Shown piece after piece: positions 1 to 64,000 of a stretch of DNA of 64,000 bases. The stretch is taken from the NCBI GenBank assembly GCA_963844965.1, contig CAWJQC010000004.1, positions 41,609 through 105,608 on the forward strand, read 5' to 3'. Made by a program: the position numbers and the translations under genes. Below the pieces are notes generated by a model, which saw only the letters and a program-made list of their open reading frames with translations, was not told where the DNA came from and did not search any database. Position 1 is the first letter of the stretch; the number at the start of each line of letters is the position of its first letter. The stretch is from an uncultured bacterium (lineage in GTDB: Bacteria > Patescibacteriota > Minisyncoccia > UBA6257 > 2-01-FULL-56-20).

Positions 1-644
1 TTTTCCAATCCGCCGACCATCAAAAGCTGTTTATACTGCTGCGGCGACTGCGGCAAAGCGTAAAACTGTCCTTTGAAAATGCGTGACGGCACAAGATAAT
101 CGCGTGCGCCTTCCGGCGTGGATTTTGACAGCACCGGCGTTTCTATTTCCAAAAATCCTTTCCCATCCAGAAAATCTCGTATTAACTTGATTATTCTGTG
201 CCGCGAAATCAAGTTTTTCTGCAAGCGCGCGCGCCGCAAATCCAAATATCTGTATTTCAGGCGGGTTTCCTCGTTGATCTCGTAACCGTCGGCGTCAACG
301 GAAATCGGCGTGGCTTCCGAGCGATTCAGGATTTCCAGTTCGGTCGCGCTGACTTCATAGTGACCGGTCGGCAACTTGTCGTTCACCATCGCCGGCGGCC
401 GCTTCTTGACCTCGCCTTTCACTCGCACGACATATTCCAGCCGCAGGTCGCCGGCGCCTGATAATGATGGCCCTCCGCCAGAGGCGGATCCGCCTTCGGC
501 GGAAAAAACGACCTGCGCTAAACCGCTCCGGTCGCGGAGGTCAATAAAAACCAATTTCCCGTGGTCGCGCCGCGCGTGAACCCAACCGCAAAGCTCAACT
601 TCTTTGCCTTCGTTTTTTATGATTTCTGATACAGATACCCGCAT
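1..644 (-). CDS. aspS: aspartyl-tRNA synthetase, N-terminal ~214 codons (rest lies left of the window)
   Basis: Reverse translation from the ATG at 644-642 gives [47 protein letters not shown]...YLDLRR...[46 protein letters not shown]. This is the OB-fold plus class II core of AspRS. It is absent from the ORF track because it runs off the window edge. Confidence 0.85.
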
Positions 645-656
645 GGATTGGCGTCC

Positions 657-920
657 TTATTTAGCTCTTGCCTTATCAACCCTATCTATGGCGCTCTGAT
701 ACTGATCGCGTATCTTTTCAAGCTCCTTGCGCTGATCGATCAGTGCATTTGCTGTCGCCTGACCATGCCTGACGCCATATTTTACTTGTTCTTGAATCTG
801 CTTCTGAAGCTCCGCAATCTCTGCTAACTTCTTCGCAAGTTCTTCCTTGTAAATTTCGTACATTTCCTCGTCTTCTTGCGAAGCTTCGCCGCTATTTTGA
901 ATTATTTCTTTCCCGTCCAT
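657..920 (-). CDS. hypothetical coiled-coil protein
   Basis: ORF 657..968; the likely start is the internal MDGKEII. The sequence is charged and heptad-like (EELAKKLAEIAELQKQIQEQ). I recognise no family. Confidence 0.4.
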   Translation of the reverse strand: MDGKEIIQNSGEASQEDEEMYEIYKEELAKKLAEIAELQKQIQEQVKYGVRHGQATANALIDQRKELEKIRDQYQSAIDRVDKARAK

Positions 921-950
921 ATGAGTATGATATAATTTCACTATACACCA

Positions 951-1439
951 ATGCTGACTTTTGAACAAATGATCTTGCGACTCATCGTCGCCCTCGCCCT
1001 CGGAGCGCTCATTGGCCTTGAGCGCGAACTCATCGGCAAAGAAGCCGGAATACGCACGACGATGCTTGTTTCAAGCGGAGCGACAATCTTCTCAATCATC
1101 GCGATGACTCTCCCCTACCTTGTCGCGACGGACGCGTCGCAGTTGCCCGACATCCTCGCGCACAACGGCGGCTTCCTCACAATAATAGGAAACATCATCG
1201 TCGGCATCGGCTTTATCGGCGCAGGCATAATACTCAAGGAAGAAGGGCGCGTGCGCAGCCTGACCACCGCGGCGGATGTCTGGTTCGCCGCCGCCGTCGG
1301 CATTCTTGTCGGTATTGGCCTGCTCAGCTTCGCTGTCGCTTCCGCAATACTCGTTGCCGGCCTTCTCTACTTACTGCGAAAAGTTAGGCTCTCCGAATAC
1401 GTGCGGCCGGAAGATAAGGCCGAAAACGTGTCGGACTAA
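951..1439 (+). CDS. MgtC/SapB family membrane protein
   Basis: 162 aa. The N-terminus LIVALALGALIGLERE is the MgtC family signature, followed by 4-5 hydrophobic helices. Confidence 0.75.
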   Translation: MLTFEQMILRLIVALALGALIGLERELIGKEAGIRTTMLVSSGATIFSIIAMTLPYLVATDASQLPDILAHNGGFLTIIGNIIVGIGFIGAGIILKEEGRVRSLTTAADVWFAAAVGILVGIGLLSFAVASAILVAGLLYLLRKVRLSEYVRPEDKAENVSD

Positions 1440-1463
1440 AAAACTTGTACCTTCTACGCAAAC

Positions 1464-1495
1464 AAAAACGCCCCGTTCATCGGGGTATTTTTGTT
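1464..1495. terminator. bidirectional intrinsic terminator
   Basis: aaaaaCGCCCCGttcatCGGGGtattttt: a GC stem flanked by an A-run and a T-run, lying between the convergent mgtC-like gene and rnpB. Confidence 0.7.
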
Positions 1496-1903
1496 GCTGG
1501 CAATCCGTAAGCCGGATTCTGTCGCGCCTGCCTGTCGGCAGACGATGCGATCATTTATCTGGGCCCTTGATTGCTCGCGGGCTCAAGCGGCACTTCCACC
1601 TCATCGGCGGACACGGCCTTGCACCCAGTAAGGATTTAGCCGTTTCATCTCCACTTTTTTATCCCTATGGCGGAGCTGGACCGACTAGCTTGGGATTGGG
1701 TCCGTCCGACTTTTTCAAATCGGACCGTTTCTGCTCGCACCTCTATTCTTACGAACGACGGCTGTTAGCCGCTACTATTTTATCCCTCCCCAGTTTTGCC
1801 AGTAATGTCACTGGCAAAACTGGGGAGGGATGGTGTCCGGACTTTCCTCCCTACATTTTCTAGAATTTTAAGAAAATGTAGGGCGATCGCCTAGATTGCC
1901 AGC
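1496..1903 (-). ncRNA. rnpB: RNase P RNA (bacterial type)
   Basis: The minus strand carries GGGAGGAAAGTCCGGACACC (CR-I) near the 5' end and ACAGAATCCGGCTTACGGATTGCCAGC (CR-V/P4 region) at the 3' end. The 5' GCTGGCAATC pairs with the 3' GATTGCCAGC to form P1. Confidence 0.9.
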
Positions 1904-1996
1904 TAACTACAGTGTAACATTCTATCAAAAAAAATCAAGTCCGGAAGCAGTGTTCGCGACTAGCCGGTGATATTTTAATTCACGGCGGACATACCT

Positions 1997-3091
1997 TCAA
2001 CTTATATTGAAAAGCAACTTGAATATGATAAAACACAACGCCGCGAGAACCCCACTCGCGATAATATTAACAAAGCAGACAAATCCCGAATCTTTTACCA
2101 GCCGCCAGCAAACCGCTTTAAAGCGGGATGCCACATCCGCTTCAGCTGTTGAGGATGAGATAACCTGCGCCGTGGAAAGCGGGTAACCGAAAATTGTAAA
2201 AGTATAAATCACGAACGCCGATGCCATTTGCGGCGCGAAGGCGCGCGTCGGTTTAACTTTGCGTGAACGCACCCCCACTGCCTTAATCGCCCTCCAACCG
2301 CCGGCCATCACGCCCGCGGCGATGCCAAGCGAACACAACGCTATCACCCACCACGGAATAACCACCGAATCTCCCGCTCGTAAGACATTAATGCCGACTA
2401 TCACAAGTGTGAAAGCAATGACGCCCATCGCCTTTTGTGCTTCATTCGCGCCACAAGAGAACGTCTGTGCCGCCAAAGACACAGCTTGCATATTTTTAAA
2501 CGATCTATCGGCGCGGTGTCCAAATAGTCCCGAAAAACGGACCGCCACTTTAGCAAAAATACGCGCGACAGCAAACCCGACGAGAGGAGCGATAAGCATT
2601 ATAACTACGATCAAGAGCACTTTCAGCCAATGAATCGGCTGAAATCCCCAAGCGATTAAAAACGCACCGACAAGCCCGCCGATGAGCGCGTAAGATAAGG
2701 AAGACGGGACCCTAAGGCGCCTGGCCAAGAAGTTCCACACTATCGCCCCAAGCAGCGCGGCTATAATTACGAACGCGCCTACGCTCCTTTCTCCCAAAAA
2801 GCTCGGGTCAATAATTCTCTGGCTAATGGTTCTCGCTACCGCCGTTCCCAAAAGAAACGCGCCGGCAAAATTTCCCGCCGCCGCGAGCAAAAACGCCCGG
2901 GTCGGTGAAACAGAACCAGACATAATCACCGCAGCTGTTCGGTCAGACGAATCGCCAAAACCATTCATGAAGTCAAAAAACAAGCCGAGCGCTATAGCGA
3001 TCGCCGCGAGCAAGATTGCCAATCCGGTCACCGGTTCTATGACTTGCATCAATGTAAAAGTTAAATCGTTCGCGAATCGGCGCCCTAACAA
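1997..3091 (-). CDS. PiT-family inorganic phosphate transporter-like membrane protein
   Basis: 364 aa and polytopic. It has two PiT-like half motifs: FMNGFGDSSDRTAAVI (compare NGFHDTANAIAT) and SCGANEAQKAMGVI (compare HGSNDAQKxMGII). Confidence 0.65.
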   Translation of the reverse strand: MLGRRFANDLTFTLMQVIEPVTGLAILLAAIAIALGLFFDFMNGFGDSSDRTAAVIMSGSVSPTRAFLLAAAGNFAGAFLLGTAVARTISQRIIDPSFLGERSVGAFVIIAALLGAIVWNFLARRLRVPSSLSYALIGGLVGAFLIAWGFQPIHWLKVLLIVVIMLIAPLVGFAVARIFAKVAVRFSGLFGHRADRSFKNMQAVSLAAQTFSCGANEAQKAMGVIAFTLVIVGINVLRAGDSVVIPWWVIALCSLGIAAGVMAGGWRAIKAVGVRSRKVKPTRAFAPQMASAFVIYTFTIFGYPLSTAQVISSSTAEADVASRFKAVCWRLVKDSGFVCFVNIIASGVLAALCFIIFKLLFNIS

Positions 3092-3162
3092 GTTAGTGGG
3101 CTCTAGAGTGCTTTGTTTATATTCAGTTAGCCCGCGAACTCGTCAACTGAACAATTTTTCAA

Positions 3163-3595
3163 CTATAACCCATTCTTGTTCAAAACCTCATTCACGACTC
3201 TATCCGCTTTTCTGTTCTCCTCGCGCGGCACGTGGCGGAATTCCACCATTTTAAAGTCAAATTTCAAATTCCATACACCGACGAACAGTGGCTGCAGGTT
3301 TTCTTCCATGATCTTATACTTGCCGTTCAGTTGTTTCACCACGAGTTCGGAATCCATCCTTATTTCAACATCCGACTCCTTCGCTTTCGCTTTGCCAATG
3401 AGCTGTTTTATTTTTTTAAGCGCGAAAATGACCGCTTCGTATTCGGCCTGATTGTTGGTCTTCTCGCCTAGATATTCGCCATATTCTTTATTATCAATCA
3501 CAACCCCGATAGCGGCCGGACCTGGATTTCCCCTGGAACCGCCGTCGGTATAAACGACGTATCTTTGATTCTTTGAATAATTGACCCTTCTTCAT
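3163..3595 (-). CDS. rnhA: ribonuclease HI, interrupted by one frameshift near 3560-3590
   Basis: The ORF gives VVYTDGGSRGNPGPAAIGVVIDNKEYGEYLGEKTNNQAEYEAVIFAL...RHVPREENRKAD, the RNase H catalytic motifs. The in-frame upstream stretch has no start codon. An ATG at 3595 overlaps the upstream gene's stop as ATGA but sits in another frame. Confidence 0.7.
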
Positions 3596-4545
3596 TTTAG
3601 CCTTTCAACAACTTCCATAGCGACCCTTCCAGCGTCTTCCTTACTTTTGAAGAAAGCACCCGCGGCGCCCTTGTGGCCGCCGCCGCCGTATTTTGCCATA
3701 AGTTCACCAGCATGAATTTTTGCCTCGCGCATTCGCCAGGGATTCGCTGAAAGCCCTACCTCAAAAAGGTTGTCGCTCCTTTGCAGGCGGACGGCATAGA
3801 TGGTCTTCGGATAAAGATAGTATGGCGCGAACCGCAGCTTGCCGCTACCTGCCAATGTCAGGTCTATAAATGTCGCCTTGCCGCGAACTTTTATGTTCTT
3901 CCGGTAAAATCTCAATCCCAATCTTATCTTTTTGCGCGCACCGGCTGCGCATTCCTGAACGCGCGGGTCTTTAGCTATTTCCCTGAGCGACTTCCGGGAA
4001 AGAAGGTCTATGAGCGGCCGGCGCGTGCTGTTATCATTGGCGTTCTTTTCAATGAAGGCGTCAATGCGGAGTGCCGGCTCCTTTACTTCAAGCGTCTGCT
4101 TGGCGGATCCATAACCCGCTCCGTCAATAATGTCCAGCCATTTCGTCAACTCCTTGAAGTGCTTGGGTGGTTTCCAGTCGAAACCGACGCGCAGTGACGC
4201 CTCGGTAAAATGGCACGCCGACTTATACGACGGATCGTAACGGCGGAACTTGGATGGTCTGAACTTTTTCCGCCAGCTTTCTTTCTGAAAAGCGGTCGGA
4301 TGGTGGTCAAACCAAAAAAAAGCCCCTGGGTGGTATTGGAAATCCAAAACGATGGCCGGATTGCGCCTGCCGCGGAAGAGTTTGTGCTTCAAAAAGAATT
4401 TTTCGTCCCGCCACTGCGGTAAAATATCAAAACCGAGAGGAACATAACGCTCAATATCGTCGCCGCGGTCGCGCAAAAATGCAAGCATCACCGCCGCTGA
4501 CGCCCATCCGTCAAAATCGTTGTGAAAATAGACGTCGTAAGTCAT
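3592..4545 (-). CDS. DHH-family phosphoesterase (DHH/DHHA1)
   Basis: 317 aa. It has an N-terminal HNDFDGWAS motif (DHH motif I-like) and a C-terminal GGGGHKGAAG (DHHA1 GGGH motif). Confidence 0.6.
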   Translation of the reverse strand: MTYDVYFHNDFDGWASAAVMLAFLRDRGDDIERYVPLGFDILPQWRDEKFFLKHKLFRGRRNPAIVLDFQYHPGAFFWFDHHPTAFQKESWRKKFRPSKFRRYDPSYKSACHFTEASLRVGFDWKPPKHFKELTKWLDIIDGAGYGSAKQTLEVKEPALRIDAFIEKNANDNSTRRPLIDLLSRKSLREIAKDPRVQECAAGARKKIRLGLRFYRKNIKVRGKATFIDLTLAGSGKLRFAPYYLYPKTIYAVRLQRSDNLFEVGLSANPWRMREAKIHAGELMAKYGGGGHKGAAGAFFKSKEDAGRVAMEVVERLK

Positions 4546-4769
4546 TCTCTATTATGATAACGCCTGCCGCCCCTCCTCGCCAACTATCTGAAGTCATCGG
4601 CGAAAAATTCATAACCGCAGATTAGCACGGGCGTGGAAAGAAAATACCAGAATACCACGTCGTCTATGGGAAAAATATGGCCGAAAACAAGAATTGGAAA
4701 GATATATTTTCCGGGTGACCAGGACCCCGTAATTTAGACACAAAGGTCGAAACAAACTACCATTGTGTC

Positions 4770-5033
4770 ATGAGCAACAAAAAAGGGCATCGGATTGCAA
4801 AGGAAGTGAAGGCGGACATCCTCCGCCGCGTGAAGGAAGAAGGCGTTTCGGTGGCCCAAGCCGCGAAGGACCACGGCTTGCACGAGTCCACCATCTATAA
4901 CTGGCTCGGAGCCGGAGCGGCAGGCGCTCCCTCGTGGAGCGAGTTCTCCCGCCTGCAGAAGCAGAACCGCGAGCTCTTTGAGGTGGTGGGCGAGCTCACC
5001 GTGAAGCTCTCTCAGGCCCAAAAAAAGAGTTGA
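4770..5033 (+). CDS. IS3-family transposase OrfA (HTH)
   Basis: MSNKKGHRIAKEVKADILRRVKEEGVSVAQAAKDHGLHESTIYNWL is a helix-turn-helix of IS3/IS911 OrfA type, followed by a leucine-zipper-like tail. Confidence 0.85.
   Translation: MSNKKGHRIAKEVKADILRRVKEEGVSVAQAAKDHGLHESTIYNWLGAGAAGAPSWSEFSRLQKQNRELFEVVGELTVKLSQAQKKS
5020..5027 (+). promoter_or_regulatory. programmed -1 ribosomal frameshift site (A7G) giving OrfAB
   Basis: The run AAAAAAAG sits just before the orfA stop. Slipping by -1 reads ...QKKELTEKRDKS, continuous with OrfB. This is the canonical IS3-family arrangement. Confidence 0.75.
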
Positions 5034-5812
5034 CGGAGAAACGGGACAAGTCGGCCCTGGCCAGGGCCATGGGCGTCTCACGGGCATCGCTCTACTACGT
5101 TCCGAAACAGTACGCGAAGGATTGGGCATTCAAGATCCTGATCGAGGAAGAGCTGCGGCGCCATTCCTCGTACGGCTCGCGGCGCCTGGCGCAAGCCCTC
5201 CACGCGAACCGCAAACGGACCAGGCGTGTGATGAAGCTCTTTGGCATCAAGCCATACCGGAGGCGGGGCAAGAAATATCGTAAATCAAAGGCATCGCGGG
5301 CCTTTCCGAACCTCTTACTTGCCATCATGCCCTCGTACGCGAACCACGTCTGGGCAACCGATTTCACGGAGTTCCTGTATCGCGGCAAGAAAGTGTACGT
5401 GTCCACGATACTCGATCTTTTCACGAGACGATTGATGGGCGTCCATGTGGCGTTGCGGAAAGGATCGCCCCTCACGATACAGACCCTGGCCAACGCGCTT
5501 TTCCACCATCCGCATCCGGTCATCTTCCATTCGGACAACGGCAGCGAGTACAAGGCACGAGCGTTCACCGATACACTGGGGGACTGTGGCATCACGATCT
5601 CGCGGTCGCGGCCCGGTGCCCCATGGGAAAACGGCTACCAGGAATCGTTCTATGACAAGTTCAAGATTGACCTCGGTGATCCCAACCGGTTCGGGACCTT
5701 CGGCGAGCTCGTGGCGGAGATCTACAGCACCTTGTGGCAGTACAACCACACGCGGATCCACTCCGCCCTCAAGATGCCGCCGTCCGTGTTTGCCGAGAAG
5801 ATTGCGGCTTAA
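5030..5812 (+). CDS. IS3-family transposase OrfB (DDE/rve integrase core)
   Basis: WATDFTEF, HSDNGSEYKA and PWENGYQESFY are rve-domain DDE motifs. It lies in the -1 frame relative to orfA. Confidence 0.9.
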   Translation: MTEKRDKSALARAMGVSRASLYYVPKQYAKDWAFKILIEEELRRHSSYGSRRLAQALHANRKRTRRVMKLFGIKPYRRRGKKYRKSKASRAFPNLLLAIMPSYANHVWATDFTEFLYRGKKVYVSTILDLFTRRLMGVHVALRKGSPLTIQTLANALFHHPHPVIFHSDNGSEYKARAFTDTLGDCGITISRSRPGAPWENGYQESFYDKFKIDLGDPNRFGTFGELVAEIYSTLWQYNHTRIHSALKMPPSVFAEKIAA

Positions 5813-5864
5813 CGAAAAAAAACGGCAAAAAGCCGTCGAATCACTGTCTAAAGAAACCTATCCT

Positions 5865-6098
5865 TTACAGGTGTTTATAGCTGCCATCTTCTGGTGCCCA
5901 AGACTCAAACAATTTCTTTAAGTCCTCTATGATTCCCACCTCCCACTCCATAATAACAAGCGCTGCAGTCGTTCCAAAAACGAATATGTGCGCGATTCCG
6001 TCCGAGAGGCCGGATTGCTTGACCACCGCAGCAACCCGATCGGTGATGTTTATAAAATCGTAGTGACCTTTTGTTTTGACGGAAAGGATCATCGCCAT
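5865..6098 (-). pseudogene. YjbQ/UPF0047-family gene truncated at the IS3 right end
   Basis: MAMILSVKTKGHYDFINITDRVAAVVKQSGLSDGIAHIFVFGTTAALVIMEWE...APEDGSYKH matches the first ~76 residues of a ~135 aa family. The stop codon is supplied by the IS terminus (cac cTG TAA). Confidence 0.6.
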
Positions 6099-6266
6099 AT
6101 TATCTCGAAAGTTGCGGGTGGGGTGCAAACGATTCTACCGCAAACTGGTTTTTTTTGCGGTTTTGACATGTCCATGTTTCCCAACTCTATCACTTTAATT
6201 CTATCAGAACAGAGAAAATTATATGCATCTCGGTCTGTCCGATACTAAAACTAGGTGCGGGGAGTA

Positions 6267-6285
6267 GTGGACGACGTTAGAACCT
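6267..6285. repeat. direct repeat, left copy (GTGGACGACGTTAGAACCT)
   Basis: It recurs as GTGGACGGTGTTAGAA...GTTAGAACCT at 7470..7510. The two copies bracket the AT-rich oxidoreductase gene. Confidence 0.5.
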
Positions 6286-6442
6286 GTTTGATGGAAAATG
6301 CCAGCAAATTCAGTATCCCGAGTCTTGTGAGTTAGGTTCCCCCACCCTATCACCCACCATATCTACTCCGGTGGTTGGACGACATAAGGGCCTGTAAAAA
6401 AACCGAACATTCTTATCGCGATCAGCTTTGAGAAATTAACTT

Positions 6443-7498
6443 CTAGTTCCCCATCTTCGGCCCGCTTACGTCGCCATTGTTATTATATCCAGACTTTTCC
6501 CACGTGCCTTTGTAATTAATATCATCGGACAACTCAATTTTGGTTATCCATTTTATCCATTTGTATCCCCATTTTTGTTCCGCAACAAGCTGAAACGGGA
6601 AGCCTTTTTCTGCCGGAATGACAACGTTATTCATTTTATAGGCCAAGAGAATATTATTATTTTCAATATAATCCAGGGGCAGTGAGGTGGTATAACCATC
6701 GCTCGCATAAAATATGACAACTTTTGCTTGTGCTTTAATACCGGCCGATTCCAAAAGGTCTTTGACCAAGACCCCTTCCCATAAAATTTTTGCAGTCCAG
6801 CCCTCGACACAATCAAGCTCCACAACCTTAGAATATTTCTGAAAATTTAGAACTTGATCGTAGGTATAACTTTTTGGAGTCTGGACCAAGCCAGAGATTT
6901 CCAATGAGTAATTATCAATGTCTATATATTGAGTTCCTTTAATCGCGTTATCCTGAATATCGGCAATTGATGATAATTTTTCTCCCTGGTACTCCTTAAC
7001 CTGACTATCTGTTAATTGTTTTGTTGCGTAATCAGACGATAATTTAATTCTGATAAAAGAAATGCTTGCGATTCCGGCCAGCACCAAAAAAATTATTAAA
7101 AACCAAATTTTGGTTCTCAAACCTAAAAATTTATTTTCAGGAGTTGCGTTGAGTGTTTTTTCGGAAACTTTAATTCGGCCCAAGACGATATTCATCAATG
7201 CCAAAACTACTATAATAATACCCGACCAATCATGTGCAAAATTTATCCAAAATAACGGCAAAGGCGCATAGCCAATTACATGATACAATTCCAAAAACTT
7301 AAAAACGCCCGTAATAACCAGTATTGGAACAAAAAATATCAAAACCAGTCGAACAATTTTTCTTAATGCAATCACGCTTTTATTATATCGTTTCCATCCG
7401 AAGTCAACAAAAGCGAAGAGCGTCAAAAAACCACCCCGTGTGCGGAGCGGCGGAAATTTACTCCAACGGGTGGACGGTGTTAGAATATAAATCGCCAA
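6443..7498 (-). CDS. membrane-anchored molybdopterin-dependent oxidoreductase (sulfite oxidase / MsrP-YedY-like domain)
   Basis: The C-terminal half reads LDCVEGWTAKILWEGVLVKDLL...FYASDGYTTSLPLDY...LLAYKMNN..IPAEKGFPFQLVAEQKWGYKWIKWITKIEL, typical of the Mo-cofactor oxidoreductase fold. The N-terminus is hydrophobic. The true start is uncertain. The gene is visibly AT-rich. Confidence 0.65.
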   Translation of the reverse strand: MAIYILTPSTRWSKFPPLRTRGGFLTLFAFVDFGWKRYNKSVIALRKIVRLVLIFFVPILVITGVFKFLELYHVIGYAPLPLFWINFAHDWSGIIIVVLALMNIVLGRIKVSEKTLNATPENKFLGLRTKIWFLIIFLVLAGIASISFIRIKLSSDYATKQLTDSQVKEYQGEKLSSIADIQDNAIKGTQYIDIDNYSLEISGLVQTPKSYTYDQVLNFQKYSKVVELDCVEGWTAKILWEGVLVKDLLESAGIKAQAKVVIFYASDGYTTSLPLDYIENNNILLAYKMNNVVIPAEKGFPFQLVAEQKWGYKWIKWITKIELSDDINYKGTWEKSGYNNNGDVSGPKMGN

Positions 7499-7510
7499 AA
7501 GTTAGAACCT
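7470..7510. repeat. direct repeat, right copy (split form)
   Basis: GTGGACGGTGTTAGAAtataaatcgccaaaaGTTAGAACCT; compare 6267..6285. Confidence 0.5.
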
Positions 7511-7555
7511 CAAATTGCTTACCGGATAAGCGTTAACCGAGAAAAATTATCGTAG

Positions 7556-7626
7556 CGGGGGCAGTAGGAATCGAACCCACGTTAGCGGTTTTGGAGACCG
7601 CTGTCCTGCCACTGAACGATGCCCCC
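7556..7626 (-). tRNA. tRNA-Trp (anticodon CCA)
   Basis: The minus strand reads GGGGGCATCGTTCAGTGGCAGGACAGCGGTCTCCAAAACCGCTAACGTGGGTTCGATTCCTACTGCCCCCG, a cloverleaf with anticodon loop CTCCAAA. No CCA is encoded. Confidence 0.9.
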
Positions 7627-7724
7627 TTGCGCTCCGACCATGGTCGGAGCGCAATTTTCAAATCACAATTTCCAATTTTCAAACCATTACTGAATTACCA
7701 CTAATTACAACTGAATTACATCTA

Positions 7725-7907
7725 TTACTTCCCTCCTATCTTAACCTCCTTGTGTGCCGTATGTTTTCGGCACCACTTGCAGAATTTTTTATATTCCAGT
7801 TTCCGCTCAACTTTCTTCTTGTTCTTGGTCGTATAATAATTCCGCCGTTTGCAGACGGAACAACGCAGGGCTATTAAATTCTCGGAATGCTTGGATTTAG
7901 CTGCCAT
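7725..7907 (-). CDS. rpmG: 50S ribosomal protein L33
   Basis: MAAKSKHSENLIALRCSVCKRRNYYTTKNKKKVERKLEYKKFCKWCRKHTAHKEVKI is the L33 zinc-ribbon pattern. The longer ORF-track start is unlikely. Confidence 0.85.
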   Translation of the reverse strand: MAAKSKHSENLIALRCSVCKRRNYYTTKNKKKVERKLEYKKFCKWCRKHTAHKEVKIGGK

Positions 7908-8027
7908 GGAATCAGAAAGTAGAAGGTAGAAAATAGAATTTAGAACATAGAACTGAGGGCGCGGAGAGAACAATCCTCAAAATTCCACACAGGAAATCTT
8001 AGCAGAAAACCGGTTTTCGCGCAAATC

Positions 8028-9906
8028 TTAAACGGTCCCTCGGGGTGACGCGCGGAACGCAGCCTCAACATCCAGGTCCTCCCAGCCGGCTTTCTTCAAT
8101 TCGCCGCGAATCACGTCGTCCACAAACGCGGCGGCGCGGGCGGCCCTGATATATTCCACGAGCTCCGGATTCTGGGAACCGGCTTGGGTTGATTTCACTT
8201 CCGCGGCCGGAGAAGCGGCGGTTGCGGCGTCCGCGCTAACTTGCCGCGCGGCTTCAGGGTTCGCCGCTGAAGCCGCTGAATTGTTTTTCTCCGCTTCTTC
8301 CCGCGTCGCCTCATGTTTTATAAGTTCTTTCTCTTCCGTCTCCAGCTTCACTATTTCCTCCTCCTCTTTTTTCATCCGCTTGCGAAGCATGACTACGACA
8401 AACGCCGCTATTATCAGAACCAACACTCCGCCGCCCGCGATAAGCCACGCGGTGAGTCCGACTCCGCTCAGCCGCTCCTTTATGACATCCCATGGCGTAT
8501 CAAGCGACCCGCCCGCGGCGATAAGCGCCGCGCACTGCTCTATATACGGGTCAGCGTATTTGTTTACGGAGAATTTCGCGTCGGAATTCTCGGCTATCTT
8601 GAATTGCTCCGTCGCTTTCTTGCACTGCTTGGCGTGCAGAAGCGCGAGACCCTGTTCCATTGAATCGGTGAAGCCGCTTGTATCGTTTTTCAGCGACTGT
8701 GCGTCAAGCGCGGCTTTCGCCAGTTCAACCGGAACGGCGGATGCGAAATTATCCCCTAAAATGTCGCTGAGCCCCGATTCAAATGTCACCAAACCAATGA
8801 CCTCTCCGTCAGCTCCGAAGAGCGGCCCTCCGCTTGAACCTTCGGAGATCTTCGCGTCCGATTGCAATATTTTGAAATCCTTATTTTGGGAATCTTTGAT
8901 GGCGGTTATCACTCCCTGTGTGAACGTCGGCTCAAGATAATCTTGCGACCCGATACTGGGCCGTACCCGGAAAGCCAAACACGTAAATTTTCTGGCCGAC
9001 AGCGGCCAACGCCGAAGCGCCGAGCTTCATGGCCGCGAGGTTACTTTCGCCAATCTTAAGAATAGCGACGTCCTTGTCGTCAAGGTTGTAGTTATCATTC
9101 ACGCTCAAAACCGTTGCCGGAAACGAATCTTTGATAAGTTCGGTGAGTTTTTGTTTCGTTGATGTCGGATTCAGCACGACGACCTCCCGCAAGATGTCAA
9201 AGCGGCTGTTGGCTTCCAGGGCGGATAAAATTTTCTTTCCATATTCTTCTCCCATGCTTTCCGCATCCAGCGAGTCAATCCCTTTATCTTTATAATACTT
9301 TTCCAAGTCCTGTATTTCATTCGGTTTCAAGGAGAACATTTCTTTGAATATCACCGACGTCATAGCCGCGCCGAGTATCGCCTGCCGCATGGTCTCTTCC
9401 GAAACAACATGGGAGTTTGTGAGGACCAGGCCGGATGGATTCACGACGAAACCGCTGCCCGCGAGATACTGCTCCGTGGAAGTGCCGTTAACGGCGCCTG
9501 ATTTCGGAAACGACACGGCAAACGTTCGGAGGTCAATGCTAAAATCGGGCACCGTTGAGGTTACCAGGAAATGCGTGAGCACCCGAACAATGGACGGCTT
9601 CGTTATGTCCGCCAATTCCTCTTCGCTCATCGCGAGCGGCTGCGGCGTGGGCATGCTCCAAAGATCGGAGAGCGACGCCGTCCCCGATCTCCCACCGCCG
9701 GGCAAACTGCGGAGAGCAACGGCGCCCAAAAACGCCGTGCTCACAAAAAGCGCGACCAAAAACAAAAAGAGCGGTAGCCATATCCGTCCACCTTCCCTAC
9801 CGTTGCCGATAAATGGCATGTATAAATTATAACAAACCCGGAATGAGCCTGGCACTTCACGACAACTTAAACGTGGGTCTGAATTAACTCGTTCAAATCC
9901 AGCCAA
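8028..9906 (-). CDS. trypsin-like (S1C/HtrA-like) serine protease with a C-terminal TM segment, split by one frameshift near 8950-8965
   Basis: The upstream ORF carries the His and Asp regions (GSGFVVNPSGLVLTNSHVV, DVAILKI). The downstream ORF carries the Ser motif (SEGSSGGPLF). The frames join at ...IYVFGFPG / SIGSQDYLEPTFTQGVI. Confidence 0.7.
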
Positions 9907-9949
9907 AACTTAACCCGTTGCCCTAAACACTTCGTGTCGGGCAGCTAAA

Positions 9950-9984
9950 ACAAAAAAGCAGGCGATTCACCTGCTTTTTTGTTT
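9950..9984. terminator. bidirectional intrinsic terminator
   Basis: aaaaaaGCAGGcgattcaCCTGCtttttt, immediately downstream of tRNA-Thr(GGT) on the minus strand. Confidence 0.6.
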
Positions 9985-9991
9985 TAGGCTG

Positions 9992-10064
9992 AGCCGATGG
10001 CCGGATTTGAACCGGCGACCTACTCCTTACCATGGAGTTGCTCTACCAGCTGAGCTACATCGGC
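9992..10064 (-). tRNA. tRNA-Thr (anticodon GGT)
   Basis: The minus strand reads GCCGATGTAGCTCAGCTGGTAGAGCAACTCCATGGTAAGGAGTAGGTCGCCGGTTCAAATCCGGCCATCGGCT, with anticodon loop ATGGTAA. Confidence 0.9.
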
Positions 10065-10200
10065 GAACTTAGTCCCGACGCGCTTCGGGCATCGGTTTAA
10101 GTTTACTATTACGAAAACGCACAGTCAAAACACCGTGTTTTTATCCCGTCACACGGTCCTCATTTCTGGCGTGCCGGTGATTCTTCAAAAATAGCCCGGA

Positions 10201-10452
10201 CTAGGCGGCACCGGCCGTGTCGGATTTGTCCTTGCTTATGCCGAGCTTGTTCATTAAACCCTTTCTCGTTTTCTCCAGCTCGGGCAACAGCACTCGGTCC
10301 TCTACCGTAGAATTACCGGCTCCCATCCACATGTTCAATTCTGCAATCCGCTTCTCAAGATTCTTAAGCTCGGCTATATCGGCCTCGCGCCTTGCCATTT
10401 TTGCCTCATCCTCTAACCTTTTTTCTTTTCGTTCAAACCATCCCATAAACAA
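10201..10452 (-). CDS. hypothetical small coiled-coil protein
   Basis: An 83 aa ORF between tRNA genes with charged repeats (EDEAKMARREADIAELKNLEKRIAEL). No family recognised. Confidence 0.4.
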   Translation of the reverse strand: MFMGWFERKEKRLEDEAKMARREADIAELKNLEKRIAELNMWMGAGNSTVEDRVLLPELEKTRKGLMNKLGISKDKSDTAGAA

Positions 10453-10540
10453 ATGTTAGCAAGCAAACGCCACAATATCAATATTTATGCCTACGCGTCT
10501 TATTTAAACCGAACTGTTTTACCCCACACTTTCCGCCGAA

Positions 10541-10600
10541 TGAGCCGAGGAGAGGAGTCGAACCTCCAACCTACGGTTTATCCCGATTTTGCAAAATTTG
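10541..10600 (-). pseudogene. tRNA-like 3' fragment (variable region, T-arm, acceptor 3' strand) lacking an anticodon arm
   Basis: The minus strand reads ...GTAGGTTGGAGGTTCGACTCCTCTCCTCGGCTCA: T-stem GGAGG/CCTCT, T-loop TTCGACT, acceptor 3' strand CCTCGGC. No D or anticodon arm can be drawn from the adjacent sequence. Confidence 0.55.
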
Positions 10601-10605
10601 CCTTG

Positions 10606-10677
10606 AGCCGGCGGTCGGATTTGAACCGACGACCTGCTGTTTACAAAACAGCTGCTCTGCCGCTGAGCTACGCCGGC
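10606..10677 (-). tRNA. tRNA-Thr (anticodon TGT)
   Basis: The minus strand reads GCCGGCGTAGCTCAGCGGCAGAGCAGCTGTTTTGTAAACAGCAGGTCGTCGGTTCAAATCCGACCGCCGGCT, with anticodon loop TTTGTAA. It is flanked on both sides by the palindrome ATTTTGCAAAA. Confidence 0.9.
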
Positions 10678-10792
10678 AATTTTTTTGCAAAATCGCGGAC
10701 TCGCGATATTGTAAGCAAATCGTAGATTTGCACAATATCGGAGCAAAACCGTTGCTCCCTGCCCCGCACCGAGCTTTGCTCTGGTGCGCGGG

Positions 10793-10812
10793 TGCCATTG
10801 AACTACCTCGAC
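10793..10812 (-). other. tRNA-like 5' fragment (acceptor 5' strand plus D-loop motif)
   Basis: The minus strand reads GTCGAGGTAGTTCAATGGCA. GTCGAGG pairs 7 of 7 (one U-G) with the CCTCGGC of the 3' fragment at 10544..10550. TAGTTCAATGG is a standard D-arm/loop motif, but the D-stem 3' strand is missing. Confidence 0.45.
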
Positions 10813-10871
10813 AAATATGCCTGAACCCAAAAATTATTCTAACAGAAAATTGAAAAATCGGCAATTTTCAT

Positions 10872-10901
10872 CAAAAAAGCCCCGCGCTCGAAGCACGGGG
10901 C
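10872..10901 (-). terminator. intrinsic terminator after the 10913..11152 ORF
   Basis: The minus strand reads GCCCCGTGCTTCGAGCGCGGGGCTTTTTT. Confidence 0.65.
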
Positions 10902-10912
10902 TACTCAAAATA

Positions 10913-11152
10913 TCATTGCGCCAATACCTTGTTAGGTTGAGCAACTTGCCGTCTCCCGGTGTATCCCCTGATCTCACTCAGCCCGGCATAAATGACGTGA
11001 CCAACCATCAATTCCGGACGATCTTCGTCCATACCCCCTACAAACTCACAGGGAAAACCGGCTCCCATAACAAGCTGGCAAGCATCCCTTGATTCGTTTG
11101 ACACTCCAAAGATCAGAAGGGCTTCATCTCTGATGGGGATTTCTGTTGCCAT
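10913..11152 (-). CDS. hypothetical protein
   Basis: An ORF with its own terminator; the likely start is MATEIPIRDEALLIF. No family recognised. Confidence 0.35.
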   Translation of the reverse strand: MATEIPIRDEALLIFGVSNESRDACQLVMGAGFPCEFVGGMDEDRPELMVGHVIYAGLSEIRGYTGRRQVAQPNKVLAQ

Positions 11153-11311
11153 TACAAGTCTCCTTTCGTAATTCATAATAAACTACTTTCATAATAAGTC
11201 GCGGCGCAAATTTTGTCAAATTTTCACGCATATGTGCATAAATCCTCTTTCGCGGACGCGAGAATTTCTCTATGATTAAGGAAACAACAACCGAGACCGT
11301 CAAAATTTTTT

Positions 11312-14300
11312 ATGTCCAAGTTCACGCATCTCCATATCCACTCCCACTATTCTCTGCTTGACGGCCTCACAAAAATTGACGACCTTGTCGCGCGGGTAAA
11401 GGAACTCGGAATGGATTCGGTAGCGCTCACCGACCACGGCGTTCTCTACGGCGCCGTTGAATTTTACAAAAAGGCGCGGGCCGCCGGCATAAAACCGATC
11501 CTCGGCCTCGAAACCTACGTCGCGCCGAGGGACAGGTTCAGTAAAGAAACGAGTGAGCGGTATTATCACCTCATACTCCTCGCGGAAAGCAACACCGGCT
11601 GGAAAAATCTCATAAAACTTTCCACCAAAGCGCACCTGGAAGGGTTTTATTACAAACCCCGCGTTGACAAAGACCTTCTGCGGGAATGCCACGAGGGACT
11701 CATCGCGCTCTCGGCATGCCTAGGCAGCGAGATCGGCCAGGCGCTCCTTGAAGGCAACACGGAAAAAGCTGAGCGCATCGCTCGGGAGTATGAAGAAATA
11801 TTCGGCAAAGGAAATTATTTTCTGGAGATCCAAAAACATCCGCGCATTGCCGATTCAGAAAAGATAGAGACGGGACTCATAGACCTGTCGCGCGCTACCG
11901 GCATCCCTCTCGTCGCCACGCAGGACAGCCACTACCTCCGCTCAGAGGATGCGGAATACCACGACGTGCTTCTCGCTGTGCAGACCGGCAATCAACTCGC
12001 CGACCAGGACCGCCTGACGATGAAAGACGATGACTTCTCCCTCCTTTCTCCGGAAGCAATGGCGGAAAAATTCGTGCGCGTTCCCGAAGCCATCGCCCAG
12101 ACTTCCGTTATCGCCGAGCGCTGCAATGTTGAACTGCAACTCGGAAAAGTTATCCTGCCGAATTTTCCCAAGCCGGAGGATAAAACCGCGAACGAATACC
12201 TGAGCGACTTGATAAACGAAAAGATCGGTAATCGCTTCACAAAAGAAAAACAAACTCCTGAACTTTTGAAGCGATTGGAATACGAGCTCACTACGATCGA
12301 GAAGACCGGATTCGCCGATTACTTTTTGATAGTCGCGGACATGATCAACTGGGCCAAAACCCACGGCATAGCCGTAGGCCCTGGCCGCGGTTCCGCCGCC
12401 GGAAGCCTGGCTTCGTATATCCTCGGCATAACGGACATCAATCCGCTTGAATACAACCTCCTTTTTGAGAGATTCCTGAACCCCGACAGGGTTCAAATGC
12501 CGGACGTTGACATGGATTTCGCCGACACGCGGCGCGATGAGGTCCTGGCATATCTGCGCGAAAAGTACGGCACCGACCATGTGGCGCAGATAATAACTTT
12601 CGGAACGATGATGGCGAGAGCGGCGTTGCGGGACGCGGGCCGCGCGATGGGATTTAGCTATAATTTCTGCGACCAAATCGCCAAGCTGATCCCGTTCAAT
12701 CCGACACAAGGAATGAAAGAAGGATGGCTGGACAGGTGTCTCGCCATGGTGCCGGAACTTAAATCCACCTACGAAGGCAATGTGGACGCCAAGCGCCTCA
12801 TTGACACCGCACGGCATCTTGAAGGAGTGGCGCGCCACGCGTCGGTCCACGCCTGCGGTACGGTGATCTCCAAAGAGCCGCTCGTGAATTACCTGCCGTT
12901 GCAGCTCGCGCCACAGGACAAAAACAATGTCATCACACAATTTGAGATGCACAGCGTGGAAGACCTGGGACTCCTCAAAATGGATCTCTTGGGACTCAGG
13001 AACCTCACCGTAATAGAGGAAACCGTACGCCTCGTGAAAGACACGCGCGGCGAGGAGTTGAAAATTTCCGAACTGCCGCTCAACGACAAAAAAACATTTG
13101 AACTTCTGCGGGCGGCGAACACCACGGGCGTCTTCCAGTTCGAAAGTTCCGGCATGAAACGCTATATGAAGGAAATTGAACCGACAAGCATTGAAGACCT
13201 AATCGCCCTCGTCGCTCTTTTCCGCCCCGGCCCGATGGAACTTATTCCGTCCTTTATCAATCGCAAGCATGGGCGGGAAAAAATCACATATCTTCATCCC
13301 CTGCTTGAACCAATCCTAAAAAACACCTACGGCATCGGCGTTTATCAGGAACAAATGATGCAAATCGCCCGCGACCTCGGCGGCTACACGCTCGCGGAAG
13401 CCGACACCCTGCGGAAAGCGATCGGCAAGAAAATAAAAAAACTTCTGGACGAACAGAAAGAAAAACTCATAAGCGGCATGCGCAAAAAAGGCATACCGCA
13501 AAAGACGGCGCAAGCTATCTGGGAACTCTTCCCACCTTTTGCGCGCTACGGTTTCAACAAATCGCACGCCGCCTGCTACGCCCTGATCGGCTACCGGACT
13601 GCATATCTCAAAGCGCACTATCCGGAGGAATTCATGGCGGGACTCCTCAATTCCGAGCTGAGCGATATTGACCGCATCTCGGTTCTCATAGAAGAAGCGA
13701 AGCAGTCCAACATCGGGATACTGCCGCCGGACATTAATAAAAGTTTCGTAAATTTCACACCAGAGGGAGAAAAAATCAGGTTCGGTCTGGTAGCTGTGAA
13801 AAATGTCGGCGAAGAGATAGCGAAGAACATCATAGAAGAACGGATCCGCGGCGGCCCGTTCAAGAATTTTGAGGATTTCCTCTCGCGGGTTCAGCACAAA
13901 GACCTGAACAAAAAATCCCTGGAGTCGCTCATAAAAGGCGGCGCGTTTGACTCGCTTGGCGTGGAGCGCAATCAGGCCCTCCAAGGAATGGAGGATGTGC
14001 TCAGGTTCGCGAACGTTTTCCGCAAAGGCGCAGCATCCATGAATGGCAGAAGTACTTCCCTCTTCGGTGTGAGCACGCCCAAAGCTTCGTTAAAATTGAA
14101 AATTGTTCCGCCGGCGACAAACGAGGAAAAGCTTGCCTGGGAAAAGGAACTCCTCGGATTCTACCTGTCCGAGCATCCTCTGAAGGCCTACGAGAAAAAA
14201 ATAAACGGCTACAACGCGAAGCCGATATCCGAAGTGCGGAAGATAACGAACGGCCAGCTTACGGTGCGGACCGCGGGCCTTGTCTCACAAATCAAAAAAA

Positions 14301-14509
14301 TTCTCACGAAGAACGGCCAGCCGATGCTCTTCGCGAAAATTGAGGACCTCTCCTCGCAGCCTATTGAGGTTGTCGTATTCAACAGCACTTTAGAAAAAAC
14401 GGCGAAGGCCTGGGTTCTAAACAACGTCGTCCTGCTTGAAGGCCGCGTCAACTGGCGCGACAACGAACCCAAAATCATCTGCGAGCGAGCGGCGAAGCTG
14501 GAAGCGTAA
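11312..14509 (+). CDS. dnaE: DNA polymerase III alpha subunit
   Basis: 1065 aa. It has a PHP domain (HLHIHSHYSLLDG), a polymerase core (GPGRGSAAGSLASYILGITDINP, MPDVDMDF) and a C-terminal OB region. The reading frame is intact. Confidence 0.95.
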   Translation: MSKFTHLHIHSHYSLLDGLTKIDDLVARVKELGMDSVALTDHGVLYGAVEFYKKARAAGIKPILGLETYVAPRDRFSKETSERYYHLILLAESNTGWKNLIKLSTKAHLEGFYYKPRVDKDLLRECHEGLIALSACLGSEIGQALLEGNTEKAERIAREYEEIFGKGNYFLEIQKHPRIADSEKIETGLIDLSRATGIPLVATQDSHYLRSEDAEYHDVLLAVQTGNQLADQDRLTMKDDDFSLLSPEAMAEKFVRVPEAIAQTSVIAERCNVELQLGKVILPNFPKPEDKTANEYLSDLINEKIGNRFTKEKQTPELLKRLEYELTTIEKTGFADYFLIVADMINWAKTHGIAVGPGRGSAAGSLASYILGITDINPLEYNLLFERFLNPDRVQMPDVDMDFADTRRDEVLAYLREKYGTDHVAQIITFGTMMARAALRDAGRAMGFSYNFCDQIAKLIPFNPTQGMKEGWLDRCLAMVPELKSTYEGNVDAKRLIDTARHLEGVARHASVHACGTVISKEPLVNYLPLQLAPQDKNNVITQFEMHSVEDLGLLKMDLLGLRNLTVIEETVRLVKDTRGEELKISELPLNDKKTFELLRAANTTGVFQFESSGMKRYMKEIEPTSIEDLIALVALFRPGPMELIPSFINRKHGREKITYLHPLLEPILKNTYGIGVYQEQMMQIARDLGGYTLAEADTLRKAIGKKIKKLLDEQKEKLISGMRKKGIPQKTAQAIWELFPPFARYGFNKSHAACYALIGYRTAYLKAHYPEEFMAGLLNSELSDIDRISVLIEEAKQSNIGILPPDINKSFVNFTPEGEKIRFGLVAVKNVGEEIAKNIIEERIRGGPFKNFEDFLSRVQHKDLNKKSLESLIKGGAFDSLGVERNQALQGMEDVLRFANVFRKGAASMNGRSTSLFGVSTPKASLKLKIVPPATNEEKLAWEKELLGFYLSEHPLKAYEKKINGYNAKPISEVRKITNGQLTVRTAGLVSQIKKILTKNGQPMLFAKIEDLSSQPIEVVVFNSTLEKTAKAWVLNNVVLLEGRVNWRDNEPKIICERAAKLEA

Positions 14510-14512
14510 TTT

Positions 14513-14608
14513 TAGAAAATAGTAAGTAGAAATTAGAAAATAGAATTTTGTCGGGATTTTCGGCGAAGTTCCGATTTCTATTTTCTATTTACTATTTTCT
14601 ACTTTCTA
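14513..14608. repeat. AT-rich low-complexity inverted repeat / bidirectional terminator hairpin (TAGAAA-word family)
   Basis: TAGAAAATAGTAAGTAGAAATTAGAAAATAGAA ... TTCTATTTTCTATTTACTATTTTCTA lies between convergent dnaE and the cytidylyltransferase gene. Related word repeats occur in many intergenic gaps. Confidence 0.6.
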
Positions 14609-15006
14609 TCTACGATATTGCTTTTATATCTATGCGGCTCGTGCGCCCTCAAAACAACCATCTTCGGCCGCCAACGAAATTCCTTGCGGTGATTTTTCAG
14701 GTCCTCTTTGAGCGCCACCTGGTCGTAACCCAAAGCGATAACGTCGGGCTTGTGCTTTTTCACGACCTCGTAAACGCCGAGTTCAGCGTCGCCGAGCGCG
14801 ACCTCGTCAACAAGAGGTTCTTTTCGCAGGTCGTCAATTCTCCGCGCGAGATTTCTCTGCGGCAGACGGCCCTTCAAGTACTCAGCCGTATGGTCCTGCG
14901 CGACTGCGACGAGCAAATAATGGCCGTATTCCCTGGCTTGTTTAAAAAATTGACGGTGACCTTCATGGATGCCGTCAAAAACGCCGAAGACCAGAACTTT
15001 TTTCAT
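14599..15006 (-). CDS. cytidylyltransferase-like (HxGH) nucleotidyltransferase
   Basis: MKKVLVFGVFDGIHEGHRQFFKQAR carries the GxFDxxHxGH nucleotidyltransferase motif, as in the RibL/TagD-like family. 135 aa. Confidence 0.6.
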   Translation of the reverse strand: MKKVLVFGVFDGIHEGHRQFFKQAREYGHYLLVAVAQDHTAEYLKGRLPQRNLARRIDDLRKEPLVDEVALGDAELGVYEVVKKHKPDVIALGYDQVALKEDLKNHRKEFRWRPKMVVLRAHEPHRYKSNIVDRK

Positions 15007-15068
15007 GTATCACGCAACATGAAACATGTAGCAGTTAAAACGGTGCTACATGTTTCGTGTTATATGTT

Positions 15069-16517
15069 TCATTTTTTCGGACGCATCAGCGGGAAAATCA
15101 CGGTCTCGCGCACGGGCTTGTCCATCAAAATCGCGAATAGGCGCTCTGACATGCCGAAACCGGCGGCGGGCGGCATACCGTACTCCATAGCTTCCAAGTA
15201 ATCCTCGTCCAGCCGCTGGGCTTCATTGTCCCCTTCCGCACGCAACTTCATCTGCTCCTCAAACCGCGCGCGCTGGTCAAGGGGGTCATTCAGTTCCGAA
15301 AAACCATTTCCCACTTCCGTGCCACAGGCCACTACCTGAAACCGTTCCGCGACTTTCGGATTTTTCCGACTGCGTTTGGCCAAGGGTACTAATTCAACCG
15401 GTGGGTCAACCAAAAAGCACGGCTCAATCAGTTTGGGTCGGATGGCTTTCTTATATATCAGATCAATAAGGCGTCCTCTGCCGAGATTTTCCTCCGGCTG
15501 CAGGCCGAAAGAACGTGCCGTGATAAAAAGCTCTTTGCGCGTGGCAACCGTCGGGTCAAGCCCGGCAGCTTTCTTAAATTCCTCCACGTAATTCACTTTC
15601 GGCCACCTCTTCCCCCAGTTTATTTTTTTGCCGCCGAAGGTCACGGTAAAACCGCCGCAGGTTTTTTTGACAACGGCTTTGTACATTTTTTCCACGGACG
15701 CCATCATGTCGTTGTAATCGGCGTAAGCCCAGTAGTATTCCATGTGCGTGTAGTCCTGCAGATGTTCCTTGTCTATGCCTTCGTTGCGGAACACGCGGCC
15801 AATCTCAAAGACCCTTTCAAAACCGGCGACGAGAAGTTTTTTCAAAGACAGTTCCATGGATATGCGCAGGTAGAAGTCAACATCCAGCGCATTGTGATGC
15901 GTTTTGAACGGCTCGGCGTCCGCGCCTCCGGGAACGCTCTCCAGAACGGGCGTTTCCACTTCCAAAAATCCTTCGCCCTTAAGATAATTGCGGATAGTTT
16001 CCCAAAAAACGGCTTTCTTCTCAAAAAGCACCTTTGCTTCCGGATTCATAAGCAAATCCAGGTATCGTTTCCGCAGGCGCGTTTCAATGTCTTCCAGCCC
16101 GTACCACTCGCTCGGCAACGGACGCAGGGATTTCGCCAGTATTTTAAGCTCTTTAACTTCCAGACTTTCCTCTCCTTTTTTCGTCTTGAACAACGAGCCA
16201 CCCGCGTAAATAAAATCGCCGATGTCCAAAACGGATTTCCAAAATTCAAAATCCGGCAAATTGTCTTTCTTCAAAACCAGCTGCAGCTTGCCCGTGGCGT
16301 CTGCCAGATCAAGAAACACGATATTCCCCTGGTCGCGCGAGCCCAAAATGCGCCCGACCAAAGAAATCTTCTTCCGGGATTTCGCCAGCGCGTTGAATCT
16401 TTTCCGCGCCTCGGCAATCGCAAGCGTCCGCTTCGCCTCCGGCGGATACGGGTCGAGCTTCACTTTCTTTATTTCTTCCAGCTTCTTCAACCGCTCTTTG
16501 ATAAGATCGTCAAGCAT
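15069..16517 (-). CDS. lysS: lysyl-tRNA synthetase, class II
   Basis: 482 aa. It has an OB N-domain and class II motifs (FLEVETPVLE, RISMELSLKKLLVAGFERVFEIGRVFRNEG, GMPPAAGFGMSERL). Confidence 0.95.
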   Translation of the reverse strand: MLDDLIKERLKKLEEIKKVKLDPYPPEAKRTLAIAEARKRFNALAKSRKKISLVGRILGSRDQGNIVFLDLADATGKLQLVLKKDNLPDFEFWKSVLDIGDFIYAGGSLFKTKKGEESLEVKELKILAKSLRPLPSEWYGLEDIETRLRKRYLDLLMNPEAKVLFEKKAVFWETIRNYLKGEGFLEVETPVLESVPGGADAEPFKTHHNALDVDFYLRISMELSLKKLLVAGFERVFEIGRVFRNEGIDKEHLQDYTHMEYYWAYADYNDMMASVEKMYKAVVKKTCGGFTVTFGGKKINWGKRWPKVNYVEEFKKAAGLDPTVATRKELFITARSFGLQPEENLGRGRLIDLIYKKAIRPKLIEPCFLVDPPVELVPLAKRSRKNPKVAERFQVVACGTEVGNGFSELNDPLDQRARFEEQMKLRAEGDNEAQRLDEDYLEAMEYGMPPAAGFGMSERLFAILMDKPVRETVIFPLMRPKK

Positions 16518-16617
16518 TAGATTAATTATGCCCCATTATCAATCAAAATTCAAAATCGGGATAACATAAAAAGCTGTTTTTGCCGACAGGCTAAAACACC
16601 TTATATCCAAAAGAATT

Positions 16618-16748
16618 GAGTGGCGTTTCTTGGGAAACCCGCAGCCGATTTAGCTAGGTCTTTGCCGAAAGGCAAAGTAAATCGGCGAGGACAAGTCGAA
16701 TTTGCCGCCGGAGCAAATTCGACGGGTTCCCAAGAAATCTCGCCGCTC
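16618..16748 (-). other. 131-nt three-helix structured element (ncRNA, leader or palindromic element) between greA and lysS
   Basis: The outer stem is GAGTGGCG-TTTCTTGGGAAACCCG / CGGGTTCCCAAGAAAtctCGCCGCTC. It encloses two near-perfect hairpins: CCGATTTA..CTTTGCCgaaaGGCAAAG..TAAATCGG and GTCGAATTTGCcgccggaGCAAATTCGAC. Confidence 0.5.
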
Positions 16749-16755
16749 GATTCCC

Positions 16756-17215
16756 TCACTCTATCTTAGTAATCTGGTATACAATCTGTCCCGCCGGCGC
16801 GTTAACGGTCACGCTGTCGCCGACTTTCCTGCCGATGAACGCTCTGCCGAGCGGCGATTCGTCGGAAATCTTTCCTTCCTCCGGCTTCGCTTCATAAGAA
16901 CCGACTATCGTGTAACGCGCAATCTGATTCTCCTTTCTTGGCGAAAACCGTGGAGCAGACGCCAACTTTCTCCGCTCCTTCTGTCTTCTTTATAATCACC
17001 GCTTTTTTCAGAAGTTCCTCCAGATCAAAAATCCGCGTCTCAACGAGCGCCTGCTCTTCCCTCGCCTCCGCGTACTCGGAATTTTCCGAAAGGTCGCCGT
17101 ATTCCTTCGCGTGACGCAAACGCTCCGCGATTTCCGCGCGTTTCGTATTTTTCAGAACGTCAAGTTCCTGCTTCAATTCCTCAAGACGTTCTTTTGTTAA
17201 GTAATATCTGTCCAC
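16756..17215 (-). CDS. greA: transcription elongation factor GreA, split by one frameshift near 16930-16940
   Basis: The N-terminal coiled coil (EYGDLSENSEYAEAREEQ) is in one ORF. The C-terminal domain (ARYTIVGSYEAKPEEGKISDESPLGRAFIGRKVGD) is in the next frame. Removing one A from gccaagAAAgg restores ...FAKKENQIARYTIVG. Confidence 0.85.
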
Positions 17216-17277
17216 GATAGAAAATTAAAAAATTTAAAAATCAAAATGCAAAATTTGGGTGTCCTACGGACCAGATT

Positions 17278-18141
17278 TTATAATTTGTCAATTTTAAATT
17301 TTTCATTGTTATTTTGAACTTTGATTTTTACATTTTCAACTTGATACTTGCCGGTCCACAGCCACCAACGAATTTTACACGTTTCCCATAAAGTTTTCAA
17401 GTAGGCGGAAGCCGGAAGCCTTGAGCGGGCATCGTTCACCCAATGAACCGGAATTTCCTTAATTTTGTAGCCGAATTTCTTGGCCAATGCCAGGATCTCC
17501 ACGTCAAATCCCCAACCGCTGATTTTTGATAAATTGAAAATTTTTTCCGCTGCCTCATCCGTAAACGCCTTGAAGCCACACTGCGTGTCCCAAATCTTCG
17601 GCAACAGCAGTGCTTGAATGATCAAATTCCCGACCTTTCCCGGGATCTGGCGGTAGAAGGGCTGCGGCGGGTCAAGTTTGCTTCCTTTGAGCACGCGGTC
17701 ACAGATCACGACATCATATCTCTCGCGCGCCGCCACGGTCGGCGCAGAAAGCGTTCCCAGTTTCATATCATCCGAATCCGACTCAACTGGTACGCCTCCC
17801 GGAGCAAAATACGGCATCATGGCATTGAAGTGATCTATGGACGTAGAATTGTCGGCATCGGTGAAGAGCCGAATCTTCCCCCTTGCGAGAAGCATTCCCT
17901 GCCGGACAACTCCGCCCTTGCCCTTGTTCTCGGAATTATCTATCAGCTTGAGGTTTTTGATAAGCTTCGCCATATTGCTGACGATTTGGGCGGTGTTGTC
18001 CTTTGAGCCGTCGTTCACGACCAAAATTTCGTAGGAATATTCCGCGTCTGCCAGGCGCTTGTCAATATCAACGAGCGTCAAGGGCAGCCGCTCGGCCTCG
18101 TTGTAGGCGGGAATGATGATAGAAAGATAGGGCTGGGCCAT
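17278..18141 (-). CDS. family 2 glycosyltransferase (dolichyl/polyprenyl-phosphate glycosyltransferase-like)
   Basis: LSIIIPAYNEAERLPLTL...VVNDGSKDNT...DADNS are GT2 (GT-A) motifs. Confidence 0.8.
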   Translation of the reverse strand: MAQPYLSIIIPAYNEAERLPLTLVDIDKRLADAEYSYEILVVNDGSKDNTAQIVSNMAKLIKNLKLIDNSENKGKGGVVRQGMLLARGKIRLFTDADNSTSIDHFNAMMPYFAPGGVPVESDSDDMKLGTLSAPTVAARERYDVVICDRVLKGSKLDPPQPFYRQIPGKVGNLIIQALLLPKIWDTQCGFKAFTDEAAEKIFNLSKISGWGFDVEILALAKKFGYKIKEIPVHWVNDARSRLPASAYLKTLWETCKIRWWLWTGKYQVENVKIKVQNNNEKFKIDKL

Positions 18142-18144
18142 TGA

Positions 18145-18232
18145 AATAGAAAATAGAATTTAGAAAGTAGAAAGTAGTAGGTAGTAGGAAGAAAAAACTG
18201 AAAATTTCTAAATTCTAATTTCTGATTTCTAA
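18145..18232. repeat. AT-rich low-complexity inverted repeat (TAGAAA/GTAGTAG words)
   Basis: AGAAAATAGAATTTAGAAAGTAGAAAGTAGTAGGTAGTAGG ... TTTCTAAATTCTAATTTCTGATTTCTA lies between the GT2 gene and map. Confidence 0.5.
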
Positions 18233-18276
18233 ACAATTAAAATTATAACACAAAAGAAACAGCTGAAATTCCACGC

Positions 18277-19038
18277 TCAAATCTTGGTTAGTATTCTTGT
18301 TCCCTGTTCTGTTATAGCAACCGTATGTTCCCAATGAGCGGATGGTGAGCCGTCGGCGGTGATAAAACTATCGTCGGCGAGCTGCTTTGTCGCCCCGGAG
18401 CCCATCGCTACCATCGGCTCAATCGCGAGCACCATTCCTGGCACAAGTTCTTCGCCTTCGCCTTTGCGGCCAAAATTCAGAACTTGCGGCTCTTCGTGAA
18501 GGTCGCGGCCGATACCGTGACCCGTGAGCGAACGAACGACCGAGAAACCATTTTTTGTCACGAACTTTTCAATAGCACAACCGATGTCCCCCACCATTTT
18601 TCCAGGCCTCGCTTCCGCAATACCAATATTAAGTGCTTCTCTCGTGACGTGAATTAATTTCTGTGCTTCACGGCCGATAGCGCCAACGGGAACGGTAATC
18701 GCCGAATCGGAATAAAATCCCTTGTATTTTAGTCCCAAATCCAATTTAAGAAGATCGCCGCTCTTCAGCGCGTAATCCGACGGCAACCCGTGCACGACAA
18801 CGTCGTTCAGGGATGCGCAAATCGTAAATGGATATGGCTTTTCGGAGCCCGCTGGTCGGTAACCCAAAAACGCCGGCTCGGCTCCAGATTCTTTTATCAG
18901 CTTCTTCGCCAATTTGTCCAAAAAAATTGTGGTGACGCCCGCGCGGACCTCTTTCCTAAGCGCCTCAACAACCGAAGCGAGCCGCTGCCCAGCCTCGGCC
19001 ATGATTTCAACCTCAGCGGGAGTTTTTATGGTGGTCAT
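18277..19038 (-). CDS. map: type I methionine aminopeptidase
   Basis: 253 aa. Metal ligands sit in the conserved context (VVHGLP, DLGLKYKGFYSDSA, LTGHGIGRDLHE, LAIEPM, HWEHTV). Confidence 0.95.
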   Translation of the reverse strand: MTTIKTPAEVEIMAEAGQRLASVVEALRKEVRAGVTTIFLDKLAKKLIKESGAEPAFLGYRPAGSEKPYPFTICASLNDVVVHGLPSDYALKSGDLLKLDLGLKYKGFYSDSAITVPVGAIGREAQKLIHVTREALNIGIAEARPGKMVGDIGCAIEKFVTKNGFSVVRSLTGHGIGRDLHEEPQVLNFGRKGEGEELVPGMVLAIEPMVAMGSGATKQLADDSFITADGSPSAHWEHTVAITEQGTRILTKI

Positions 19039-19793
19039 TACGAAAACAAAACCCGATAAAAGTCCACTGAGCCGGCGGAGGCCTTCCTCACGGTGGTTTT
19101 TCTGCCGATGCCGCGCGTTCGCAGCATAATCGTACCAATTATCTTGTTGAGCACTTTATATGGCGCGGCTCTGGCGTTAATAACTTCCAGGTTGTAACCC
19201 AATTTATCCAAAATATTGAAAACCGGCTCGGTGCGATTCTTATACTCCTTAAGACGTACCTTGATCACCTCCGGTTTATCCAATGAACGTCTGTAAAAAT
19301 TTCCGCCGCACACGGGGCAATACCTCGGCTTAACCTTGGGGTAATATTTCGCAAGCAGCGTGTAGCCGCAGGATTTACACACCATGCGGGCGCCGTTTCT
19401 CTTGATTGAATATTCTGCCGGCAGCCGCAACTCAAAAATAAATATATTCTCCCGGCCATAAAGCCGATCCAAAATCGGCATAAGCCGCTCGCCTTCGTAA
19501 ACGGTGCGCGGCGAGCCGCTGAAAGCGACGCCGAATCCCGCCTGCGCGATCTTCGTGACCGCGTTCGCCACCTCGCGCGAAACAAAGCTCGGTGTCATCA
19601 AAATCCCGCCATCAAAAAGTTTCCGCTCGCGCTTTACAATTTTTTCTTTCTGCCGCGCCTGGTCGTGCACAACCGATTCCAAAAATTTTCCCGTGTCAAA
19701 ATGAATCAGGTTCAGTTTTTGCGCCAATAAATTCGCCTGTGTTCCCTTACCCGAACCCGGCGGCCCGTAAATTATAATGGCGATTTTTTTCAT
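19038..19793 (-). CDS. adk: adenylate kinase (zinc-lid type) with a basic C-terminal tail
   Basis: P-loop IYGPPGSGKGTQA and lid CKSCGYTL...YCPVCGG. The last ~30 residues are atypical and may be read-through. Confidence 0.9.
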   Translation of the reverse strand: MKKIAIIIYGPPGSGKGTQANLLAQKLNLIHFDTGKFLESVVHDQARQKEKIVKRERKLFDGGILMTPSFVSREVANAVTKIAQAGFGVAFSGSPRTVYEGERLMPILDRLYGRENIFIFELRLPAEYSIKRNGARMVCKSCGYTLLAKYYPKVKPRYCPVCGGNFYRRSLDKPEVIKVRLKEYKNRTEPVFNILDKLGYNLEVINARAAPYKVLNKIIGTIMLRTRGIGRKTTVRKASAGSVDFYRVLFS

Positions 19794-19917
19794 CCCGTTA
19801 GAGACAGGGAACGCTTCGCCAGTTAGACGAACCGCTATCTGTCATTATTATTTTTGATAAATGAAGTTGGTTTGTGTAAATTAAGCGTCCCCGTAGCGAA
19901 GCGGTCTCTAACGGGAT
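19792..19917. repeat. long imperfect inverted repeat abutting the adk start codon
   Basis: ATCCCGTTAGAGAC(agggaa)CGCTTCGC ... GCGAAGCGGTCTCTAACGGGAT: arms of 14+8 bp around a ~75 nt AT-rich loop. One arm ends at the adk ATG. Confidence 0.5.
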
Positions 19918-20040
19918 TCATGCACTTGAAACAATTCTAACACAAGATGCCCCTGCAATTTAAGGGGGATTTATGCACAGCAAATCGGCACACGCCATGT
20001 CGCGACAAACAAAAACCCCGATTCTCATCGGGGATGCAAA

Positions 20041-20706
20041 CTATTCCGGCTCAATACCAAGAACATCGCAAACGGCGCAGAAAAGGCGCTCTTTCTTCTT
20101 TTTGAAACCTGTAGAATTATCAATTACCGTCAAATTTCTGTGTGGTCGCCAACCGGCGAGAATGCGCCGATCCAAAGCGCGGGCTTTTTTAGGGGTCTCG
20201 TATCTCACTTCGTTGCTTTTATTCCCATAATGCTTCTCTGCGCCCAACGCGGCCGTCACAAGGTGTATCACGGCGTCGTATCTCGTATAGATGTCGTGAA
20301 GCAACATTTCCTTGTCTTTCAAAATCTTTTCCAATGAAACTAGACCGTCGTATCCAACCCGATCGACGATTCCACGATCGCACAAGATTACTATATTTTC
20401 ACGGGGCAAGGTTTTTGCCAAAACCTCAGTCCCGTCTTCAAGGGCTAGTTGCAAATCAACAATATATCTCCCCATAAGGAAAGAGGTGTGTGAATCTTCC
20501 GCAACAATTCTCTTTATGTCGTATGCGCCCGTGCCTATACCGAAAAGGATGGTTGCAGCTTCCGGAACGAGCAATGGTTGCCAACCAGCCGCCTTCAACT
20601 TTCTAACGACGTACTTTATTCCCAGCGTTTTTCCCGAACAAGGCCCACCGGTAATGGCAATCTTTATAATCCTTCCCATTTGCGACCTCCCGGAAGATAA
20701 TTTCAA
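20041..20706 (-). CDS. AAA_28-type P-loop ATPase / predicted nucleotide kinase
   Basis: Walker A ITGGPCSGKT and Walker B-like ILCDRG, with an overall NadR-C/AAA_28-like layout. The start is probably the internal MGRIIKIA. Confidence 0.55.
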   Translation of the reverse strand: MKLSSGRSQMGRIIKIAITGGPCSGKTLGIKYVVRKLKAAGWQPLLVPEAATILFGIGTGAYDIKRIVAEDSHTSFLMGRYIVDLQLALEDGTEVLAKTLPRENIVILCDRGIVDRVGYDGLVSLEKILKDKEMLLHDIYTRYDAVIHLVTAALGAEKHYGNKSNEVRYETPKKARALDRRILAGWRPHRNLTVIDNSTGFKKKKERLFCAVCDVLGIEPE

Positions 20707-20836
20707 TTTCGCTGCCTAAAATATATCAGAACCTTAAAATTTGTGCAACAAAAAGTTTTGTATGGTAGCGGTCAATGGACAACAACGTAGGAATGATTTA
20801 GAATTTAGTCAGCATCACAAAATACGGGAGGTGGCA

Positions 20837-21193
20837 ATGGCTACTAAGAAAAAATTCAGATTGACGAAGAAAGAGCGCACAAAACGGAATCCGAAAGGAA
20901 AAATTTCCCGCCGAATTGCCGAATTGCGCCGGAAATTTAAAAAATTTTCAAAGACGCCTACAGACAACGTGTCTATTCGTTCCTTGGTTCGCTCTAATAT
21001 TAAGCGCAAGATTAAGATGCTGAACGACCACCTGAAGGGCAAGATTGATATTTTTGCCGAGATTGCGAACGAAAAACCCAAGACCGAAGTTCTGCGTTCG
21101 GCAGAGCAGCAATTATCTTTAGCTCAAATCAGGGTAGACACGCTCAAGAAAGAATTGCAGAGAATTGTCTGGCTCAAAGATTTGGTCGGTTAG
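20837..21193 (+). CDS. hypothetical highly basic coiled-coil protein
   Basis: GGAGGTGGCAATG Shine-Dalgarno plus start; MATKKKFRLTKKERTKRNPKGKISRR.... This is one of the few plus-strand genes. Confidence 0.4.
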   Translation: MATKKKFRLTKKERTKRNPKGKISRRIAELRRKFKKFSKTPTDNVSIRSLVRSNIKRKIKMLNDHLKGKIDIFAEIANEKPKTEVLRSAEQQLSLAQIRVDTLKKELQRIVWLKDLVG

Positions 21194-21379
21194 ATGTGGA
21201 ATTTACCAGACAAAATAACGGCGCCCCCTCGGCGCCGGATTTTTTTCGGCAGTTGCACATGCTTAGTTATCTAAATTTTCCCAATGCGGAGGCCATTGCC
21301 TCTCAAAAAAGAAAGGGCCGGATTATCCATCCGGACCCTGCGGCCTGCCGTGGCCGCTTCAAACCGGTCTCGCCCCGCC

Positions 21380-21814
21380 TCATTTGCCAACTTTCGGAGT
21401 GACGTCAGCCGCCGGAACGGCAAACTTGATCTCTTCTATGTCGCTGCCAAAGTCAGTACCAAGGTTATAGACAAACCTACCAACACATACCTGCTCTCCG
21501 ACTACCATCTTCAACCCTGGTTTAACAGGAACAGAACGGATCCTGTCACGCTGACTCTTGATTGCGACCCTGTCGAGGCCGAGGACCCCATCAGGTATCA
21601 CCTTCACGACGGTATAACGATAATCGTCAATGCCCTTGACATAGATGCGCAGGGACTCCCGACTGACGAGATCAATGTCTTTTTGTTCGCGCAACGCTTC
21701 TTGCTTGACGACATCGCGGGCGTGATCGTAGGCGGGTTGAGTTGCCCTCCAAACGATTCCCGCCAGAAGCAATACCGCAGAAATTAATAAAGCGACCGTA
21801 AAGTTCTTCCCCAT
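21380..21814 (-). CDS. hypothetical N-terminally anchored protein
   Basis: 144 aa with a single N-terminal TM helix (FTVALLISAVLLLAGIVW). No family recognised. Confidence 0.4.
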   Translation of the reverse strand: MGKNFTVALLISAVLLLAGIVWRATQPAYDHARDVVKQEALREQKDIDLVSRESLRIYVKGIDDYRYTVVKVIPDGVLGLDRVAIKSQRDRIRSVPVKPGLKMVVGEQVCVGRFVYNLGTDFGSDIEEIKFAVPAADVTPKVGK

Positions 21815-22291
21815 GTTTCTTCCCTCCGATTTGAGATACCCAACCAGAAAAAGCTGGGCTATAAGACCGAAAACTAGATTGTGCAGAACTACTTATATGT
21901 TAGCATATAGTCAATAATAAGTCAAGTGCTTAAAAACGCTTGATTTTGTTGGCTAAAACGTACTTCGCCCTGCTATCAAGAAAGCGCACGGAGATTCTTC
22001 GCATGGCTCAGAATGACACCGGCTCTTTATAAAAAATCCGTTTTGCGCCAGCAAAACTCCTTATTTCCTACAGCATTGAGGGATGTTTCTTTGGAACCAG
22101 AAGCGGAGGCCGCGCAAAAATGAATGAGTGCGGCGAAGATTTTTAAAAGCCGATTTTGCCGTGAGGCAAAATCACCTTAAGCACTCGCAGAAGTTTTTGT
22201 TTCGCGAGGGTGTATCGCAGGAGCGAAGGCGACGAGATGCAGCGCGTTTTCAGCAGAAAACGACGCGACCATCGCGAAATAAAAACTGGAG

Positions 22292-23564
22292 CTACTCGAT
22301 GCCCTCGTATTCGCGAACCGTCAGCTGCGAATCCACCTGCCTCATTGTCTCCAAGCGCTACCGCGACAACGATCAGAAGCGCCGTGCCCGAAATATTCAG
22401 GACCTGGACGCCGGTAAAGCGCTGGATGACGAGCGGCAAAACCGCGATCAAACCCAGAAACGCTGCGCCGAAAAACGTGATGCGGTTAACGATACCGGAA
22501 AAGAATTGGGTGGTCGCCTCGCCGGGCCGGATACCCGGAACGAATCCGCCACCCTTCTGGAGATTTTTGGCGACCTCTTCCGGATTGAACGTAATGGCGG
22601 TGTAGAAATATGTGAAAATGAAAACCAGGGCGAAGTAGAAAATTCCGTAAAAAATCTGATTGTTCAAAAACGCCGTCACGAAGCCGTTTATTTTAAGCGC
22701 GAGACTCGGAGAAAAAATGGTCGCGGCCTGAGCGATGAACTGCGGGAACAGAAGGACCGAGATCGCGAATATCAAGGGAATCATTCCGGCCTGGTTCACC
22801 TTGAGCGGTAGATAGCTTTGCGCGCCGCCATACATTTTCATGCCGCGAACCCGCCGCGCGTAGGCGACGGGAATTTTCCGTTCTCCCTCGTTCAGATAAA
22901 CCACGCCGGCGATAAGCAAGACGGCCACTACAACGAAACCGATATACGTCGGCAAAAGCGCCGGCTGATACGAAAGAAGCGCGAGTCCGAAAGACGAAGG
23001 CAGACGGCTCACGATACCCGCTAAAATTATGAGCGATATGCCGTTCCCCACCTTCTCTTCGCTTATAAGTTCTCCGAGCCACAAGGCGAGCATGGAACCC
23101 GTAACGATTACCACGACGTTCCTTATCATACTGAAAGGATCCGGCCTGTCTATGACGTTCTGGGATATGAGGAGCGTCAAAAATCCGTAAGCCGAAACGA
23201 CGGCCAGCGGCACGGTTATGAAACGCGAGTAGCGGTTGAACTTCGCCTGGCCGCGGGCTCCTTCCTCGTAATACATCTGCTTAAACTTCGGGAAAATAAT
23301 CGTGAGAAGCTGCATGATGATCGTAGCCGTGATATATGGTCCAACGCCAAGCATGACAACGGACATGTTCACAAGTCCGCCGCCCGAGAAGAAATTCAAA
23401 AATCCTAAGAGCTGATTGGAGTTGAAATAATTCTGAAGTCTAAGCGCGTCCACCCCCGGAATAGGTATCGCGGCCAGGAGCCGGTAAGCGATCAAAAACA
23501 GTGCGACCTTCAAAATTTTGTTGCGAAGGTCCTTGATTTTAAAAATTTGGAGGAATCTGTTCAT
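22292..23564 (-). CDS. secY: preprotein translocase subunit SecY, frameshift ~20 codons before the true stop
   Basis: A typical SecY throughout (GIPIPGVD..., GGGLVNMSVVMLGVGPYITATIIMQLL). After ...LLIVVAVAL the conserved tail ETMRQVDSQLTVREYEGIE* is in another frame (stop at 22292). The ORF-track extension to 22143 is an artefact of an extra base near 22352-22358. Confidence 0.9.
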
Positions 23565-23656
23565 CTCAATAGTAAACCGCAGAATGCGACGTATTTAATG
23601 GTTGCTTGATCGCGGTTGTGTCAAATCCGATCATTTTACATGTCGCGTTGTCCATT

Positions 23657-24097
23657 CTACTTTATTGTGCCGCCGGCTTTTTCAATCTTCTCCTTGGCGC
23701 TTTTTGATACCCCGATGCCTTCCACCGCAACCGGCACGGTAATTTCCCCGTCACCTAAGATTTTAACATCTCCCGGGTAATTCGCCTTCAAAAGTCCGCT
23801 TTGCGCCAAAAAATCCTTGTCCAGCAAAATTTGCTTCCCGCCGCTTCCGGCGACCTTCAGAACAAGCGACAAATCGTCAAGATTGAATATCGTAGGCTTG
23901 GAACTCTTCGGTTTGTTCCTAAAACCCCGGCGTTTGGGAATGCGCAAAATCAAGTCGCGCTCCGCTGGGCGAATCCTGTGGCCAGCCCTGGATTTTTGAC
24001 CCTTCTGTCCGCGTCCGGAAGTCGTGCCGCGCTTGCCGCCGCGGCCAATGCGCTGCGCCTTCTTGTGGCTTTTAACTTGTAGTTGATGCAGTTGCAT
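23657..24097 (-). CDS. rplO: 50S ribosomal protein L15
   Basis: RIGRGGKRGTTSGRGQKGQKSRAG; the position after S5 matches the expected order. Confidence 0.93.
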   Translation of the reverse strand: MQLHQLQVKSHKKAQRIGRGGKRGTTSGRGQKGQKSRAGHRIRPAERDLILRIPKRRGFRNKPKSSKPTIFNLDDLSLVLKVAGSGGKQILLDKDFLAQSGLLKANYPGDVKILGDGEITVPVAVEGIGVSKSAKEKIEKAGGTIK

Positions 24098-24562
24098 TTA
24101 GGCTTTAAGTTTCTTCAACGCTTCTATGGTCGCCAGGGCATTAGTCAGTTTATTTGGCGTTCTGCCGAGACATTTTGCCGTCGCGTCCTTTACGCCGGCC
24201 AAAGACAGCACAAATCTTACCGCCCCGCCCGCCCTAAGACCGTGCCCGGCCACGGCCGGTTTGAGCAATACCTCAGCCGCGCTGAACTTCGCCGTTACTT
24301 CGTGGGCTATCGTGCGGCCGTCCTTCAGATTCACTTTCAAAATATTTTTCTTCGCCGCCGACTTTGATTTGGCGATTGCCTGCTGGACATCCGCGCCCTT
24401 GGCAACCCCTATCCCGACTCTGCCCTTCTCGTCACCAATGACCAAAGTCGCCCGGAAACGGAATCTTTTGCCTCCGGCGACAACGCGCGTCACGCGGCGA
24501 AGGTCCAGAACCTTCTCCTTGAATTCCTCCCTTTTTGCGATTGTTTCTCTACGCTTGAACAT
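24098..24562 (-). CDS. rpsE: 30S ribosomal protein S5
   Basis: RRVTRVVAGGKRFRFRATLVIGDEKGRVGIGVAKG. Its stop directly abuts the rplO start, so no L30 gene lies between them. Confidence 0.93.
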   Translation of the reverse strand: MFKRRETIAKREEFKEKVLDLRRVTRVVAGGKRFRFRATLVIGDEKGRVGIGVAKGADVQQAIAKSKSAAKKNILKVNLKDGRTIAHEVTAKFSAAEVLLKPAVAGHGLRAGGAVRFVLSLAGVKDATAKCLGRTPNKLTNALATIEALKKLKA

Positions 24563-24574
24563 GTTGGCGTTAAA

Positions 24575-24700
24575 TTTCTAATATCTAATTTCTAATTTCT
24601 AAACAATATTTGAAATTCCAATGACAAAAACTTAAAATGGTCTGTTTTCAATTTGGGACTTAGAAATTGGGGTTTGTTTAGGATTTAGAAATTAGGAATT
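24575..24700. repeat. AT-rich low-complexity inverted repeat (TTTCTAA words)
   Basis: AAATTTCTAATATCTAATTTCTAATTTCTAAAC ... TTAGAAATTGG..TTTAGAAATTAGGAATTAGG lies between rpsE and rplR. Confidence 0.5.
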
Positions 24701-24707
24701 AGGGCTT

Positions 24708-25070
24708 TTATATCCTAAGTCCGCCCTTTCTGGCTCCTTCGGCCAGCGCTTTGACGCGACCATGGTACTTATACGCGCGGCGGTCCAACACCGCCTCCTT
24801 GACGCCCAACTCCACCGCTCTTTTCGCGATGAGTTCGCCGACCATCAGAGCTTCTTCGCTTTTGGATTTCTTCGCAGCCTTAATTTCGCGCGACGACGCC
24901 TGGGCAAGAGTGTGCGATTTGCCATCATCGATCAGCTGAGCGTAAATGGAACGACTGCTCCGCGAAACCGCAAGACGCGGCTTCGTGGCCGTGCCAAAAA
25001 TCCTGGCTCTGTTACGCGCCGTCCGCCGCACCCTTTTTTCGTTTAACAGTTTTTTCGGATTCATATCCAA
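24708..25070 (-). CDS. rplR: 50S ribosomal protein L18
   Basis: [35 protein letters not shown]...[15 protein letters not shown]. Confidence 0.93.
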
Positions 25071-25074
25071 AGCA

Positions 25075-25629
25075 TTATGCCGGGGCCGTTGTCGCCGCTC
25101 CGGCTTTTTTGCCGACTTTTCGCTTTATTACCTCGCCGCGATAGTGTATCCCCTTTCCCTTATATGGTTCGGGCTTCTTCAGCGCCCTGATATTCGCGGC
25201 CACCTTGCCGACCAGATCTTTATCAATGCCGGAAATCTTTATCGCGTTCTTCTCTACCACTACGGCAATGCCTTCCGGAATTTTCAGGCGAACCGGTTGC
25301 GCGTACCCCAAGAAAAGAACAAGCTCGTTCTTTTCGGTTTGAGCGCGATAGCCAACGCCCTCAATTTCCAGATTCTTCTCAAAGCCATTTGTGACTCCCT
25401 CAACGGAATTTTTAACCAGAGACCAAGCCGTGCCAGCAAGCGCCCGAGCGCGTCCCTCGTTGTCAGTTCCTTCGATCCGGATATCCTCACCCTCTACCTT
25501 AACACGAATTCCCGGATTGACGGCAATCTTTATTTCCCCGCGAGGTCCCTTAAAGATCAAAAAGGAACCCTCGTTTTTCACGGTAACGCCCGGCGGTAAT
25601 TTGACTGGTTTTTTGATTAAACGGCTCAT
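25075..25629 (-). CDS. rplF: 50S ribosomal protein L6
   Basis: [18 protein letters not shown]...GVGYRA...[11 protein letters not shown]. Confidence 0.93.
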
Positions 25630-25736
25630 TGATAACAAATGGAAAATGTAAATATCAAAATGTAAAATGACAACCCAAAATGCAAAAATTTTTAATTCTG
25701 AATTGTAATTTTGATTTTTGCATTTTAAATTTTACG

Positions 25737-26117
25737 TTACCATATTTGAAATAAATATTCCCCGCCGACTTTGTTTTTCCTGGCGGTTTTGTTACTCATT
25801 ATGCCTTTAGGCGTGGAAATAATACCGACGCCGTAGCCGTGTTTTACCGGCTTCAGGCTTCTGTAATCCGCATAGATGCGCCGGCTCGGCTTGCTTAATA
25901 TTTTGAAATCGTTTATGGCCGGTTTTTTACCGCCACCGGCAAGTTTAATTTCTATCGCGCCGCGCACACCGGCACTTTTCTTTTCAACGGCTTTCACGTA
26001 GCCCTCTTCGGCCAAAACTTTGGCGACGGCAAAATCAAACTTTGAGAGGGGGGTGGTGATTTTTTCTTTCCCCGAACGCTCGGCGTTTTTTATTTTTACC
26101 AGCAGATCGTAGTACAT
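25737..26117 (-). CDS. rpsH: 30S ribosomal protein S8
   Basis: The internal start gives MYYDLLVKIKNAERSGKEKITTP...GIISTPKGIMSNKTARKNKVGGEYLFQIW. The ORF-track 5' extension overlaps rpsZ and is unlikely. Confidence 0.9.
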   Translation of the reverse strand: MYYDLLVKIKNAERSGKEKITTPLSKFDFAVAKVLAEEGYVKAVEKKSAGVRGAIEIKLAGGGKKPAINDFKILSKPSRRIYADYRSLKPVKHGYGVGIISTPKGIMSNKTARKNKVGGEYLFQIW

Positions 26118-26125
26118 AAATTTTA

Positions 26126-26311
26126 TTACCAAGACGCCTTTTTGACCCCGGGTATTTCCTGCTGCGTTGCCATTTCCCTGAAGCAAATCCTGCAAAGATT
26201 GAATTTCCTTATGTAGCCGCGTTTTCTGCCGCAACGAAAACACCGCCGCACAATTCGCGTGGAATATTTTGGCGTTTTTTTGCTTCTTGCGATGACAGAT
26301 TCTTTGGCCAT
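26126..26311 (-). CDS. rpsZ: 30S ribosomal protein S14, short zinc-binding (type Z)
   Basis: 61 aa with [20 protein letters not shown]. Confidence 0.93.
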
Positions 26312-26392
26312 GATTATAAATAAATTTTCAATTTTTAATTTTCAATTTTAAAATGTTTGGAAATTGTAAAATTGAGAATTATAAAATTGTTT

Positions 26393-26911
26393 TCATTTCT
26401 TCTTTAGCGGCAATCCTAACTCCCTAAATTTCTCTATCGCCCATTGCCGATCTTTCTTGCGCGGAACGATGCTCACTCCCAACGAAAAAGAGAGTGGCGA
26501 TTCTTCCGGCTTCACTTCAGGAAAAACAAATTGTTCTTTAAAGCCGACGTTCAGAACGCCTCCGCGATCAACCGCGCCAAGATCTACCCCCCTGAAATCT
26601 CGGACCCTTGGCCATACTATCTTAACCAAGCGCTCAAAAAAATCAACCATTTTTCCGCGCCTTAATGTAGCTTTCAAGCCGACGATCTGGCCTTCGCGCA
26701 CCTTGAAGCCGGATATCGATTTTTTGGCGCGCCTTACCTGAGGCTTCTGGCCCGCAATGAGCGCGATGTCGCGCGATACCTGCGGCAGCCCCCTTTCCTC
26801 AAAGTTGGGGTTTTGAGCTGCGCGACCCACGCCGGCGTCAATGACGATCTTCTCTAAAAACTGTGTTACACGCCGACTGTTCTCGGATTGTTTTGGCTGT
26901 TCGTATTTCAT
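26393..26911 (-). CDS. rplE: 50S ribosomal protein L5
   Basis: KIVIDAGVGRAA...GQKPQVRRAKKSISGFKVREGQIVGLKATLRRGKMVDFFERL. The start is taken at the internal MKYEQ. Confidence 0.9.
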   Translation of the reverse strand: MKYEQPKQSENSRRVTQFLEKIVIDAGVGRAAQNPNFEERGLPQVSRDIALIAGQKPQVRRAKKSISGFKVREGQIVGLKATLRRGKMVDFFERLVKIVWPRVRDFRGVDLGAVDRGGVLNVGFKEQFVFPEVKPEESPLSFSLGVSIVPRKKDRQWAIEKFRELGLPLKKK

Positions 26912-26912
26912 T

Positions 26913-27218
26913 TTATGTTGTGGCATTACATTTCTTGCAATATCGGACTTTTCGCCCAGATTCAAAACGGTAACCAACGCGCGTCGCTTTCTTGCAACCT
27001 GAACATACCAGCATCACCTTGGATGCCGGCATCGGACGCGGAACCATGACCGTTTCGCCTTTCTGCCCCTGTCTCTTCGGACGCACGCGCTTCTTATAGA
27101 GATTTAGTCCTTCAACGGTAGCGCGTCCATCGTCTGGAAAAACATTCAAAACGGTGCCGCTTTTGCCGCGATCTTTGCCGGATAATATTTTAACTTGGTC
27201 GCCTTTCTTTATGTGCAT
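26913..27218 (-). CDS. rplX: 50S ribosomal protein L24 with a C-terminal zinc-ribbon extension
   Basis: MHIKKGDQVKILSGKDRGKSGTVL (KOW), followed by CSGCKKATRVGYRFESGRKVRYCKKC. Confidence 0.9.
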   Translation of the reverse strand: MHIKKGDQVKILSGKDRGKSGTVLNVFPDDGRATVEGLNLYKKRVRPKRQGQKGETVMVPRPMPASKVMLVCSGCKKATRVGYRFESGRKVRYCKKCNATT

Positions 27219-27229
27219 GATTGAAGTTC

Positions 27230-27599
27230 TTATACAATTTCTTCGGCCATCGTCATTAATTTTTCAAAACCTTTTTCCTTGAGCTCGCGCGGTAAAGGAC
27301 CGAAGATCCTGGTCGCTATCGGTTCCTTCTTGGCGTCAATCAGCACAACCGCGTTCTCGTCAAAACGCACGTAAGAACCATCCAAACGCCTTATGGGACT
27401 CTTTCGTGCGCACGATGAGCACCCGGACGATGTCCTTTTTCTTCACGGTTTTTCTGGGCTCGGCGACCTGAACGGAGGTCACGATAACGTCACCCACACC
27501 TCCATATCTCCTGCGCGTTGCTCCCAAAATTCTAAAGCAACGGACGATTTTCGCGCCGGAATTATCAGCAACCTTTAAAATACTCCTTTCTTGTATCAT
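27230..27599 (-). CDS. rplN: 50S ribosomal protein L14, split by one frameshift near 27390-27400
   Basis: [26 protein letters not shown]...VRTK continues in another frame as [19 protein letters not shown]...[28 protein letters not shown]. Confidence 0.88.
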
Positions 27600-27668
27600 T
27601 GCTTTGTAAAATGTTTACTGCGACATGTGAAATGTTTTATTTATATGATCTTTCCATGTCGCTTGTCG

Positions 27669-27929
27669 CTATTCTACTTTTGCCACGATTCTCCATCTTT
27701 TCTCTTTTGATGTCGGCCTTGTTTCCTCTATGACAACCTTATCGCCAACGCGATATTCGTTTTTCTCGTCATGCACTTTAAACCGCGCGGTGACCCTATA
27801 GTACTTTTGGTACTTGGGATGCTTTTTAAACCTTTCTATTTCAATTACCCTCGTCTTCTGCATCTTGTCGCTTACCACCACGCCCTCAAGCTTCCTATGA
27901 TTTAATTTTGCGTTGGATTTTTCCGCCAT
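27669..27929 (-). CDS. rpsQ: 30S ribosomal protein S17
   Basis: KLEGVVVSDKMQKTRVIEIERFKKHPKYQKYYRVTARFKVHDEKNEYRVGDKVVIEETRP. Confidence 0.93.
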   Translation of the reverse strand: MAEKSNAKLNHRKLEGVVVSDKMQKTRVIEIERFKKHPKYQKYYRVTARFKVHDEKNEYRVGDKVVIEETRPTSKEKRWRIVAKVE

Positions 27930-27934
27930 GATAA

Positions 27935-28144
27935 TTATTTGTTGCCGTTATTTTCGGCCTCGCGCATGAAGGTAAGCACCCTCGCGATATCTCTGCGCAG
28001 TTTTCTTAATTCTTCCACGTTCTTGACCTTGCCGGCTGCCAAATCAAACTTCAAAACTCTTAGGCGCTCTCTCCACTCCTTGAGGAGTTTCGCAAGTTCC
28101 GGCATCGGCTTGGTTTTTAATTCTTGGATCTCTTTACGTTTCAT
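27935..28144 (-). CDS. rpmC: 50S ribosomal protein L29
   Basis: A 69 aa helical protein in the conserved L16-L29-S17 position; ELRKLRRDIARV. Confidence 0.88.
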   Translation of the reverse strand: MKRKEIQELKTKPMPELAKLLKEWRERLRVLKFDLAAGKVKNVEELRKLRRDIARVLTFMREAENNGNK

Positions 28145-28148
28145 ATCG

Positions 28149-28560
28149 TTATTTACTAATGACCTTGCTTTTGAACGGCAGTTTATATCCGGCGAGGCGC
28201 AGGGCTTCCTTTGCCATATCCCCGTCCACGCCGTCTATTTCAAATATAACCCGACCGGGCTTCACGGGGAATACGTAGTGGTCAACGCTTCCTTTCCCGC
28301 CGCCCATGGTGGTTTCCGGCGGCCGCATGGTGACCGGCTTATCCGGGAAAACGCGTATCCAGAGCCGGCCGCTGCGCTTCAAGTGATTCGTAATGGTTTT
28401 CCTCGCAGCTTCAATCTGCTTGGAATTCAACCACGACGGCTCAAGCGCCTTCAGACCGTACTCGCCGTAATTCAACCCCAAACCGCGCGTTTCCACCGGC
28501 GCGCTTGCGCGACCTGCCCTTTTGCCACTTCCTATGTTTTACTTTTTTGGGAATCAACAT
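28149..28560 (-). CDS. rplP: 50S ribosomal protein L16, split by one frameshift near 28490-28500
   Basis: The ATG at 28560 gives [22 protein letters not shown], then the frame changes to [20 protein letters not shown]...[13 protein letters not shown]. Confidence 0.88.
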
Positions 28561-28645
28561 GGTTTTATAAATTCGAAACTTAAAAATCAAAAGGCAAAAG
28601 TGGGATTAAAAAGTTTTAAATTTTGACCTTTGATTTTGTTATTTG

Positions 28646-29329
28646 CTACTTTTTGTTTTCTGTTTTGTCTTTTTGGAATATCTCTCCTTTATATATCCAA
28701 ACCTTGACTCCCACCGTTCCATACGTGGTGTAGGCGACGGCGTGGCCGTAATCTATATTGGCGCGGAGGGTGTGGAGCGGCAAAGAACCGCCCTGCGCCG
28801 CAAGCCACTCGCGCCTCGCAATCTCGTTGCCGTCAAGCCGGCCGGAAAGAAGCACTTTTGCGCCTTTCACTTCCTTGTTTTGTTTGACGCCTTCAAGATA
28901 TTTTTTCATCGTCCTGCGGTAAGGCATGCGTTTTTCCAGATCCCAGGCGATCTGCTGCGCAACGTATTGTGCAGAAATTTCGGACCTTTTCAGTTCCTCA
29001 ACGTTCACACTCAAGTTCCCGGTCAATTTCTTGACTCCCTTGAGCTTCCTTACTGCCGCCTCAATCGCCTTGTTCAGTTCTTCTATGCCTTTGCCGCCCC
29101 TGCCGATTATGAAACCCGGCCTTGCGGCTTTTATCCAAATCTTGATATTTCCGCCGGTGCGTTCTATCTCCACGGCAGCGATGCCCGCCTGCCCGATTTT
29201 ATCCGTAATCACCCTTCTAACTGCTTCATCCTCTTCCAGAAATTTTGCGTAATTCTTGGAAAACCAGCGCACTGGCCAATTCTTGGTAACACCAAGCCGA
29301 TATGATAACGGATTTATTTTTTGTCCCAT
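28646..29329 (-). CDS. rpsC: 30S ribosomal protein S3
   Basis: MGQKINPLSYRLGVTKNW...IIGRGGKGIEEL (KH domain). Confidence 0.95.
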   Translation of the reverse strand: MGQKINPLSYRLGVTKNWPVRWFSKNYAKFLEEDEAVRRVITDKIGQAGIAAVEIERTGGNIKIWIKAARPGFIIGRGGKGIEELNKAIEAAVRKLKGVKKLTGNLSVNVEELKRSEISAQYVAQQIAWDLEKRMPYRRTMKKYLEGVKQNKEVKGAKVLLSGRLDGNEIARREWLAAQGGSLPLHTLRANIDYGHAVAYTTYGTVGVKVWIYKGEIFQKDKTENKK

Positions 29330-29337
29330 GATTTTAT

Positions 29338-29853
29338 TTATTTGGCGAATCCAGCCTTTCTGCTGAAAATTCTCCTGAAGAAACCGGGTCTTTTCTTCGG
29401 CTCGGCGACTTCTTTTTTGGCCTTTTCAACTCTTTTCTTTTTCGCCGGTTTTTCCTCTCCCGGCGGCAACTTAACTTTTTTAGGAACAACTATCTTGAAC
29501 CGCGGCGAAGCCAGATCCGGTTTCTCCGCTAAAATCATAGTAACGTGGCTCATTTTTCTCTGTATCGGCGTGGCTGTGCCGCGCGCGCGGGGCAGATATC
29601 TTTTGAGCATGGGGCCCTGGTCAACGCGCACACTCTCAACGAGAAATCTTTCTTCGGCTAAGCGCTTATTGTTCTTGATATCGGCGACGGCGGAACGCAA
29701 AAGCTTCAAAAGCGGTACGGCGGCTCGGCGCCTTATGGACATAAGCTGCGCTTCCGCTTCGTGGATAGGCAGTCCTTTAAGCAGATCGGCAATGGCGCGC
29801 ACCTTGCGCGGAGTCATTCTAAGATAATTCAGTTTTACTGTTTGCTTATTCAT
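29338..29853 (-). CDS. rplV: 50S ribosomal protein L22 with a basic C-terminal extension
   Basis: RMTPRKVRAIADLLKGLPIHEAEAQL...ARGTATPIQRKMSHVTMIL. Confidence 0.92.
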   Translation of the reverse strand: MNKQTVKLNYLRMTPRKVRAIADLLKGLPIHEAEAQLMSIRRRAAVPLLKLLRSAVADIKNNKRLAEERFLVESVRVDQGPMLKRYLPRARGTATPIQRKMSHVTMILAEKPDLASPRFKIVVPKKVKLPPGEEKPAKKKRVEKAKKEVAEPKKRPGFFRRIFSRKAGFAK

Positions 29854-29865
29854 GCGTAATTTTTA

Positions 29866-30198
29866 TTATTTCTTGACCTCCTTTGCCGGCGCGGCAGCCG
29901 GTGCTCCAGCGACAGCGGCGCTCGCCTCCAACTCACGCTGCATCTTGCCGCCGTGCCGCGTGAACTTCCTCGTCGGCGCGAATTCTCCCAAGCGATGGCC
30001 GACCATTTCTTCGCTCACTTTAACCTCAATGAAGATCTTGCCGTTGTGAACGCCGAAAGTGAATCCCACCATTTCCGGTGAAATCTCCGAAGCCCGCGAC
30101 CATGTCTTAACAACCACCTTGTCGTCGGGCCTGAGTTTGGAAACCTTCTTAAGAAGTTTCGGGTCAACATAAGGACCTTTCTTTAGCGAGCGGCTCAT
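29866..30198 (-). CDS. rpsS: 30S ribosomal protein S19
   Basis: [19 protein letters not shown]...[17 protein letters not shown]. Confidence 0.95.
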
Positions 30199-30204
30199 AA
30201 TGAT

Positions 30205-30268
30205 AAATTTTCAATTTCCAATTTTCCAATTTCCAAACGTTTGGAAATTCTGAACTTGGAATTATTTT
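30205..30268. repeat. AT-rich low-complexity inverted repeat (CCAATTTCC words)
   Basis: TTTCCAATTTTCCAATTTCCAAACGTTTGGAAATTCTGAACTTGGAA lies between rpsS and rplB. Confidence 0.5.
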
Positions 30269-30274
30269 CTCCGT

Positions 30275-31087
30275 TTAATTATAAGTTTTGCTCGACCATT
30301 TTTTCTTATTGCGGGTCTTGTGCCCGCCGGTAACCTTACCCCACAACGTTTTTGGTTTTCTCGTGCCGCGCGGCTGTCTGCCCTCGCCGCCGCCGTAGGG
30401 ATGATCAACCGGATTCATGGCTGTGCCGCGGACGGTCGGCCTCACGCCAAGCCAGCGCGAGCGGCCGGCTTTTCCTATTGTAACCAAATTATGCTCGGGA
30501 TTGGAAAGTTGTCCGATGGAAGCGAAGGAGTTCCAGGAAACCCTTCGTATCTCGCCGGAGGACAACTTCAGGTCCGTATAGCCATCGGCGTTCGCGAGGA
30601 CCTCCACGTAAGAACCGGCGGAACGGGCCAGCTTCCCGCCCACGCCCGGCTTCAATTCTATATTATGTACTTGGTAGCCAACTGGAATATTCTTCAATCT
30701 TAACCTATTTCCGATTTTAAGAGGCGCGGTATCGGACGTCACGATGGTATCCCCGACCGCGAGCCCCTGAGCCGCGAGAACGTAGCGGCGCTCGCCATTG
30801 GCGTATAAAACCCTGGCGATGAATGTGGTTCTGTAAGGATCATATTCCAAAGTTTCAACCTTGGCCGGCATATCCGGGAATTCGCTCTGCACGAAATCTA
30901 CCATCCTGTACAGCTTTTTGTGACCGCCGCCCTGATGGCGCACCGTGATTCTTCCCTGCGAGTTCCTGCCCGCGTGGTCCTGAAGGCGCCTAAGCAGCGG
31001 CTTATACGGTTCTGTTTTTGTAAGCGCACCATAATCGGGTACCGTCATCTGCCTGCGTCCCGGAGTTGTTGGCTTGTAAGCTTTCAT
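30275..31087 (-). CDS. rplB: 50S ribosomal protein L2
   Basis: RNSQGRITVRHQGGGHKKLYR...RGTAMNPVDHPYGGGEGR. Confidence 0.95.
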   Translation of the reverse strand: MKAYKPTTPGRRQMTVPDYGALTKTEPYKPLLRRLQDHAGRNSQGRITVRHQGGGHKKLYRMVDFVQSEFPDMPAKVETLEYDPYRTTFIARVLYANGERRYVLAAQGLAVGDTIVTSDTAPLKIGNRLRLKNIPVGYQVHNIELKPGVGGKLARSAGSYVEVLANADGYTDLKLSSGEIRRVSWNSFASIGQLSNPEHNLVTIGKAGRSRWLGVRPTVRGTAMNPVDHPYGGGEGRQPRGTRKPKTLWGKVTGGHKTRNKKKWSSKTYN

Positions 31088-31094
31088 CGGAAAA

Positions 31095-31370
31095 TTATTG
31101 TATGTCTATTTTTTGTCCGGCCTTAAGCGTCACAATCGCTTTTTTGTATCCAGATTGTTTGCCGCGCAGGGCGCCGACGCGCTTATGCTTGGCCGGGCGA
31201 TTGACGATATTGACTGCGACCGCATCGGCTTTGTAAATTTCTTTCACCGCTTTTTTGATCTCCGGCTTGGTGGCGTCATTCCTCACGAGAAAAACGTATT
31301 TGCCGAACTTGGACAAGTCGGTCGCTCTCTCTGTCACCCACGGTTTTTTTATCAAAAATACGCTGCTCAT
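31095..31370 (-). CDS. rplW: 50S ribosomal protein L23
   Basis: 91 aa; KYVFLVRNDATKPEIKKAVKEIYKADAVAVNIVN...KKAIVTLKAGQKID. Confidence 0.92.
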   Translation of the reverse strand: MSSVFLIKKPWVTERATDLSKFGKYVFLVRNDATKPEIKKAVKEIYKADAVAVNIVNRPAKHKRVGALRGKQSGYKKAIVTLKAGQKIDIQ

Positions 31371-32011
31371 GATTTGTAACGTTTACCCATAATTTCAACG
31401 GCTTTTCTGTCCATGAAAATATTCTTATAGTTCAAAATGTCGTAGAGATTCAGCGACTCCGGAGGAACAGTTTTTGTCTTGACCAAATTCCGCGAGGCGC
31501 GCGCCAAATTTTTGTTTTCTTTGTTCGCGACAAGAAGTAGATCAAATTTTTTATCCTTCTTTTTCAAGTTCAAAACCGGCGCGAGCGCCGCGGCAAGAAC
31601 CTTGGTTTTCGGCCGCTCCACGTTCAAATCTTCAAAAATCCTCACGTCATTGTCTTTGAGTTTGCGCGAGAGCGCGCTCACGAGAGCCAGACGCTTCATT
31701 TTCTTGTTTATCTTCTGCGAATAATCGCGCAACTTGGAAGGTCCGTGCGCCTTGCCGCCGCCAACCCACAACGGCGAGCGGATAGAGCCATGCCTCGCGC
31801 GCCCCGTTCCCTTCTGCCGCCACGGCTTTCTGCCGCCGCCTCGGACTTCGGCGCGGGTCTTTGCGTGCGCCCACGGGCGTCTGGCGTTCGCAAGCTGGGC
31901 AACCAAAACCTGTTGCACAAGCTCCGGATTCCACTTCACGCCAAAAATCTTGTCGGGTAGTTCAATCTCGCCGACCACCTCGTTTTTTAAATTATAAACC
32001 GCGGCTTTCAT
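31367..32011 (-). CDS. rplD: 50S ribosomal protein L4
   Basis: RRPWAHAKTRAEVRGGGRKPWRQKGTGRARHGSIRSPLWVGGGKAHGP. Confidence 0.95.
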   Translation of the reverse strand: MKAAVYNLKNEVVGEIELPDKIFGVKWNPELVQQVLVAQLANARRPWAHAKTRAEVRGGGRKPWRQKGTGRARHGSIRSPLWVGGGKAHGPSKLRDYSQKINKKMKRLALVSALSRKLKDNDVRIFEDLNVERPKTKVLAAALAPVLNLKKKDKKFDLLLVANKENKNLARASRNLVKTKTVPPESLNLYDILNYKNIFMDRKAVEIMGKRYKS

Positions 32012-32012
32012 T

Positions 32013-32564
32013 CTATTTTCTATTTTCTATTTTCTGTACTTCCAAAATCCCTCCCCTCGCTCCGGGAACCGCTCCCTTTATAAAAAGCAATCCGTTCTCT
32101 TTATCAACGCCGGCGACCTTCAAATTTTTTACCGTCACGCGCTCGTCGCCCATGTGGCCGGCCATGCGGTGGCCCGGCGTAACCCGCTGGGGCGCGGTGC
32201 TGCCGATGGAACCGCCGGCGCGGAAACGGTTTTTCTGTCCGTGTGTTTTCGGTCCGCCGGCGAAACCATGGCGCTTGACGACACCAGCAAAGCCACGTCC
32301 CTTCATCGTGCCCGACACGCGCACCACATCACCTTCCTTGAAAGCATCAACCTCTATTGCGTCACCAACTTTAAATTTCTCGCTTTCGGTTCTGAATTCC
32401 CGCTTTTGCTTTCCGAGAGCGAGCTGAACGGCTTCATATCCGTCCCGTTCGTTAGTGCGAACAAAAGTTACCTTATTCGGCTGCGCGCGAAGCACCGTCA
32501 CGGGCACGACGGTTTTGTCCTTCCAAATCTGGGTCATCTTCAATTTTTTCGCCAGGATAAACAT
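32013..32564 (-). CDS. rplC: 50S ribosomal protein L3
   Basis: VTVLRAQPNKVTFVRTNERDGYEAVQL...SGTMKGRGFAGVVKRHGFAGGPKTHGQ. Confidence 0.95.
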   Translation of the reverse strand: MFILAKKLKMTQIWKDKTVVPVTVLRAQPNKVTFVRTNERDGYEAVQLALGKQKREFRTESEKFKVGDAIEVDAFKEGDVVRVSGTMKGRGFAGVVKRHGFAGGPKTHGQKNRFRAGGSIGSTAPQRVTPGHRMAGHMGDERVTVKNLKVAGVDKENGLLFIKGAVPGARGGILEVQKIENRK

Positions 32565-32570
32565 AACTTA

Positions 32571-32600
32571 ATAAAAATCCGCCCAAGCACACCCGGGCGG
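32571..32600 (-). promoter_or_regulatory. terminator-like hairpin plus U-run ~10 nt upstream of the rplC start (possible leader/attenuator)
   Basis: The minus strand reads CCGCCCgggtgtgcttGGGCGGATTTTTATTaagttATG. Confidence 0.45.
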
Positions 32601-32664
32601 TCCGGCTGTCCTTGTGAAAACGTTCTTAATTATTGTCCAGAACGTCCATTAAAGAGACAAGCTA

Positions 32665-32693
32665 ATACTACGCCGGAATGCCTGGAACGTCAA
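32665..32693 (-). promoter_or_regulatory. sigma70-like promoter for the rplC operon
   Basis: The minus strand reads TTGACG, a 17 nt spacer, then TAGTAT, about 100 nt upstream of the rplC ATG and just downstream of the island terminator. Confidence 0.5.
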
Positions 32694-32756
32694 TAGCACC
32701 CCCTCCACAAGCAAAATCGGCCTGATTTTGCCGCCTTGCCTTCTAAAATGTCGGTA

Positions 32757-32792
32757 AAATAAAAAGCCGGGCCGTTAGAACTTCAGCCCGGC
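32757..32792 (-). terminator. intrinsic terminator after the 367-aa island gene
   Basis: The minus strand reads GCCGGGCtgaagttctaacgGCCCGGCTTTTTATTTT. Confidence 0.7.
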
Positions 32793-32799
32793 AACTTGC

Positions 32800-33879
32800 T
32801 CACCGAAGAATGAAACGTCCCGGTTTGCTTGAGTAATCAGAGAAGAAATTCGCATACGGGAAACGCAGAACACCATAGCCGTGCGTCACGCTTTTTGAGA
32901 CGAACGCGGGCCTTTCTCGTTTCCATCGCTCATACTCTTCTTCCTTGAACAGCACGACGCGTAGCGGATTGCGCGATTCATCAATAACGGCAGGAAGAGC
33001 AAACTCCCAAAACGCCATGTCGTCCTGTTCGTCGCGCGTGAAGAGCGAACGAACGTCGGCGATATCGCCTTCGGCCCAGAACGCGAATCCGCCGCAGGAA
33101 GTCAAATATATTCTCTCCAACTCTTTCGGCCGAATACCCTCCAACTTCAACAAATCAAATCTGTTACAAACAGCCAAAGGCTTTAACCGAGAATAGTAAA
33201 AAAGTTGTCGCGCTTCCTTTCTTACACATTTGGCAAATATGTCCTCGATGTAGGCGGCGAGGAACGGGAGCTCGTGACTAATGTCGGCATCAAAACAGTT
33301 GACCGAATGTTCAACCGGCAGGGCGTATTTCCAAATGCTCGGAATCGTTTCTTGGAGAATGGCAAGTGTGTCCGGCACCGACCCGCCGATAGTACTGAGA
33401 GAATTGAGGCCGGGAACCGTTTCGCCGTGTATGAAGTGCCGGTGGCAAACCGACACATACCGGAGATATATACCCATGCCGTCGCTGTGCATGAATTCCA
33501 GAAGACGCAGGGTTTTTTCCGGCGCGAACATAACGAGCACGCATTTCTTCGTTTTCTCAATCGGCACCGTTTCGCCGGGCAGTACGTGCCCTTTATCCCC
33601 GAGCGCGCGGAGAAGTTCTTCGGCGGCTTCATCGCAACCGTCACGCCGGAGCTGGGCATAAAAATCGGCGAGAACGCGCGCATCGCTGAAAAGTCCGTTA
33701 AGTTCGTTCAAAAACGCGGTTGGGGTGTCGGCTTTATCGGCGATATTTGCCAACGTTTCCGTCATAAATCCGAGTTTGCCGCGCCTTCGCCCAAACACTT
33801 TATGGCCGGCGAGTTTCTGAAATAACCGGTCAAATTGCTGTCCACGAAGAACCGTCTTTCCTTCAGGCACCTGTTTCAT
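32800..33879 (-). CDS. hypothetical cytoplasmic protein (359 aa), first gene of the rpsJ-rplC island counted from the rplC side
   Basis: An intact long ORF. GGAGG lies 6 nt before the ATG (MKQVPEGKTVL...). No signal peptide or TM segment, and no family I recognise. Confidence 0.55.
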   Translation of the reverse strand: MKQVPEGKTVLRGQQFDRLFQKLAGHKVFGRRRGKLGFMTETLANIADKADTPTAFLNELNGLFSDARVLADFYAQLRRDGCDEAAEELLRALGDKGHVLPGETVPIEKTKKCVLVMFAPEKTLRLLEFMHSDGMGIYLRYVSVCHRHFIHGETVPGLNSLSTIGGSVPDTLAILQETIPSIWKYALPVEHSVNCFDADISHELPFLAAYIEDIFAKCVRKEARQLFYYSRLKPLAVCNRFDLLKLEGIRPKELERIYLTSCGGFAFWAEGDIADVRSLFTRDEQDDMAFWEFALPAVIDESRNPLRVVLFKEEEYERWKRERPAFVSKSVTHGYGVLRFPYANFFSDYSSKPGRFILR

Positions 33880-34082
33880 GGGAACCTCCTTGTTCCGAAA
33901 CACATCTGAAGCAACACTTCCTGGGAAATGCCTATTCGTCTGCCTTTCAGCAGACCGTCTCCTGGGAAACGTGGATTAGCGCATTTTCAAAGAACATGCA
34001 CCGAACAAATCATAAGCAATGCGGACTTCTAAGTCAAGCGCATCGTAGATGCGGCCGACACCGAAAATCTTCCGTTCCCAAT

Positions 34083-35000
34083 TTACTGTGCCACCATAAG
34101 CGTCCTCCTTATTGAGTCAAACTGATTAAGCAATGCCGTGCGGTCAAATTCATGGACAACGCCAGGCGGATAGTTATAAATATCCGTGGAGTGTATGAGA
34201 TAGCGCACCGCGAGGCAGGGATTTGTGCCGGGAACGGCCCAGACTTGTTCTTCGTAAAAATTGCCCGCCGCCCCTTCGGTCGTCGTAGCAACGGAATACT
34301 CCGCGCCGCCGTCGGTCACATTCTCTGCGACCAGATTTTGCCGGTCAAGAAAAGGAAGCGCGCTGCAATCCTTTATGTTCGGAGTTTCTTCAACCGACAC
34401 GCCCGTGTCGTAGTGTGAAAGATTGGTACCGGTCGCCATCGCGGCGGGAATAACAAATTTGACGCCGCTGATATCCTTGCCCGGGCCGAGTTCCTGATAC
34501 TTATACGAAGCGTCAACGGAGTAGCCCACGGGATAACGTATGGAAAAACCCGCCGTTCCGCTTGCGTAAGTTTGCGGCAAACCGCCCGAGTCTGGCGCAA
34601 GCACAATACAGCCAACGTAATTTTTCTCTTCGTTATTCTCAAAAACGAGCGCGCCGTTGCCCTTGCCCCAGAAAACGAACGACTCGTCACTGTTGGCGTA
34701 ACGTATTCCGTCCGCCGATATTGTTTGCGGCAAAGTGAATCTGCGCCCGTCGCTTAAAACCAAGGCAACGCTCCCACCGGGAACCGGCGGCTCGCCGGGC
34801 TTTACGGGCGGCGGAGTTCCCTTGTAAAAACTTGCGTCAATCGTCTTTCCGCCATTGCACAGATAGGTAACTTCATTGATAGGCGCGGGCGCCGCGGACT
34901 TTTCCGGCGCGCCGCGGCGGGCGTACCAAAACCACACGCCAAAAAACACCAAGATGACCGCGAGCACCGCAAACAATATTTTAATATTCCTAAATTCCAT
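34083..35000 (-). CDS. membrane-anchored protein with an N-terminal MliC-like (lysozyme-inhibitor fold) domain and an unknown C-terminal domain
   Basis: The start MEFRNIKILFAVLAVILVFFGVWFW forms a TM helix. It is followed by TYLCNGGKTIDASFYKG...VALVLSDGRRFTLPQTISADGIRYANSDESFVFWGKGNGALVFEN, which matches the MliC pattern (C..G......v.l..dg....L.q..SasG.rY......w.kG). Confidence 0.5.
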   Translation of the reverse strand: MEFRNIKILFAVLAVILVFFGVWFWYARRGAPEKSAAPAPINEVTYLCNGGKTIDASFYKGTPPPVKPGEPPVPGGSVALVLSDGRRFTLPQTISADGIRYANSDESFVFWGKGNGALVFENNEEKNYVGCIVLAPDSGGLPQTYASGTAGFSIRYPVGYSVDASYKYQELGPGKDISGVKFVIPAAMATGTNLSHYDTGVSVEETPNIKDCSALPFLDRQNLVAENVTDGGAEYSVATTTEGAAGNFYEEQVWAVPGTNPCLAVRYLIHSTDIYNYPPGVVHEFDRTALLNQFDSIRRTLMVAQ

Positions 35001-35098
35001 GATTTTAGTTTTTAGAAACGCCCGATCCGATAAGCACAGGTGGCACTCTGTGGAGATAGCGAGAGGCACCAGTTGCAACTTCGCCAAACCAACCGCCG

Positions 35099-35410
35099 TC
35101 AGCTGTAAGCCAAAATGATAAACACAATCGCGACGATTACGACGAGGAACGTAATGGTTGCCGCAACAAGATTTATCGCTTCCCTTTTTTTGCCGTTAAA
35201 GTACCAAAGAATCGGCCGGCCGAAGATAACAATGCCCATTACAGCCGCGGAAATCACAAAAACAAGAAGAAACGCCGAGACGACCAGCACCCCGCCCCCG
35301 GGACCGAAAACGTGGTTCGCGTTTGAAATCAAAAGAGCGACGAGCCCCACGTAGGCCGCGGCGGCAAGCGCGTTAAGCAAGCCGTAGCCGATTATTCGTT
35401 TTGTTTTCAT
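35099..35410 (-). CDS. small integral membrane protein (3 predicted TM helices)
   Basis: 103 aa, almost entirely hydrophobic helices. Confidence 0.5.
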   Translation of the reverse strand: MKTKRIIGYGLLNALAAAAYVGLVALLISNANHVFGPGGGVLVVSAFLLVFVISAAVMGIVIFGRPILWYFNGKKREAINLVAATITFLVVIVAIVFIILAYS

Positions 35411-35422
35411 TGTATAGAAATA

Positions 35423-36814
35423 TTACTGCTGGCATGCCTGGCCCGTCAGCCACGGTCCACTCGTGGCGTTGGGATCGTATGGCACGAGCGGCACTACGCA
35501 CGACCAGGAAAGGCCAGTGGATTTGAGCACGATTTTGCTATCGCTTCGGTCCGTTATTACGCTACGCAGTCCGATGGTAATTGTCGGGTCAACGCCGGAA
35601 ATGCCCATGCGGTGCACCCCCAATATTTCAATCGGGAGCATTCTCTGGGTGGTTGGTCCTAATGGGAAGGAAAACGGAACGTTAATGTTCTCTCCGCTGT
35701 GCGTGAAGGGAATAGATGGGTCAGCCGCCAGATTTTCCAGGTGATAATCGGTTGACGGATCATCAGCTACGCGCAAAACCAGCGGCGAATCGGCGACATT
35801 CAAAGCCGTGTAAGAAATATCAACGTTTAGTCCGGTAATCGTAATCTGGTTGGAATCTATATTGTTGAAAACAAGACCACCATTGTCCGTACTTTCCTGA
35901 AGCACGGTGCTCATGGCCGACGGCGAAGTGACGATCAGTTGGCCGGGGTCGGTCGTAAAGGAAAAATTTTTGGACTGAACCCGCTGGTCGTTTCCGGAAG
36001 TCTGAGCCAAACCGATGGCACAAGCGTATGAAGTTCTCACATCGAACATCGGATTTTGGTCGGTATCGTCGGAAGACGGGATATTCGGCGGCGGATTGCA
36101 GGAGAACGAAACGAAAAAACGCGGCACCGAACCGCTGCCGCCGATGGAAGTTTCGTCCAAACCCCATATTACACTGCTTTTTGTGCCTGCGAACGTGGTA
36201 AATTTTGCTTCGTATGGGCCGTCAAACCGTTCGTTCAAAGAAAGCGTGGTGGCGTCCAAAAACGTCCGCGCCGTAATTACCGCCGGGACGGAAGCGGCGG
36301 CTGTTGTCGGGGTCGTAGCGGATTTTGCCTGCGCTCCGGCCTTTTTACTTGTAGTTTTCCCACCGGACTGGGTGGTCGCGGCGGCCGTCGTGGCGGTCGT
36401 TGTGGAAAACGGCACATCCACGCTTGGCAATAGTCCCGCCACAATCTCCGTCTGTGCATCCAAACTCGCGACGCTTGAGGTGGCAACGCTTGAAGTAGCC
36501 GTGGAAGTTGAGAACGCAATAACACTTTGCATCATGGCAATCTCTTTCGGGACGCCTACTGCCATGCCCAGGCGTGCCTGCATGCCCATAACTTCAATCG
36601 TCTGTTTATAGGAAACAATTTCCGTCAAAGTTTTCGCCGCGAAAACTCCTCCGAAGAGGATTGCCGCGAGCCCGACAAGAAAAGGAACTCTCGTGCTGAA
36701 CAACTTCAAGATTTTTCCGGAGATATTTCCGCCGCCCAAAAAAATGGCCTTGAAGCCGCCGGGTCTGGCGGGCTTTTCACGGCGCACAATATCTTGTACG
36801 CGCCTGTTATTCAT
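35423..36814 (-). CDS. hypothetical secreted/anchored protein with a Thr/Ser/Ala-rich linker
   Basis: 463 aa. It has an N-terminal TM helix (VPFLVGLAAILFGGVFAA), low-complexity SSVATSSVAS..TTTATTAAATTQ, then a beta-rich C-terminal region. Confidence 0.5.
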   Translation of the reverse strand: MNNRRVQDIVRREKPARPGGFKAIFLGGGNISGKILKLFSTRVPFLVGLAAILFGGVFAAKTLTEIVSYKQTIEVMGMQARLGMAVGVPKEIAMMQSVIAFSTSTATSSVATSSVASLDAQTEIVAGLLPSVDVPFSTTTATTAAATTQSGGKTTSKKAGAQAKSATTPTTAAASVPAVITARTFLDATTLSLNERFDGPYEAKFTTFAGTKSSVIWGLDETSIGGSGSVPRFFVSFSCNPPPNIPSSDDTDQNPMFDVRTSYACAIGLAQTSGNDQRVQSKNFSFTTDPGQLIVTSPSAMSTVLQESTDNGGLVFNNIDSNQITITGLNVDISYTALNVADSPLVLRVADDPSTDYHLENLAADPSIPFTHSGENINVPFSFPLGPTTQRMLPIEILGVHRMGISGVDPTITIGLRSVITDRSDSKIVLKSTGLSWSCVVPLVPYDPNATSGPWLTGQACQQ

Positions 36815-37023
36815 TTGACGTATTGTTATATATTACCTCAGGACGCGTGGGGATTCAAACGTAGGCAAAATCGCAGTTTTGTTGCGGCAGGGCAAATCAC
36901 CCGGAGCGCTGAAGGATTAAAAAACAAAGCCGCAACCACGACTGTTCACTTTTTATGAACAATCATTTTATCGCTTGTTAAAAATTGAAACTGCCGACCG
37001 TGGATACAAAAATCTTTCAAAAG

Positions 37024-37064
37024 CCCGAAAAGAAAACACCCCGAAAACGAATTGGCTTTCGGGG
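37024..37064 (-). terminator. intrinsic terminator
   Basis: The minus strand reads CCCCGAAAgccaattcgTTTTCGGGGTGTTTTCTTTT. Confidence 0.65.
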
Positions 37065-37109
37065 CGACTTGTTAGAAAAAAACAGGAGTCAGGATTCTAT
37101 TCTCTGGTT

Positions 37110-37554
37110 TCAATTGAGGCCCGTTGCGGCAAGAAGTGTGCGGCGAATCACCGAATCGTGTCCCATCTCATTGTATGTGGCCGCCTCTATACGCCTCTCC
37201 AAAACAGCAGGAAGCCCAAGTATTTCTTTCTTGACCTCCCGTTCGGCAGAGCTCGCCACACCTTCCGTAATCATCGCGTATACCGCAGTCAACGGATAGT
37301 AGTCATTTTCCGCGGTGATGATGACACCGAGCGGCGTCAGCTTCCATCGGTGGGGTCTTTGCGCAGATACTCAAGAATACGCTGTAGTCGTAGATATCGC
37401 GCCCCAACAGTGCGCCGAAGAACAGCAACAAAACACCCTGAATTCCTACGACCACGTGATGACCTTGTATTTGATCTTTTGAAAAAAGAGCGAAAGCGGT
37501 GCATATTCCACCAAACACCAGCAGCACGACAAGCGATGGCTTAGCGCCCTTCAT
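37110..37554 (-). CDS. hypothetical membrane protein, probably one gene split by a frameshift near 37290-37330
   Basis: The 83-aa ORF (2 TM helices) ends where a second frame stays open (..KLTPLGVIITAENDYYPLTAVYAMITEGVASSAEREVKK..) and runs on to 37110. Confidence 0.35.
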
Positions 37555-37826
37555 ATACCCCCCCTTCCTCTTTTTTATCTTTGGCCTATCCAGCTGGCCT
37601 CAACCTAACACAGCGAAAGTTATTAGTCAAATGCGGCGGCTTTTTATAACTTGCGCGCTGATCACGGCAAAAATCTGCCGCCGGCCGGGAATGCGGGGGT
37701 TTAAACGAGGTCCAGCTGGTCCTCGGCCACAGGGTTTTAGAAAACCAATTCAAAACTGCCCTTTCCTGCGCTTCGCCGAAGGCTTCGGCAAGGCGAGCGG
37801 GCGGTGGTGAAAAAAATTACCTAGTT

Positions 37827-38174
37827 CTATTTGCCGTCGGCGCTGCTGGCCGGAAACTCGGAAGACGCGTCTCCGTCGTTCATCCATTGCCAAATTTCGG
37901 CTCGGCGCTTTTCGGCGCCGGGAAACACGTCATCGGGTATGGCAATACGCCGCAATTCTTCTTCGGTCAAGCTGCTGAGGTTAACCGACGAGGGGTCTTT
38001 GCCTAAAAGAGATTTGAGCGTTTTAAGGCTCGCTTTTATCCGTTTCGGGGCGAGAGCGTCCTTATTCCACAACTCTGAATCTTTTCTAATTGCGTCCAAA
38101 TTTTCGTGCGCCAGGGCGATCCTGTCGTTCCTGGAGAGTTCGTTCCCGCCAATCTTATCTGCAGGTTCTGGCAT
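37827..38174 (-). CDS. hypothetical protein
   Basis: A 115 aa ORF directly downstream of the rpsJ terminator. No family recognised. Confidence 0.4.
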   Translation of the reverse strand: MPEPADKIGGNELSRNDRIALAHENLDAIRKDSELWNKDALAPKRIKASLKTLKSLLGKDPSSVNLSSLTEEELRRIAIPDDVFPGAEKRRAEIWQWMNDGDASSEFPASSADGK

Positions 38175-38232
38175 AAATTTATATTACAACAATTTAATTT
38201 CTAAGTCCAAGCCCTGAATTAACAGAGAAATT

Positions 38233-38255
38233 CAAAACCGCCTTTTCGGGCGGCT
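38233..38255 (-). terminator. intrinsic terminator after rpsJ
   Basis: The minus strand reads GCCGCCCGAAAAGGCGGTTTTGAATTT, preceded by GCGCGGAACTACGCGGAATTACGCAGAAAC word repeats. Confidence 0.65.
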
Positions 38256-38287
38256 TTGTTTCTGCGTAATTCCGCGTAGTTCCGCGC

Positions 38288-38618
38288 TTAGACCATTTTG
38301 ATTTCCACATCTACGCCAGCCGGTAAATTCAGATTGCTCAGCGATTCCACGATTTTCTGACTGGGATTCAGTATTTCCACGAGGCGCTTGTGGACGCGGA
38401 GCTCAAACTGCTCGCGCGAGTCCTTGTGGACGAATGTTGAACGATTTACGGTGTAGCGCTTAATCTCGGTCGGCAGCGGAATCGGCCCTACGATGCGCGC
38501 GTCCTGCCTCTCGGCGGCTTCAATAATTTGCCGCGCCGAATTATCAATCAGCTTGTGATCTGTATGACTTGATTCTCAGCCTGATTTTTTGCGGAAGGTC
38601 CGCTACTTTTTTGGCCAT
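38288..38618 (-). CDS. rpsJ: 30S ribosomal protein S10, interrupted by a +1 base near 38558-38565
   Basis: [19 protein letters not shown] then a stop. Deleting one base in tcatacAgatcac restores [63 protein letters not shown]...VDVEIKMV*. Confidence 0.88.
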
Positions 38619-38627
38619 TATTTTTTC

Positions 38628-38948
38628 CTATTGAGGGAATTCATCCGGATGTTCGTCCTCGTATTTTTCAAGAAGTCCGTTGTACAGATTTATATCCCTT
38701 TCGAGTTTGGAGCAGGATTCAAGCTCCCAGTGCCCGATATCCCCTTGACGGGACGCCGCTGGCTCGCCACTTCCGCAAATTGGCTCTCTAATCGCTTAAC
38801 CAGGGCTTTCAGTTTTTCGTAGTCCTCGTGATTTTGAGGCGGATTTTTCAACCAGCTCCTGTTGTCAAAGTTAGTTTCTTTTTCCTCACCAAGCTAATTT
38901 TGGATTCACTGCGATTTTTTTCACCCATATTATTTCAGTATCTTAGTC
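38628..38948 (-). CDS. hypothetical ~106 aa protein inserted between tuf and rpsJ (two compensating frameshifts)
   Basis: Three consecutive frame pieces read [17 protein letters not shown].. / [44 protein letters not shown] / [35 protein letters not shown]. The start lies 1 nt after the tuf stop. Confidence 0.35.
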
Positions 38949-38949
38949 A

Positions 38950-40132
38950 CCGCTCCTGCGCCGACCGTCTTGCCGCCTTCGCGGATGGCAAAACGCTGTT
39001 TTTCTTCAAGCGCGACCGGGAAATGAGTTTCACGGTGAGTTTAACGGTGTCGCCCGGCATGACCATTTCCATGCCTGCCGGCAAGGGTCACTTCGCCCGT
39101 AACATCGGTCGTCCTGATATAGAACTGCGGCTTGTAGCCGTTGAAGAACGGCGAGTGGCGGCCGCCTTCCTCTTTTGAAAGCACGTAAACCTCGCGCTCG
39201 AATTCCGTGTGCGGCGTGACGCTGCCCGGCTTCGCGACAACCTGCCCGCGCTCCACGTCTTCTTTCTTCAGGCCGCGGAGCAGAACGCCGACGTTGTCGC
39301 CCGCCATGCCTTCGTCCAAGAGTCTTATTGAACATTTCAATGCCCGTGACGACGGTCTTCTGCCGTCGGCCTGCAGGCCGACGATCTCCACTTCTTCGTT
39401 CACTTTCACCTTGCCGCGCTCCACGCGGCCGGTCACGACCGTGCCGCGTCCTTCAATCGAGAAGATGTCTTCGATCGGCATAAGGAACGGCTTGTCGAAG
39501 TCGCGGACCGGATCGGGAATGAATGTCATCCACCGCTTTGATAAGGTCCAAGATCGGTTTCGCGTCCGGGTCGTCGGCGATTTCGCGGCCAACGCTTTCA
39601 AAGCCGAACCGCGGATGATCGGAGTCGTGTCGCCCGGGAATTCGTATTTCTTCAAAAGCTCGCGGACTTCGGACTCAACGAGATCAATGAGTTCCGGATC
39701 GTCCACCTGATCGCACTTATTAAGAAACACGACGATGGTCGGCACGCCGACCTGGCGGGCAAGCAAAATGTGCTCGCGCGTCTGCGGCATCGGGCCGTCG
39801 GTCGCGGCGACGACCAAAATCGCGCCGTCCATCTGCGCGGCGCCCGTGATCATGTTCTTGATATAGTCGGCGTGTCCCGGCGCGTCAATGTGCGCGTAGT
39901 GGCGCTTCTCGGATTCGTACTCCGAATGGTGCAGGGCGATCGTGATGCCGCGCGCCTTTTCCTCCGGAGCGTTGTCAATTTGGTCCACTCTCTCTTCTTT
40001 CTTCGTCAGACCCTTCAAATGCAAAACGTGCATAATCGCGGCGGTCAGGGTCGTCTTGCCGTGGTCAACGTGGCCGATCGTGCCGATGTTCATGTGCGGC
40101 TTGGCCCGGTAGAATTTTTCTTTTTCAGCCAT
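38950..40132 (-). CDS. tuf: elongation factor Tu, with four apparent single-base indels
   Basis: The N-terminus is canonical ([53 protein letters not shown]). A compensating pair near 39515-39527 and 39585-39600 scrambles [21 protein letters not shown]. Two more, near 39075-39085 and 39015-39020, break the C-terminus (..[20 protein letters not shown] / [29 protein letters not shown]). Confidence 0.88.
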
Positions 40133-40256
40133 GGTTTTATTATTTTATTTTTATTTATTTTTTTAGTGAGAACCTGGCCTGATGGATATCGCGTATGAAA
40201 AGCCCCAAACCAATCGACCGGGGCCGCGAACACATCATCGGACCTTATAATGCTAG

Positions 40257-40286
40257 ATTATATACCATTCCCCCAACTGCTGTCAA
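40257..40286 (-). promoter_or_regulatory. near-consensus sigma70 promoter upstream of tuf
   Basis: The minus strand reads TTGACA, an 18 nt spacer, then TATAAT, about 125 nt upstream of the tuf ATG. Confidence 0.6.
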
Positions 40287-40443
40287 TTGCCATTGTGGAA
40301 TGATTGTGGACGGCGAAAGGGGGCAGGATTTGGACAAATCATAGATAGATAGCATGAATTAATTTATTACTTATTAACGGATTAACGAATTGCGAATTGA
40401 ATCCGATGCGTTAATACGTTAATTCGTTAATTTTAATAGAATA

Positions 40444-40486
40444 AAAAACCCGCCGACGCTTACACCTAACGCGCGGCGGGCTCGTT
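40444..40486 (-). terminator. intrinsic terminator after the 40493..41296 gene
   Basis: The minus strand reads CCCGCCGcgcgttaggtgtaagcgtCGGCGGGTTTTTTAT. Confidence 0.7.
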
Positions 40487-40492
40487 CAAGAC

Positions 40493-41296
40493 TCATTTCC
40501 CTAGAGCGGAAAACGCCTCGTTGCCGGGATACTTTCTATGAAGGTAATCGTGGATATTAGCTTTGTCATCTGCGGTATATTGGCAGGCGTTTTTCTTGTC
40601 CGTGATTATCTTCAAAATCACGAACCAAACGTCGTCGGCGTACATACCGCCGTCCAGAGCCACCGATTCGAATATTAATTCCCGGCCGCGATAGTCGTTG
40701 TTCGGAATGCCGAACAGTGTTGTCACCACGGGATGCGACGACGCCCTATAGTTCGTAAGGCCGAGAAGGAATTTCGCGCCACGGTACTTTGAGGCGGAAG
40801 CGACGGCAACGGCGGACTGCAAGGTGTTTTTTGCCGCCCACCACGAGCCGCAGCCATACAACAGAACTGCCTTGGTATATAGAAGATTCGCCTCTACATA
40901 CTGATAAAAATCAATCTGCTTGCCGTTTCCTATTTTCTTATCAGCCTTGTTGATGCCCACATCAAGCAGCTTGAAAAAATCCGCGCGCGGGCCGTCCTCC
41001 AATTTAGGCGCGTCCTTTTTTTGTTCGTGCCGAAGCCGGAAAAGCCAGCTCAAAGATAGCCGCAGTTCACCGACGGGATCGTCCGGCTCCATTTCCGCGT
41101 ATTTTCTGAACTTGGCGTCGGCGCAGTTATAATCGCTGTTGTAAAAACAATTCAGGCCCGCCTCAAGCACAGCACGGCTCTCGGGCCTCATCTCACGGTC
41201 CGAGATAGAATCCGCAGAAAAAACCGGGGCAGCCGAACCCGAGAAGAGACACACCGACATAAAAAAGATGAGCATCCTCGTTCTCTTCGCGCCCAT
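40493..41296 (-). CDS. hypothetical secreted protein inserted between fusA and tuf
   Basis: 267 aa with signal peptide MLIFFMSVCLFSGSAAPVFSA. It has its own terminator. No family recognised. Confidence 0.5.
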   Translation of the reverse strand: MGAKRTRMLIFFMSVCLFSGSAAPVFSADSISDREMRPESRAVLEAGLNCFYNSDYNCADAKFRKYAEMEPDDPVGELRLSLSWLFRLRHEQKKDAPKLEDGPRADFFKLLDVGINKADKKIGNGKQIDFYQYVEANLLYTKAVLLYGCGSWWAAKNTLQSAVAVASASKYRGAKFLLGLTNYRASSHPVVTTLFGIPNNDYRGRELIFESVALDGGMYADDVWFVILKIITDKKNACQYTADDKANIHDYLHRKYPGNEAFSALGK

Positions 41297-41436
41297 TTTT
41301 CTCCTTTCAACGGCAAAATTTCAACGCAAGCCCATCAGCTACGAAGCATTATACGGAAATACTTCATAAAAGTCAAACAAATTGCCAAATTGCCCCGAGG
41401 GCGCAAGAGAACGCGACCAGGATCTCCGGCAAAAAA

Positions 41437-43541
41437 TTACCGTTTTTTGCCTTCGATAATCAACTGCGCAATGTTCTGCGGCACTGGCTCATAATGGTCA
41501 AATTCCATCGTGAACGCTCCCCTGCCTTGCGTCATGGAACGCAACTCGGTCGCGTAGCCGAACATTTCCGCGAGCGGAACTTTGGCGTCAATCACTTTCA
41601 CGTTGGGCCGGTCGGAAATTTCCTCAATCCTGCCGCGCTTGGAGTTCAAGTTGCCGCTCACCTCGCCCAAAAATTCTATCGGGATGATAACCTGAAGCTT
41701 CATTATCGGCTCCAATATGACCGGCTTCGCGCGCTTCGCCGCTTCCTGCAGGGCGATGGAGCCAGCAATTTTGAAAGCCGCCTCCGACGAGTCAACTTCA
41801 TGGAAAGAGCCGTCATAGAGCGAAACTTCAAGGTCGGTCATCGGGTAGTGGGCAACGACCCCCTTACTCAATGCTTCCACCACACCTTTTTCCACCGCCG
41901 GGATGAATTCGTTCGGAATGATCCCTCCCTGATATCGTCTATGAAAACAAATCCCTTGCCGCGCTCCAAGGACTTCACGCGCAGCCAGACATGTCCGTAT
42001 TGTCCGCGGCCGCCGGATTGCCTGATATATTTGCCTTCCGCCTCCGCTTCGCCCATAATCGTTTCTTTATAGGCAACCTGCGGCCGCCCCACCGAACCCT
42101 CAACACCGAACTCCCGCTTCATCCTGTCAACAATAATTTCCAGGTGCAACTCGCCCATGCCAGAAATAATCGTCTCGCCAGTTTCCAGGTCGCCCGCCAC
42201 GCGGAAAGTCGGGTCTTCTTCCGCCAAGCGGTGCAGGGCAATGCTCATTTTTTCCTGGTCGGCTTTCGTCTTCGGCTCAATGCGAATGCCGATCACCGGC
42301 TCGGGGAATATGATCTTCTCAAGCACTATCGGCGCGTCGGGACTGCAAAGCGTGTCGCCGGTCGTCGTATTCTTCAAACCGACGATCGCCGCGATATCTC
42401 CGGCATGCACTTCCTCCATTTCTTCGCGGTGGTTGGCGTGCATCCGCACCACGCGGCCGACACGTTCCTGCTGGTCCTTCTTGGAATTCAAAACGTACGT
42501 GCCGCGCTTCAAAACGCCGGAATAATTCCGGAAATAGGTTAAAGTGCCGACGTACGGGTCTGTCGCAACCTTGAAAGCCAGCGCCGAGAACGGCTCTTCG
42601 TCCTTGGGGTGCCGCACGATATCGGCGCCGCTCTTCGGGTCAATGCCCTTAACCGGAGGAAGGTCCGTCGGCGCGGGCAAATATTCCACAACCGAGTCAA
42701 GCATAAATTGCACGCCTTTGTTTTTCAGGGCCGAACCGCAAAGCACCGGCACAATTTTGTTGGCAATAACGGCTTTGCGCAAAACGCGGCGCAAATCTTC
42801 AATGTCAAGCTCAGTACCATCCAAATACTTGGTCATCAAGGCATCGTCATTGTCCACAATGCGTTCCACAAGTTCATGCCGCGCCTTCTTCACGTGCACT
42901 TTCATATTTTCCGGCATCGGAATTTCTGTAATCTTTTCGCCATGTTCACCCTCCGAGCCGTACGCCTTTTCGGTTAAGAGGTCTATCATTCCCACGAATT
43001 CACCCTCAAGGCCGATGTTCAACTGCAAAGGCAGTGCGTTCGGCGTGAGCCGTTCTTTGATTGACTGCAAACTTTTTTCAAAGCTCGCACCCAAGCGGTC
43101 AAGTTTGTTAATAAAGCAAATCCGCGGCACGTGGTACTCATCGGCATAGCGCCAGTTCGTTTCCGACTGCGGCTCAACACCTGCGACGCCATCAAAGACG
43201 ACAACCGCGCCGTCCAAAACGCGGAGCGAACGCTTCACCTCCACCGTAAAGTCAATGTGCCCCGGCGTGTCAATCAAATTTATCATATGCTCAAATTTTT
43301 TGTCGCCCTTGCGGTAAGTCGGAATCCAGAACGCCGTCGTTGCGGCGGAAGTAATCGTAATTCCCCTCTCACGTTCCTGCTCCATCCAATCCATCACCGT
43401 GTCGCCCGTGTGCACCTCGCCGATTTTGTGACTGACGCCCGTATAAAAAAGCACCCGTTCGCTCACGGTGGTTTTGCCGGCATCTATATGGGCGATGATG
43501 CCGATGTTACGGACCTTCTCGACAGGATACATTCTAGGCAT
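41437..43541 (-). CDS. fusA: elongation factor G, split by one frameshift near 41920-41933
   Basis: [35 protein letters not shown]. At ..FIDDIR the frame slips; adding one G in atcaGGGaGGGatc restores [30 protein letters not shown], which joins the two track ORFs. Confidence 0.9.
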
Positions 43542-43695
43542 TGAATTTGAATAAACTTATTTTAATTCTCGCGCATATTGATGCGGGAAAGGGGTCGGGA
43601 AAACGGGAGTTTTCCCGTATAGGAAAAAGGCCGGAGGCCGAGTTAAAAACCGAGAGGTTTTTAAGGAGCGGGTTGCTGTATAGCGACTCGCGACC

Positions 43696-43755
43696 GTCTA
43701 TATGCGCGATTATTCCTATATTTCTTACTTTTTCTACTGGATATTGTCGCGGCAT
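43696..43755 (-). pseudogene. orphan copy of the first 20 codons of fusA
   Basis: [20 protein letters not shown] versus the resident [20 protein letters not shown]. The amino acids are nearly identical but almost every third codon position differs. It lies 8 nt after the stop of the inserted ORF and ~155 nt upstream of the real fusA start. Confidence 0.7.
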
Positions 43756-43763
43756 AAAATAAA

Positions 43764-44150
43764 TTATTTATCTTCTTCAACTTCCGGCAAACCTGTTCCG
43801 CCTCTCACCCCTTGGCCGCCGCTCTCCACGTAAGACATGGTGACATCGAATGCGTTCCGGAGATAAGGAATTTTGGCGGGACTGCTGTTGCCTTCCTCTA
43901 TCTCCGACCAGCTAATTTTGCCTTTTTCCAAAAGAGCGCTCAGAACTTCTATTTTTGATTTGGTGCCGAAATCCAAAACCGTTTCCGGTGGTGCATAAGC
44001 GATGTTTTTACCCTGCCGAAGCGCTTCCAATTCGTGGCGTTTCGCTCGTTCCTTATATTCTTCCAATTTTAATCGCAATTGCTTTACGCGCCGTCCGTCA
44101 GTAGGCAAAACTATCTCTAAACCACTTTTTTCGGCTTCCGGACCTTTCAT
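43764..44150 (-). CDS. hypothetical protein inserted between rpsG and fusA
   Basis: 128 aa and charged (LRLKLEEYKERAKRHELEALRQGK...). It is flanked tightly by the rpsG-3' and fusA-5' remnants. Confidence 0.5.
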   Translation of the reverse strand: MKGPEAEKSGLEIVLPTDGRRVKQLRLKLEEYKERAKRHELEALRQGKNIAYAPPETVLDFGTKSKIEVLSALLEKGKISWSEIEEGNSSPAKIPYLRNAFDVTMSYVESGGQGVRGGTGLPEVEEDK

Positions 44151-44162
44151 CGTGGCAAATAA

Positions 44163-44201
44163 TTACCGGGCGAAGTGCGCGAATGCCCTGTTCGCTTCCG
44201 C
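44163..44201 (-). pseudogene. orphan copy of the last 12 codons plus stop of rpsG
   Basis: gcg gaa gcg aac agg gca ttc gcg cac ttc gcc cgg taa encodes [12 protein letters not shown], identical in protein to the end of the resident rpsG but different at most third positions. It lies 12 nt upstream of the inserted ORF start. Confidence 0.7.
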
Positions 44202-44278
44202 CCCCGCACCAAAGCTACGCTTGGTACGGGACTCCGCCTCTTCTAAATATCTTAAATTAAGGTGGCTACGCATTCTGT

Positions 44279-44746
44279 TTATCTGGCAAAGTGTGCAAAG
44301 GCACGATTAGCCTCAGCCATCCGGTGCATATCTAACTTCTTTTTGATTGCCGCGCCTTCATTCTTGGAAGCGGCAATGATTTCTTCCGCCAATTTGTCGG
44401 CCATGGGCTTGCCTTTGCGGCTGCGCGCAGTGCCGATTATCCAGCGGATTGCCAAAATAAACCTGCGTTCGGGGCGCACTTCAATCGGCACTTGATAGTT
44501 CGCGCCGCCGACCCGCCGCGATTTCACCTCCAATAAAGGCGAGGCGTTTTCAACGGCTTTCTCAAAAACCTTCAGGGAATCTTCTTTCGTGATTTCTTTC
44601 ACTTTATCAAACGCGTCATAGACAATTTTTTCGGCAATTGATTTCTTGCCGTCGCGCATCACGTAATTAATAAAACGCTCCACGTCTATGCGCTCATGCT
44701 TTATGTCCGGCTTGTGATATTTTTTGTAAACTCGTTTTTTGCGCAT
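44279..44746 (-). CDS. rpsG: 30S ribosomal protein S7
   Basis: [22 protein letters not shown]...[23 protein letters not shown]...[13 protein letters not shown]. Confidence 0.95.
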
Positions 44747-44760
44747 TGTTACATATGGTT

Positions 44761-44817
44761 GTCATTCCGAGCTTTGCGAGGAATCTCATGAGATCCTTCA
44801 CTTCGCTCAGGATGATG
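44761..44817. repeat. palindromic GTCATTCCGAGC...GCTCAGGATGA element (REP/MITE-like) between rpsL and rpsG
   Basis: GTCATTCCGAGCtttGCGAGGAATCTCATGAGATCCTTCacTTCGCTCAGGATGAT is an imperfect hairpin. A related half-copy (GATTCTTCGCATGGCTCAGAATGAC) occurs at ~21995..22020. Confidence 0.55.
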
Positions 44818-44829
44818 CTCTGCGGAGCG

Positions 44830-45240
44830 TCATTTCGGCCGCTTTACACCGTATTTACTGCGCTGCTGTTTCCTGTTATCCACTCCGGTCGTGTCCAAAA
44901 TTCCGCGGATAACGTGGTAGCGCACGCCCGGCAAGTCCTTCACGCGGCCGCCGCGCACGAGAACGATGGAGTGCTCCTGCAGGGTGTGGCCTTCGCCGGG
45001 AATATAAGCCGTGATTTCCATGCCGTTCGTGAGACGGACGCGCGCGACTTTGCGCAGAGCCGAGTTCGGTTTCTTCGGCGTTGTCGTGAAAACCTTGAGG
45101 CAAACGCCGCGCTTGAACGGTGAGCCGGAATCCACCGGCCGATTCTTCAGCGTGTTGAAATAATAAGACAGCGCCGGCGCCTTGGTCTTTGCTTTAAGCG
45201 GCTTCCTTCCTTTTTTAATTAGTTGACGGATTGTCGGCAT
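44830..45240 (-). CDS. rpsL: 30S ribosomal protein S12
   Basis: [12 protein letters not shown]...[22 protein letters not shown]...[15 protein letters not shown]. Confidence 0.95.
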
Positions 45241-45410
45241 CCTTAGATAATCTCCAATTTACAATACCCAATTTCCAACTAAATTTCCAGATTAACAAAA
45301 TTAGCAGCCAGCCACAGCCGCTACATTAGGAAAGTGTACAGTAAACGGCGGCCAGTGTCAAACCCACCACGCTTACCCACCGCGCCTAAGAGAGATAAAA
45401 AAAAGCCGCT

Positions 45411-46121
45411 TCAAAATCCGAAAGACTGCCCCGTGATGAGCGTGAAAAGAAACTGAATGATGGGCGCTATGAGCTGAAATCCGAAGAATACGAAAATGAG
45501 AACGAGAATCATGCCGTAGCGCTCCAGGAAATATGCCGCGCGGTAGCTCGCTTCGGTTTTCGGCAAAACGGCGAATAAAACCTTGGAGCCGTCAAGCGGC
45601 GGAATGGGAACAAGGTTGAATACGGCGAGCAGAATGTTAATAAGAGTTATCACAAAAAAAGCATATAAAATCATAGCAACTGGCGAAGTTAGTAAAGTTA
45701 AAACTAGGTCCGTTCTGCCAGAAAGCACGGCTATAGCCATATTATTTCGCAACATTTCGGATACTGGCAAAAACCGACTAGCAATTCCAAAAAAAATTGC
45801 TATTAACAAGTTTGAAGCTGGCCCAGCAACGGCGATTTTTCCAGCTCCAGAAAGAGGATCGCGCAGATTATTCGGGTTGTATGGCACGGGCTTCGCCCAA
45901 CCGAAGACCATGCTGCCTCCGGTCAAAAAATAAAGAGAAACCGGCAGCAGAAACGAGCCGAAGAAATCCAGATGTTTTATGGGATTCAAAGTCAGCCGCC
46001 CGGCGAGCCGCGCCGTGGGGTCGCCCAAGTGCTCGGCGACGACGCCGTGCGAAACCTCGTGGATTACGGCGGACATTATGAGTATCGCGAGCCAAAATAA
46101 AAAAGCGATTGTGGATGTCAT
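45411..46121 (-). CDS. site-2 protease family (M50) zinc metalloprotease
   Basis: HEVSHGVVAEHLGD (HExxH within a TM helix), NPIKHLD, and polytopic. The start is taken at the internal MTSTIAFLF. Confidence 0.75.
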   Translation of the reverse strand: MTSTIAFLFWLAILIMSAVIHEVSHGVVAEHLGDPTARLAGRLTLNPIKHLDFFGSFLLPVSLYFLTGGSMVFGWAKPVPYNPNNLRDPLSGAGKIAVAGPASNLLIAIFFGIASRFLPVSEMLRNNMAIAVLSGRTDLVLTLLTSPVAMILYAFFVITLINILLAVFNLVPIPPLDGSKVLFAVLPKTEASYRAAYFLERYGMILVLIFVFFGFQLIAPIIQFLFTLITGQSFGF

Positions 46122-46221
46122 ATCAACAATAATATCCGAAAACCGCGGTCTTTGCCAATTAAGAAAAAACAAATTAAAATGAGCATGTCGCCCTCGTGGT
46201 GAAACTTGCCCTCCCACCTTT

Positions 46222-46294
46222 GTCCCTGTAGCTCAACGGATAGAGCGTGTGGCTTCGAACCACAAGGTTGCAGGTTCAAATCCTGCCAGGGACG
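46222..46294 (+). tRNA. tRNA-Arg (anticodon TCG)
   Basis: GTCCCTGTAGCTCAACGGATAGAGCGTGTGGCTTCGAACCACAAGGTTGCAGGTTCAAATCCTGCCAGGGACG, with loop CTTCGAA. It is bracketed by the perfect inverted repeat CCCTCCCACCTTTG / CAAAGGTGGGAGGG. Confidence 0.9.
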
Positions 46295-46321
46295 CAAAGG
46301 TGGGAGGGTGAAGATATCATA

Positions 46322-46367
46322 TGTGGCTTCGAACCACAGGTTCCAGGTTCGAGTCCTGGCGAGGGCA
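46322..46367 (+). pseudogene. 3' fragment of a different tRNA-Arg(TCG) (anticodon arm to acceptor 3' strand)
   Basis: TGTGGCTTCGAACCACA is identical to the anticodon arm of the neighbouring gene. It is followed by a different T-arm (CCAGGTTCGAGTCCTGG) and acceptor strand (CGAGGGC). There is no 5' acceptor or D-arm. Confidence 0.7.
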
Positions 46368-46464
46368 CACACAACATTTCGTATCGCGGCATCGTGGGGG
46401 CCGACGCTCTAGCGCGACCCCGAGAGGCCTACCGATACGGAATATCGTCCTCCTTATTTCTCTA

Positions 46465-46832
46465 TTAAGAGCCGGCAAAAATACTTTTGATAAGGCTTGT
46501 AATGCCGCCTGCTATCAGCACGATCACAAAACCGACTGCCGCATACGTAAGGGTCTTCTTCCCTTTCGAAAATTTTTCAGGATCGCCAGCCGCCGTCATC
46601 ATTTGAAACCCGCCGACAAGCACCATTATACTTGTGAGCGGCGCTGCAATATCGTAAAAAAGAAATCCCGCCACACTATTCGCGACGGACACCAAGCTGC
46701 CCCCCCATTCGTACAATTTGGATCGAACGGATTAAAAAGTTGGTTGGGAGGGCACGCGGCAAAAGCTAACTTCGCGACGGTTAAGGCGCTGACTGTTATT
46801 AAAATCTTTGTTGTGCGGCGGATAATATGCAT
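46465..46832 (-). CDS. small two-TM pilin-like protein (TrbC/VirB2-like T4SS-pilin type seen in CPR), frameshifted in a C7/G7 run at ~46697-46705
   Basis: A signal-like N-terminus (MHIIRRTTKILITVSALTVAKLAFA) is in one frame. SLVSVANSVAGFLFYDIAAPLTSIMVLVGGFQMMTAAGDPEKFSKGKKTLTYAAVGFVIVLIAGGI is in the next. The family assignment is from memory of the pattern. Confidence 0.45.
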
Positions 46833-46883
46833 ATGGATTATTATAGCATACGAGATAGCGTGGCAGAAGCCCATTTTGTTTAG

Positions 46884-48221
46884 CTATTTCTGCAAGCTCA
46901 GAATTTTATTCCTGAACGTCAACTTACTCTTGAAGCAAGATAGCAATTCGCGTTTCTCGACCGTGCTGCCCTTTTTGAGAAGATATTTTGCGTACGTTTT
47001 AAGGTCAATTTCTTTAGTGGCCGCTTTCGATCCTTCTCCCAAGACATCGTTCGCGAATTTGCGATATCGTTCCATCTCGTCTTCGAATTTCTTCTGCATC
47101 CCAATCTCACTGATATCCATCTCGTCAATGATAGCGAGAAGTTGAGCGATCAATTCCTCTTCGCGAATGTATCCGCACTTGCAATCCTTATCTTTCGAGC
47201 GTGAGCATCCATAGTACACGTACCGCGCCGTCGTTCCATCCTTGTGCGCCTTATATTTCTCGCACGCACTGATGCCCGATCCGCATAGGCCGCACGAGAT
47301 CAGTTTCGTAAACGAAAATTCCTTTATCTCCGACCTGATGACAAAATCTCGGTGCAGCTGCTCCTGTACTTTATCGAACAGCTCCCGCGAAATGATTGCT
47401 TCGTGCTTGCCGCTGTACCAGTTACCGCTCTTCAGTGGATACTCAAAGATGCCGCAGTAAAATGGATTTTTGAGGATGATATAAATATTGGATAACGAAA
47501 GCACTTTCCCATTCTTTGTTCTGAATTTGATTTCCGACTTCAGCCAATGATAAAGCTTCCGGCCCGACCATTGTTCGTCGGCGACTTTCTGGAGCATTTG
47601 CTTGATGACGGGCGCTCGCAGGGGATCAATGATAACTTCACAAGGACGGTCGGTGCTCTTCTCGTTAAGATACCCTGTCGGTGCGATAGACGGACGCAAA
47701 CCTTGTTCGCACCGCATCCGTAATCCGCGCTTCACGTTTTCCGATTTGTTATCATTCTCAAGTTTCGCTTGGCTGCACAAAATCATCAACATGAATTTCT
47801 CGCTCGGCGAGTTCGTGAATTTCTGGCTGAAGGTTCTGATCTCGATAAGTAATTTTTGATCCATCAAGTCCACCAAGCCGCCAAGGTCGCCCGCGTTGCG
47901 GCTCAAGCGATCCGGCGCCCATGTAAGGATACCGTTGAATTCGCCGGAACGAATATCAATAAGCAACTCGTTAAAAATTTTTCGCTGGCCGACAGCTTTT
48001 GCGGAATGGCTTTCCTTTCTAACTTCGGCGATCTCAAGGTTATCGCGCTCGGCGATTTTCAGCATCTCCTTTATCTGACTATCAATGGAAAGCACTTGCT
48101 GTTCCTCGCTCTCCGTACTTTTCCTCGCATAGAGGCAGTATTTTATTTTTATCGCTTCGGCCTTTGTCGCAGAAACGCCCGACTGATCCCAGCCCTTTGG
48201 TATATTTGTTATTTTCTCCAT
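46884..48221 (-). CDS. large serine recombinase (resolvase domain, recombinase domain, zinc ribbon)
   Basis: YCLYARKSTESEEQQVLSIDSQ (catalytic Ser region), LTWAPDRLSRN, later CGLCGSGISAC...YYGCSR. About 445 aa from MEKITNIPKGW. Confidence 0.85.
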   Translation of the reverse strand: MEKITNIPKGWDQSGVSATKAEAIKIKYCLYARKSTESEEQQVLSIDSQIKEMLKIAERDNLEIAEVRKESHSAKAVGQRKIFNELLIDIRSGEFNGILTWAPDRLSRNAGDLGGLVDLMDQKLLIEIRTFSQKFTNSPSEKFMLMILCSQAKLENDNKSENVKRGLRMRCEQGLRPSIAPTGYLNEKSTDRPCEVIIDPLRAPVIKQMLQKVADEQWSGRKLYHWLKSEIKFRTKNGKVLSLSNIYIILKNPFYCGIFEYPLKSGNWYSGKHEAIISRELFDKVQEQLHRDFVIRSEIKEFSFTKLISCGLCGSGISACEKYKAHKDGTTARYVYYGCSRSKDKDCKCGYIREEELIAQLLAIIDEMDISEIGMQKKFEDEMERYRKFANDVLGEGSKAATKEIDLKTYAKYLLKKGSTVEKRELLSCFKSKLTFRNKILSLQK

Positions 48222-48377
48222 ACCTAAGGGATGCCGCAACGGCGGAAGGAGTCCAGAGCATCCTTGTCGGTAACTCAAAACTCGATATCAGGCGACGAAG
48301 GGGCAAAGAAGGCAAGCAGAGTGATTTCCCCAGCCACCCTCTTTAAGACCATTTATAAACGAGCTATAATAATTCTA

Positions 48378-49918
48378 ATGTTCAGTACCAATGCGCGACG
48401 GGTAATGTGTGTCGTTGCAGGTTTGATTTTGACTTCGCTCGCTTGGATCGGATGCGCGAATTATTTCAACTGGTACGCCGACACAATCGGTCCCGTGGCC
48501 TGGTTTGGCACCCTGTTCCTATTTGCCGCAGCAGGAGTCGGCGCCGGTCTGCTCTTCGAAAAATCGACCAGGGCTCATTATCAGTCTGCAATGACGGCAA
48601 ATCCCCAACTTAAGGAACGAATGGAAACTACTCTCGGAAGGCGCCTCAAGTTTGGCTACGTGCTTGCCGGGCTTTATGTCGCCTATAGGCTTTTCGGATA
48701 TTATCTGTTTTTTGTTCTCGGCTTCTCTTTATCTCCAGCGGCCCATCTTCAACTGATTCTTTCGGCGGTCGTTGAGGCGGTTGTCGCCTTAGTGTGTTTG
48801 TTGCTTTATTGGGAGCGCGGAGAAGATGCCAGTACGGCGAATATAAAAAAGCATTTGCTTGTCTATGTTATTTTCTTCTTCGTTCTCGCAGTGGTTGACG
48901 GTGTCGCACTGCTTGTCTTGAAGCCCGCTTCGGCGGTAGTTCAAACACCCGCAACTCTCGAATCCGCGCTCGAAGCATTTTCCGCCGAGGAATTTTCCGG
49001 GGCAGCAGCAAAAGGGGCGCAAGCGCTACAAGTAAAAGATATGGTCGGGATAGCTTCGGCGCTCCAGAAGATCAATGCTCATTTTAACCAATCATTAACC
49101 AGCGCGGATCTTTATGACATGCGGTACACCATTAATTGGGGCTTGAATGAAGCAATTGCATATTACCAATTCGAGGCCGACGATCAATCCATTTACGCTC
49201 TTCAGCTTACCGAAAATCTTGCGACCAGCAATATTGCCGAGAGTTATTATTCGTTTCCGGCAGGTAGCACCTCCGCTCTAACCGGACAGAGGTATCTCTT
49301 CGTGGCAAACGGATTCAAACGCGGCCGAAACTTTGTTCCTTGATACTGCAGGTGCTTATCTCAACCTACCTATGCAATCTCCGATTATGAACGAAGACCT
49401 TTATTATCCTTTAACGGCATCTGCTCCTTCGTGGACAGTGTCCGTCCTCTTTACGAGCACTACGGAGGAGGGACAACAGCAAGTTCACGCTCTATAATAC
49501 CTTTGACGCGAATACCGAGCGGGTGACGACGAGTACTTACGTTCCCTCCGGAAACTATTTGCCCTTGTCACCACAATCGCCATCCGTGTCGATGAACGTT
49601 GCTCCGCCTCCCTCAAATTCCTCCCTGAAAATAATTTCTCCTGCCAACGGACAGAAATTGAAGCAGGGGTCAACATACACGATTAGCTGGCAGTCGTCTG
49701 GTGATTTCAATTTTGTCGTCGGGAATATCGTCGCTCCCGTTCCGGGCGAAGGGGGTGTAGGAATATTCCAAGCCCCCGCGACTTCAAGCCGCTATAGCTG
49801 GACCGTGCCGACCGGCTTCCCACCTGGGATGTATAAACTGGGGCTTGCGGGCAGCGATCAAGATTTTGTGAATCATAATTTTGCCTCGTCCAGTGTTTCA
49901 ATCTACATCATTCCGTAG
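48378..49918 (+). CDS. membrane-anchored surface protein, probably one ~510-aa gene broken by two frameshifts (~49320-49345 and ~49480-49495)
   Basis: TM-rich N-terminal ORF (48378..49343), then the open frame ..SNAAETLFLDTAGAYLNLPMQSP..TSTTEEGQQQ, then KFTLYNTFDANTERVTTSTYVP... to 49918. The end carries an Ig-like YTISWQSSG motif. Confidence 0.4.
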
Positions 49919-49930
49919 TAAAACTTATTT

Positions 49931-50378
49931 AAGATGAGACGCGGCCTTGGGACACCCTTTTAGTGCCTCATTTGTCTCATTTGCATAAAAAAGCCTTATT
50001 TTATGGGCATCGATTTTTCGGAATGAGACACTGCTTTGTATAAATCGGACACGTCCAGAATGGCATTTCTGTGTCCGATTTGTCCGATTTGCCTCCAAAA
50101 TGTTACACACCACAAAGTGCAAAAGTTGTGTAACATTTGTAACATTTTGAGGAAAAGCGGGGGGTTGGAACATGGGAATGGGACACGAAAAATCGACCTC
50201 TTGTGTCCCATTTGTTCCATTTTGTAGAAATGAGCCCTGCTGCGTTACGTTTGCCGCGTTACATTCCGAACGCTCAGAAATCTTTGATTTATCTACCTAA
50301 CAGGACAGCTCCCCAAAAAAGTGCCGCCCTCTCAACTTTTCACATCGCGTTACATTTGTTACATGTTACATTTGATCC
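49931..50378. repeat. array of related hairpin / direct-doublet units with a covarying central triplet (GTGT-NNN-ATTTGT-NNN-ATTT(T)G)
   Basis: Units: AAATCGGACAC-18nt-GTGTCCGATTTGTCCGATTTG (50042-50091); AAAATGTTACAC-19nt-GTGTAACATTTGTAACATTTTG (50097-50149); AATGGGACAC-16nt-GTGTCCCATTTGTTCCATTTTG (50176-50224). CTC and TAC variants sit at 49963-50031 and 50242-50378. Confidence 0.7.
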
Positions 50379-50580
50379 CTCCGAAAACCGCGACCGTGAG
50401 CCTTCCAAGGGAAATTTGGGGTCGTCCTCAAAAACCCTTATACTGATTGCACAGGGAAAGTCCGCATCCGCGAGGGGGCACAACAAAACTATATCTTTTT
50501 AGTTACCGCACGGTTGTCGTCGAGACGCGTGAAAAACAAAAAAGGAGCTTGCAGAGCTCCTCTATCTAACTCAACCTAAC

Positions 50581-51300
50581 TCAACGGGATGCGGCGGAAA
50601 CATGGGACAGCACGTCCGCAATGGCGTTCACGAGAACTCTTAATCCGTCTCTCCGGTAGAAAATTTCCTCACCGTCTGCCGGTCCGAAGCGATCAATGTG
50701 GCGGTGAGATTTTTTCCTTATGAAACGACTGTTCGAAAGAGCGTGTAAGTTTACCCTTATGTTCTCAATCATTTTCTCGTGATAAGGGTTCTCCCTGCCA
50801 TGCCATTGCTCACAAAGGGCAATCTCGCCTTCGGCGGTCGTAAAAAACAACGACCGAAGGAAGTAATTAAAGTGACGCTCAACGGCAGTCTCAACCAATC
50901 TTTGCAACTCCGGCCCGCTTTTCGCGCTTCCCAAGACCGGTATCGCCGAGATATCGTTACCATACTTCTTTTTGGCCAAGTGGTCCCAGGCATAACCAAG
51001 AGCGATGAGCCAACGTTTGCCGTGGACGGTGGCAAGGAACACGTCGCCGTACTTCATATATAACCTTTCCGAATTATTGCCGTTGACGGCATGGTCGTCA
51101 ACGATCGCGTAGACAGATGACGGAATGGGCAACTCGATTTTCCTACGGGGACGCAATCTATAATCATCCCAAAGTCCGTGAAATACCCCGTAGGTAAGTT
51201 CCTCAGGCGTAATCAACCGCCTGAACGGATGGACAATAGAACGAAGAGCACCGTGCTTTCCTTCCAGCACTTCCTTCAGGCGTTTTCTAAAAATTTTCAT
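50581..51300 (-). CDS. hypothetical protein
   Basis: A ~239 aa ORF from MKIFRKRLKEVLEG. No family recognised. Confidence 0.45.
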   Translation of the reverse strand: MKIFRKRLKEVLEGKHGALRSIVHPFRRLITPEELTYGVFHGLWDDYRLRPRRKIELPIPSSVYAIVDDHAVNGNNSERLYMKYGDVFLATVHGKRWLIALGYAWDHLAKKKYGNDISAIPVLGSAKSGPELQRLVETAVERHFNYFLRSLFFTTAEGEIALCEQWHGRENPYHEKMIENIRVNLHALSNSRFIRKKSHRHIDRFGPADGEEIFYRRDGLRVLVNAIADVLSHVSAASR

Positions 51301-51628
51301 CCGACCCCCAATCAAAAGATTTTCACTCAAACAACTGCAAGCAGTATAACGAAATTTTTTGAATTTGGCAAATTTGATATTTTTCGCCGCAGAAGCCAAC
51401 GCCACTTCTCGGCCATAAAAATATCCGCAAACGGCAACCGTTTGCGGATTTCAACTTATCGCGACGCACTCTCAACGCACCTCACGCACAAAACACGCAC
51501 CTGCCGCCAAGGAATCTCGCCCTCAGCGGCGAGAAGAAAATCTCCGGCCAATATAAAGCCCATGGATTCAAGAATTCGCGCGCGGCATTTGCAACAATTC
51601 ACTTTCACGCCGACCTTCCTTAGAATTT

Positions 51629-52648
51629 TCAATCGCGCCTCTTCAAAACAGGCGGCTGCTCCTCGCCCTTATTACCTTTATTCTCGCCGCCCTGCTGTGT
51701 CTGGTCGGTCGGCTCGCGCTTCTTAAGCGTCGGCTTTCCTTCGGTTACTTTCCTTCTGCTCGTCACAATTTGCAGCCGATCTTTCACGTCATCAAACTCG
51801 GATGTAGACACGAGATACTGGTCCTTTTTCGGAAGAATTTCCTTAATCTCCTTCTCTATTTTTATAATCCTGTCACCAGTTGGCGGATGGTCGGCAAAAA
51901 CGTTTGGCACGCTTCCGGGTATTCGCCTTTCTTCTTCAATAACCTTGGAAAACATACCTACGTAGGACTCCGGGTCGTAGCCCGCCTTATACATGTACTG
52001 CAATCCCAGATAGTCCGCCTCGGCCTCGTCGTTGCGGCTGAATTTTAAAAACGCAATAGGTATGCCAAAGTTCATGGCCTCCATAGTCGCAATGTAAACA
52101 GGATAAGACATGGGTACGAAGATAAGAGGAATTGTGGCGTATTGGAGGAGCGTGGCTTTTGTCATCTGCGACGCCCAATGCCGGCACGCAACGTGCGCAA
52201 TCTCGTGCGCCATCACTCCGGCAACCTGACTTTCTCCATCGGCAACAAGAAGCAGGCCAGAATTAATATACAAGAACCCGCCAGGGAGAGCGAAGGCGTT
52301 GATTCCGGGCGCATCTATAACTTTCACCGTAAGAGGAACTTTCAGGTCCGAATTCCGCGCAATGTTCTGAGCGACGCGGTTGACATACTCGCCCACCACA
52401 GGGTCGGTCAAAAGTTTCGCCGATTTCTCAACTTCGGTGGAGTATTGTTTCCCGATGGCAATCTCTTTTTCAATGGAAATTATTGACTTGTGCGCGACCT
52501 TGCGGTTGCCGATTTCTTCGGGGTTGTCTTTGCTCTTCTGTCCGTCCGCCGAAGCGCCATAAGCCCTGGGAGGGCACGCCATAATGGCCAAAAGGATAGC
52601 AAGAATAATTACAAGAATCAGGTATCGTTTCTTGACCGTACCGCTCAT
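51629..52648 (-). CDS. M48-family zinc metallopeptidase (BepA/Ste24-like), N-terminally anchored
   Basis: GVMAHEIAHVACRH (HExxH) and NDEAEADYLGLQYMYKAGYDP, with an N-terminal TM helix (YLILVIILAILLAIMA). Confidence 0.8.
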   Translation of the reverse strand: MSGTVKKRYLILVIILAILLAIMACPPRAYGASADGQKSKDNPEEIGNRKVAHKSIISIEKEIAIGKQYSTEVEKSAKLLTDPVVGEYVNRVAQNIARNSDLKVPLTVKVIDAPGINAFALPGGFLYINSGLLLVADGESQVAGVMAHEIAHVACRHWASQMTKATLLQYATIPLIFVPMSYPVYIATMEAMNFGIPIAFLKFSRNDEAEADYLGLQYMYKAGYDPESYVGMFSKVIEEERRIPGSVPNVFADHPPTGDRIIKIEKEIKEILPKKDQYLVSTSEFDDVKDRLQIVTSRRKVTEGKPTLKKREPTDQTQQGGENKGNKGEEQPPVLKRRD

Positions 52649-52880
52649 AAGCCACCTCCTTTTCCAGATTCAACCAACTGCTTCCACTCTACCAAAAAGC
52701 GGGAAAAAATCCAGAACCTGTCCAAGTCGTTGCGGAAAGACGTTTTTGGATATAAAATAATAAAACCGGCCGCGAAGCCCGACATAATCAGCGCCATTCG
52801 GCTTAATAAAAATCCGCCCATAGCTCCCACCTTCGCCGAGGCTTCGGCGGGCAAGCAACTGGCCCCGCACCAAAATTTAT

Positions 52881-52953
52881 CCGCGCGTAGCTCAACTGGC
52901 AGAGCAGCTCCCTCTTAAGGAGACGGTTGCAGGTTCGACTCCTGCCGCGCGGA
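52881..52953 (+). tRNA. tRNA-Lys (anticodon CTT)
   Basis: CCGCGCGTAGCTCAACTGGCAGAGCAGCTCCCTCTTAAGGAGACGGTTGCAGGTTCGACTCCTGCCGCGCGGA, with loop CTCTTAA. It is bracketed by the inverted repeat CCCGCACCAAAATTTAT / ATAAATTTGGTGCGGG. Confidence 0.88.
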
Positions 52954-53132
52954 CTGGAAAAATTAAGGATAAATTTGGTGCGGGTTAGACGCCGCAGCTC
53001 TCCTCTTACAACCGCGTAGCGAGGCGAGGATAAAAATCGCCAATTTTTATTTTCGCCGAGCGAGCGGGTGGCGAAACAGGTTTTCGCAGGAAAAGGTTCC
53101 AGGTTCAAGTCCCTGCTTGCCAGCAGGCAGGC

Positions 53133-53182
53133 AGGTGGGCGGACACAGAATCGAGGATCTCCGGCAGCTCACCTCTTTTTTA
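53133..53182 (+). terminator. intrinsic terminator closing the tRNA-Lys transcription unit
   Basis: AGGTGGGCggacacagaatcgaggatctccggcaGCTCACCTCTTTTTTAT. Confidence 0.55.
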
Positions 53183-53252
53183 TTGACAACACACACGTTA
53201 TTTTTTAATCTAAACAGTAGCGTCTGTTAAAAATTAAAAATCGGGAGCGGCA

Positions 53253-53492
53253 ATGTATAGTCTGTTTGGAAGATTCGAGCGGATAGGCGAAGCGAAATAT
53301 TCCGCCGAGGAAATCTGTCTTTTCCGGTTAATCGACCTTCTATTACATCGCGGATGGAGATTCCTGGGATGCCTGTGGAACGGCAAAAAATATAAGATAA
53401 AAATAAAAAATCTCCGCACCGGCAAAAAACGCTCTTTCAAATCAGGACGCCCATATTGGCTCTCAAGCGATGCCGACGGAAATTTATTCTAA
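53253..53492 (+). CDS. hypothetical small basic protein
   Basis: A 79 aa ORF followed by the terminator AACCCCACCgaatgaacaGGTGGGTTTTTGTTTT (53492-53524). No family recognised. Confidence 0.35.
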   Translation: MYSLFGRFERIGEAKYSAEEICLFRLIDLLLHRGWRFLGCLWNGKKYKIKIKNLRTGKKRSFKSGRPYWLSSDADGNLF

Positions 53493-53515
53493 CCCCACCG
53501 AATGAACAGGTGGGT

Positions 53516-53543
53516 TTTTGTTTTGGGGTAAATTTGGTATAAT
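53516..53543 (+). promoter_or_regulatory. extended -10 promoter upstream of recG
   Basis: TGgTATAAT at 53535-53543. The -35 is weak. Confidence 0.45.
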
Positions 53544-53623
53544 ATGTGCGCGATGTGCTTGGCTCATATTGGGAAAACGTGGCGCCGGACACCGAACAAA
53601 TTCCGTTCTATGTATAAATCATT

Positions 53624-56305
53624 ATGAGTGGGATAAAAATAAATCTTTCTCTCAGCGAAATCCCAGGCATCGGCCCGCGTTTTCTGGAACGGCTGGGAAA
53701 ACTCGGCATAAAAACCGTCCGTGATCTCATTTATCATTTTCCGGCCCGCTACGAGGATTTCTCCCAGATATACAAAATTTCCGACGTTGAGCCGGGGGAA
53801 CAGGTAACAATACGTGGCGTTGTTGAAGACACCAAACTGCGGCGGACTTGGAGAAAACACATGACAATCGCCGAAGCCCTGATCCGCGACGATTCCGGAA
53901 CGATACGCGCCATCTGGTTCAACCAACCATATGTTTTGAACACTCTGCGGGTCGGGCGCACGGCGAATTTCGCAGGCAAAATATCCATATCGGACGAGGA
54001 CGAAATTTATTTGAGCCACCCGGCTTATGAAATCGTCGGCAGTCGGGAGTCGGGAACGGAGAAGCAAGAAACAAAACATACAGCGCGGCTCGTCCCCATT
54101 TATCCCGAAACGCGCGGCCTCACATCCAAGGGGTTGAGATATCTGATCCAGCCAATTCTGAAAAACAGCGAACAGCTGGAGGAATGGCTGCCGCCGGAAG
54201 TTCTGCGCGAAAATAATTTTCCCGAAATAAACCTTGCGCTCAGATCCATACACTTCCCCGAAAAAACCGAGGATGCTCTTGTCGCGAAAAAACGCTTCAC
54301 TTTTGAAAACCTGTTCCTGCTGCAACTCGCCAATCTTGAACAAAAATTGAAACTCGCGCGCGAAAAAGCGCCAGTGATCAAAACCGACATAGAACACCTG
54401 AAAAAAATGATCTCGGAACTGCCATACGAACTCACGTTTTCGCAAAAGAAATCATTGTGGGAAATCATCCAGGACCTCGCCAAAAAACAGCCGATGAACC
54501 GCCTGCTCCAGGGCGACGTGGGCTCCGGCAAGACGGTTGTCGCGGCGCTCGCCGCGGTAATTACCGCGGAAAACGGGCTGCAGACCGCGTTTATGGCGCC
54601 AACCGAGGTTCTCGCGAGACAGCATTTTGAAACATTGAAAAAATTATTCGCCGGAATTCCCTCGATCCATCAACCCGTAGTTGGGCTTCTCACGTCAAGC
54701 GAAGCAAAAATCCTCTACGCGACAGACCTTGAATCAAAAATCAAAAAACCGGAGTTGCAGGAAAAAATAAAAAACGGCGAGGTAAAAATAGCCATCGGCA
54801 CGCACGCTTTGATACAAAAAGACGTGGCGTTCGGCAATCTTGCCTTTATCATCATTGACGAACAGCATAGATTCGGCGTCTCACAACGAGCTGCGCTCGT
54901 TCGCGGACAGACGCAGAATGATAATACGCGGACAGACGCTGAACAACTACTATACGAAAAAACGACGTTTGAGATAAGAAAAAGTCTGTTTGAGGTGAGA
55001 AAACAACTGGGCCTTGGTCATAAAGAAGTGGTGTATCAGAAAGCATTGGAGGAGGAGTTCAAGAAATCCGGTGTAATATTTGAGAAAGAAAAGAAAATTC
55101 CTGTCGTTTATAACAAGAAAAAGATTGGCGTTTATCAACCGGATTTTGTCATAGATAATGAAGTAATTTTGGAACTTAAGGCTCTTCCCTTTATCGGCGG
55201 CATCGAAAAAAAACAGCTGTGGAATTATTTGAGGGGTTCGGATTACAAACTCGCGCTTATGGCAAACTTTGGACCGGAAAGATTATCCATAGAGCGGGTA
55301 GTATACGATATTGCGCGGAGTCGGCGGCTGTCAGCGTCCGGTCAGCAACTGTCCGCGCCTATCCCCCACCTCCTCTCAATGTCCGCCACGCCAATCCCAC
55401 GCACGCTCATGCTCACCGTCTTCGGCGATTTGGATATATCGCTCATCACCGAACTTCCCGCCGGCAGAAAAAATATCGTAACAAAAATAATCCCCCCACG
55501 GGGCAGGAGCGAAGCCTATGAATTCATCCGCGGCGAAGTGAGGGCCAGCCGGCAGGTTTTTGTCATCTGCCCCCGCATTGACAAACCGCAGACAGGCGCA
55601 GACCACACGCAGACAAACGCAGACAAGACACAGACAGACGCAGACAATTTTCAGCGGCTGTCTGCGTCAAGTCAGCGACTGTCCGCGTTAAGTCCACGTA
55701 AGTCCGCGTTAGTGTGGGAAGTAAGATCCGTGAAAGAAGAATTTGAAAAATTATCCAAGAAAATTTTTCCGGATTTGCGCGTCGCCATGCTCCACGGCCA
55801 GCTCAAGCCAAAAGAAAAAGCGGGTATCATGAAGGACTTCCGCAACTACAAAATAGATATTCTCGTTTCAACTTCCGTCGTGGAAGTTGGCGTGGACGTG
55901 CCGAACGCAACAATAATGATGATTGAAGGCGCCGATCGCTTCGGGCTGGCTCAGATCTACCAATTCCGCGGACGCGTGGGGCGCGGCGAACACCAATCCT
56001 ATTGCTTCCTGTTCACGGATTCGTCCGCCAAAACTACGCGCGAGCGGCTGCAGGCCGTCCTTGAAGCCAAGAACGGCTTTGAGCTCGCCGAGAAGGACCT
56101 GAAGATCCGCGGTCCCGGCGAATTCCTCGGCACGGCGCAGACCGGCTTTCCCGACACGGCGATGAGCGGCCTCATGAACCCGGAGCTCGTGAAAGCAAGC
56201 CGCGAAGCGGCGGCAAAAATCGTCCAAAAAGATCCGCTTTTCAAAAATTATCCGCTCCTGAAAACCAAATTAAACGAGTTCCGGAAGGAAATCCACTTGG
56301 AGTAG
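53624..56305 (+). CDS. recG: ATP-dependent DNA helicase RecG carrying two in-frame insertions
   Basis: Wedge/OB N-terminus; motif I GDVGSGKT; motif II [11 protein letters not shown]; motif III [9 protein letters not shown]; later [15 protein letters not shown] and QFRGRVGRG. 893 aa against ~680-700 expected. The excess is accounted for by 54908-55357 and 55589-55708. Confidence 0.92.
   Translation: [893 protein letters not shown]
54908..55357 (+). other. 450-nt in-frame insertion in recG encoding a GxxExxY-family (PD-(D/E)XK-like) domain flanked by inverted word repeats
   Basis: [87 protein letters not shown] matches the GxxExxY pattern. The flanks are cgcggacagacgcagaat..tacgcggacagacgctga and the reverse-complement-like ctgtcagcgtccg..ctgtccgcgc. 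Confidence 0.75.
55589..55708 (+). repeat. 120-nt in-frame palindromic insertion in recG (solo copy of the same word-repeat arms)
   Basis: cagacaggcgcagaccacacgcagacaaacgcagacaagacacagacagacgcagaca attttca gcggctgtctgcgtcaagtcagcgactgtccgcg. It translates as [40 protein letters not shown]. Confidence 0.7.
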
Positions 56306-56571
56306 TGCCTTCGGTAAAAATGCTTTTCGGTAAAACTCGTTTTCAAACGACCGTCCGCTCATTCCGACAATCAATAGGCGGTAGCAGTGCCGCAAACGCC
56401 GTTCAGATAATTTTGAAGCGTTGCTTCCCAAGCATAATCGTTGCCAGCGGCGCAGAAGTGGGACAAGTGGCTCCACTTGTTACCTATTTCACATAAGCCT
56501 GCGTTTCCTTCCGATGCTCTGCCGGATTCTTTTGATCGGCTCTCGCTATTTTCGTGGAACTTGTTATGTCA

Positions 56572-59017
56572 CTACTGCTCCATATGACCGACAAGGGTGC
56601 ATGTATAAAAGTTACCAGTGCATTGGGATGAATTAGTAACATCCCAACAAGTTGAATAAGTCTCCAGCGCGCCACTACAAGGAGTGGTATTAGCGCATGA
56701 ACTGTTGTAGTAACGAATATAAGTCATATACTGCGGGCAGAAGTAAATCGGCGTCCCGCCTGTAACTTTAAGAGTGCCGGGAATGATGACGTTGCCGTTT
56801 GCTAGAACCTGTATAGCTGCTCCGGTTGTAGTAGCTGTACCAGTATTCGGCATACTGCCGCCAATACCGACGTTGCCGGCATAGTTGATGACTAATTTAT
56901 TTGATTCTGCCGCACTAGGATAATTTCCCACCATAAGCATGGCGCCCTGATTAACATCGCCCACATCGAGCAGCACCGCATCCGCATTGGTCGTAGCCGC
57001 GGTGCCGTAGAACGTGCCGGTATTGGTATCCCTGTTCTGCTCGAACTGGGTGCCGTAATCACCGGTGTTATACAAGAACGAATAGGTGGGATTACTAAAA
57101 TCGCTGTACATCTCAAGGCCGGGGCCGGTACCGGCAGTATTTGAATATGCATAAAATTGATAGTTGGCGGGCGCCGCCGCTCCCACCCCGATTCCGGAGG
57201 TGAATAAACCTCCTCCAGTTACCGTCAGTTTCTGGGTCGGCGCCGTATTCCCGATGCCGACGTTGCCGGAGGAATTCCAAATACCGGTGCCAGGCATCGT
57301 AACGTTGCCAGTAAAGGTCGGGCTCGCTAAAAGCGCCGCTCCGGTAACCTGCGCTACCCCGTAGTCACCAGATGCCGCCACCACGGCTCCGGTTCCGCCA
57401 AATACCGAGGTGACGCCGCCGCTCGGCCAAGCCGTGATGCAATTCGCCCCGGAGATGCAATATTGAGTGGCGTTTGCGGTAACCGTTGACGTACAGAGCG
57501 TACCCTCCGCCTGAGTTTGTGAAATACCCACCGTAGCCGCCGGAGTTGGTGGCTAATCCATAAACTCCTACGCCGTTACCTGCCGCTGACTGTCCGGCAA
57601 CCCCTACCCAGTAAGAAGCGCCGACCTGTCCGCCGAGAATCCCATTCGTTGTGGCGTTGCTATTATTTCCCGTTACCGAGCCGACCCATGATGAATTGAC
57701 GGCGCTCGTGAAACTGCCTACGCCAGCAACAACCAACGGATATGCCGGCGTCGTCGTCCCGATGCCGACGTTGCCGTTCGTGATGGAGAAATATGGACCA
57801 CCCCCCATCCCAGTGCCAAGCGCCAAATTGAGGCCATAAGATTGTGACGTCAAATCAGCGTATGTAAATGCTCCGTTGCTGGTGGTGAACTTTATCCAAT
57901 CTACGTTTGACCCGTTTGTATTGTCTAGCCGTAAGGTAGACGTACTTCCACTCTGAATATCAAGTTTTGCGACCGGCGCCGTGTTCCCGATGCCGACGTT
58001 GCCGTTGTTATTTATAAACAAGGCGGGTGACGCGCCGGATGAGTCAGAACCCTGAGTCAAAAAGGCCATTGGAGAACCGTTACTGCCGATCCGGGCCCAG
58101 TTCGCAACTGCTGCCGGTCCAAGCTGTAGCAAGGCATCGGTACCGTTAGATGTCAAGTCAAACTTGGCGAATTTTGACCCGTTCACGACATGCAACGTCG
58201 TTGCCGGCGACGCCGTCCCGATGCCGACGTTGCCGCCATATGCAAGCGTCATTATTTGGGAGTACCAACTGCTGGGGTTCTGATACCCAATCGTCAAGAC
58301 CGAATTATCTGACGCTGGTGCAAAAACATACCCATTATTACTGCCAGCCATATCGCGGAGCTTGAAGGCTCCAAAGACATCAAGTGTATTTTGTGGTGAC
58401 GGCGTCCCGATGCCGACCGAGCCCGAGAAATACCCGCCGCCGTAGACGGAGAGGGCCTGCGGCAAGTTGCTGGCGGAGGATGTGGTAACGCCCAGAGCGG
58501 AAGAAACAAACACACTGTGGGGGAACCCGTAGGGAACGCCGGAATCGGCCTCTAGAGAATTGAACACCGCGGGCGTGACATAGCCGGCGTTGACGGTCCC
58601 GTTAAAATTGCCGTGGATCGTGCCGTTCACGTCAAGCTGGTAGCCAGGCGACGCCGTCCCGATGCCGACAGAACCGTCATTGCGCACGACAAGTATGGGC
58701 GACGAATTCGGATAAAGGATCTTCAATGTGTAATTCGCGGCATCAGCGGACGAAGAAGCAACGATGAGGAGTTTGGTTTCCGGCAGAGGCGTGGGCGTAC
58801 CAACGCCCAGATTCCCAGCCGCATTAGTGCTTACCGCTCCCGAACCGAAACCGGGGGTGGGAGGAGGAGAGGCAAACGCGTAGTAGGTAGTAGGTAGTAG
58901 GTAGTAGGTAGTAGCGAGAATGACGAAAAACAAAACGTGCGGCGCAAAACTCGGACGCACACCGTAAAACTTGCGGCGGAGCTTTTGCTGTTTTTGGAAC
59001 AAATCTGCGTCCATCAT
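56572..59017 (-). CDS. large secreted tail-fibre-like repeat protein (GNVGIG repeats), split by one frameshift near 57525-57540
   Basis: About 815 aa when ORFs 57365..59017 and 56572..57531 are joined (..GGGYALYVNGY / GISQTQAEGTLCTS..). The motif NGNVGIG(T/N)(A/T)(S/A)P recurs. It has an N-terminal hydrophobic segment and a Cys-rich C-terminus. Confidence 0.6.
58880..58914. repeat. heptanucleotide tandem repeat (GTAGTAG)x5 inside the 5' coding region of the tail-fibre-like gene
   Basis: gtagtaggtagtaggtagtaggtagtaggtagtag encodes ..ATTYYLLPTTYY.. on the minus strand. An inverted partner (TACTACC x3.5) lies at 59025-59049, upstream of the ATG at 59017. Confidence 0.8.
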
Positions 59018-59186
59018 AATAATTTACTACCTACTACCTACTACCTACCGCTTTTAATTGTTTCGGGGCGACAATCTCATAGCTTTATTATATAAGAACA
59101 GGGAAAGATATGTAGAAAGGGGTGTGCATAGGCGCGAAAACTGCCCGAGCGGCGGCCGCAAATTTCCCGGCCATCCGGGATATAAA

Positions 59187-59235
59187 AAAGGCTCTCGCGA
59201 GGAATTGCGAATTGCGAATCCTCACGAGAGCCAAA
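59187..59235 (-). terminator. intrinsic terminator after the 59252..59959 gene
   Basis: The minus strand reads GGCTCTCGTGAGGAttcgcaattcgcaatTCCTCGCGAGAGCCTTTTTTAT. Confidence 0.7.
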
Positions 59236-59251
59236 CATACCGGAGGGGAAT

Positions 59252-59959
59252 CTAGTGGCCGACGATGGGTGGAAGACCGGCCTGGTAGCGGCGGTAATTC
59301 CCCATGTACCGGTCCGCCACCTGAATATTCCGCACGCCGTACCAAACGTGAACCGTGCTAAGGTAACCGGCAAAGCCGATGCTTGCGAGACGCTCGGCCC
59401 TCACCATTCTCCTGCCCCACTTATGTCCCCCCCATTTATGCTCTGTCCAGCGAGGGATAGCCGAAGAAAAGTAGGAAAAAACGACATCGAACGCCGAGGC
59501 GCTCCCTAACACCCCAGCAATATTGCGATTGCCAAATTGGGTATATAGGGAGTCCGTCTCACGGGGGCCCTGCTGGCTAGCATAACGCAAACCGTTGCTA
59601 GCGACGTACTCTGGAATAAAGGGTGGCGTAGAGAGGGAACGGAACGTGGTTATGTTGTCAAACGCAAATGGCCCGCGCTCAACACCCCACATCCAAGCCT
59701 GTGTCCTCTCAAGCTTGCTCTGGTCCCGGTTTAACTTGCCGCCAGGCCAAGCCATAACCCTAAACACCTTATCAAAGGTTGATGGCTCAACCGGTGCCGC
59801 CGAACGCAAGGGCGAGATAGCGGGTGCGAGTGCCGGTGCAGACGCGGCGGATGCCGCCACGGGCGTTGACGCTAAGGGCAGTTCGGTAAGACCGTCTGCC
59901 GGAAACGCGCGAACCGAAATGATTGTCAAGATTGTCAACAAAAGCACCAGTCGCTTCAT
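59252..59959 (-). CDS. hypothetical secreted protein
   Basis: MKRLVLLLTILTIISVRAFPA is a signal peptide, followed by an Ala/Pro-rich linker. No family recognised. Confidence 0.5.
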   Translation of the reverse strand: MKRLVLLLTILTIISVRAFPADGLTELPLASTPVAASAASAPALAPAISPLRSAAPVEPSTFDKVFRVMAWPGGKLNRDQSKLERTQAWMWGVERGPFAFDNITTFRSLSTPPFIPEYVASNGLRYASQQGPRETDSLYTQFGNRNIAGVLGSASAFDVVFSYFSSAIPRWTEHKWGGHKWGRRMVRAERLASIGFAGYLSTVHVWYGVRNIQVADRYMGNYRRYQAGLPPIVGH

Positions 59960-60178
59960 AACGACCTCCTCAAAAAGATTTAATTTAATTGCGCAAAGCA
60001 ATTTGGCTACTCCCAAGAATAACCAAATCGCTTTGCGCAAGCAATATATTCATTTTTCAAGATACTTGCCTATCTATGCTAATTATAGCACAAATAAACA
60101 ACCTGTCAACCCCCACCTTTTTCCGAAAAGGTGGGGGTCAAGTGGCCGCGGCGGCTGACCCGCTGAAGCGACGATACC

Positions 60179-60438
60179 CTACAACTCATAAATCTCATCT
60201 CGCTTGCCTATTTTGAGTATATAAATTGCGCCATTTCTAACGTCAAATACCAACCTATAATCGCCCACGCGAAATCTGAACTCCCCGCCGCGGTTGTCAG
60301 CCAAACGCTTGGCAAACCTCAACGGATTATCCTCTGACGCATAAATGCGCATCTTCTTTGCTTTGCGATGCGCACTTGAACTTCTCTCGGCAGGGATTCC
60401 AACTGCTTAGCCGCCCGCTTGGCATAGAAAATCTTCGT
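60179..60438 (-). pseudogene. decayed copy of the RelE/ParE toxin gene
   Basis: About 97% identical by eye to 62204..62458, but the start ATG is mutated to ACG (cgt at 60436-60438) and a 5-nt insertion (ctttgctttgcg versus cttcgcg) shifts the frame. Confidence 0.7.
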
Positions 60439-60614
60439 TACAATCCCAACTTCTTAAACAGCTTATCCTGCGATATAGTTTTTTTTGCCTTGATTTCTTT
60501 TCTCGCTTCGCGGACATCCAAAATATGCGCGAGGTAGCCAAGCAGGGCGCCGAAGCGAGCATCCGTTTTCCTCAAACGCTCGTATTCTTGTTTTGGTATA
60601 GTAACCGTGGTCAT
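60438..60614 (-). CDS. antitoxin (copy 1) of the RelE/ParE pair, intact
   Basis: MTTVTIPKQEYERLRKTDARFGALLGYLAHILDVREARKEIKAKKTISQDKLFKKLGL, identical in protein to copy 2. Confidence 0.6.
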   Translation of the reverse strand: MTTVTIPKQEYERLRKTDARFGALLGYLAHILDVREARKEIKAKKTISQDKLFKKLGL

Positions 60615-60737
60615 ATAAGTGCATTATAGTAAACCGGCGGCGGATATCAACCCCCACACCAAACGAGGACTTTCCGGGTCCCGCGCCGAAGGCGCATGTC
60701 CTCGTTAGGATTCTCGATAGGAATTGCCGGTGCGACA

Positions 60738-60956
60738 TTACAACAGAGAAACAAACTGCTCCGGTGCAAGTTCGGCATCACGTAGTATTTTGCGAAGCAG
60801 AGAAACATCCACTGCCTTATAGTTCGGCACCGTTACGGATTTCTTGCCGGGACAGGACAAACGAATATGGCTGCCGCGCTGGCGAACTTCGCGATAACCG
60901 AACTTTGCCAAAGCAGAAATAATCTTGCGGCCGGAGATAACAGGCAGTTTAGACAT
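60738..60956 (-). CDS. hicA: HicA-family mRNA-interferase toxin
   Basis: 72 aa; ISGRKIISALAKFGYREVRQRGSHIRL... is the YcfA/HicA pattern. It lies downstream of a HicB-like gene. Confidence 0.7.
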   Translation of the reverse strand: MSKLPVISGRKIISALAKFGYREVRQRGSHIRLSCPGKKSVTVPNYKAVDVSLLRKILRDAELAPEQFVSLL

Positions 60957-60962
60957 GACGAG

Positions 60963-61214
60963 CTATACGGCAATTGTATGTAAGCTGATTTCCTGCGGCT
61001 TGTAATCCTGCAAAATTTGCCTGGACTGCTTTTCTTCCAAAATAAGCATTATAACCTCTCGGATATTGCGGAGCGCCTCGTCAATCGTCTTGCCCTGCGC
61101 ATAACATCCTTCAAAAACAGGGCATTCAACAACATAAAACCCGCTCTCTCCTTTTTCGGCGAGGAGCGGCAATTGCCGGCCGCGGCCTATAAATTTTGCT
61201 CTTGTTCTTGCCAT
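60963..61214 (-). CDS. hicB: HicB-family antitoxin (UPF0150 fold)
   Basis: GFYVVECPVFEGCYAQGKTIDEALRNIREVIMLILEE is the typical HicB N-domain motif. Confidence 0.7.
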   Translation of the reverse strand: MARTRAKFIGRGRQLPLLAEKGESGFYVVECPVFEGCYAQGKTIDEALRNIREVIMLILEEKQSRQILQDYKPQEISLHTIAV

Positions 61215-61493
61215 AGTGAAATAATACCACAACCCTTTAGGCGGTCAAGTGAAATTGGTAGCCAAAATCGCCCTGCCACACTAAAACCCCTTTAAATTCT
61301 TCCAGCAAGCAAACTGCCCGCGCTTTTCCGCGCGGGCTTTTTTTAAATCCCCGCTGAATACCCAGCCGAGACGTGGCGGAGACGAAACAGTGAGATATCT
61401 TTCTTTCCTCGCTTCGCAAGAAATCTTGCCGTTCCTCCGCGAGCCAATATCTACGGCCCCCGGCTGGAGGGATGAAATGAAATGGACGCTCAA

Positions 61494-61688
61494 CTATTTC
61501 TGTTTAATCTCTCTAATACCGAGGTCCCGGCAGATTTTCTTTGCCAAAAATTCATTGATTTCGCTATGGCGGGGCACCGTAGACGAACGTCTGACTTTGG
61601 GGTTAAAAAAGACGCTGTGCTTGGCGCCTTCCCGAACAAAAACACACCCCTCATGCTCAATGTGGCAAATTAAAACAACTCGCTTCAT
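61494..61688 (-). CDS. hicA: HicA-family toxin (second pair)
   Basis: 64 aa; REGAKHSVFFNPKVRRSSTVPRHSEINEFLAKKICRDLGI matches the HicA pattern (GSHxxf......tvPrH.eI...l...I.k.lgi). Confidence 0.65.
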   Translation of the reverse strand: MKRVVLICHIEHEGCVFVREGAKHSVFFNPKVRRSSTVPRHSEINEFLAKKICRDLGIREIKQK

Positions 61689-61691
61689 TCA

Positions 61692-61916
61692 TCAAACTGT
61701 AAGCAGCTGCCGCGTCAACTTCTGTTTGCCGGCCTCGGCATCAGCCAGCGCCCGGTTGGTTTCCAAAATTAGCCGAAGCGCTTCTTTAAGATTTTCTTTT
61801 ACTTCCTTCACGCTTTTCCCTTGAGTATTTACCCCGGGCACTTCCTCTATCCAGCCGACATACCATTTACCGCTTTTTTTAAACACGGCTGTAAATTTGT
61901 ATTTCATGACTGCCAT
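61692..61916 (-). CDS. hicB: HicB-family antitoxin (second pair)
   Basis: MKYKFTAVFKKSGKWYVGWIEEVPGVNTQGKSVKEVKENLKEALRLILE. Confidence 0.65.
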   Translation of the reverse strand: MAVMKYKFTAVFKKSGKWYVGWIEEVPGVNTQGKSVKEVKENLKEALRLILETNRALADAEAGKQKLTRQLLTV

Positions 61917-62203
61917 ACATTTAAGATAATCCCAAAGCATGTAGCTGTCAACTCCTCTCAACTCCCGAGAAAACCCAGATGGCGAGCTTCTCCCTGCCTC
62001 GATAGGGTAGAAAAACAACTCAAACAGCCCAACGAAATTCGTTGGGCTGGATTTTTTTAACCAATGGCGTCACCCGCCGTTGAATTCCTTAATATCTTTT
62101 GGCGAACACCGTTTAAACTACCTGTCAACCCCCACCTTTTTTCCGAAAAGGCGGGGGTCAAGCGGCCGCGGCGGCTGACCCGCTGAGCTGAAGCGACGAT
62201 ACC

Positions 62204-62458
62204 CTACAACTCATAAATCTCATCTCGCTTGCCTATTTTGAGTATATAAATTGCGCCATTTCTAACGTCAAATACCAACCTATAATCGCCCACGCGAAAT
62301 CTGAACTCCCCGCCGCGGTTATCAGCCAAACGCTTGGCAAACCTCAACGGATTATCCTCTGACGCATAAAAGCGCATCTTCTTCGCGATGCGCATTTGAA
62401 CTTCTCTCGGCAGGGATTCCAACCGCTTAGCCGCCCGCTTGGCATAGAAAATCTTCAT
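62204..62458 (-). CDS. RelE/ParE-family toxin (intact copy)
   Basis: 84 aa; ...GGEFRFRVGDYRLVFDVRNGAIYILKIGKRDEIYEL is the typical RelE/ParE C-terminal pattern. Its ATG overlaps the antitoxin stop (TAATG). Confidence 0.75.
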   Translation of the reverse strand: MKIFYAKRAAKRLESLPREVQMRIAKKMRFYASEDNPLRFAKRLADNRGGEFRFRVGDYRLVFDVRNGAIYILKIGKRDEIYEL

Positions 62459-62634
62459 TACAATCCCAACTTCTTAAACAGCTTATCCTGCGATATAGTT
62501 TTTTTTGCCTTGATTTCTTTTCTCGCTTCGCGGACATCCAAAATATGCGCGAGGTAGCCAAGCAGGGCGCCGAAGCGAGCATCCGTTTTCCTCAAACGCT
62601 CGTATTCTTGTTTTGGTATAGTAACCGTGGTCAT
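62458..62634 (-). CDS. antitoxin (copy 2) of the RelE/ParE pair
   Basis: 58 aa, the same sequence as copy 1, translationally coupled to the toxin. Confidence 0.6.
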   Translation of the reverse strand: MTTVTIPKQEYERLRKTDARFGALLGYLAHILDVREARKEIKAKKTISQDKLFKKLGL

Positions 62635-62678
62635 ATTAAGTGCATTATAGCAAACCGGCGGCGGATGTCAACCCCCAC

Positions 62679-62738
62679 ACCAAACGAGGACGCGCGCCTT
62701 CGGCGCAGGACCCGGAAAGTCCTCGTTTGGTGTGGGGG
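62679..62738. repeat. 20-bp perfect-stem hairpin (CCCCCACACCAAACGAGGAC ... GTCCTCGTTTGGTGTGGGGG)
   Basis: A perfect inverted repeat around a 28-nt loop. The loop is present in the opposite orientation in the copy-1 region (60671-60697). Confidence 0.8.
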
Positions 62739-62946
62739 TAAATTATGCCGAAAAAGCCGGAAGGAAAGATGCGATCTATGTTTCTCCCGCAAGAATACCC
62801 CCGCCGCAGGCGGGGGATGAATTGCGGTTCGAGAAACATAAACCCCGCCGATGGCGGGGTGAACTACCACCTAACATGCTGCATGTGCTAAGTATTTCGT
62901 GCGCAGCACGGCAGTTGAGATACCACCGCTGTGAGGCGGTGGTAGT

Positions 62947-64000
62947 TCATTTCAGAAGAGCGTCAACTTTTTCTTGGAGCGCGGCGTTCTGCGCCTGAAG
63001 AGCGCTGATCTCTTGTTGCTGCTCCTTGATGGATTCTATCATCGGCGCGATAAGCCCAGTATAATCCAGACCAAGGGTTCCGCTCGCGTCAGTTTCCACC
63101 AACTGCGGGAAAACCGTCTGTACATTCTGCGCGGTTAAACCGAGCTGCTCTCCACTGCCCATCAGTTTTGTATCTTTCCATTCAAAGGAAACCGGCGTCA
63201 GTAACTCAAGCTCCGCAAGCGAACCCGACAGTGGAACTATATTCTTCTTCAAACGCTCGTCGGAGCTATTTATCCACTGCCCAGCATTGTTTGTATACTC
63301 GCCGTGGGCTCCCTGAAAGTCATACGTACTGCCGGAACCATAGACGCCGATTGCAGCAGTTGAAAACACCCCATACCCTGCGGGATTACCGAAGTATCCA
63401 GCGGAACCGTTCGCGCCCGCGGTATCCGAATATCCTTCCACCCCAACCCCAGTACCAGCGTTGTAGCCATAGACGGCGGGAAGACCATTACCAGTACCGT
63501 AGCCATAGACCCCATACCCAGTCGCACCAGCAGTGCCATAGACACCATACATAGAGCCGGTGCCATAAATCCCTGCCCCAGCTTGCCCGGCGCCACCGAC
63601 GCTTAATGTTGACGCCGGTGCCGTCGTCCCGATGCCGACGTTGCCGTTCGTGATGGAGAAATATGGACCACCCCCCATCCCAGTGCCAAGCGCCAAATTG
63701 AGGCCATAAGATTGTGACGTCAAATCAGCGTATGTAAATGCTCCGTTGCTGGTGGTGAACTTTATCCAATCTACGTTTGACCCGTTTGTTTTGTCTAGCC
63801 GTAAGGTAGACGTACTTCCACTCTGAATATCAAGTTTTGCGACCGGCGCCGTGTTCCCGATGCCGACGTTGCCGTTCGTGATGGAGAAATATGGACCACC
63901 CCCCATCCCAGTGCCAAGCGCCAAATTGAGGCCATAAGATTGTGACGTCAAATCAGCGTATGTAAATGCTCCGTTGCTGGTGGTGAACTTTATCCAATCT
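62947..64000 (-). CDS. tail-fibre-like repeat protein with a C-terminal intramolecular chaperone (Peptidase_S74 / endosialidase-chaperone) domain; N-terminus beyond the right window edge
   Basis: The C-terminus reads SSDERLKKNIVPLSGSLAELELLTPVSFEWKD...LGLTAQNVQTVFPQLV...LDYTGLIAPMIESIKEQQQEISALQAQNAAL, the S74 chaperone domain plus coiled coil. Upstream are 76-aa tandem repeats containing GNVGIG. Confidence 0.75.
   Translation of the reverse strand, partial: DWIKFTTSNGAFTYADLTSQSYGLNLALGTGMGGGPYFSITNGNVGIGNTAPVAKLDIQSGSTSTLRLDKTNGSNVDWIKFTTSNGAFTYADLTSQSYGLNLALGTGMGGGPYFSITNGNVGIGTTAPASTLSVGGAGQAGAGIYGTGSMYGVYGTAGATGYGVYGYGTGNGLPAVYGYNAGTGVGVEGYSDTAGANGSAGYFGNPAGYGVFSTAAIGVYGSGSTYDFQGAHGEYTNNAGQWINSSDERLKKNIVPLSGSLAELELLTPVSFEWKDTKLMGSGEQLGLTAQNVQTVFPQLVETDASGTLGLDYTGLIAPMIESIKEQQQEISALQAQNAALQEKVDALLK
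63628..64000. repeat. 228-bp (76-codon) tandem coding repeat, at least 1.6 copies in the window
   Basis: cccgatgccgacgttgccgttcgtgatggagaaatatggacc... restarts at 63628 and at 63856 and is near-identical. The same ~255 bp block occurs at 57752-58006 in the paralog. Confidence 0.85.

Follow-up and report, generated by a model that had tools for sequence, protein, structure and literature searches.

Insertions of several genes are known at operon boundaries of the translation-gene supercluster, as in Salmonella, in which bfd, bfr and hopD are located between the str and S10 operons (PMC6735719). In glaucophyte plastids two clusters are found, rps12-rps7-tufA-rps10 and rpl3-rpl23-rpl2... (PMC6330054), and in archaea uS10 is always apart from uL3-uL4-uL23 (PMC10833476). 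The leader of the E. coli S10 operon is an attenuator under the control of L4 (Zengel and Lindahl; PMC3616713).

The window analysed here, a stretch of 64,000 nt from a contig of an uncultured bacterium, was found to carry a 5.7 kb gap between rpsJ and rplC that contains six non-ribosomal ORFs, with every gene on the minus strand (Table 1); in this the coordinates bear out the preliminary description of the sequence. As in the Salmonella str/S10 insertion, a few non-ribosomal genes without mobility functions stand at an operon boundary of the supercluster, with a terminator on one side and the promoter of the following operon on the other. However, the boundary is here displaced by one gene and follows rpsJ instead of preceding it. 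The inserted DNA amounts to as much as ~6 kb, and almost every related genome has its own set of genes in it; some relatives carry an IS element at this site, or a reverse transcriptase together with an Avd-like accessory protein. The locus also resembles cyanobacteria-derived plastids and archaea in that S10 goes with an elongation-factor gene and L3 is the first gene of a cluster of its own. In most of the fetched candidate-phyla-radiation (CPR) loci (50 of ~65), however, the two units have not been relocated but are neighbours on the same strand, with 0.1-6 kb of changing cargo between them. In 1993, Sanangelantoni and Tiboni reportedly described the same tuf-rps10 arrangement for Spirulina. 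Chromosomal integration hotspots between core genes, said to have been described by Oliveira et al. in Nat Commun in 2017, are similar in that one core-gene interval holds many accessory families across related genomes; they differ in that the flanks here belong to the ribosomal protein genes of the most conserved bacterial gene cluster, and most of the cargo is without recognisable mobility genes.

In the reading that we favour, with a probability of about 0.75, the stretch is this genome's filling of a variable gene slot between two separately transcribed ribosomal operons. The str/S10 operon boundary of this Paceibacteria lineage would lie after rpsJ and not before it, tuf and rpsJ forming one unit that runs from its own promoter to an intrinsic terminator, and rplC would head the next unit, with its own conserved sigma-70 promoter and a structured leader. 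Since a predicted terminator follows rpsJ and a predicted promoter belongs to rplC, the space between them would be ordinary inter-operon DNA. The terminator is assigned to rpsJ, and the promoter and leader (32565-32693) to rplC, which leaves the variable segment proper.

Table 1 Features of the rpsJ-rplC stretch and its flanks, in window coordinates.
Feature	Position	Strand	Remarks
Predicted promoter, start of tuf-rpsJ unit	40257-40286		perfect TTGACA-18-TATAAT
rpsJ (S10)	38290-38617	-	ORF legible once an extra A near 38562 is removed (1-nt insertion breaks the frame)
Predicted intrinsic terminator, closes tuf-rpsJ unit	38233-38258	-	fold -24.8 kcal/mol, z-score -4.2
Variable segment proper	~32694-38232
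A115	37827-38174	-	ORF; 115-aa soluble protein, function unassigned
B	37110-37554	-	two-TM protein, ~148 aa; +1 frameshift splits 37303-37554 / 37110-37292
Predicted strong intrinsic terminator 3' of B	37037-37066	-	12-bp stem, then UUUUCUUUUC; z-score -3.2
C463	35423-36814	-	membrane-anchored surface protein (model)
D103	35099-35410	-	ORF; small membrane protein, three hydrophobic (TM) spans
E	34083-35000	-	305 aa from ATG; Pfam MliC PF09864
Promoter-like site ahead of F359	34009-34037	-	TTGACT-17-TATGAT; scan, 10/12 matches, without comparative support
F359	32800-33879	-	ORF; cytoplasmic protein of unannotated family
Terminator-like hairpin 3' of F359	32756-32792	-	9-bp GC-rich stem, -18.5 kcal/mol, then UUUUUAUUUU
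Predicted sigma-70 promoter of rplC operon	32665-32693	-	TTGACG-17-TAGTAT; scan
Structured 5' leader of rplC	32565-32660	-	~95 nt; MFE -31.8 kcal/mol, z-score -3.15
Leader P1	32652-32660 paired with 32606-32613	-	ten-locus alignment
Leader P2	32639-32647 paired with 32618-32626	-	ten-locus alignment
Leader terminator/attenuator hairpin (predicted)	32579-32600	-	followed by U-run; ends 15 nt before rplC ATG
rplC (L3)	32013-32564	-	first gene of rplC-rplD-rplW-rplB... operon

The rpsJ gene itself carries a frameshift which the preliminary description had overlooked. Two tblastn HSPs, in frames -3 and -1, meet at 38560-38562, and the repaired product shares 70-92% identity with S10 of relatives.

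The rpsJ-rplC junction in relatives

The junction was compared in 80 loci, taken from the species representatives with the best-matching L3. The S10-to-L3 spacer exceeded 400 bp (range 488-5,933 bp) in 27 of 50 CPR (Paceibacteria-like) representatives, a count of split loci in this sample and not a lineage frequency, since the sample is neither random nor phylogenetically balanced; in the non-CPR outgroups the spacer was at most 243 bp (13/13). In nine further CPR loci the 5-10 kb that precede rplC contained no rpsJ. Comparison of 18 junctions from tuf to rpsE located kilobase-scale variable gaps only at S10/L3 and occasionally at tuf/S10, and fusA was frequently not adjacent to tuf in CPR loci. 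Thus, the split, which had been taken for a peculiarity of this genome, is a common state in this lineage and no special event.

The same gene set is not conserved at this position across the phylum, and the content differs between relatives. Spacer ORFs of different genomes had almost no families in common, and among the 60 that were scanned every Pfam family was seen in one ORF only. The cargo, in which toxin-antitoxin genes and membrane enzymes are represented, includes HisG and an rve-type (IS481-like) transposase (L004), a reverse transcriptase (RVT_1) and bAvd, an Avd-like accessory protein (L052), DUF2283 and a PemK-family toxin, Q_salvage (L049), a methyltransferase (L019), Peptidase_M15 and LiaF-TM (L010), EamA (L059) and PAP2 (L003). 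Three relatives with ~88% nucleotide identity (L018, L019 and L010) display block indels in the tuf/rpsJ spacer and immediately 5' of the rplC leader. In the closest relative (L084), the L3 of which is 81% identical, the order is C-D-rplC, without E and F.

Terminators, promoters and the rplC leader

The hairpin at the end of rpsJ has a near-identical copy 3' of rpsJ in one relative (L002), and terminator-like hairpins were found at this position in 33 of 50 CPR loci. The two limits given in the preliminary description, a terminator after rpsJ and a promoter before rplC, are both present and recurrent in relatives, and internal terminators, of which it counted at least two, are predicted after the two-TM ORF and after F359.

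Taken alone, the rplC promoter is weak, as it has 9/12 matches and nine such sites occur in the region against 5.8 +/- 2.1 expected. Nine of ten leader-bearing loci have identical hexamers with unchanged spacing to the leader, and a strict promoter pattern was present in the 300 nt before rplC in 46 of 65 CPR loci, compared with 0.036 expected by chance. The comparative data indicate that this predicted promoter is real and old; it had been called fresh, and while its presence and sequence hold, that term does not fit a promoter conserved, with constant spacing, ahead of a conserved leader. In one relative (L009), the entire ~200-nt rpsJ-rplC spacer consists of promoter and leader, with the -35 hexamer within the 3' end of rpsJ.

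The ten-locus alignment of the leader has 92% of cells paired, against 44-60% when the partners were slid, and compensatory changes occur in 10 pairs; the observed covariation values were reached by none of 500 shuffles. Matches to the covariance model were found only at sites just 5' of rplC. The model describes these ten loci, other relatives carrying different leader sequences. The rplC leader shares with that of the E. coli S10 operon a structured 5' region whose terminator hairpin lies shortly before the first cistron, and the operon that follows encodes L4. It differs in that it stands before rplC and not rpsJ, matches no Rfam sequence or structure, and is confined to 10 of the loci examined. 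The predicted hairpin may act as a feedback attenuator and, by analogy with E. coli, L4 or another ribosomal protein might be the signal.

Genes of the window's cargo

A115 gave nothing significant against Pfam, NCBIfam, PADLOC and PHROGs (one sub-threshold PHROGs match, E 0.011), and tblastn disclosed no match in any of the fetched loci. The start of B at 37554 is preceded by a good Shine-Dalgarno sequence. The frameshift of this gene, part of its preliminary description, was seen again but is probably an assembly artefact, as indel errors are present in fusA, tuf, rpsJ, rplP and rplN of the window.

C463 has about 30 homologues at 41-60% identity, with four invariant cysteines in the alignment and no Pfam domain common to the family. 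A short N-terminal tail is followed by a TM helix (residues 46-62 in the model), a disordered Ser/Thr/Ala-rich linker and two beta-sandwich domains. The AF2 model has pLDDT 80-95 over residues 177-443, and Foldseek against the PDB returned generic tandem Ig-like matches only, with TM-score <0.25. Judged from the model, the protein is anchored in the membrane at its N terminus and is not the cleaved, secreted protein proposed at first. D103 starts 12 nt past the C463 stop, and in L084 its homologue (71% identical) immediately follows that of C.

The MliC-like domain ascribed to E was recovered with PF09864 at 38.6 bits (cutoff 22, E = 1e-9). E comprises an N-terminal TM anchor, the MliC domain and a conserved C-terminal domain of ~170 aa without family assignment, and it aligned to E. 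coli YdhA (PDB 2F09) across both conserved MliC motifs, the YdhA motif ISASGARY reading ISADGIRY in E. The anchor and the C-terminal domain are additions with respect to YdhA. Paceibacterota records give the name 'MliC family protein' to more than 1,163 homologues (55-67% identity), and E is a lineage-wide, highly conserved MliC-family membrane protein. In contrast to the MliC/PliC lysozyme inhibitors, its family is conserved across a lineage that is not known to have an outer membrane.

For F359, neither the profile searches (Pfam and NCBIfam) nor the fold search against the PDB gave a match, in agreement with the earlier view of a protein of unknown family. This family comprises ~270 clusters.

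Nature and origin of the stretch

The preliminary description had put the six genes forward as a candidate for an undescribed cell-surface or host-interaction module in a highly transcribed neighbourhood, a site that would give strong expression. The envelope-rich content on which it drew is real, TM segments being present in four of the six products; C would be surface-exposed with its tandem beta-sandwich domains, and E has the MliC domain. Moreover, C, D and E run in the same direction with gaps of 12 and 98 nt, neither of which holds a convincing terminator, and the C-D adjacency is kept in L084, so that a local functional link may exist among these closely spaced envelope genes. A single module of all six is nevertheless unlikely. 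The cargo genes are likely several small transcription units and not one, because of the predicted terminators after rpsJ, B and F359 and the promoter-like site before F359. Homologues of C were examined in 3 genomes and 28 metagenome loci; their neighbours are unrelated and, with the exception of C-D in L084, never D, E, F, A or B. Homologues of E, conserved throughout the lineage, are sited elsewhere in other genomes; only one of 80 relatives has E near rplC, and not in the same place. Relatives of F359 occur in unrelated contexts. Finally, membrane proteins are not enriched in the spacer cargo of relatives (19/49 against 29/91 controls).

A genomic island of recent acquisition, or what is left of a mobile element or prophage that integrated beside rpsJ, is a still less probable reading, even though the same site holds the transposase, the reverse transcriptase with its bAvd-like partner and toxin-antitoxin genes in relatives, the nearest F359 homologue adjoins a tyrosine recombinase and a LysM-CHAP hydrolase, and a 24-nt stretch after A115 (repeat D6) resembles the rpsJ terminator with 83% identity. 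In the window's cargo stretch there is no integrase, transposase or tRNA, no flanking direct repeat beyond chance-size matches, and nothing significant against PHROGs and PADLOC (two weak PHROGs matches, E 0.011 and 0.073). Its tetranucleotide distance ranks at the 47th percentile among windows of equal size, neither this composition nor GC and GC3 set it apart from the rest of the window, and GC3 is similar to that of the adjoining genes. The closest homologues of C, D and E come from the same lineage, and the F family is absent from IMG/VR scans and viral folds. Of the term 'accessory island', the non-ribosomal and variable character holds, while composition is native and mobility genes are absent.

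Least credible, and close to dismissed, is a chimeric join in a noisy long-read contig: conserved genes of the window carry ~1 frameshift per 2 kb, a sign of low base-level quality, but an independent Logan contig (L001, ERR10755942) reproduces E-F-rplC-rplD with a 99.97% match to 30769-34587 (the rpsJ-A115 junction lying outside this support), C-D stand directly upstream of rplC in L084, composition is uniform over both junctions, and dozens of independent assemblies show the same kind of split, so that misassembly is unlikely.

Under the reading of a variable slot between two ribosomal operons, the 5.5 kb of the window would be one filling, made of native, unrelated genes (A115, B, the envelope genes C-D-E and the cytoplasmic F359) and not one functional system. 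Turnover would come from recombination that uses the highly conserved flanks as anchors, and now and then from insertion of a mobile element. If the units are transcribed as drawn, genes could be gained and lost in the slot without polar effects on ribosomal protein synthesis, and the slot would be a lineage-wide site of rapid gene turnover.

Layout of the rpsJ-rplC interval

In the window, rpsJ and rplC are 5.7 kb apart on the minus strand, and the interval between them holds six ORFs without ribosomal function, designated A115, B, C463 (C), D103 (D), E and F359 (F) from the rpsJ side to the rplC side (Table). The preliminary description had reported a non-ribosomal stretch of this length with terminators and a promoter, which is borne out by the ORFs, the hairpins and the promoter sequence, with some corrections. 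An additional A disrupts the frame of rpsJ, so that no ORF is seen for this gene; with this base removed, the encoded S10 protein is 70–92% identical to S10 of relatives. A reading of rpsJ as a pseudogene was dropped, since the same type of frameshift occurs in several essential genes of the window, namely fusA (~41895-41958), tuf (39041-39100 and further spots), rplP (~28497) and rplN (~27400). Conserved coding sequence carries about 1 indel per 2 kb, and as these fall in essential single-copy genes, the assembly is noisy and probably an unpolished long-read one, so that frameshifted or short ORFs anywhere in the window should be treated with caution. A misassembly is unlikely, as a Logan contig (run ERR10755942) covering E, F359, rplC and rplD matches window positions 30769-34587 at 99.97% identity. 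The RNase P RNA (class A) of the window, at 1493-1902 on the minus strand, scores 100.2 bits against a gathering score of 100, and is either divergent or reduced, or damaged by assembly indels.

Features of the rpsJ-rplC interval and its surroundings in the window
Feature	Position	Strand	Remarks
Protein between fusA and tuf	40493-41296	-	267 aa, typical signal peptide
Promoter upstream of tuf	40257-40286	-	perfect
ORF within tuf-rpsJ spacer	38690-38851	-	53 aa, possible gene
rpsJ	38290-38617	-	frame broken by one extra A near 38562
Terminator after rpsJ	38233-38258	-	hairpin and U-run, z-score -4.2
A115	37827-38174	-	
B	37110-37554	-	two-TM ORF, ~148 aa, split by +1 frameshift
Terminator after B	37037-37066	-	hairpin and U-run, z-score -3.2
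C463	35423-36814	-	
D103	35099-35410	-	three-TM
E	34083-35000	-	305 aa
F359	32800-33879	-	
Terminator after F359	32756-32792	-	hairpin and U-run
Promoter ahead of rplC	32665-32693	-	TTGACG-17-TAGTAT

A canonical S10 operon has rpsJ directly before rplC with neither terminator nor promoter between them, and the window departs from this by a terminator and a conserved promoter; its junctions from L3 to S17 are all ≤74 bp and follow the canonical arrangement. The tuf and rpsJ genes are on the same strand with a gap of 423 nt, in which a scan disclosed no minus-strand terminator-like or promoter-like site. Their adjacency, with a terminator only after rpsJ, is that of the tuf-rpsJ unit of plastid/cyanobacterial and archaeal type.

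No family match was found for the 267-aa protein encoded between fusA and tuf; the relative L017 has a homologue (24% identity) in the corresponding place. A candidate promoter for A115, TTGGAC-18-TAATAT, was discarded as its -35 box is too far from consensus. Downstream of A115, a 24-nt segment (37747-37770, …GGCAGTTTTGAATT) shares 83% identity with the rpsJ terminator region (38229-38252, …GGCGGTTTTGAATT); the similarity may stem from a duplication that accompanied the insertion of A115, or be chance, and is unconvincing as an attachment site.

The rpsJ-rplC junction in related genomes

The junction was compared in 80 loci, the best matches to the L3 protein of the window with one genome per species (top identity 73%), in which S10 and L3 were positioned by tblastn. 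The candidate phyla radiation (CPR) records of this set are Paceibacterota, Parcubacteria, Liptonbacteria, Wolfebacteria and similar groups, and Chloroflexota and other outgroups form the tail of the list. Taken as prevalence in the sample and not as a rate, since loci picked by similarity to the query are phylogenetically unbalanced, the gap between S10 and L3 exceeds 400 bp in 27 of 50 CPR loci (488–5,933 bp; in L003, one of the 27, the S10 match is short) and is ≤243 bp in all 13 non-CPR loci, while nine further CPR loci have no rpsJ within 5–10 kb upstream of rplC. The stretch thus varies in presence among relatives. Among 18 junctions between tuf and rpsE, measured with proteins of the closest available relative as queries (L084, JBFOMW010004488.1; L3 81% identical), that of S10 and L3 alone has kilobase-scale variable gaps. 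The junction between tuf and S10 is widened in a few genomes (1.0–2.5 kb in L010, L019 and L026), and those downstream of rplC are compact. In many relatives fusA is >10 kb from tuf, so that the fusA-tuf junction is also open in the lineage. L084 has a dCMP/cytidine deaminase gene (L084:6816-7220) between rpsC and rplP, the gap being 482 bp versus 74 bp in the window. A limited literature search found no paper describing the split of rpsJ from rplC in Paceibacteria.

The filled spacers have almost no families in common, as judged from all-against-all BLASTP of their ORFs, and none of the relatives' spacer ORFs is related to the six proteins of the window. Pfam searches of 60 spacer ORFs found every family in one ORF only: HisG and an rve-type (IS481-like) transposase (L004:7218-8234) in L004, a reverse transcriptase in L052 (L052:6935-8350), DUF2283 and PAP2 in L003, a queuosine salvage protein in L049, a methyltransferase in L019, Peptidase_M15 and a LiaF-like membrane protein in L010, and EamA in L059, with a bAvd-like protein and a PemK-family toxin among other spacer ORFs. 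Mobile elements use the site, the direct evidence being the reverse transcriptase and the transposase, and the former together with the bAvd-like protein suggests a diversity-generating retroelement. Membrane proteins are not enriched among spacer ORFs (19/49 vs 29/91 control ORFs). L084 carries homologues of C (60% identity) and D (71%) directly upstream of rplC and lacks E and F, and three close relatives (~88% nucleotide identity) display block indels, located in the tuf-rpsJ spacer and directly ahead of the rplC leader region. The rpsJ-rplC interval is therefore a turnover hotspot in the sense of a core-flanked interval occupied by many unrelated families in related genomes.

The contig of L020, from a Paceibacteria-like genome, contains a heme-copper oxidase cluster (COX1, COX3, COX4_pro, COX_ARM) and UbiA (L086:4051-8719, L087:931-5599). 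CPR bacteria are mostly described as fermentative, and such a cluster is thus unusual. One respiratory Parcubacterium is reported (PMC5220378).

The preliminary description viewed the stretch as an island splitting the operon, which is correct in part. The gap is real, and differing presence among related genomes is a property of genomic islands; the deviant composition or codon usage of such islands was not found, since the tetranucleotide distance of the stretch is at the 47th percentile among windows of the same size, its GC content is 51.5% vs 50.1% for the window, and GC3 of its genes (0.58–0.61) is like that of neighbouring genes. Pfam disclosed no integrase or transposase in the stretch and no tRNA lies nearby, a search for flanking direct repeats or attachment sites returned short chance-size matches only, and PHROGs and PADLOC gave nothing significant for its proteins, with two weak PHROGs matches (E 0.011 and 0.073). 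The stretch is not foreign DNA, and the split that it occupies is lineage-wide. Elsewhere in the window, a truncated tRNA-like match (46307-46359, plus strand; 30.2 bits, model positions 9-63) directly follows an intact tRNA-Arg (46222-46294) and may be an integration scar or a degenerate duplicate. The interval is read here, with a probability of about 0.75, as a lineage-wide slot of gene turnover at an operon boundary that has shifted, the slot being filled in this genome with native, functionally unrelated genes.

Predicted terminator, promoter and leader RNA at the borders

A terminator-like hairpin follows rpsJ in 33 of 50 CPR loci, the one in L002 being nearly identical to that of the window. 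On the other border, a strict promoter pattern (TTGACN, 16–18 nt, TANNNT), searched ≤300 nt upstream of rplC, is present in 46 of 65 CPR loci versus 0.036 expected per 300 nt, often with an extended -10 box TGCTATAAT. It occurs even where rpsJ and rplC adjoin. The rplC promoter, initially considered fresh, is real but ancestral.

In ten loci including the window, a conserved RNA element starts 6–7 nt past the end of this promoter. It comprises an outer helix P1, with which it begins, a hairpin P2 of variable sequence in which pairing is kept, a conserved single-stranded CACAAGG, and a GC-rich hairpin ending in a U-run. Pairing holds for 92% of the alignment cells versus 44–60% with the partners slid, and ten pairs display compensatory changes; the observed values were reached by 0 of 500 shuffles. 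The window leader folds alike on its own (-31.8 kcal/mol, z-score -3.15). A covariance model of the element matches immediately 5' of rplC and recovers the ten seed loci only, plus one weak match after rpsJ in L002, and Rfam, at gathering or permissive thresholds, had no match in the stretch or the leader. Conserved structure, compensatory changes and location in the 5' UTR of a ribosomal operon, by which ribosomal-protein leaders are recognised, are all present. The end of the U-run and the rplC start codon are 15 nt apart in the window, which leaves no space for another promoter, so that the hairpin is best read as a candidate attenuator of the leader and not as one that terminates a gene upstream.

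In L009, the entire rpsJ-rplC spacer (~200 nt) consists of promoter and leader, the -35 hexamer being within the last rpsJ codons. Other relatives have different leader sequences, which also end in a hairpin and a U-run. Downstream of the conserved promoter, a second recurrent type upstream of rplC is GAACTYCCGG-loop-CCGG with a U-run, preceded by a variable hairpin, and a third, likewise recurrent, is ACTGGATTYCC...hairpin...GGRACGATCAAGA, ~13 nt before the ATG. Loci with further leader types are L084:2500-2594; L004, L017, L013, L027, L020, L025 and L028; and L006, L010, L011, L014, L015, L018, L019 and L020.

Judged from these sequence features, rplC would head its own operon across the lineage, probably under feedback regulation, and tuf-rpsJ would be a separate unit transcribed from the perfect promoter ahead of tuf. 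The DNA between the two would then be inter-operon space, which would tolerate insertions because a terminator is followed by an independent promoter and leader. Each element has a precedent. In Gammaproteobacteria, small multigene insertions occur at operon boundaries of the translation supercluster, such as bfd-bfr-hopD between str and S10 in Salmonella, and the space open to insertion has been argued to begin at the last stop codon and extend to the following promoter (PMC6735719). S10 is found with an elongation-factor gene, and L3 at the head of a separate cluster, in glaucophyte plastids (PMC6330054) and in archaea (PMC10833476), and an attenuator in the leader of the L4-encoding operon is the E. 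coli paradigm (PMC3616713). The present lineage combines these elements in a new way and differs from the known cases in that, within a bacterial lineage, the boundary is displaced by a single gene, both units are still side by side, and the slot turns over fast.

Cargo proteins and significance of the slot

Searches of all proteins of the stretch against Pfam, NCBIfam, PADLOC and PHROGs gave the MliC match of E alone. In E, a TM helix at the N-terminus is followed by an MliC domain (PF09864, 38.6 bits vs a cutoff of 22) and a conserved ~170-aa C-terminal domain without family; its score above gathering places it in the MliC/PliC family, and all listed homologues carry PF09864. Alignment with E. 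coli YdhA (PDB 2F09) spans both MliC motifs (ISADGIRY vs ISASGARY, FWGKGNGA vs FWSKGDEA), and of the lysozyme-contacting motifs (SxSGxxY loop, xKGxxA strand) the lysine is retained and one serine is replaced by aspartate. E is most likely an envelope protein, which may protect peptidoglycan against lysozyme-type enzymes. With more than 1,163 homologues (55–67% identity), which Paceibacterota records name 'MliC family protein', E is a conserved gene of the lineage; it occurs near rplC in only one of the 80 relatives (L021), at a different position.

The C family numbers ~30 proteins with no Pfam domain in common. In these, a short tail at the N-terminus precedes a TM helix, a variable linker rich in Ser, Thr, Pro and Ala, and a conserved ~280-aa domain with four invariant cysteines. 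The AlphaFold model of C463 displays two beta-sandwich domains (pLDDT 80–95), for which Foldseek against the PDB found generic tandem Ig-like folds only (TM-score <0.25); C is most likely a surface-exposed binding or scaffold protein. F359 appeared orphan-like in a word-indexed search, with one homologue at 28% identity, and a profile search of 1.84 billion representatives gave 270 clusters, of which 236 have E ≤ 1e-10. Its model is confident (pLDDT 83, pTM 0.78); Pfam had no match in 50 family members, the F359 profile matched nothing among PDB sequences, and two IMG/VR scans for the family were empty. F359 relatives occur in varied contexts, one having a tyrosine recombinase and a LysM-CHAP hydrolase as neighbours, and additional contexts were too short to inform. 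A115, B and D103 have no assignable function. A look-up of encoding contigs for A115, C463 and protein P0003 found none on record, and one of clusters yielded neither names nor accessions. With spacers of 12 nt between C and D and 98 nt between D and E, these three genes are plausibly co-transcribed, while F359 and A115 are most likely independent cytoplasmic proteins.

The preliminary description further proposed that the six genes form a surface or host-interaction module, whose members would be expected to co-occur or adjoin in other genomes. C and D are together in L084 only, and partners are missing from 31 other C contexts, from the 80 rplC loci and from five F contexts; C homologues stand alone among unrelated neighbours in two complete relatives and 28 metagenome loci. 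The proposal is thus not sustained: the cargo is ordinary except for two uncharacterised families, C and F359, and the slot by itself reveals no new host-interaction system. Its by-products are a candidate new ribosomal-protein leader RNA, the F359 family with ~270 clusters, a confident model and no known fold, and the lineage-specific surface family C.

Binning and phylogenomics make use of the order of ribosomal protein genes, which is regarded as almost invariant, and a routinely open, fast-changing junction shows where this assumption fails. The case also illustrates how an operon boundary moves, with a terminator and an independent promoter and leader as a concrete example of insertion tolerance. 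A short comparative study of the slot, of the conserved promoter and of the candidate leader RNA of rplC would be worthwhile. A more far-reaching proposal, held tentatively and with less than even confidence, is that the Paceibacteria junction is a lineage-wide gene-capture slot with fixed borders, the conserved rpsJ terminator on one side and, on the other, the conserved strong promoter with an undescribed family of structured rplC leaders that possibly autoregulate the L3-L4-L23-L2... operon by attenuation. If so, these leaders would correspond in function to the E. coli S10 leader, having evolved independently and one gene further downstream, and the slot would offer genetic tools an insertion site that is tolerated naturally and would be a marker of gene flux at strain level in an uncultivated phylum, involving genes of diversity-generating retroelement type, IS elements, toxin-antitoxin pairs and surface proteins.

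What the first reader, a model, noticed from the sequence alone, without database searches (positions are those of the whole stretch)
38288..43541. Dense cluster of single-base frameshifts in tuf (4), fusA (1), rpsJ (1) and the tuf-rpsJ ORF (2)
Conserved peptide continuity lets each break be located to a few bases:
- rpsJ: ~38558-38565
- tuf: ~39015-39020, ~39075-39085, ~39515-39527 and ~39585-39600. The last two compensate each other and scramble ~25 residues.
- fusA: 41920-41933, a G-run

That is eight indels in ~3.7 kb of essential, single-function genes, whereas dnaE (3.2 kb), recG (2.7 kb) and lysS are intact.

Most likely these are consensus errors where highly conserved genes from co-occurring strains were merged, or a low-quality stretch. 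True pseudogenisation of tuf, fusA and rpsJ together is implausible unless functional copies exist elsewhere. Any downstream analysis of these genes should correct them first.
Basis: partly seen in the sequence, partly recalled or inferred. Interest (0 to 1): 0.5.

Follow-up and report, generated by a model that had tools for sequence, protein, structure and literature searches.

The report
Sequencing-consensus frameshifts concentrated in tuf
The broken reading frames in the elongation-factor and ribosomal-protein genes of this uncultured (Patescibacteria) genome are almost certainly single-base errors of the assembled consensus, extraordinarily dense in tuf, and not gene decay; they should be repaired before the genes are used.

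Summary
The frameshifts are really in the sequence. The count and the contrast with the rest of the window need correcting.

- tuf has seven 1-nt indels, not four.
- fusA has one and rpsJ has one.
- The two claimed in the tuf-rpsJ spacer ORF cannot be verified, because the ORF is an orphan.
- At least four more frameshifts lie outside the flagged region: rplP 28499, rplN ~27400, greA ~16930 and a trypsin-like protease ~8950.

The contig therefore carries about one detectable indel per 10 kb, against 5.8 per kb in tuf (Poisson P ~5e-11).

Undoing the seven tuf indels gives a 399-aa EF-Tu, the same length as nearly all of the 120 best database hits. It keeps 224 of 224 invariant residues. Its dN/dS is 0.05, equal to that between intact relatives, so there is no sign of decay.

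An independent assembly of the same population (Logan, run ERR10755942) lacks the rplP insertion. A Nanopore-only relative (MFD01476) shows the same pattern in tuf, fusA and rpsJ, whereas 44 of 58 relatives have an intact tuf.

Homopolymer content does not explain the hot spot. Most insertions look like two alternative alleles of a polymorphic column written side by side, which fits reads from related populations merged at a very conserved gene.

Verdict: an artefact of low biological interest, but of practical importance for marker-gene analyses.

The parts
38930..40132 (-). tuf (EF-Tu) with seven 1-nt indels. As written it gives a 363-aa ORF (39041-40132) with two scrambled stretches and a premature TAA. 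Repaired, it is 399 aa.
   Evidence: The repaired protein is 94% identical to Liptonbacteria EF-Tu P0001 over 100% of its length.
39578..39583 (-). tuf indel 1: one base missing (aaatc-gcc; Ser codon TCN or the A run).
   Evidence: DNA alignments with L081, L082 and 12 other relatives.
39524..39525 (-). tuf indel 2: one extra base (gac[a]ttc). It restores the frame 55 nt after indel 1.
   Evidence: Relatives carry A, T or C at this third codon position.
39363..39371 (-). tuf indels 3 and 4: two extra G (cag[g]ccgacg[g]cag). Removing them gives QPTQKT, matching KPTQKT in L082.
39322..39324 (-). tuf indel 5: one extra base (aag[a]ctc). Together with indels 3 and 4 the net change is +3.
Evidence: Relatives have A, C or T at the adjacent first codon position.
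39082..39087 (-). tuf indel 6: one extra base (acc[c]ttg). The shifted frame runs into TAA at 39041-39043.
39017..39021 (-). tuf indel 7: one base missing in a C run (tttc-ccgg). It returns to the original frame.
38288..38618 (-). rpsJ (S10) with one extra base at 38561 (tac[a]gat).
38619..38929 (-). tuf-rpsJ spacer. Three overlapping open frames could form one ~100-aa orphan ORF with two frameshifts; this is unverified.
   Evidence: three-frame translation; no homologues. L082 has an unrelated-looking 70-aa ORF at the same place.
41437..43541 (-). fusA (EF-G), split into 557-aa and 152-aa ORFs by one missing G at 41923-41929. Repaired, it is 701 aa.
28499..28499 (-). rplP (L16): an extra C (gcgcg[c]cgg). 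It is absent from the independent Logan contig L085, where L16 reads through.
27398..27402 (-). rplN (L14): one extra base (gag[t]ccc).
   Evidence: Contig L085 ends at 27402.
16924..16939 (-). greA: a frameshift between the N-terminal and C-terminal domains, probably one extra A in aagaaagg.
   Evidence: Pfam GreA_GreB_N and GreA_GreB fall in different frames. Sequence.
8940..8975 (-). Trypsin-like protease: the Trypsin_2 domain is split across two frames.
   Evidence: Profile positions 39-93 lie in ORF 8935-9909 and 86-144 in ORF 8031-9026. Sequence.

Best explanation
The frameshifts are errors of the assembled consensus, not mutations carried by the organism.

**Background errors.** The contig is a 216-kb NCBI/ENA contig of a Paceibacteria/Liptonbacteria-like MAG. 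It carries scattered single-base indels at roughly one detectable per 10 kb, as long-read-only assemblies of low-coverage genomes do.

**The tuf hot spot (inferred).** In tuf the density is about 50 times higher. The most likely reason is that tuf is the most conserved gene at the DNA level in the window. Reads, or graph paths, from related co-occurring populations would be pulled into the consensus there. Where the populations differ, mostly at third or first codon positions, the consensus either writes both alleles one after the other, giving an insertion, or writes neither, giving a deletion. fusA, rpsJ, rplN and rplP suffer the same effect more mildly.

**Shown**
- The indels and their exact places.
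- The absence of any decay signal in tuf.
- The absence of one indel (rplP) from an independent assembly.
- The technology-linked recurrence in a relative.

**Inferred**
- That the assembly is long-read.
- That population mixing, rather than some other local failure, causes the tuf hot spot. I put this sub-mechanism at about 0.55, within about 0.9 for 'artefact' overall.
For: 1. The repaired tuf encodes 399 aa, the length of nearly all of the 120 best hits (119), at up to 94% identity and 100% coverage.
2. It keeps 224/224 residues that are invariant in 14 relatives. dN/dS is 0.051 and 0.058 against L081 and L082, versus 0.049 between those two. Each of the three lineages has 10 unique amino-acid changes.
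3. Logan contig L085 (run ERR10755942) is 99.65% identical to window 27402-28549. It lacks the extra C at 28499 and encodes an uninterrupted L16. Logan contig L083 is 100% identical over 1353 nt, so the same population was sampled independently.
4. L004 is a Nanopore-only MAG assembled with Flye and one round of Medaka (PMC12313526). It has ~12 indels in tuf plus one each in fusA and rpsJ and one more in the ribosomal-protein stretch downstream, at different positions. By contrast, 44 of 58 relatives have an intact tuf.
5. tuf is a general assembly trouble spot. Ten of 58 contigs end within its first ~100 codons, and three Illumina MAGs have a broken tuf.
6. tuf has no more homopolymers than dnaE or recG, which are intact.
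7. All seven tuf indels can be placed at a codon 3|1 junction that is polymorphic among relatives. In 4-5 of the 5 insertions, the inserted base and its neighbour are two alleles seen in relatives.
8. Nanopore consensus indels are a documented cause of frameshifted genes in MAGs, especially below about 40x coverage (PMC9262707).
Against: - No reads were available, so no tuf indel was tested directly.
- L085 differs from the window by 3 SNPs, so it could be a sister strain.
- The tuf indels are frame-restoring in three local groups (P ~0.004), which neither random error nor the mixing model predicts.
- Sliding-window identity to relatives shows no clear mosaic.
- The sequencing technology of the window's assembly is not known.
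- Several indels (gac[a]ttc, tac[a]gat, aag[a]ctc) are not homopolymer errors.
Confidence: 0.85

Rival explanations
1. It is an artefact, but without population mixing. On this view the tuf stretch is simply a locally bad piece of consensus, for example a coverage drop, an unpolished draft segment or a mis-resolved graph bubble, on a contig with ordinary long-read indel noise.
For: - Scattered single indels elsewhere sit in short runs of G, C or A.
- There is no clear mosaic pattern in tuf.
- The technology is unknown.
Against: - The same gene is the hot spot in an independent MAG, L004.
- The genes hit are the most conserved ones: tuf, fusA, rpsJ, rplN and rplP.
- The insertions look like doubled alleles at polymorphic columns.
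- tuf has no excess of homopolymers.
Confidence: 0.25
2. The indels are real. tuf (with fusA, rpsJ and others) is being inactivated in this population, and function is supplied by a second copy elsewhere in the genome or by a host cell.
For: - The indels are in the deposited sequence, and the broken products are the only versions in public protein collections.
- CPR bacteria are reduced episymbionts.
- No intact copy was found in the window.
Against: - Seven indels occur with no accompanying relaxation: dN/dS is 0.05, 224/224 invariant residues are kept, and the three lineages show equal unique changes.
- The rplP frameshift is absent from an independent assembly.
- Simultaneous loss of EF-Tu, EF-G, S10, L14 and L16 is not viable.
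- Short-read relatives are intact.
Confidence: 0.04
3. The shifts are programmed recoding, by ribosomal frameshifting or transcriptional slippage, so that a full EF-Tu is still made.
For: The tuf indels restore the frame in local groups.
Against: - There is no X XXY YYZ heptamer, and no A or T run of 6 or more, in tuf.
- Seven sites of both signs would be needed.
- Relatives have no shift at these places.
- The shifted stretches translate correctly only in the alternative frame.
- A TAA lies in the third shifted stretch.
Confidence: 0.01

Closest known systems
Indel consensus errors of long-read (Nanopore) metagenome assemblies that fragment gene calls
   Same: - They are single-base insertions and deletions scattered over a contig.
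- They produce split ORFs of otherwise perfectly conserved genes.
- They are absent from an independent assembly.
- They also occur in a documented Nanopore-only relative (PMC9262707; PMC12313526).
   Different: - The classic errors are homopolymer contractions spread evenly. Here 7 of 13 sit in one 1.2-kb gene with no long homopolymers.
- Five of the 7 tuf indels are insertions, and several are not in homopolymers.
- The technology of this assembly is not known.
Strain or population collapse in metagenome assembly (chimeric consensus and contig breaks at conserved genes)
   Same: - The genes affected are the most conserved ones.
- Ten of 58 relatives' contigs break inside tuf.
- The indels coincide with columns that vary among relatives.
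   Different: - Collapse usually gives mosaic substitutions or contig ends, not frameshifts.
- No mosaic could be demonstrated here.
- It is not testable without reads.
Genuine pseudogenes of reductive genomes (for example in obligate symbionts)
   Same: Multiple frameshifts and a premature stop in a formerly functional gene.
   Different: - There is no excess of non-synonymous change and no loss of invariant residues.
- The genes concerned are indispensable.
- One such frameshift is absent from an independent assembly.
Programmed frameshift genes (prfB +1, dnaX -1)
   Same: An ORF that needs a frame change to give the full product.
   Different: - Those have a single conserved site with a slippery sequence, shared by homologues.
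- Here there are seven unconserved sites of both signs and no slippery motif.

Membership tests
EF-Tu (tuf) | Full-length similarity to EF-Tu, with GTP_EFTU, D2 and D3 domains and the family's invariant residues. | tested here: met
   After removal of the 7 indels, the protein has 399 aa and is 94% identical, over 100% of its length, to proteins carrying PF00009, PF03144 and PF03143. It keeps 224/224 invariant residues.
Genuine pseudogene | Relaxed selection, seen as raised dN/dS, loss of conserved residues or excess lineage-specific replacements. | tested here: not met
   dN/dS is 0.05, the same as between intact relatives. Lineage-unique changes are 10/10/10.
Genuine pseudogene | The disabling mutations are present in independent sequence data from the same population. 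| tested here: inconclusive
   Only the rplP site could be compared, and the insertion is absent from Logan contig L085. No independent sequence covering tuf, fusA or rpsJ could be retrieved.
Programmed ribosomal frameshift or transcriptional slippage | A slippery heptamer or a long A/T run at the shift site. | tested here: not met
   tuf has no X XXY YYZ heptamer and no A/T run of 6 or more.
Programmed ribosomal frameshift or transcriptional slippage | The shift site is conserved in homologues. | tested here: not met
   Fourteen relatives, including the closest (L081, L082), read through in one frame.
Long-read consensus indel error | Single-base indels scattered along the contig, not confined to one gene. 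| tested here: met
   Six indels lie outside tuf, at ~8950, ~16930, ~27400, 28499, 38561 and ~41926.
Long-read consensus indel error | Association with homopolymer runs. | tested here: inconclusive
   fusA (G run), tuf indel 7 (C run), and probably greA (A run) and rplP fit. tac[a]gat, gac[a]ttc and aag[a]ctc do not. tuf has no excess of runs.
Long-read consensus indel error | The assembly was made from error-prone long reads. | not testable with these tools
   The source is only known as a 216,488-bp NCBI/ENA contig without an accession.
Mixed-population (collapsed) consensus | Errors concentrated in the genes most conserved among co-occurring relatives. | tested here: met
   The genes hit are tuf (7), fusA, rpsJ, rplN and rplP. 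L004 shows frameshifts in tuf, fusA, rpsJ and one further ribosomal-protein gene not identified here. There is detection bias, because frameshifts are easiest to see in conserved genes.
Mixed-population (collapsed) consensus | More than one haplotype in the read pile-up at the error sites. | not testable with these tools
   No reads were available. The only indirect hint is that the insertions resemble doubled alleles.

The most novel reading that the evidence does not exclude
The tuf indels are real and very recent. On this reading an episymbiotic Paceibacteria population is in the act of losing its own EF-Tu (and other translation genes), surviving on a second copy or on imported host factors. 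The local frame restoration would then reflect an unknown mutational process, such as templated patch repair, rather than assembly.
Probability: 0.03. Interest if true: 0.75.

Novelty: not a real feature. Interest (0 to 1): 0.12.

Why it matters
Biologically it does not matter much: the organism almost certainly has normal tuf, fusA, rpsJ, rplN and rplP genes.

Practically it does matter.

- These are standard phylogenetic and completeness marker genes.
- The truncated 363-aa EF-Tu and the 557-aa and 152-aa EF-G pieces are already the only versions of these proteins in public collections.
- A second long-read MAG of the same clade shows the same gene-specific damage.

This suggests that long-read assemblies of communities rich in related Patescibacteria systematically corrupt their most conserved genes. 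That would bias marker-based trees, completeness estimates and pseudogene counts unless such genes are re-polished or repaired in a frame-aware way.

Tried and rejected
**Searches that found nothing useful**
1. Exact-protein look-ups, to find the same genome elsewhere. Six were not on record: ORF267, rpsL, dnaE, ORF115, rplX and P0121. Only ORF128/rpsG and rpsQ led to Logan contigs. Neither reaches tuf, fusA or rpsJ.
2. Exact look-up of the repaired RpsJ, RplN (two variants), RplP (two alleles), GreA and EF-Tu. None is in the collection, so this is no independent proof for those genes.
3. A scan of JGI metagenome contigs for the tuf segment around indel 2, with or without the extra base. There were no matches. 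The species seems absent from that collection, as searches also indicate.
4. A HMMER search of the spacer ORF against 1.84 billion representatives. It returned only two weak, low-complexity-like hits, so the two spacer frameshifts stay unverified.

**Explanations tested and rejected**
5. Paralogy between the spacer ORF, ORF128 and ORF115. None was found.
6. Homopolymer or GC content as the cause of the tuf hot spot. Rejected, because tuf has fewer long runs than the intact dnaE and recG.
7. High GC of tuf as a sign of a foreign gene. Rejected by eye, not by a computed GC value: the tuf sequences of the close relatives L081 and L082 look similarly GC-rich in the alignment.
8. A shared fusA frameshift site in the window and L004. 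Rejected, because the sites differ: 41926 versus a 2-nt insertion about 70 nt downstream.

**Inconclusive or negative checks**
9. A mosaic test of tuf by sliding-window identity was inconclusive.
10. Ten further ORFs or ORF fragments near possible gene junctions were checked with Pfam, and no split domain was seen. The pair 56572-57531 / 57365-59017 was checked, had no Pfam hit, and remains undetermined.


Full report
**What the region is**

The window comes from a member of the Patescibacteria (Paceibacteria/Liptonbacteria-like). fusA is at most 78% identical at the protein level to species representatives, and the repaired EF-Tu is 94% identical to a Liptonbacteria protein. The str operon lies on the minus strand:

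| Feature | Coordinates |
|---|---|
| rpsL | 44830-45240 |
| rpsG | 44279-44746 |
| orphan ORF128 | 43764-44150 |
| fusA | 43541 down to 41437 |
| orphan ORF267 | 40493-41296 |
| tuf | 40132 down to 38930 |
| spacer | 310 nt |
| rpsJ | 38618 down to 38288 |

**Checking the observation**

I aligned the window DNA with intact genes of relatives. These were first species representatives, then the two closest tuf-rpsJ loci, L081 and L082, at about 87% DNA identity.

- rpsJ has one extra base at 38561 (tac[a]gat).
- fusA has a single missing G in AGGG-AGGG at 41923-41929 and no other indel in 2.1 kb.
- tuf has seven single-base indels, not four:
  - a deletion at 39578/79;
  - insertions at 39524, 39370/71, 39363/64, 39323 and 39082-87;
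  - a deletion in a C run at 39017-21.

They can be read as two indels only if the true protein had an extra codon. Removing two G and one A gives [18 protein letters not shown], which matches the relatives almost base for base.

The seven indels form three local groups with net changes of 0, +3 and 0, so only 171 nt are out of frame. For random positions and signs this has P ~0.004. The third shifted stretch contains TAA at 39041-39043, which is why the ORF stops at 363 aa.

The two frameshifts claimed in the tuf-rpsJ spacer ORF cannot be verified. Three overlapping open frames tile the spacer, but the piece searched has no homologue.

**The rest of the window is not clean**

- blastx against ORFs of the relatives shows a frame change in rplN at ~27400 and one in rplP near 28500.
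- Pfam shows GreA's N- and C-terminal domains in different frames at ~16930.
- Pfam also shows one Trypsin_2 domain split over two overlapping ORFs at ~8950.
- Ten further ORFs or ORF fragments near possible gene junctions showed no split domain.

There are therefore at least six detectable indels in the 62.8 kb outside tuf, against seven in 1.2 kb of tuf. That is about a 50-fold excess, with Poisson P ~5e-11. dnaE and recG are indeed intact.

**Real mutations or errors?**

Four lines of evidence bear on this.

1. *No decay.* With the seven indels undone, tuf encodes 399 aa, the length of nearly all of the 120 best database hits.
   - It keeps all 224 residues that are invariant in 14 relatives.
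   - Its dN/dS against L081 and L082 is 0.051 and 0.058, against 0.049 between those two intact genes.
   - It has 10 lineage-unique replacements, the same as each of them.
   - Seven real disabling mutations with no trace of relaxed selection is not what a pseudogene looks like.

2. *An independent assembly.* Two contigs assembled by Logan from run ERR10755942 belong to the same population.
   - L083 is 100% identical to window 43589-44941.
   - L085 is 99.65% identical to window 27402-28549.
   - L085 lacks the extra C at 28499, and its L16 reads through in one frame.
   - This is the only frameshift for which independent sequence could be obtained, and there the window is the odd one out.
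   - L085 ends at 27402, just at the rplN frameshift site, so that site could not be judged.

3. *Recurrence linked to technology.* L004 (MFD01476.bin.1.98) comes from a catalogue built with Nanopore-only Flye assemblies and one round of Medaka (PMC12313526).
   - Its tuf carries about twelve indels, at other positions than in the window. There is one frame change each in fusA and rpsJ and one more in the ribosomal-protein stretch downstream.
   - Forty-four of 58 relatives with tuf have it intact.
   - Ten of the 58 contigs end inside the first ~100 codons of tuf, and three Illumina MAGs have a broken tuf.
   - tuf is therefore a general trouble spot for metagenome assembly.

4. *Composition does not explain the hot spot.* tuf has no G/C run of 4 or more and fewer A/T runs than the intact dnaE and recG. 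Its high GC (0.58) looks similar in the closest relatives by eye; no GC value was computed for them.

**Likely mechanism (inference)**

All seven tuf indels can be placed at a junction between a third and a first codon position that varies among relatives. In four or five of the five insertions, the extra base and its neighbour are two alleles seen in relatives at that column. Examples are C and A in gac[a]ttc, A and C in aag[a]ctc, C and T in acc[c]ttg, and G and C in acg[g]cag.

This is what one expects if reads of related populations, which share long stretches of near-identical tuf, are piled up together. The consensus then writes both variants in series, or neither. Long-read consensus indels as a cause of frameshifted genes in low-coverage MAGs are well documented (PMC9262707).

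Two things remain unexplained or unproved. I could not show a mosaic structure in tuf. The frame-restoring grouping of the indels is not explained by this model.

**Rivals**

- A purely local failure without mixing remains possible. It does not explain why the same gene is hit in L004.
- Real pseudogenisation is contradicted by the selection tests and the rplP comparison. It would also mean simultaneous loss of EF-Tu, EF-G, S10, L14 and L16.
- Programmed recoding is excluded. There are no slippery motifs or long A/T runs, the sites are not conserved, and seven shifts of both signs would be needed.
- There is no second tuf, fusA or rpsJ in the window, only a 31-codon fusA 5' fragment.

**Verdict**

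- tuf has seven indels, not four;
- the spacer claims are unverifiable;
- at least four further frameshifts lie elsewhere in the window.

The broken EF-Tu and EF-G fragments are already in public protein collections as the only versions.

Noticed in passing
window 43542-44278 (minus strand); L083; L084 1114-1619: Between the complete rpsG and the complete fusA lies a cassette. It consists of a diverged copy of the last ~14 codons of rpsG (44163-44205, synonymous differences), orphan ORF128, and a diverged copy of the first 20 codons of fusA (43696-43755). About 150 nt follow, containing an inverted AHIDAGK-coding scrap (43564-43581).

The cassette is colinear, at 81% identity and without gaps, with the native rpsG-ORF131-fusA junction of a relative (L084). 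It is reproduced 100% by an independent Logan contig (L083). It therefore looks like a real insertion of a small gene together with its neighbours' gene ends, not a misassembly.
   Followed up: partly
window 60110-60670 and 62130-62691 (minus strand): Two copies, about 98% identical, of a small antitoxin plus RelE/ParE-like toxin module lie 2 kb apart. Copy A carries a 5-nt tandem duplication (GCAAA) that frameshifts the toxin gene. That is a mutation type unlike the single-base indels elsewhere, so it is probably real.
   Followed up: partly
window 46222-46359 (plus strand): tRNA-Arg(TCG) is followed 12 nt later by a partial tRNA (Rfam model positions 9-63, 30 bits). The two share an exact 17-nt repeat, TGTGGCTTCGAACCACA.
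   Followed up: no
window 32568-38287: rpsJ is separated from rplC (32013-32564) by 5.7 kb. This stretch holds three large ORFs (367, 334 and 463 aa) and an ORF-poor stretch at 36,900-37,800. Only the 463-aa ORF was scanned against Pfam, with no match. In relatives L081 and L082, rpsJ is likewise not followed by rplC.
   Followed up: no
loci L003, L023, L051, L060, L066, L069, L071, L074, L075, L078; L014, L036, L073: Ten of 58 relatives' contigs end within the first ~100 codons of tuf. Three short-read MAGs have tuf with an internal gap and a frame change. tuf is a recurrent break point in metagenome assemblies.
   Followed up: partly
L085 end = window 27402: The independent Logan contig stops exactly at the rplN frameshift site (27398-27402). 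This may mark a polymorphism or graph branch at that spot.
   Followed up: no
window 28217, 28399, 28471: There are three substitutions between the window and Logan contig L085. All are A in the window against C, G, G in L085, and all are non-synonymous in rplP (L/M, R/K, S/N). They could be strain differences or further consensus errors.
   Followed up: partly
window 56572-59017 (minus strand): Two ORFs of 550 and 319 aa overlap by 167 nt in different frames. They have no Pfam match, so they could be another frameshifted gene, but this could not be tested.
   Followed up: partly
window 1493-1902 (minus strand): The RNase P RNA (bacterial class A) scores 100.2 bits against a gathering score of 100, so it only just passes.
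   Followed up: no
L081 2340-4563: In the closest relative, tuf-rpsJ is followed by a reverse transcriptase (RVT_1) and an RNase H/RVT_3/zinc-ribbon protein. The window itself has an RNase H/RVT_3 ORF at 3163-3591.
   Followed up: no

Follow-up and report, generated by a model that had tools for sequence, protein, structure and literature searches.

Diverged ends of rpsG and fusA around a small gene in the str operon of a Liptonbacteria-like bacterium: a probable footprint of gene capture from a related lineage

How does an accessory gene come to stand inside an operon of the translation apparatus? Few known gene arrangements are as conserved as the operons that encode ribosomal proteins and translation factors, and to our knowledge gene entry into them without breakage is rarely visible. 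The locus considered here, which raises this question, lies in a 64,000-nt stretch of DNA (the window, whose coordinates are used throughout). The window organism is a member of a Liptonbacteria-like clade of CPR bacteria; its nearest relatives by amino acid identity of EF-G are L090 (90%), L091 (89%), L092 (86%) and the lineage denoted N (86%), the last represented by loci L002 and L004 on a 412-kb contig. On the minus strand, to which all features given below belong, the genes follow one another in the order rpsL, rpsG, the region of interest, fusA, a TPR-like gene and tuf; in other words, they form the str operon. Upstream stands rpsL (S12; 44830..45240 in the ORF listing), followed by an intact resident rpsG (44279..44746), which encodes the 155-aa ribosomal protein S7 and matches Pfam Ribosomal_S7 over its full length (2e-61). 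The resident fusA (EF-G; 41437..43541) is also full length save for the loss of 1 nt from a G-run near 41929, a frameshift that divides its Pfam domains between two ORFs. From the rpsG stop to the fusA start there are 737 nt. They consist of a 77-nt spacer (44202..44278) that leads to the left junction and has a 10-bp hairpin at its end, as found by folding; the last 12 codons and stop of a diverged rpsG (rpsG', 44163..44201), which form the left end of the inserted fragment; 12 nt; a 128-aa ORF, the cargo (ORF128, 43764..44150); 8 nt; the first 20 codons of a diverged fusA (fusA', 43696..43755), which form the right end of the fragment and break off immediately before the AGKT P-loop codons; and a second spacer of 154 nt (43542..43695) that reaches the start of the resident fusA at 43541. 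A preliminary description of this DNA had already located the second rpsG 3' coding stretch, with the right protein string and coordinates, had given the 12-nt and 8-nt spacings correctly, and had put the distance from fusA' to the real fusA at about 155 nt, against the 154 nt measured here.

The way in which the remnants differ from the resident genes is informative about their origin. Compared with the end of the resident rpsG, rpsG' retains 12 of 12 residues and the stop codon, although only 27 of 39 nucleotides and 3 of 13 third codon positions match; for fusA' the corresponding numbers are 19 of 20 residues, 42 of 60 nucleotides and 6 of 20 third positions. If both remnants are pooled, 30 of 99 nucleotides differ, whereas 31 of 32 residues and the stop codon agree, and 24 of the 25 codons that differ are synonymous. 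Thus, the earlier statement that the remnants match the resident genes in protein sequence holds (32 of 33 positions, the stop included), but "nearly every third codon position" was a slight overstatement for what are 24 differences in 33. When 30 random substitutions were placed on the resident segments in 200,000 simulated runs, amino acid changes averaged 18.7 with a minimum of 11, and not a single run gave one change or none, one being the number observed. Such synonymous-only divergence, far from the neutral expectation, means that the remnant and resident copies diverged as working genes in separate lineages. The remnants were shaped by purifying selection in another lineage and not by local decay, which upholds the view that they are not recent duplications of the resident copy. 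In-place tandem duplication of the gene ends with subsequent decay, in favor of which one could cite Val7, common to both fusA copies of the window where close relatives have Ile7, has a negligible probability and is effectively refuted by the substitution pattern, that is, by the 24 synonymous changes among 25, the randomised third positions and the absence of any comparable outcome in 200,000 simulations of neutral decay. As to which lineage the remnants resemble most, rpsG' is identical to the rpsG end of the ORF-bearing L088 at 35 of 39 positions (manual count) and to that of L091 at 33 of 39, and the nearest fusA to fusA' is that of N (50 of 60), with L085, L090 and L092 at 49 of 60 each; however, segments of 39 and 60 nt are too short and too saturated for placement by similarity to be reliable.

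Is the structure real? L001, a Logan contig assembled independently from run ERR10755942, is 100% identical to positions 43589-44941 of the window. It takes in the end of rpsL and the resident rpsG, the two remnants with the ORF between them, and 107 of the 154 nt of the second spacer, thereby covering three of the four joins. It stops short of the final 48 nt before the resident fusA start, for which the window's own assembly is the single source. Related structures are present in two other populations. In L003, downstream of a divergent ORF (48% amino acid identity), there are 32 codons of a fusA' remnant, then 86 nt of spacer and a complete fusA. The L003 breakpoint is unlike that of the window, and homology of the two spacers was discarded as marginal at most (p about 0.04). 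P0273 is a 62-aa predicted protein encoded on three ENA contigs; it opens with a fusA'-type start, continues with HLR and then runs into a spacer-like peptide, in which 34 of 40 residues are identical to the translated 154-nt spacer of the window, with the junction at the same position. The window and P0273 may share one ancestral event. None of the 80 species-representative genomes carries duplicated remnants, and a search for an empty-site genome of the window's exact lineage found none, the exact rpsG product being present on L001 and the source contig only. The preliminary description had named a chimeric metagenome assembly of two related populations as the alternative. The source is indeed a metagenome-assembled contig, and L001 does end 48 nt before the resident fusA. 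Nonetheless, this explanation is very improbable: L001 is exact across three of the four joins, the resident rpsG included; the joins share just 1-2 nt, so that there is no k-mer-length sequence to mislead an assembler; the backbone on either outer side is of one and the same L090-like type; P0273 displays the same fusA'-spacer junction on other contigs; and the structure of L003 is analogous.

If the remnants come from another lineage, does the gene between them have a native home there? ORF128 codes for a helical protein with a conserved C-terminal GGTGLPEVE tail, for which Pfam, PHROG, NCBIfam and PADLOC gave no family match. Just two relatives came up when 5.8 billion proteins were searched with a word index, and a full HMMER profile search yielded 275 cluster representatives, most of them 105-135 aa long. 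Members of this uncharacterised family (proteins of ~105-135 aa) follow the pattern LP.D...KL.EY..R ... KI.VL..LL..G ... VI..Y..tGG...GGTGLP, and ORF128 has every invariant column of a 22-member family alignment. Its dN/dS against the closest relative is 0.135, as expected of a real, constrained gene; together with the 275-member family, this answers positively the question of whether the 128-aa ORF is conserved. The helical model of ORF128 has no nuclease-like fold match, and neither a recombinase domain nor nuclease features (LAGLIDADG, GIY-YIG, HNH, PD-(D/E)XK) were found in the protein. A free-standing homing endonuclease cassette was rejected on the same grounds, there being no nuclease family or fold match. 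The search for synteny in related genomes was successful: a tight rpsG-ORF-fusA arrangement without remnants is found in N, L085/L086, L087 and L088. L002, the N locus, aligns with positions 43697-44202 of the window over 506 nt with zero gaps, one base off the interval 43696..44201 at each end. The 12-nt spacer ahead of the ORF and the TAATTTATTTTATGCCGCGACAATATCC junction behind it are common to the window and N, and the 8-nt spacer with the fusA' start region is identical in the two. The gapless alignment and the common spacers show that the insert is collinear with the native layout. A more distant family member, L089, is located outside the rpsG-fusA slot, and no ORF128 relatives were found in the species-representative genomes. 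ORF128 thus defines a new family of conserved small proteins with a physical link to rpsG and fusA, and the family merits testing for a part in translation.

The relationship with N differs between the genomic backbone and the cassette. In all backbone genes compared the window is nearest to L090, with the exception of rpsL, for which L090 and N tie (93% amino acid identity each). The respective identities to L090 and N are 93% and 83% for tuf, 42% and 27% for the downstream gene, 90-96% and 86-88% for fusA, 90% and 88% for rpsG, and 68% and 66% for the M50 protease. Since the resident rpsG and fusA group with L090 in the same way as the other backbone genes, the resident copies share the history of the backbone. 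ORF128, on the other hand, is absent from both L090 and L091. At conserved residues, the window and N use the same codon in 69 of 100 cases in ORF128 and in 619 of 1240 in the pooled backbone (Fisher p = 0.00025); the fraction is 0.57-0.61 for the codon-biased rpsL, rpsG and tuf, and 0.36-0.40 for the weakly expressed M50 and downstream genes. Synonymous divergence from N follows the same direction, with dS of 0.83 for ORF128, 1.39 for rpsG and 2.87 for fusA. The short spacers of the cassette are identical to those of N at 18 of 20 positions, whereas the rpsL-rpsG spacer is barely alignable. Normally the ORF evolves much faster than its neighbors: in other lineage pairs it shows 44-50% amino acid identity against 75-80% for rpsG. 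Codon sharing, dS, spacer identity and this usual fast evolution together indicate that the cassette has moved horizontally relative to the host genomes, and, judging from these comparisons, the link of ORF128 to N is more recent than that of the backbone. The remnants themselves are less N-like than the ORF (13 of 30 versus 69 of 100 same codons), which means that the ORF has also moved relative to its flanks, either in N or in the donor; the history of the inserted fragment with respect to N is thus non-uniform. GC3 and codon composition were tried as markers of foreign origin and rejected, as the window and N are too alike. The proposal that the fragment derives from a diverged genome in which the ORF is native is supported by the native layout in relatives and by the discordance between the histories of the ORF and the backbone.

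By what kind of recombination could such a fragment have been joined? Homology to N sets in sharply at 44202 and breaks off just as sharply at 43697. At the left join, which lies at the 3' foot of the 10-bp hairpin (about 44203-44230) in the 77-nt spacer, at most GG (no more than 2 nt) is shared with donor-type sequence; at the right join the microhomology is a single nucleotide (G). We found neither terminal inverted repeats bounding the insert nor a flanking target-site duplication, no recombinase or nuclease gene within the insert, and no identical att core repeats, no remnant sharing more than 8 consecutive nt with its resident copy. Joins of 1-2 nt, in the absence of repeats, duplication and recombinase, point to illegitimate joining at both ends of the insert. 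A site-specific integrative element was accordingly rejected (no att core, no integrase gene), as was a transposon, IS or MITE (no inverted repeats, no target-site duplication, spacers not repeated in the window). The preliminary description suggested homology-facilitated illegitimate recombination (HFIR) as a route. In its classical form, as presented in PMC3240628, HFIR has one homologous end. In the window, an illegitimate end at a short microhomology (1-2 nt) is present, but there is no homologous-crossover end: rpsG and fusA of the resident operon are both whole, and the two donor ends stand apart from them as remnants. HFIR would replace one resident flank and leave one remnant, and for this reason it is not the best label for the window. 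The suggestion therefore stands as far as illegitimate capture is concerned and fails in the strict sense of HFIR, both ends being non-homologous and both resident genes intact, even though a crossover in fusA beside codon 20 could still be concealed. Double illegitimate insertion fits better, for the locus combines low-homology joins on each side with DNA that appears to come from another genome.

We consider it moderately probable (about 0.6) that the rpsG-fusA gap of the window lineage received a 506-bp DNA fragment through non-homologous joins on either side, the donor being a diverged relative that is likewise Liptonbacteria-like. The donor piece would have comprised the last 12 rpsG codons, ORF128 as the native gene of the slot, and the first 20 fusA codons. 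In a variant of the same scenario, the insertion might have happened in a close relative, the region being later inherited or imported. The DNA might have entered, for example, by uptake of a short fragment or by a template switch while a break in the slot was under repair. That it landed in the orthologous slot suggests that the diverged rpsG and fusA flanks paired and steered the fragment to this position, for instance in break repair. Because the resident rpsG and fusA would have been left intact, the operon would have kept working, and the donor gene ends would have stayed behind as inert in-register remnants. Recombination between remnant and resident copies would presumably tidy up such structures into the tight native layout in most cases; the window version might persist because repeats as short and as diverged as these (70% identity) would fail to recombine. 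The preserved stubs would then reveal, within a single locus, where the acquired DNA begins and ends, how it was joined, and that the gene had occupied the corresponding slot in the donor. The earlier idea of a visible footprint of accessory-gene entry into the str operon is in good agreement with a cassette that has retained donor stubs in a slot that is itself variable.

This mechanism is of a known kind, namely illegitimate recombination between diverged genomes, and the locus provides a concrete natural example of it in organisms that cannot be cultured. With HFIR it has in common that DNA of a diverged relative enters near homologous genes and that at least one join is made almost without homology; it differs in that the window has two illegitimate ends and the resident homologs are untouched. 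In 2008, Hülter and Wackernagel reportedly described longer double-illegitimate integrations in Acinetobacter baylyi. The likeness to double illegitimate recombination, and to its short-patch form SPDIR, consists in a foreign segment, two joins of 1-2 nt, and no repeats or recombinase; a hairpin stands at one of the joins. SPDIR, according to bioRxiv 10.1101/2023.11.22.568220, involves single strands of ectopic origin, which anneal through microhomologies and become integrated in replication. SPDIR patches are very short compared with the 506 bp in the window. The window further differs from both in that its insert lies in the orthologous slot and that it is a natural footprint, not a laboratory event. 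Integrative islands offer another comparison. They restore the end of their target gene, e.g. at the 3' ends of tRNA or tmRNA genes, and hence share with the window a displaced or duplicated gene end beside an intact copy at the edge of acquired DNA. The window, however, has no att core or integrase, and its gene ends are diverged at synonymous sites throughout.

The rpsG-fusA gap turned out to be variable among relatives of the window organism. It is empty in L091 (38 nt), holds an unrelated 172-aa ORF in L092, the native ORF128-family gene in N and a PDDEXK_3 gene in L090. A PDDEXK_3 gene 71% identical to that of L090 occupies the same slot in L009 (Jorgensenbacteria), and both copies are bounded by the same ~35-nt terminal inverted repeats, which extend from the rpsG stop to the fusA start. 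The same element with the same repeats in the same slot of two distant lineages indicates that at least one mobile element targets this position. In other words, the rpsG-fusA slot is an insertion hot spot with at least four states among relatives. One might speculate that the slot owes its recombinogenic character to breaks provided by such a nuclease-family cargo. The PDDEXK_3 element resembles the window insert in its use of the slot and in carrying a single small cargo gene, but it differs in having terminal inverted repeats of ~35 nt, a gene of a nuclease superfamily and no remnants. The interest of the locus lies in this combination of a clear footprint, its recurrence in other populations and a variable slot that is also used by a nuclease-family element.

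Could the ORF128 cassette then, together with the gene end-pieces that may serve as portable homology arms and steer it to the slot in further genomes, be a recurrently mobile unit, or could its capture have been triggered by breaks made by an element of the slot such as PDDEXK_3? Consistent with this are the fusA' remnants in three populations, L003 having its breakpoint at 32 codons and an essentially unrelated spacer, the movement of the ORF relative to its flanks, and the fact that two distant lineages have, in this very slot, an element of a nuclease family bounded by terminal inverted repeats. Nonetheless, we regard this as improbable, since ORF128 has no nuclease or recombinase features, most of those family members that sit in the slot lack remnants, duplicated remnants are absent from all 80 species-representative genomes, and the window and P0273 may descend from one ancestral event. 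A bolder possibility, which we likewise consider doubtful, is that the rpsG-fusA gap of Liptonbacteria-like CPR bacteria is a dedicated landing pad, the small cargo genes of which are exchanged among lineages by break-triggered, homeology-guided capture followed by trimming of the stubs through recombination. Were this so, the window, L003 and P0273 would be frozen intermediates of a general route into essential operons, trimming of the stubs would make insertion into an operon seamless, and the slot-specific PDDEXK_3 might supply the breaks.

The strongest competing explanation reverses the direction of the event. According to it, ORF128 was native and tightly packed in the window lineage, the remnants are its own former gene ends, and DNA of an ORF-less relative replaced the rpsG 3' end and the fusA 5' end through two HFIR events, anchored in the gene bodies, that brought in 77 nt from downstream of rpsG and 154 nt from upstream of fusA. 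The resident fusA gives some substance to this idea. Compared with L090, 17 of its codons 1-20 differ but just 6 of codons 21-40, so that it looks foreign at first and L090-like afterwards, with the switch at the remnant boundary; at third positions of codons 1-20, the remnant matches L090 in 11 of 20 cases and the resident gene in 4 of 20. The remnant being closer to L090 than the resident 5' end hints that on that side the resident 5' end, together with the 154-nt spacer, could be the newcomer. The third-position test (p = 0.002) nevertheless had to be softened, because rapid evolution of codons 1-20 is seen in every genome pair, so that the anomaly counts for less. In addition, L090, L092 and N have fusA 5' ends similar to fusA', and the presence of the ORF in the slot of more distant relatives means that it could be ancestral. 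The spacers, too, have no counterpart in the slots of relatives, as would be expected of incoming DNA; given that these slots are short in close relatives (38 nt in L091), a supposed pre-insertion spacer of 231 nt needs explaining. On the other hand, the reverse scenario requires two separate events that bracket one gene. The ORF is more N-like than every backbone gene, the weakly expressed ones included, which is unexpected under vertical descent. The end of the resident rpsG shares distinctive GCT GAG codons with L090 and looks native, and GC3 of the resident fusA 5' end is typical of the genome whereas that of the remnant is not. Moreover, the structure may persist only where the repeats are too diverged to recombine, which biases what is seen. 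On balance, we view the reverse direction as possible but unlikely and keep to the insertion of a donor fragment, though with less assurance about its direction on the fusA side.

The spacers show few similarities beyond the locus. The 77-nt spacer has no counterpart in the slots of relatives or elsewhere in the window. The 154-nt spacer likewise has no repeat in the window, and among the fetched loci it is matched only by L001, which is the same sequence, and by L004 over 36 nt. The latter match corresponds to a conserved 36-nt hairpin element (43584-43619), identical at 35 of 36 positions to L004:191-226, a non-coding site next to tRNA-Lys in N. Rfam gave no match in the slot or in the N copy of this element, and a scan of the slot coding strand for promoters and terminators produced nothing convincing. 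The two spacers were also considered as repeats or MITEs, which was rejected as neither is repeated elsewhere in the window. Two short ORFs bridge the spacers and the remnants. The first (36 aa, 44163..44273) starts 5 nt past the rpsG stop and ends at the stop codon of rpsG'; the second (73 aa, 43534..43755) starts from the ATG of fusA', and its stop codon overlaps the start of the resident fusA (ATGCCTAG). P0273, the 62-aa counterpart of the second, ends earlier than the window's ORF. Such a bridging arrangement arose in 0.6% of shuffles in a test picked post hoc, and the two predicted ORFs may relay translational coupling across the insert.

In two distant CPR lineages, represented by the closest backbone relative of the window (L090) and by a Jorgensenbacteria genome (L009), the rpsG-fusA gap is filled, from stop codon to start codon, by a PDDEXK_3 (PF13366) gene (L090:2540-3000 and L009:1402-1856). 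Terminal inverted repeats of ~35 nt (GCTACGAAATACGAAAT...TACGAATATACGAAA) enclose the gene in both genomes, and its two products share 71% identity. Together, the gene and its repeats look like a slot-specific mobile element. Other states of the slot are an empty one of 38 nt in a near relative of the window (L091:2276-2313), an unrelated 172-aa ORF of no known family in another near relative (L092:2437-2955), and 1.3 kb with two ORFs in a Kerfeldbacteria genome (L040:3466-4781).

The family of ORF128, the 128-aa cargo ORF found in the slot of the window, also takes other forms (P0009, P0014, P0027 and P0028), which comprise P0009 (350 aa), with two copies in tandem, and fusions to longer N-terminal regions. 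A close family member in L089 is located outside the str operon. One of its neighbours is a putative membrane-protein gene of unknown family; the other, to go by its translation inspected by eye, resembles a tRNA-dihydrouridine synthase.

Within the 154-nt spacer between the fusA remnant and resident fusA lies an element of 36 nt (window 43584-43619) that includes an 8-bp hairpin (GGGAAAAC/GTTTTCCC); a search for an Rfam match found none. The element is identical at 35 of 36 nt to a non-coding site (L004:191-226) of genome N, the relative in which ORF128 sits natively in the slot, and this identity is far above that of genes (75-83%). On one side of this site in genome N is the real tRNA-Lys, on the other a degenerate second copy of its 3' end. 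In the window, tRNA-Lys(ctt) (52881-52954) lies between the two arms of an inverted repeat, CCCGCACCAAATTTATCC / GGATAAATTTTGGTGCGGGG (region 52863-52980). The 12-mer TTTGGTGCGGGG within this repeat also ends the hairpin that closes the 77-nt spacer, between the resident rpsG stop codon and the rpsG remnant, a sharing that may be due to chance. A weak partial tRNA match (46307-46359; 30 bits, model positions 9-63) adjoins tRNA-Arg (46222-46295) and may represent a truncated tRNA duplicate. An imperfect 28-nt palindrome lies in the rpsL-rpsG spacer (window 44762-44815), a stretch that essentially cannot be aligned with its counterpart in genome N.

The first 20 codons of resident fusA (window 43482-43541) are unusually divergent from L090, with 17 of 20 differing, compared with 6 of the next 20. 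Val7 is common to both window copies of the fusA 5' end, resident and remnant; close relatives have Ile7. Further along the gene, on the minus strand at ~41929, a G-run is one G short (ATCAGGGAGGG versus ATCAGGGGCGG in L090), so that EF-G is divided between two ORFs (557 and 152 aa), and the truncated product (P0153) is present in the source record. The missing base probably reflects an error of sequencing or assembly in the homopolymer, though a genuine pseudogene or a programmed frameshift is also conceivable.

Elsewhere in the window, a direct duplication of ~600 nt (60107-60709 and 62127-62730) has its copies 2 kb apart. They are 92-94% identical at the protein level and include an ORF with a translation resembling, by eye, RelE/ParE-type toxins.

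Follow-up and report, generated by a model that had tools for sequence, protein, structure and literature searches.

A complete tRNA-Arg gene enclosed by a perfect inverted repeat and followed, within 27 nt, by a piece of a different tRNA-Arg gene raises the question of how two alleles of the same tRNA came to lie together. The locus is part of a 64,000-nucleotide stretch of DNA, which was analyzed as a whole and is called the window here. A preliminary description had interpreted the downstream piece as a foreign tRNA-Arg 3′ fragment left behind by integrase-mediated insertion and had pointed to a large serine recombinase 0.5 kb away.

Structure of the tRNA-Arg locus

The features of the locus, all on the plus strand, are read as follows.

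46152..46180, +: predicted sigma-70-like promoter TTGCCA, 17-nt spacer, TAAAAT (10/12 consensus matches), positioned for the outer tRNA 5′ end
46190..46208, +: outer tRNA-Arg(UCG), 5′ part: GCCCTCG, U8 G9, D-stem GTGA, D-loop start AACTTG (from the fold, joining and L014 comparison)
46209..46221, +: left cassette arm (the perfect 14-nt repeat is 46209-46222 and takes in G1 of the inner tRNA)
46222..46294, +: inner complete tRNA-Arg(UCG), CCA not encoded (ARAGORN, Rfam full model)
46295..46308, +: right cassette arm CAAAGGTGGGAGGG, with homologues in the 3′ flanks of tRNA-Arg units from six other genomes
46309..46312, +: junction TGAA, assignment uncertain (read from sequence; 2-nt difference compared with the intact gene)
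46313..46367, +: outer tRNA, 3′ part: D-loop end GATA, D-stem TCAT, anticodon arm, T arm, CGAGGGC, discriminator A

The inner tRNA-Arg(UCG) was found complete at 46222-46294/5 by both ARAGORN and Rfam, and it matched the full Rfam tRNA model with 74.5 bits against a threshold of 29. With its full cloverleaf, its score above the threshold and its readable anticodon, it is predicted to be a functional tRNA. The perfect 14-nt inverted repeat noted around it is present: CCCTCCCACCTTTG at 46209-46222 has its exact reverse complement at 46295-46308, and no further copies occur in the window (chance expectation of about 0.35 matches anywhere, allowing up to 2 mismatches). The repeat had also been thought to extend the acceptor stem by 14 bp. 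Its length is indeed 14 nt, but because the left repeat arm includes the inner G1, the cloverleaf register gives 13 bp and a 2-nt bulge (G73, C46295), with 14 bp as the alternative.

The 17-nt anticodon arm TGTGGCTTCGAACCACA has two exact copies in the window, at 46248-46264 and 46322-46338 (0 expected), and the second begins 27 nt past the tRNA-Arg, as had been described. The downstream piece that carries it does come from a different tRNA-Arg(UCG) allele, having its own T arm and an acceptor strand, CGAGGGC with a following A (46360-46367), that is unpairable with GTCCCTG of the resident tRNA. As a 3′ fragment it was described correctly with respect to its anticodon arm, T arm and acceptor strand, but its extent was drawn too short and a D-arm strand was missed; the piece includes this strand because Rfam aligns 46307-46359 to positions 9-63 of the tRNA model (30.2 bits). 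The matching 5′ half beginning with GCCCTCG, for which a search had been recommended, was found at 46190-46196, 13 nt upstream of the repeat.

The upstream part is spaced as a tRNA demands (7-nt acceptor strand, 2 nt, 4-nt D-stem strand), and in the minimum-free-energy fold it pairs with 46360-46366 and 46317-46320. In the predicted fold of the 185-nt region (-88.4 kcal/mol, z = -6.4), the arms and the inner cloverleaf lie within the acceptor and D stems of the outer tRNA. When 46190-46208 was joined in silico to 46313-46366, ARAGORN called tRNA-Arg(tcg). With discriminator A46367 included, the joined outer tRNA differs from an intact gene of L014, the closest syntenic relative, only by an added CT in its D loop, and from the intact gene of L010 by one base more. 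The first 15 nt of the 5′ part are the same as in the intact L014 gene, all 55 nt of the 3′ part are identical to the intact L014 and L010 genes, and the outer allele is also intact in L013 and L054. From these sequence comparisons, we conclude that the downstream piece and the upstream 19 nt are two parts of one older tRNA-Arg(UCG) gene, whose halves are undamaged except for the interruption. The preliminary description had named membership in a longer functional RNA as the case that would speak against it; the piece does extend into a longer unit, the split tRNA gene, although we read this unit as a relic.

The insert of about 104 nt (46209-46312) consists of a GC-clamped arm, a complete tRNA-Arg(UCG) of another allele, the arm complementary to the first and TGAA, and the older gene is interrupted by it in its D-arm/D-loop region. 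Because GGTGAA at 46307-46312 repeats GGTGAA at 46198-46203, the point of insertion can be placed only to within a few nucleotides; the surplus bases are CT on the left or else AA/TGAA on the right. This 6-nt direct repeat across the insert overlaps the right arm and could be a target duplication, whereas the insertions between anticodon-loop positions 35 and 36 described below are without duplication. A mature ligated outer tRNA would read GCCCUCG...CGAGGGCA.

The -10 hexamer of the predicted promoter ends 9 nt ahead of the outer G1 (46190). The distance from the outer G1 to the inner G1 is only 32 nt and therefore leaves no room for a separate promoter; no comparable promoter-like site was detected between the outer and inner 5′ ends. 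Promoter-like sites precede the outer genes only, at this tRNA-Arg and at the tRNA-Thr(UGU) of the window.

The adjoining serine recombinase element

Directly downstream of the outer tRNA lies an integrative element with the following features.

46368..50481, -: 4.1-kb integrative element with a large serine recombinase; both ends conserved in L053 and L054, beside different host DNA
46465-46716: T4SS-pilin-like ORF of the element
46884-48221: large serine recombinase, 445 aa (Pfam: PF00239 Resolvase, PF07508 Recombinase, PF13408 zinc-ribbon)
50455..50481, +: right end of the element, a pseudo tRNA 3′ end (..GTCCGCATCCGCGAGGGGGCAC) repeating the GGGCACA..ACAA core of 46362-46376
putative attP of the element, reconstructed from sequence: ..GAGGGGGCAC/ACACAACATTTCG..

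Two further proteins, a 370-aa membrane protein and a 131-aa Ig-like protein, are encoded in the element, which also has about 550 nt of conserved non-coding DNA. The recombinase family has thousands of homologues in the phylum at 65-91% identity. In a three-way alignment with L053 and L054, the left end (CACACAACATTTCGTATCGC...) begins directly past the tRNA discriminator, and the tRNA to the left of it is the outer tRNA-Arg here, tRNA-Lys(CTT) in L054 and tRNA-Lys(TTT) in L053. The right end is ...GTCCGCATCCGYGAGGGGGCAC, and beyond ..GGGGGCAC the window, L053 and L054 diverge. The short core GGGCACA..ACAA is common to both ends. The site is empty in the relatives L014, L015, L020 and L022, which have no recombinase between the tRNA-Arg and the next conserved genes.

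These data bear on the explanation first given for the downstream piece, in which it would be an att-type footprint, that is, a host tRNA 3′ segment displaced by an integrase-borne element inserting into the tRNA gene. The recombinase element targets tRNA 3′ ends and abuts the piece at 46368, as the preliminary description had supposed of an integrase acting at this tRNA, and L015, L018 and L022 show just 3′ remnants downstream of an intact tRNA. However, the gap between the tRNA and the piece is only 27 nt, so no element lies between them, and the recombinase element runs from 46368 to 50481. The sequence shared with the resident tRNA is the anticodon arm only, with no direct-repeat core running to the 3′ end, while the T arm and acceptor differ. 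Upstream of the resident tRNA stands the 5′ complement of the piece, and joining the two gives a sequence called as tRNA-Arg; in addition, the inner acceptor stem is self-consistent and not a hybrid of host and element. The footprint interpretation was not borne out, and we consider it decidedly unlikely. Judged by its ends, the recombinase element is a separate, conventional integrative element using tRNA 3′ ends. The 3′ end of the outer gene was its integration site, whether later or earlier than the cassette, and neither the inner tRNA nor the arms are accounted for by it.

Nested tRNA genes elsewhere in the window

A survey of the other tRNAs for flanking repeats, as had been proposed, showed that the arrangement recurs at two of them.

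10605-10677, -: tRNA-Thr(UGU), flanked by arms TCCGCGATTTTGCAAAA and TTTTGCAAAATCGGGA, nested in an outer tRNA-Thr(UGU)
52881-52953: tRNA-Lys(CUU), with arms at 52863-52880 and 52968-52984, in a decayed outer tRNA-Lys spanning 52814-53143

The outer tRNA-Thr(UGU) is split between anticodon-loop positions 35 and 36 (TTTG^TAA), and its halves, minus the cassette and a 31-nt hairpin, were called as tRNA-Thr(tgt). No nesting was observed at the tRNA-Trp and tRNA-Thr(GGU) of the window. A second copy of the 17-nt core had been looked for near 52.9-53.2 kb as part of an att pair; there is none, and this region is the separate tRNA-Lys nest. A flanking repeat that did not recur would have spoken against the preliminary description; flanking repeats do recur, at tRNA-Lys and tRNA-Thr(UGU) in the window and in homologous loci.

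Recurrence in other genomes

Syntenic Patescibacteria loci were gathered via a site-2 protease adjoining the locus, giving a comparison sample of about a dozen loci picked by synteny. Because neighbouring tRNAs and layer divergence confounded automated tRNA-versus-flank alignment, the layers of the nests were assigned manually and then tested through in-silico joining of the halves. The same layout was found in the syntenic loci of at least eight other Patescibacteria. L020 holds a multi-layer stack, in which layers 2 and 3 both have their split at CTTC^GAA (anticodon positions 35/36); their halves flank the intact gene in mirrored order, and each joined pair re-forms tRNA-Arg(tcg). Nesting also occurs in L014, L023 and L003, the last a Saccharibacteria genome, and just the 3′ arms and outer 3′ remnants are retained in L015, L018, L022 and L055. 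The recurring nested stacks suggest, at the level of sequence, that tRNA genes in Patescibacteria have been repeatedly replaced through inserted cassettes.

Such stacks might also be expected if a strain-variable tRNA locus had been misassembled in a metagenome bin, and the locus is hard to assemble, as the short-read Logan contigs of one relative (L057-L062) all break at the tRNA-Arg. Nevertheless, independent assemblies and samples agree on the nested sequences in four pairs (L020/L021, L015/L016, L018/L019 and L055/L056), and the ordered mirror symmetry with complementary halves is unlike a tangled assembly graph. An assembly artefact is thus extremely improbable.

A scan of species-representative genomes with the anticodon arm and T arm gave 12 loci, among which L010 alone has the outer allele intact and L003 is nested. 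In viral contigs, the anticodon arm and T arm gave no relevant match. With the outer D-arm/anticodon signature, a metagenome scan yielded a single intact gene but no further nested copy. The motifs of the cassette arms had 29 matches in viral scans, all in unrelated DNA with no adjoining tRNA, and these were therefore treated as chance. Rfam at permissive thresholds, applied to the locus and six related loci, reported the intact tRNAs and one partial match and missed the short fragments.

Properties of the arm-tRNA-arm units

The insertion sites are loops, namely the D loop and the anticodon loop between positions 35 and 36; the latter is the site of the Thr cassette and of the L020/L014 Arg cassettes, and no duplicated core was detected at the 35/36 junctions. 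The arms have a C-rich start, a GGG(A) end and AT-rich sequence beside the tRNA. The arms at the tRNA-Arg form a perfect 14-nt repeat, and those of the other units are imperfect and 9-17 nt long. Aligned 3′ arms of seven units from six genomes gave CAAAGG-YRGG-MGGGG. The arms track nesting, and the un-nested genes in L010 and L013 are without them. Homologous 3′ arms precede outer halves with different anticodon stems (GCTCG, CCAAG, CCACA and ACCAG). We take these cases to be separate insertions into different live alleles, because dead DNA cannot keep complementary halves while diverging.

Palindromes without a tRNA were also observed. "Empty" arm-arm palindromes occur in the nests of L020, L023 and L055, and arm-like ones occur in L015 and at 60109, 62128, 44203 and 1782 of the window, the last sitting within the RNase P RNA gene. 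As arm-like palindromes occur away from tRNAs, the arms may originate independently of tRNA.

The perfect palindromes favor an explanation without any mobile cassette, in which the nests are local debris of repeated tRNA-gene breakage followed by error-prone repair that nests duplicated alleles through fold-back priming, template switching or palindrome formation. Inverted tRNA pieces point the same way: the L055 nest holds an inverted T arm, CCGGCAGGAGTCGAAC, and the hairpins of L023 and L014 consist of a tRNA 5′ fragment and an inverted copy of it. A transposase, looked for in this region, and a donor copy were not found, which also agrees with local debris. However, the inner and outer genes are different alleles and not local duplicates. 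Across genomes, the same arm pair accompanies different tRNAs and is found at one position (35/36) of outer alleles that differ. Every insertion is in the cognate gene and shares its orientation, restoring a complete cognate tRNA. We regard local debris as an unlikely source of the nests.

State of the outer tRNA

Another alternative is that the outer tRNA has kept its function. The inner tRNA and its arms would then be cut out like an intron by RNase P, RNase Z or RNase III; in one variant the halves would be ligated, and in another they would act as a tRNA of two pieces that the acceptor stem, D stem and arm helix keep together. The halves in the window are undamaged and identical to functional genes elsewhere, the arms bring them together in the predicted fold, and layers 2 and 3 of L020 are likewise nearly intact. 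The GC-rich complementary flanks also resemble those of Nanoarchaeum split tRNAs.

Several points argue against this alternative. Neither a protein-dependent tRNA splicing pathway nor a splicing endonuclease is known in bacteria. The predicted fold has no bulge-helix-bulge; it is a continuous helix with one single-base bulge and one 2-nt bulge and without a 3-4-3 motif, and Rfam gave no match to a group I intron or other ribozyme. Exact removal of arm-tRNA-arm leaves a D loop without GG, and the anticodon-loop splits (Thr, L020) cannot decode unless ligated. The outer tRNA is not needed, as the inner tRNA has the same anticodon. In L014, L023, L003 and the window tRNA-Lys, the outer copies are clearly decayed, with deletions or hairpin insertions, and since they are damaged there, outer copies are dispensable. 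A functional outer tRNA is therefore very improbable, though less clearly so for the young copy in the window, and because of the decay at those other loci, we read the outer halves here as relics.

Proposed explanation

We consider it probable that the locus is an older tRNA-Arg(UCG) gene interrupted by a promoter-less arm-tRNA-arm cassette, and that it represents one instance of a recurrent replacement process in Patescibacteria. In the scheme that we infer from the sequence, the whole nested unit would be transcribed from the promoter of the old gene. The arms would pair over 13-17 bp in a helix that is coaxial with the acceptor stem of the inner tRNA and shields the inner cloverleaf from the outer sequences homologous to it. 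The inner tRNA would be freed by RNase P and a 3′ endonuclease, possibly after RNase III has cut the long helix, and would now do the decoding, and the outer halves would be a recently disabled, non-functional relic. The interruption is taken to be recent because the outer halves match live genes in genomes whose intergenic DNA is no longer alignable. In general, cassettes would insert cleanly into the loops of cognate genes, replace the gene and leave stacked dead halves.

For the route of insertion, our leading guess is a DNA-level, structure-directed insertion of the hairpin-shaped unit into single-stranded hairpin loops, after which the nested allele would spread between lineages by recombination across the conserved tRNA halves. 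As a second preference, endonuclease-triggered homing may operate, with the conserved tRNA halves acting as homology arms once a nested allele exists. The third preference is an RNA route, in which a processed pre-tRNA hairpin would be joined into a cleaved tRNA loop and then copied to DNA. Against the proposed explanation, neither an enzyme nor a donor form nor an excised intermediate came to light, and three scans of viral collections gave nothing relevant.

Three other mechanisms were set aside. A tyrosine or serine recombinase crossover within the loop does not fit junctions without a duplicated core; ligation at a restriction site (TTCGAA) does not fit junctions at which the site is not regenerated; and fold-back priming from the acceptor stem does not fit a repeat that ends after 14-18 nt.

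Comparison with known systems

Each of the close known systems shares some features with these units and departs from them in at least one defining feature. Fragments of tRNA genes left by att integration of phages and ICEs have been reviewed (PMC9897764). As in tRNA-targeting integrative elements of this kind, the insertion in a tRNA gene keeps the tRNA supplied, and partial copies lie beside an intact one. In contrast, the cassette carries a whole tRNA and not the segment from a crossover to one end, both old halves stay in mirror-nested order around the new gene, and the cassette, about 100 nt and without genes, ends in inverted repeats instead of a direct-repeat core.

Group I introns of 184-894 bp are found in the anticodon loops of Patescibacteria tRNAs, including the 35/36 site (PMC13011429). 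The likeness lies in clean tRNA-loop insertion within the same phylum, at position 35/36 for the Thr and the L020/L014 Arg cassettes, and in spread between lineages. Unlike these introns, the cassette insert is 104 nt with a tRNA in it, and the gene that it interrupts is not restored by splicing but decays; Rfam scans gave no intron family, whether at the gathering threshold or with E allowed up to 10.

Archaea have split, multi-intron and permuted tRNA genes joined at bulge-helix-bulge motifs (PMC3978253, PMC4090602). Those disrupted genes are similar in having separated halves that GC-rich complementary flanks bring together, and interruptions at non-canonical positions such as the D arm. 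The present units differ in being bacterial, in having no bulge-helix-bulge and in that the insert is a complete cognate tRNA. The host context is bacterial, with a class A RNase P RNA and an rpsL-rpsG-fusA cluster with Patescibacteria homologues.

Small palindromic mobile repeats include REP/REPIN elements, MITEs and Rickettsia palindromic elements. The units share with REP, REPIN and MITE-like repeats the short inverted-repeat form, the "empty" arm plus arm copies and the occurrence in RNA genes as well as intergenic DNA, and the terminal inverted repeats by which MITEs and REPINs are recognized are present (perfect here, imperfect elsewhere). They differ from such repeats in their tRNA cargo, their cognate tRNA target, their arms that differ by isotype and their low copy number. 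A limited full-text literature search found no published description of a complete tRNA nested in a cognate bacterial gene.

Implications

Going further, we tentatively suggest that the arm-tRNA-arm units may be an undescribed class of promoter-less selfish elements of about 100 nt in Patescibacteria, homing into cognate tRNA loops, although we hold this with less than even confidence. If this is true, a selfish cassette destroys a gene yet supplies an equivalent tRNA via the old promoter, an "addiction by replacement"; on the selfish-element reading, the cassette cannot be lost because it does both. Such cassettes would turn over between lineages, leaving nested stacks of dead tRNA halves.

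For annotation, standard tRNA finders give the innermost gene alone or spurious partial matches at such loci, and for assembly, several short-read contigs end at them. The dead layers are a record of the tRNA alleles formerly used by the lineage, and the nested stacks offer a bacterial counterpart of the archaeal split-tRNA puzzle and a testable system for the origin of disrupted tRNA genes. If the cassettes are mobile, single-copy tRNA genes of minimal genomes would be replaced horizontally via insertion into the gene itself, a route of turnover that is neither allelic exchange nor the att mechanism of integrases.

Additional tRNA nests in the window

Two further nests, in which a complete tRNA gene between inverted-repeat arms sits within a split, older cognate tRNA gene (the outer gene), were located in the window:

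10541-10812, minus strand: tRNA-Thr(UGU) nest
10605-10677, minus strand: intact inner tRNA-Thr(UGU), between arms and within a 163-nt unit
52814-53177: tRNA-Lys(CUU) nest

The 163-nt unit splits the outer tRNA-Thr(UGU) gene at anticodon position 35/36, and the outer halves, once joined, are called as tRNA-Thr(tgt). The D loop of the same outer gene holds a 31-nt hairpin (10762-10792). At the tRNA-Lys(CUU) nest, the outer tRNA-Lys is decayed and holds the armed inner tRNA in its D loop; this outer gene also carries hairpin insertions and, in its anticodon loop, an insert of about 83 nt that is conserved with L020, a locus syntenic with the tRNA-Arg region. The nesting order of the two tRNA-Lys alleles in L020 is the reverse of that in the window.

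The tRNA-Arg locus in relatives

In the independent assemblies L055 and L056, the region 3' of the intact tRNA-Arg (2200-2350) contains an inverted copy of the T arm of that same tRNA-Arg, two perfect palindromes of 20-26 bp CCTGCCTGCCGGCAGGCAGG, and another tRNA 3' fragment. Six short-read Logan contigs from one relative, which carry protein P0037 (L057-L062, from different runs), all stop within or just before the tRNA-Arg adjoining the protease gene, which suggests that this locus is repeat-rich or strain-variable.

Palindromes elsewhere in the window

The RNase P RNA gene (1493-1902, minus strand), whose Rfam score of 100.2 lies exactly at the threshold of 100, contains a 50-nt near-perfect palindrome, beginning ATCCCTCCCCAGTTTTGCC, at 1782-1831, with arms similar to those of the tRNA cassettes. 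A repeat of about 120 nt is present in two copies (60100-60235 and 62119-62240); at its start stands a palindrome, ACCCCCACCTTTTT..AAAAGGTGGGGGT, that is a member of the sequence family to which the tRNA-Arg arms belong. The 5' end of tRNA-Trp is directly adjoined by a 28-bp perfect palindrome, TTGCGCTCCGACCATGGTCGGAGCGCAA (7627-7654).

Protein-coding genes

The fusA ORF (41868-43755, minus strand) encodes 557 aa, compared with 701-711 aa in relatives. Its first 20 codons have a second copy about 200 nt upstream, with hairpin-rich DNA between the two, and the 5' end could reflect either a duplication through an insertion or a frameshift. RecG (53624-56305) contains about 100 additional amino acids, inserted in frame; records for RecG of the relatives show a PDDEXK_3 nuclease domain (PF13366) midway through the helicase. 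In L020 and in L014, another syntenic locus, PDDEXK_3 also occurs as stand-alone genes, located between rpsG and fusA.

Right end of the recombinase element

The integrative element that carries the large serine recombinase has at its right end a non-coding stretch of about 550 nt (49934-50481). This DNA has 75-88% identity in L053 and L054, where the element's ends are conserved, and contains repeated GTTACATTT/GTAACATTT motifs, which may be binding sites for the recombinase or an accessory protein.
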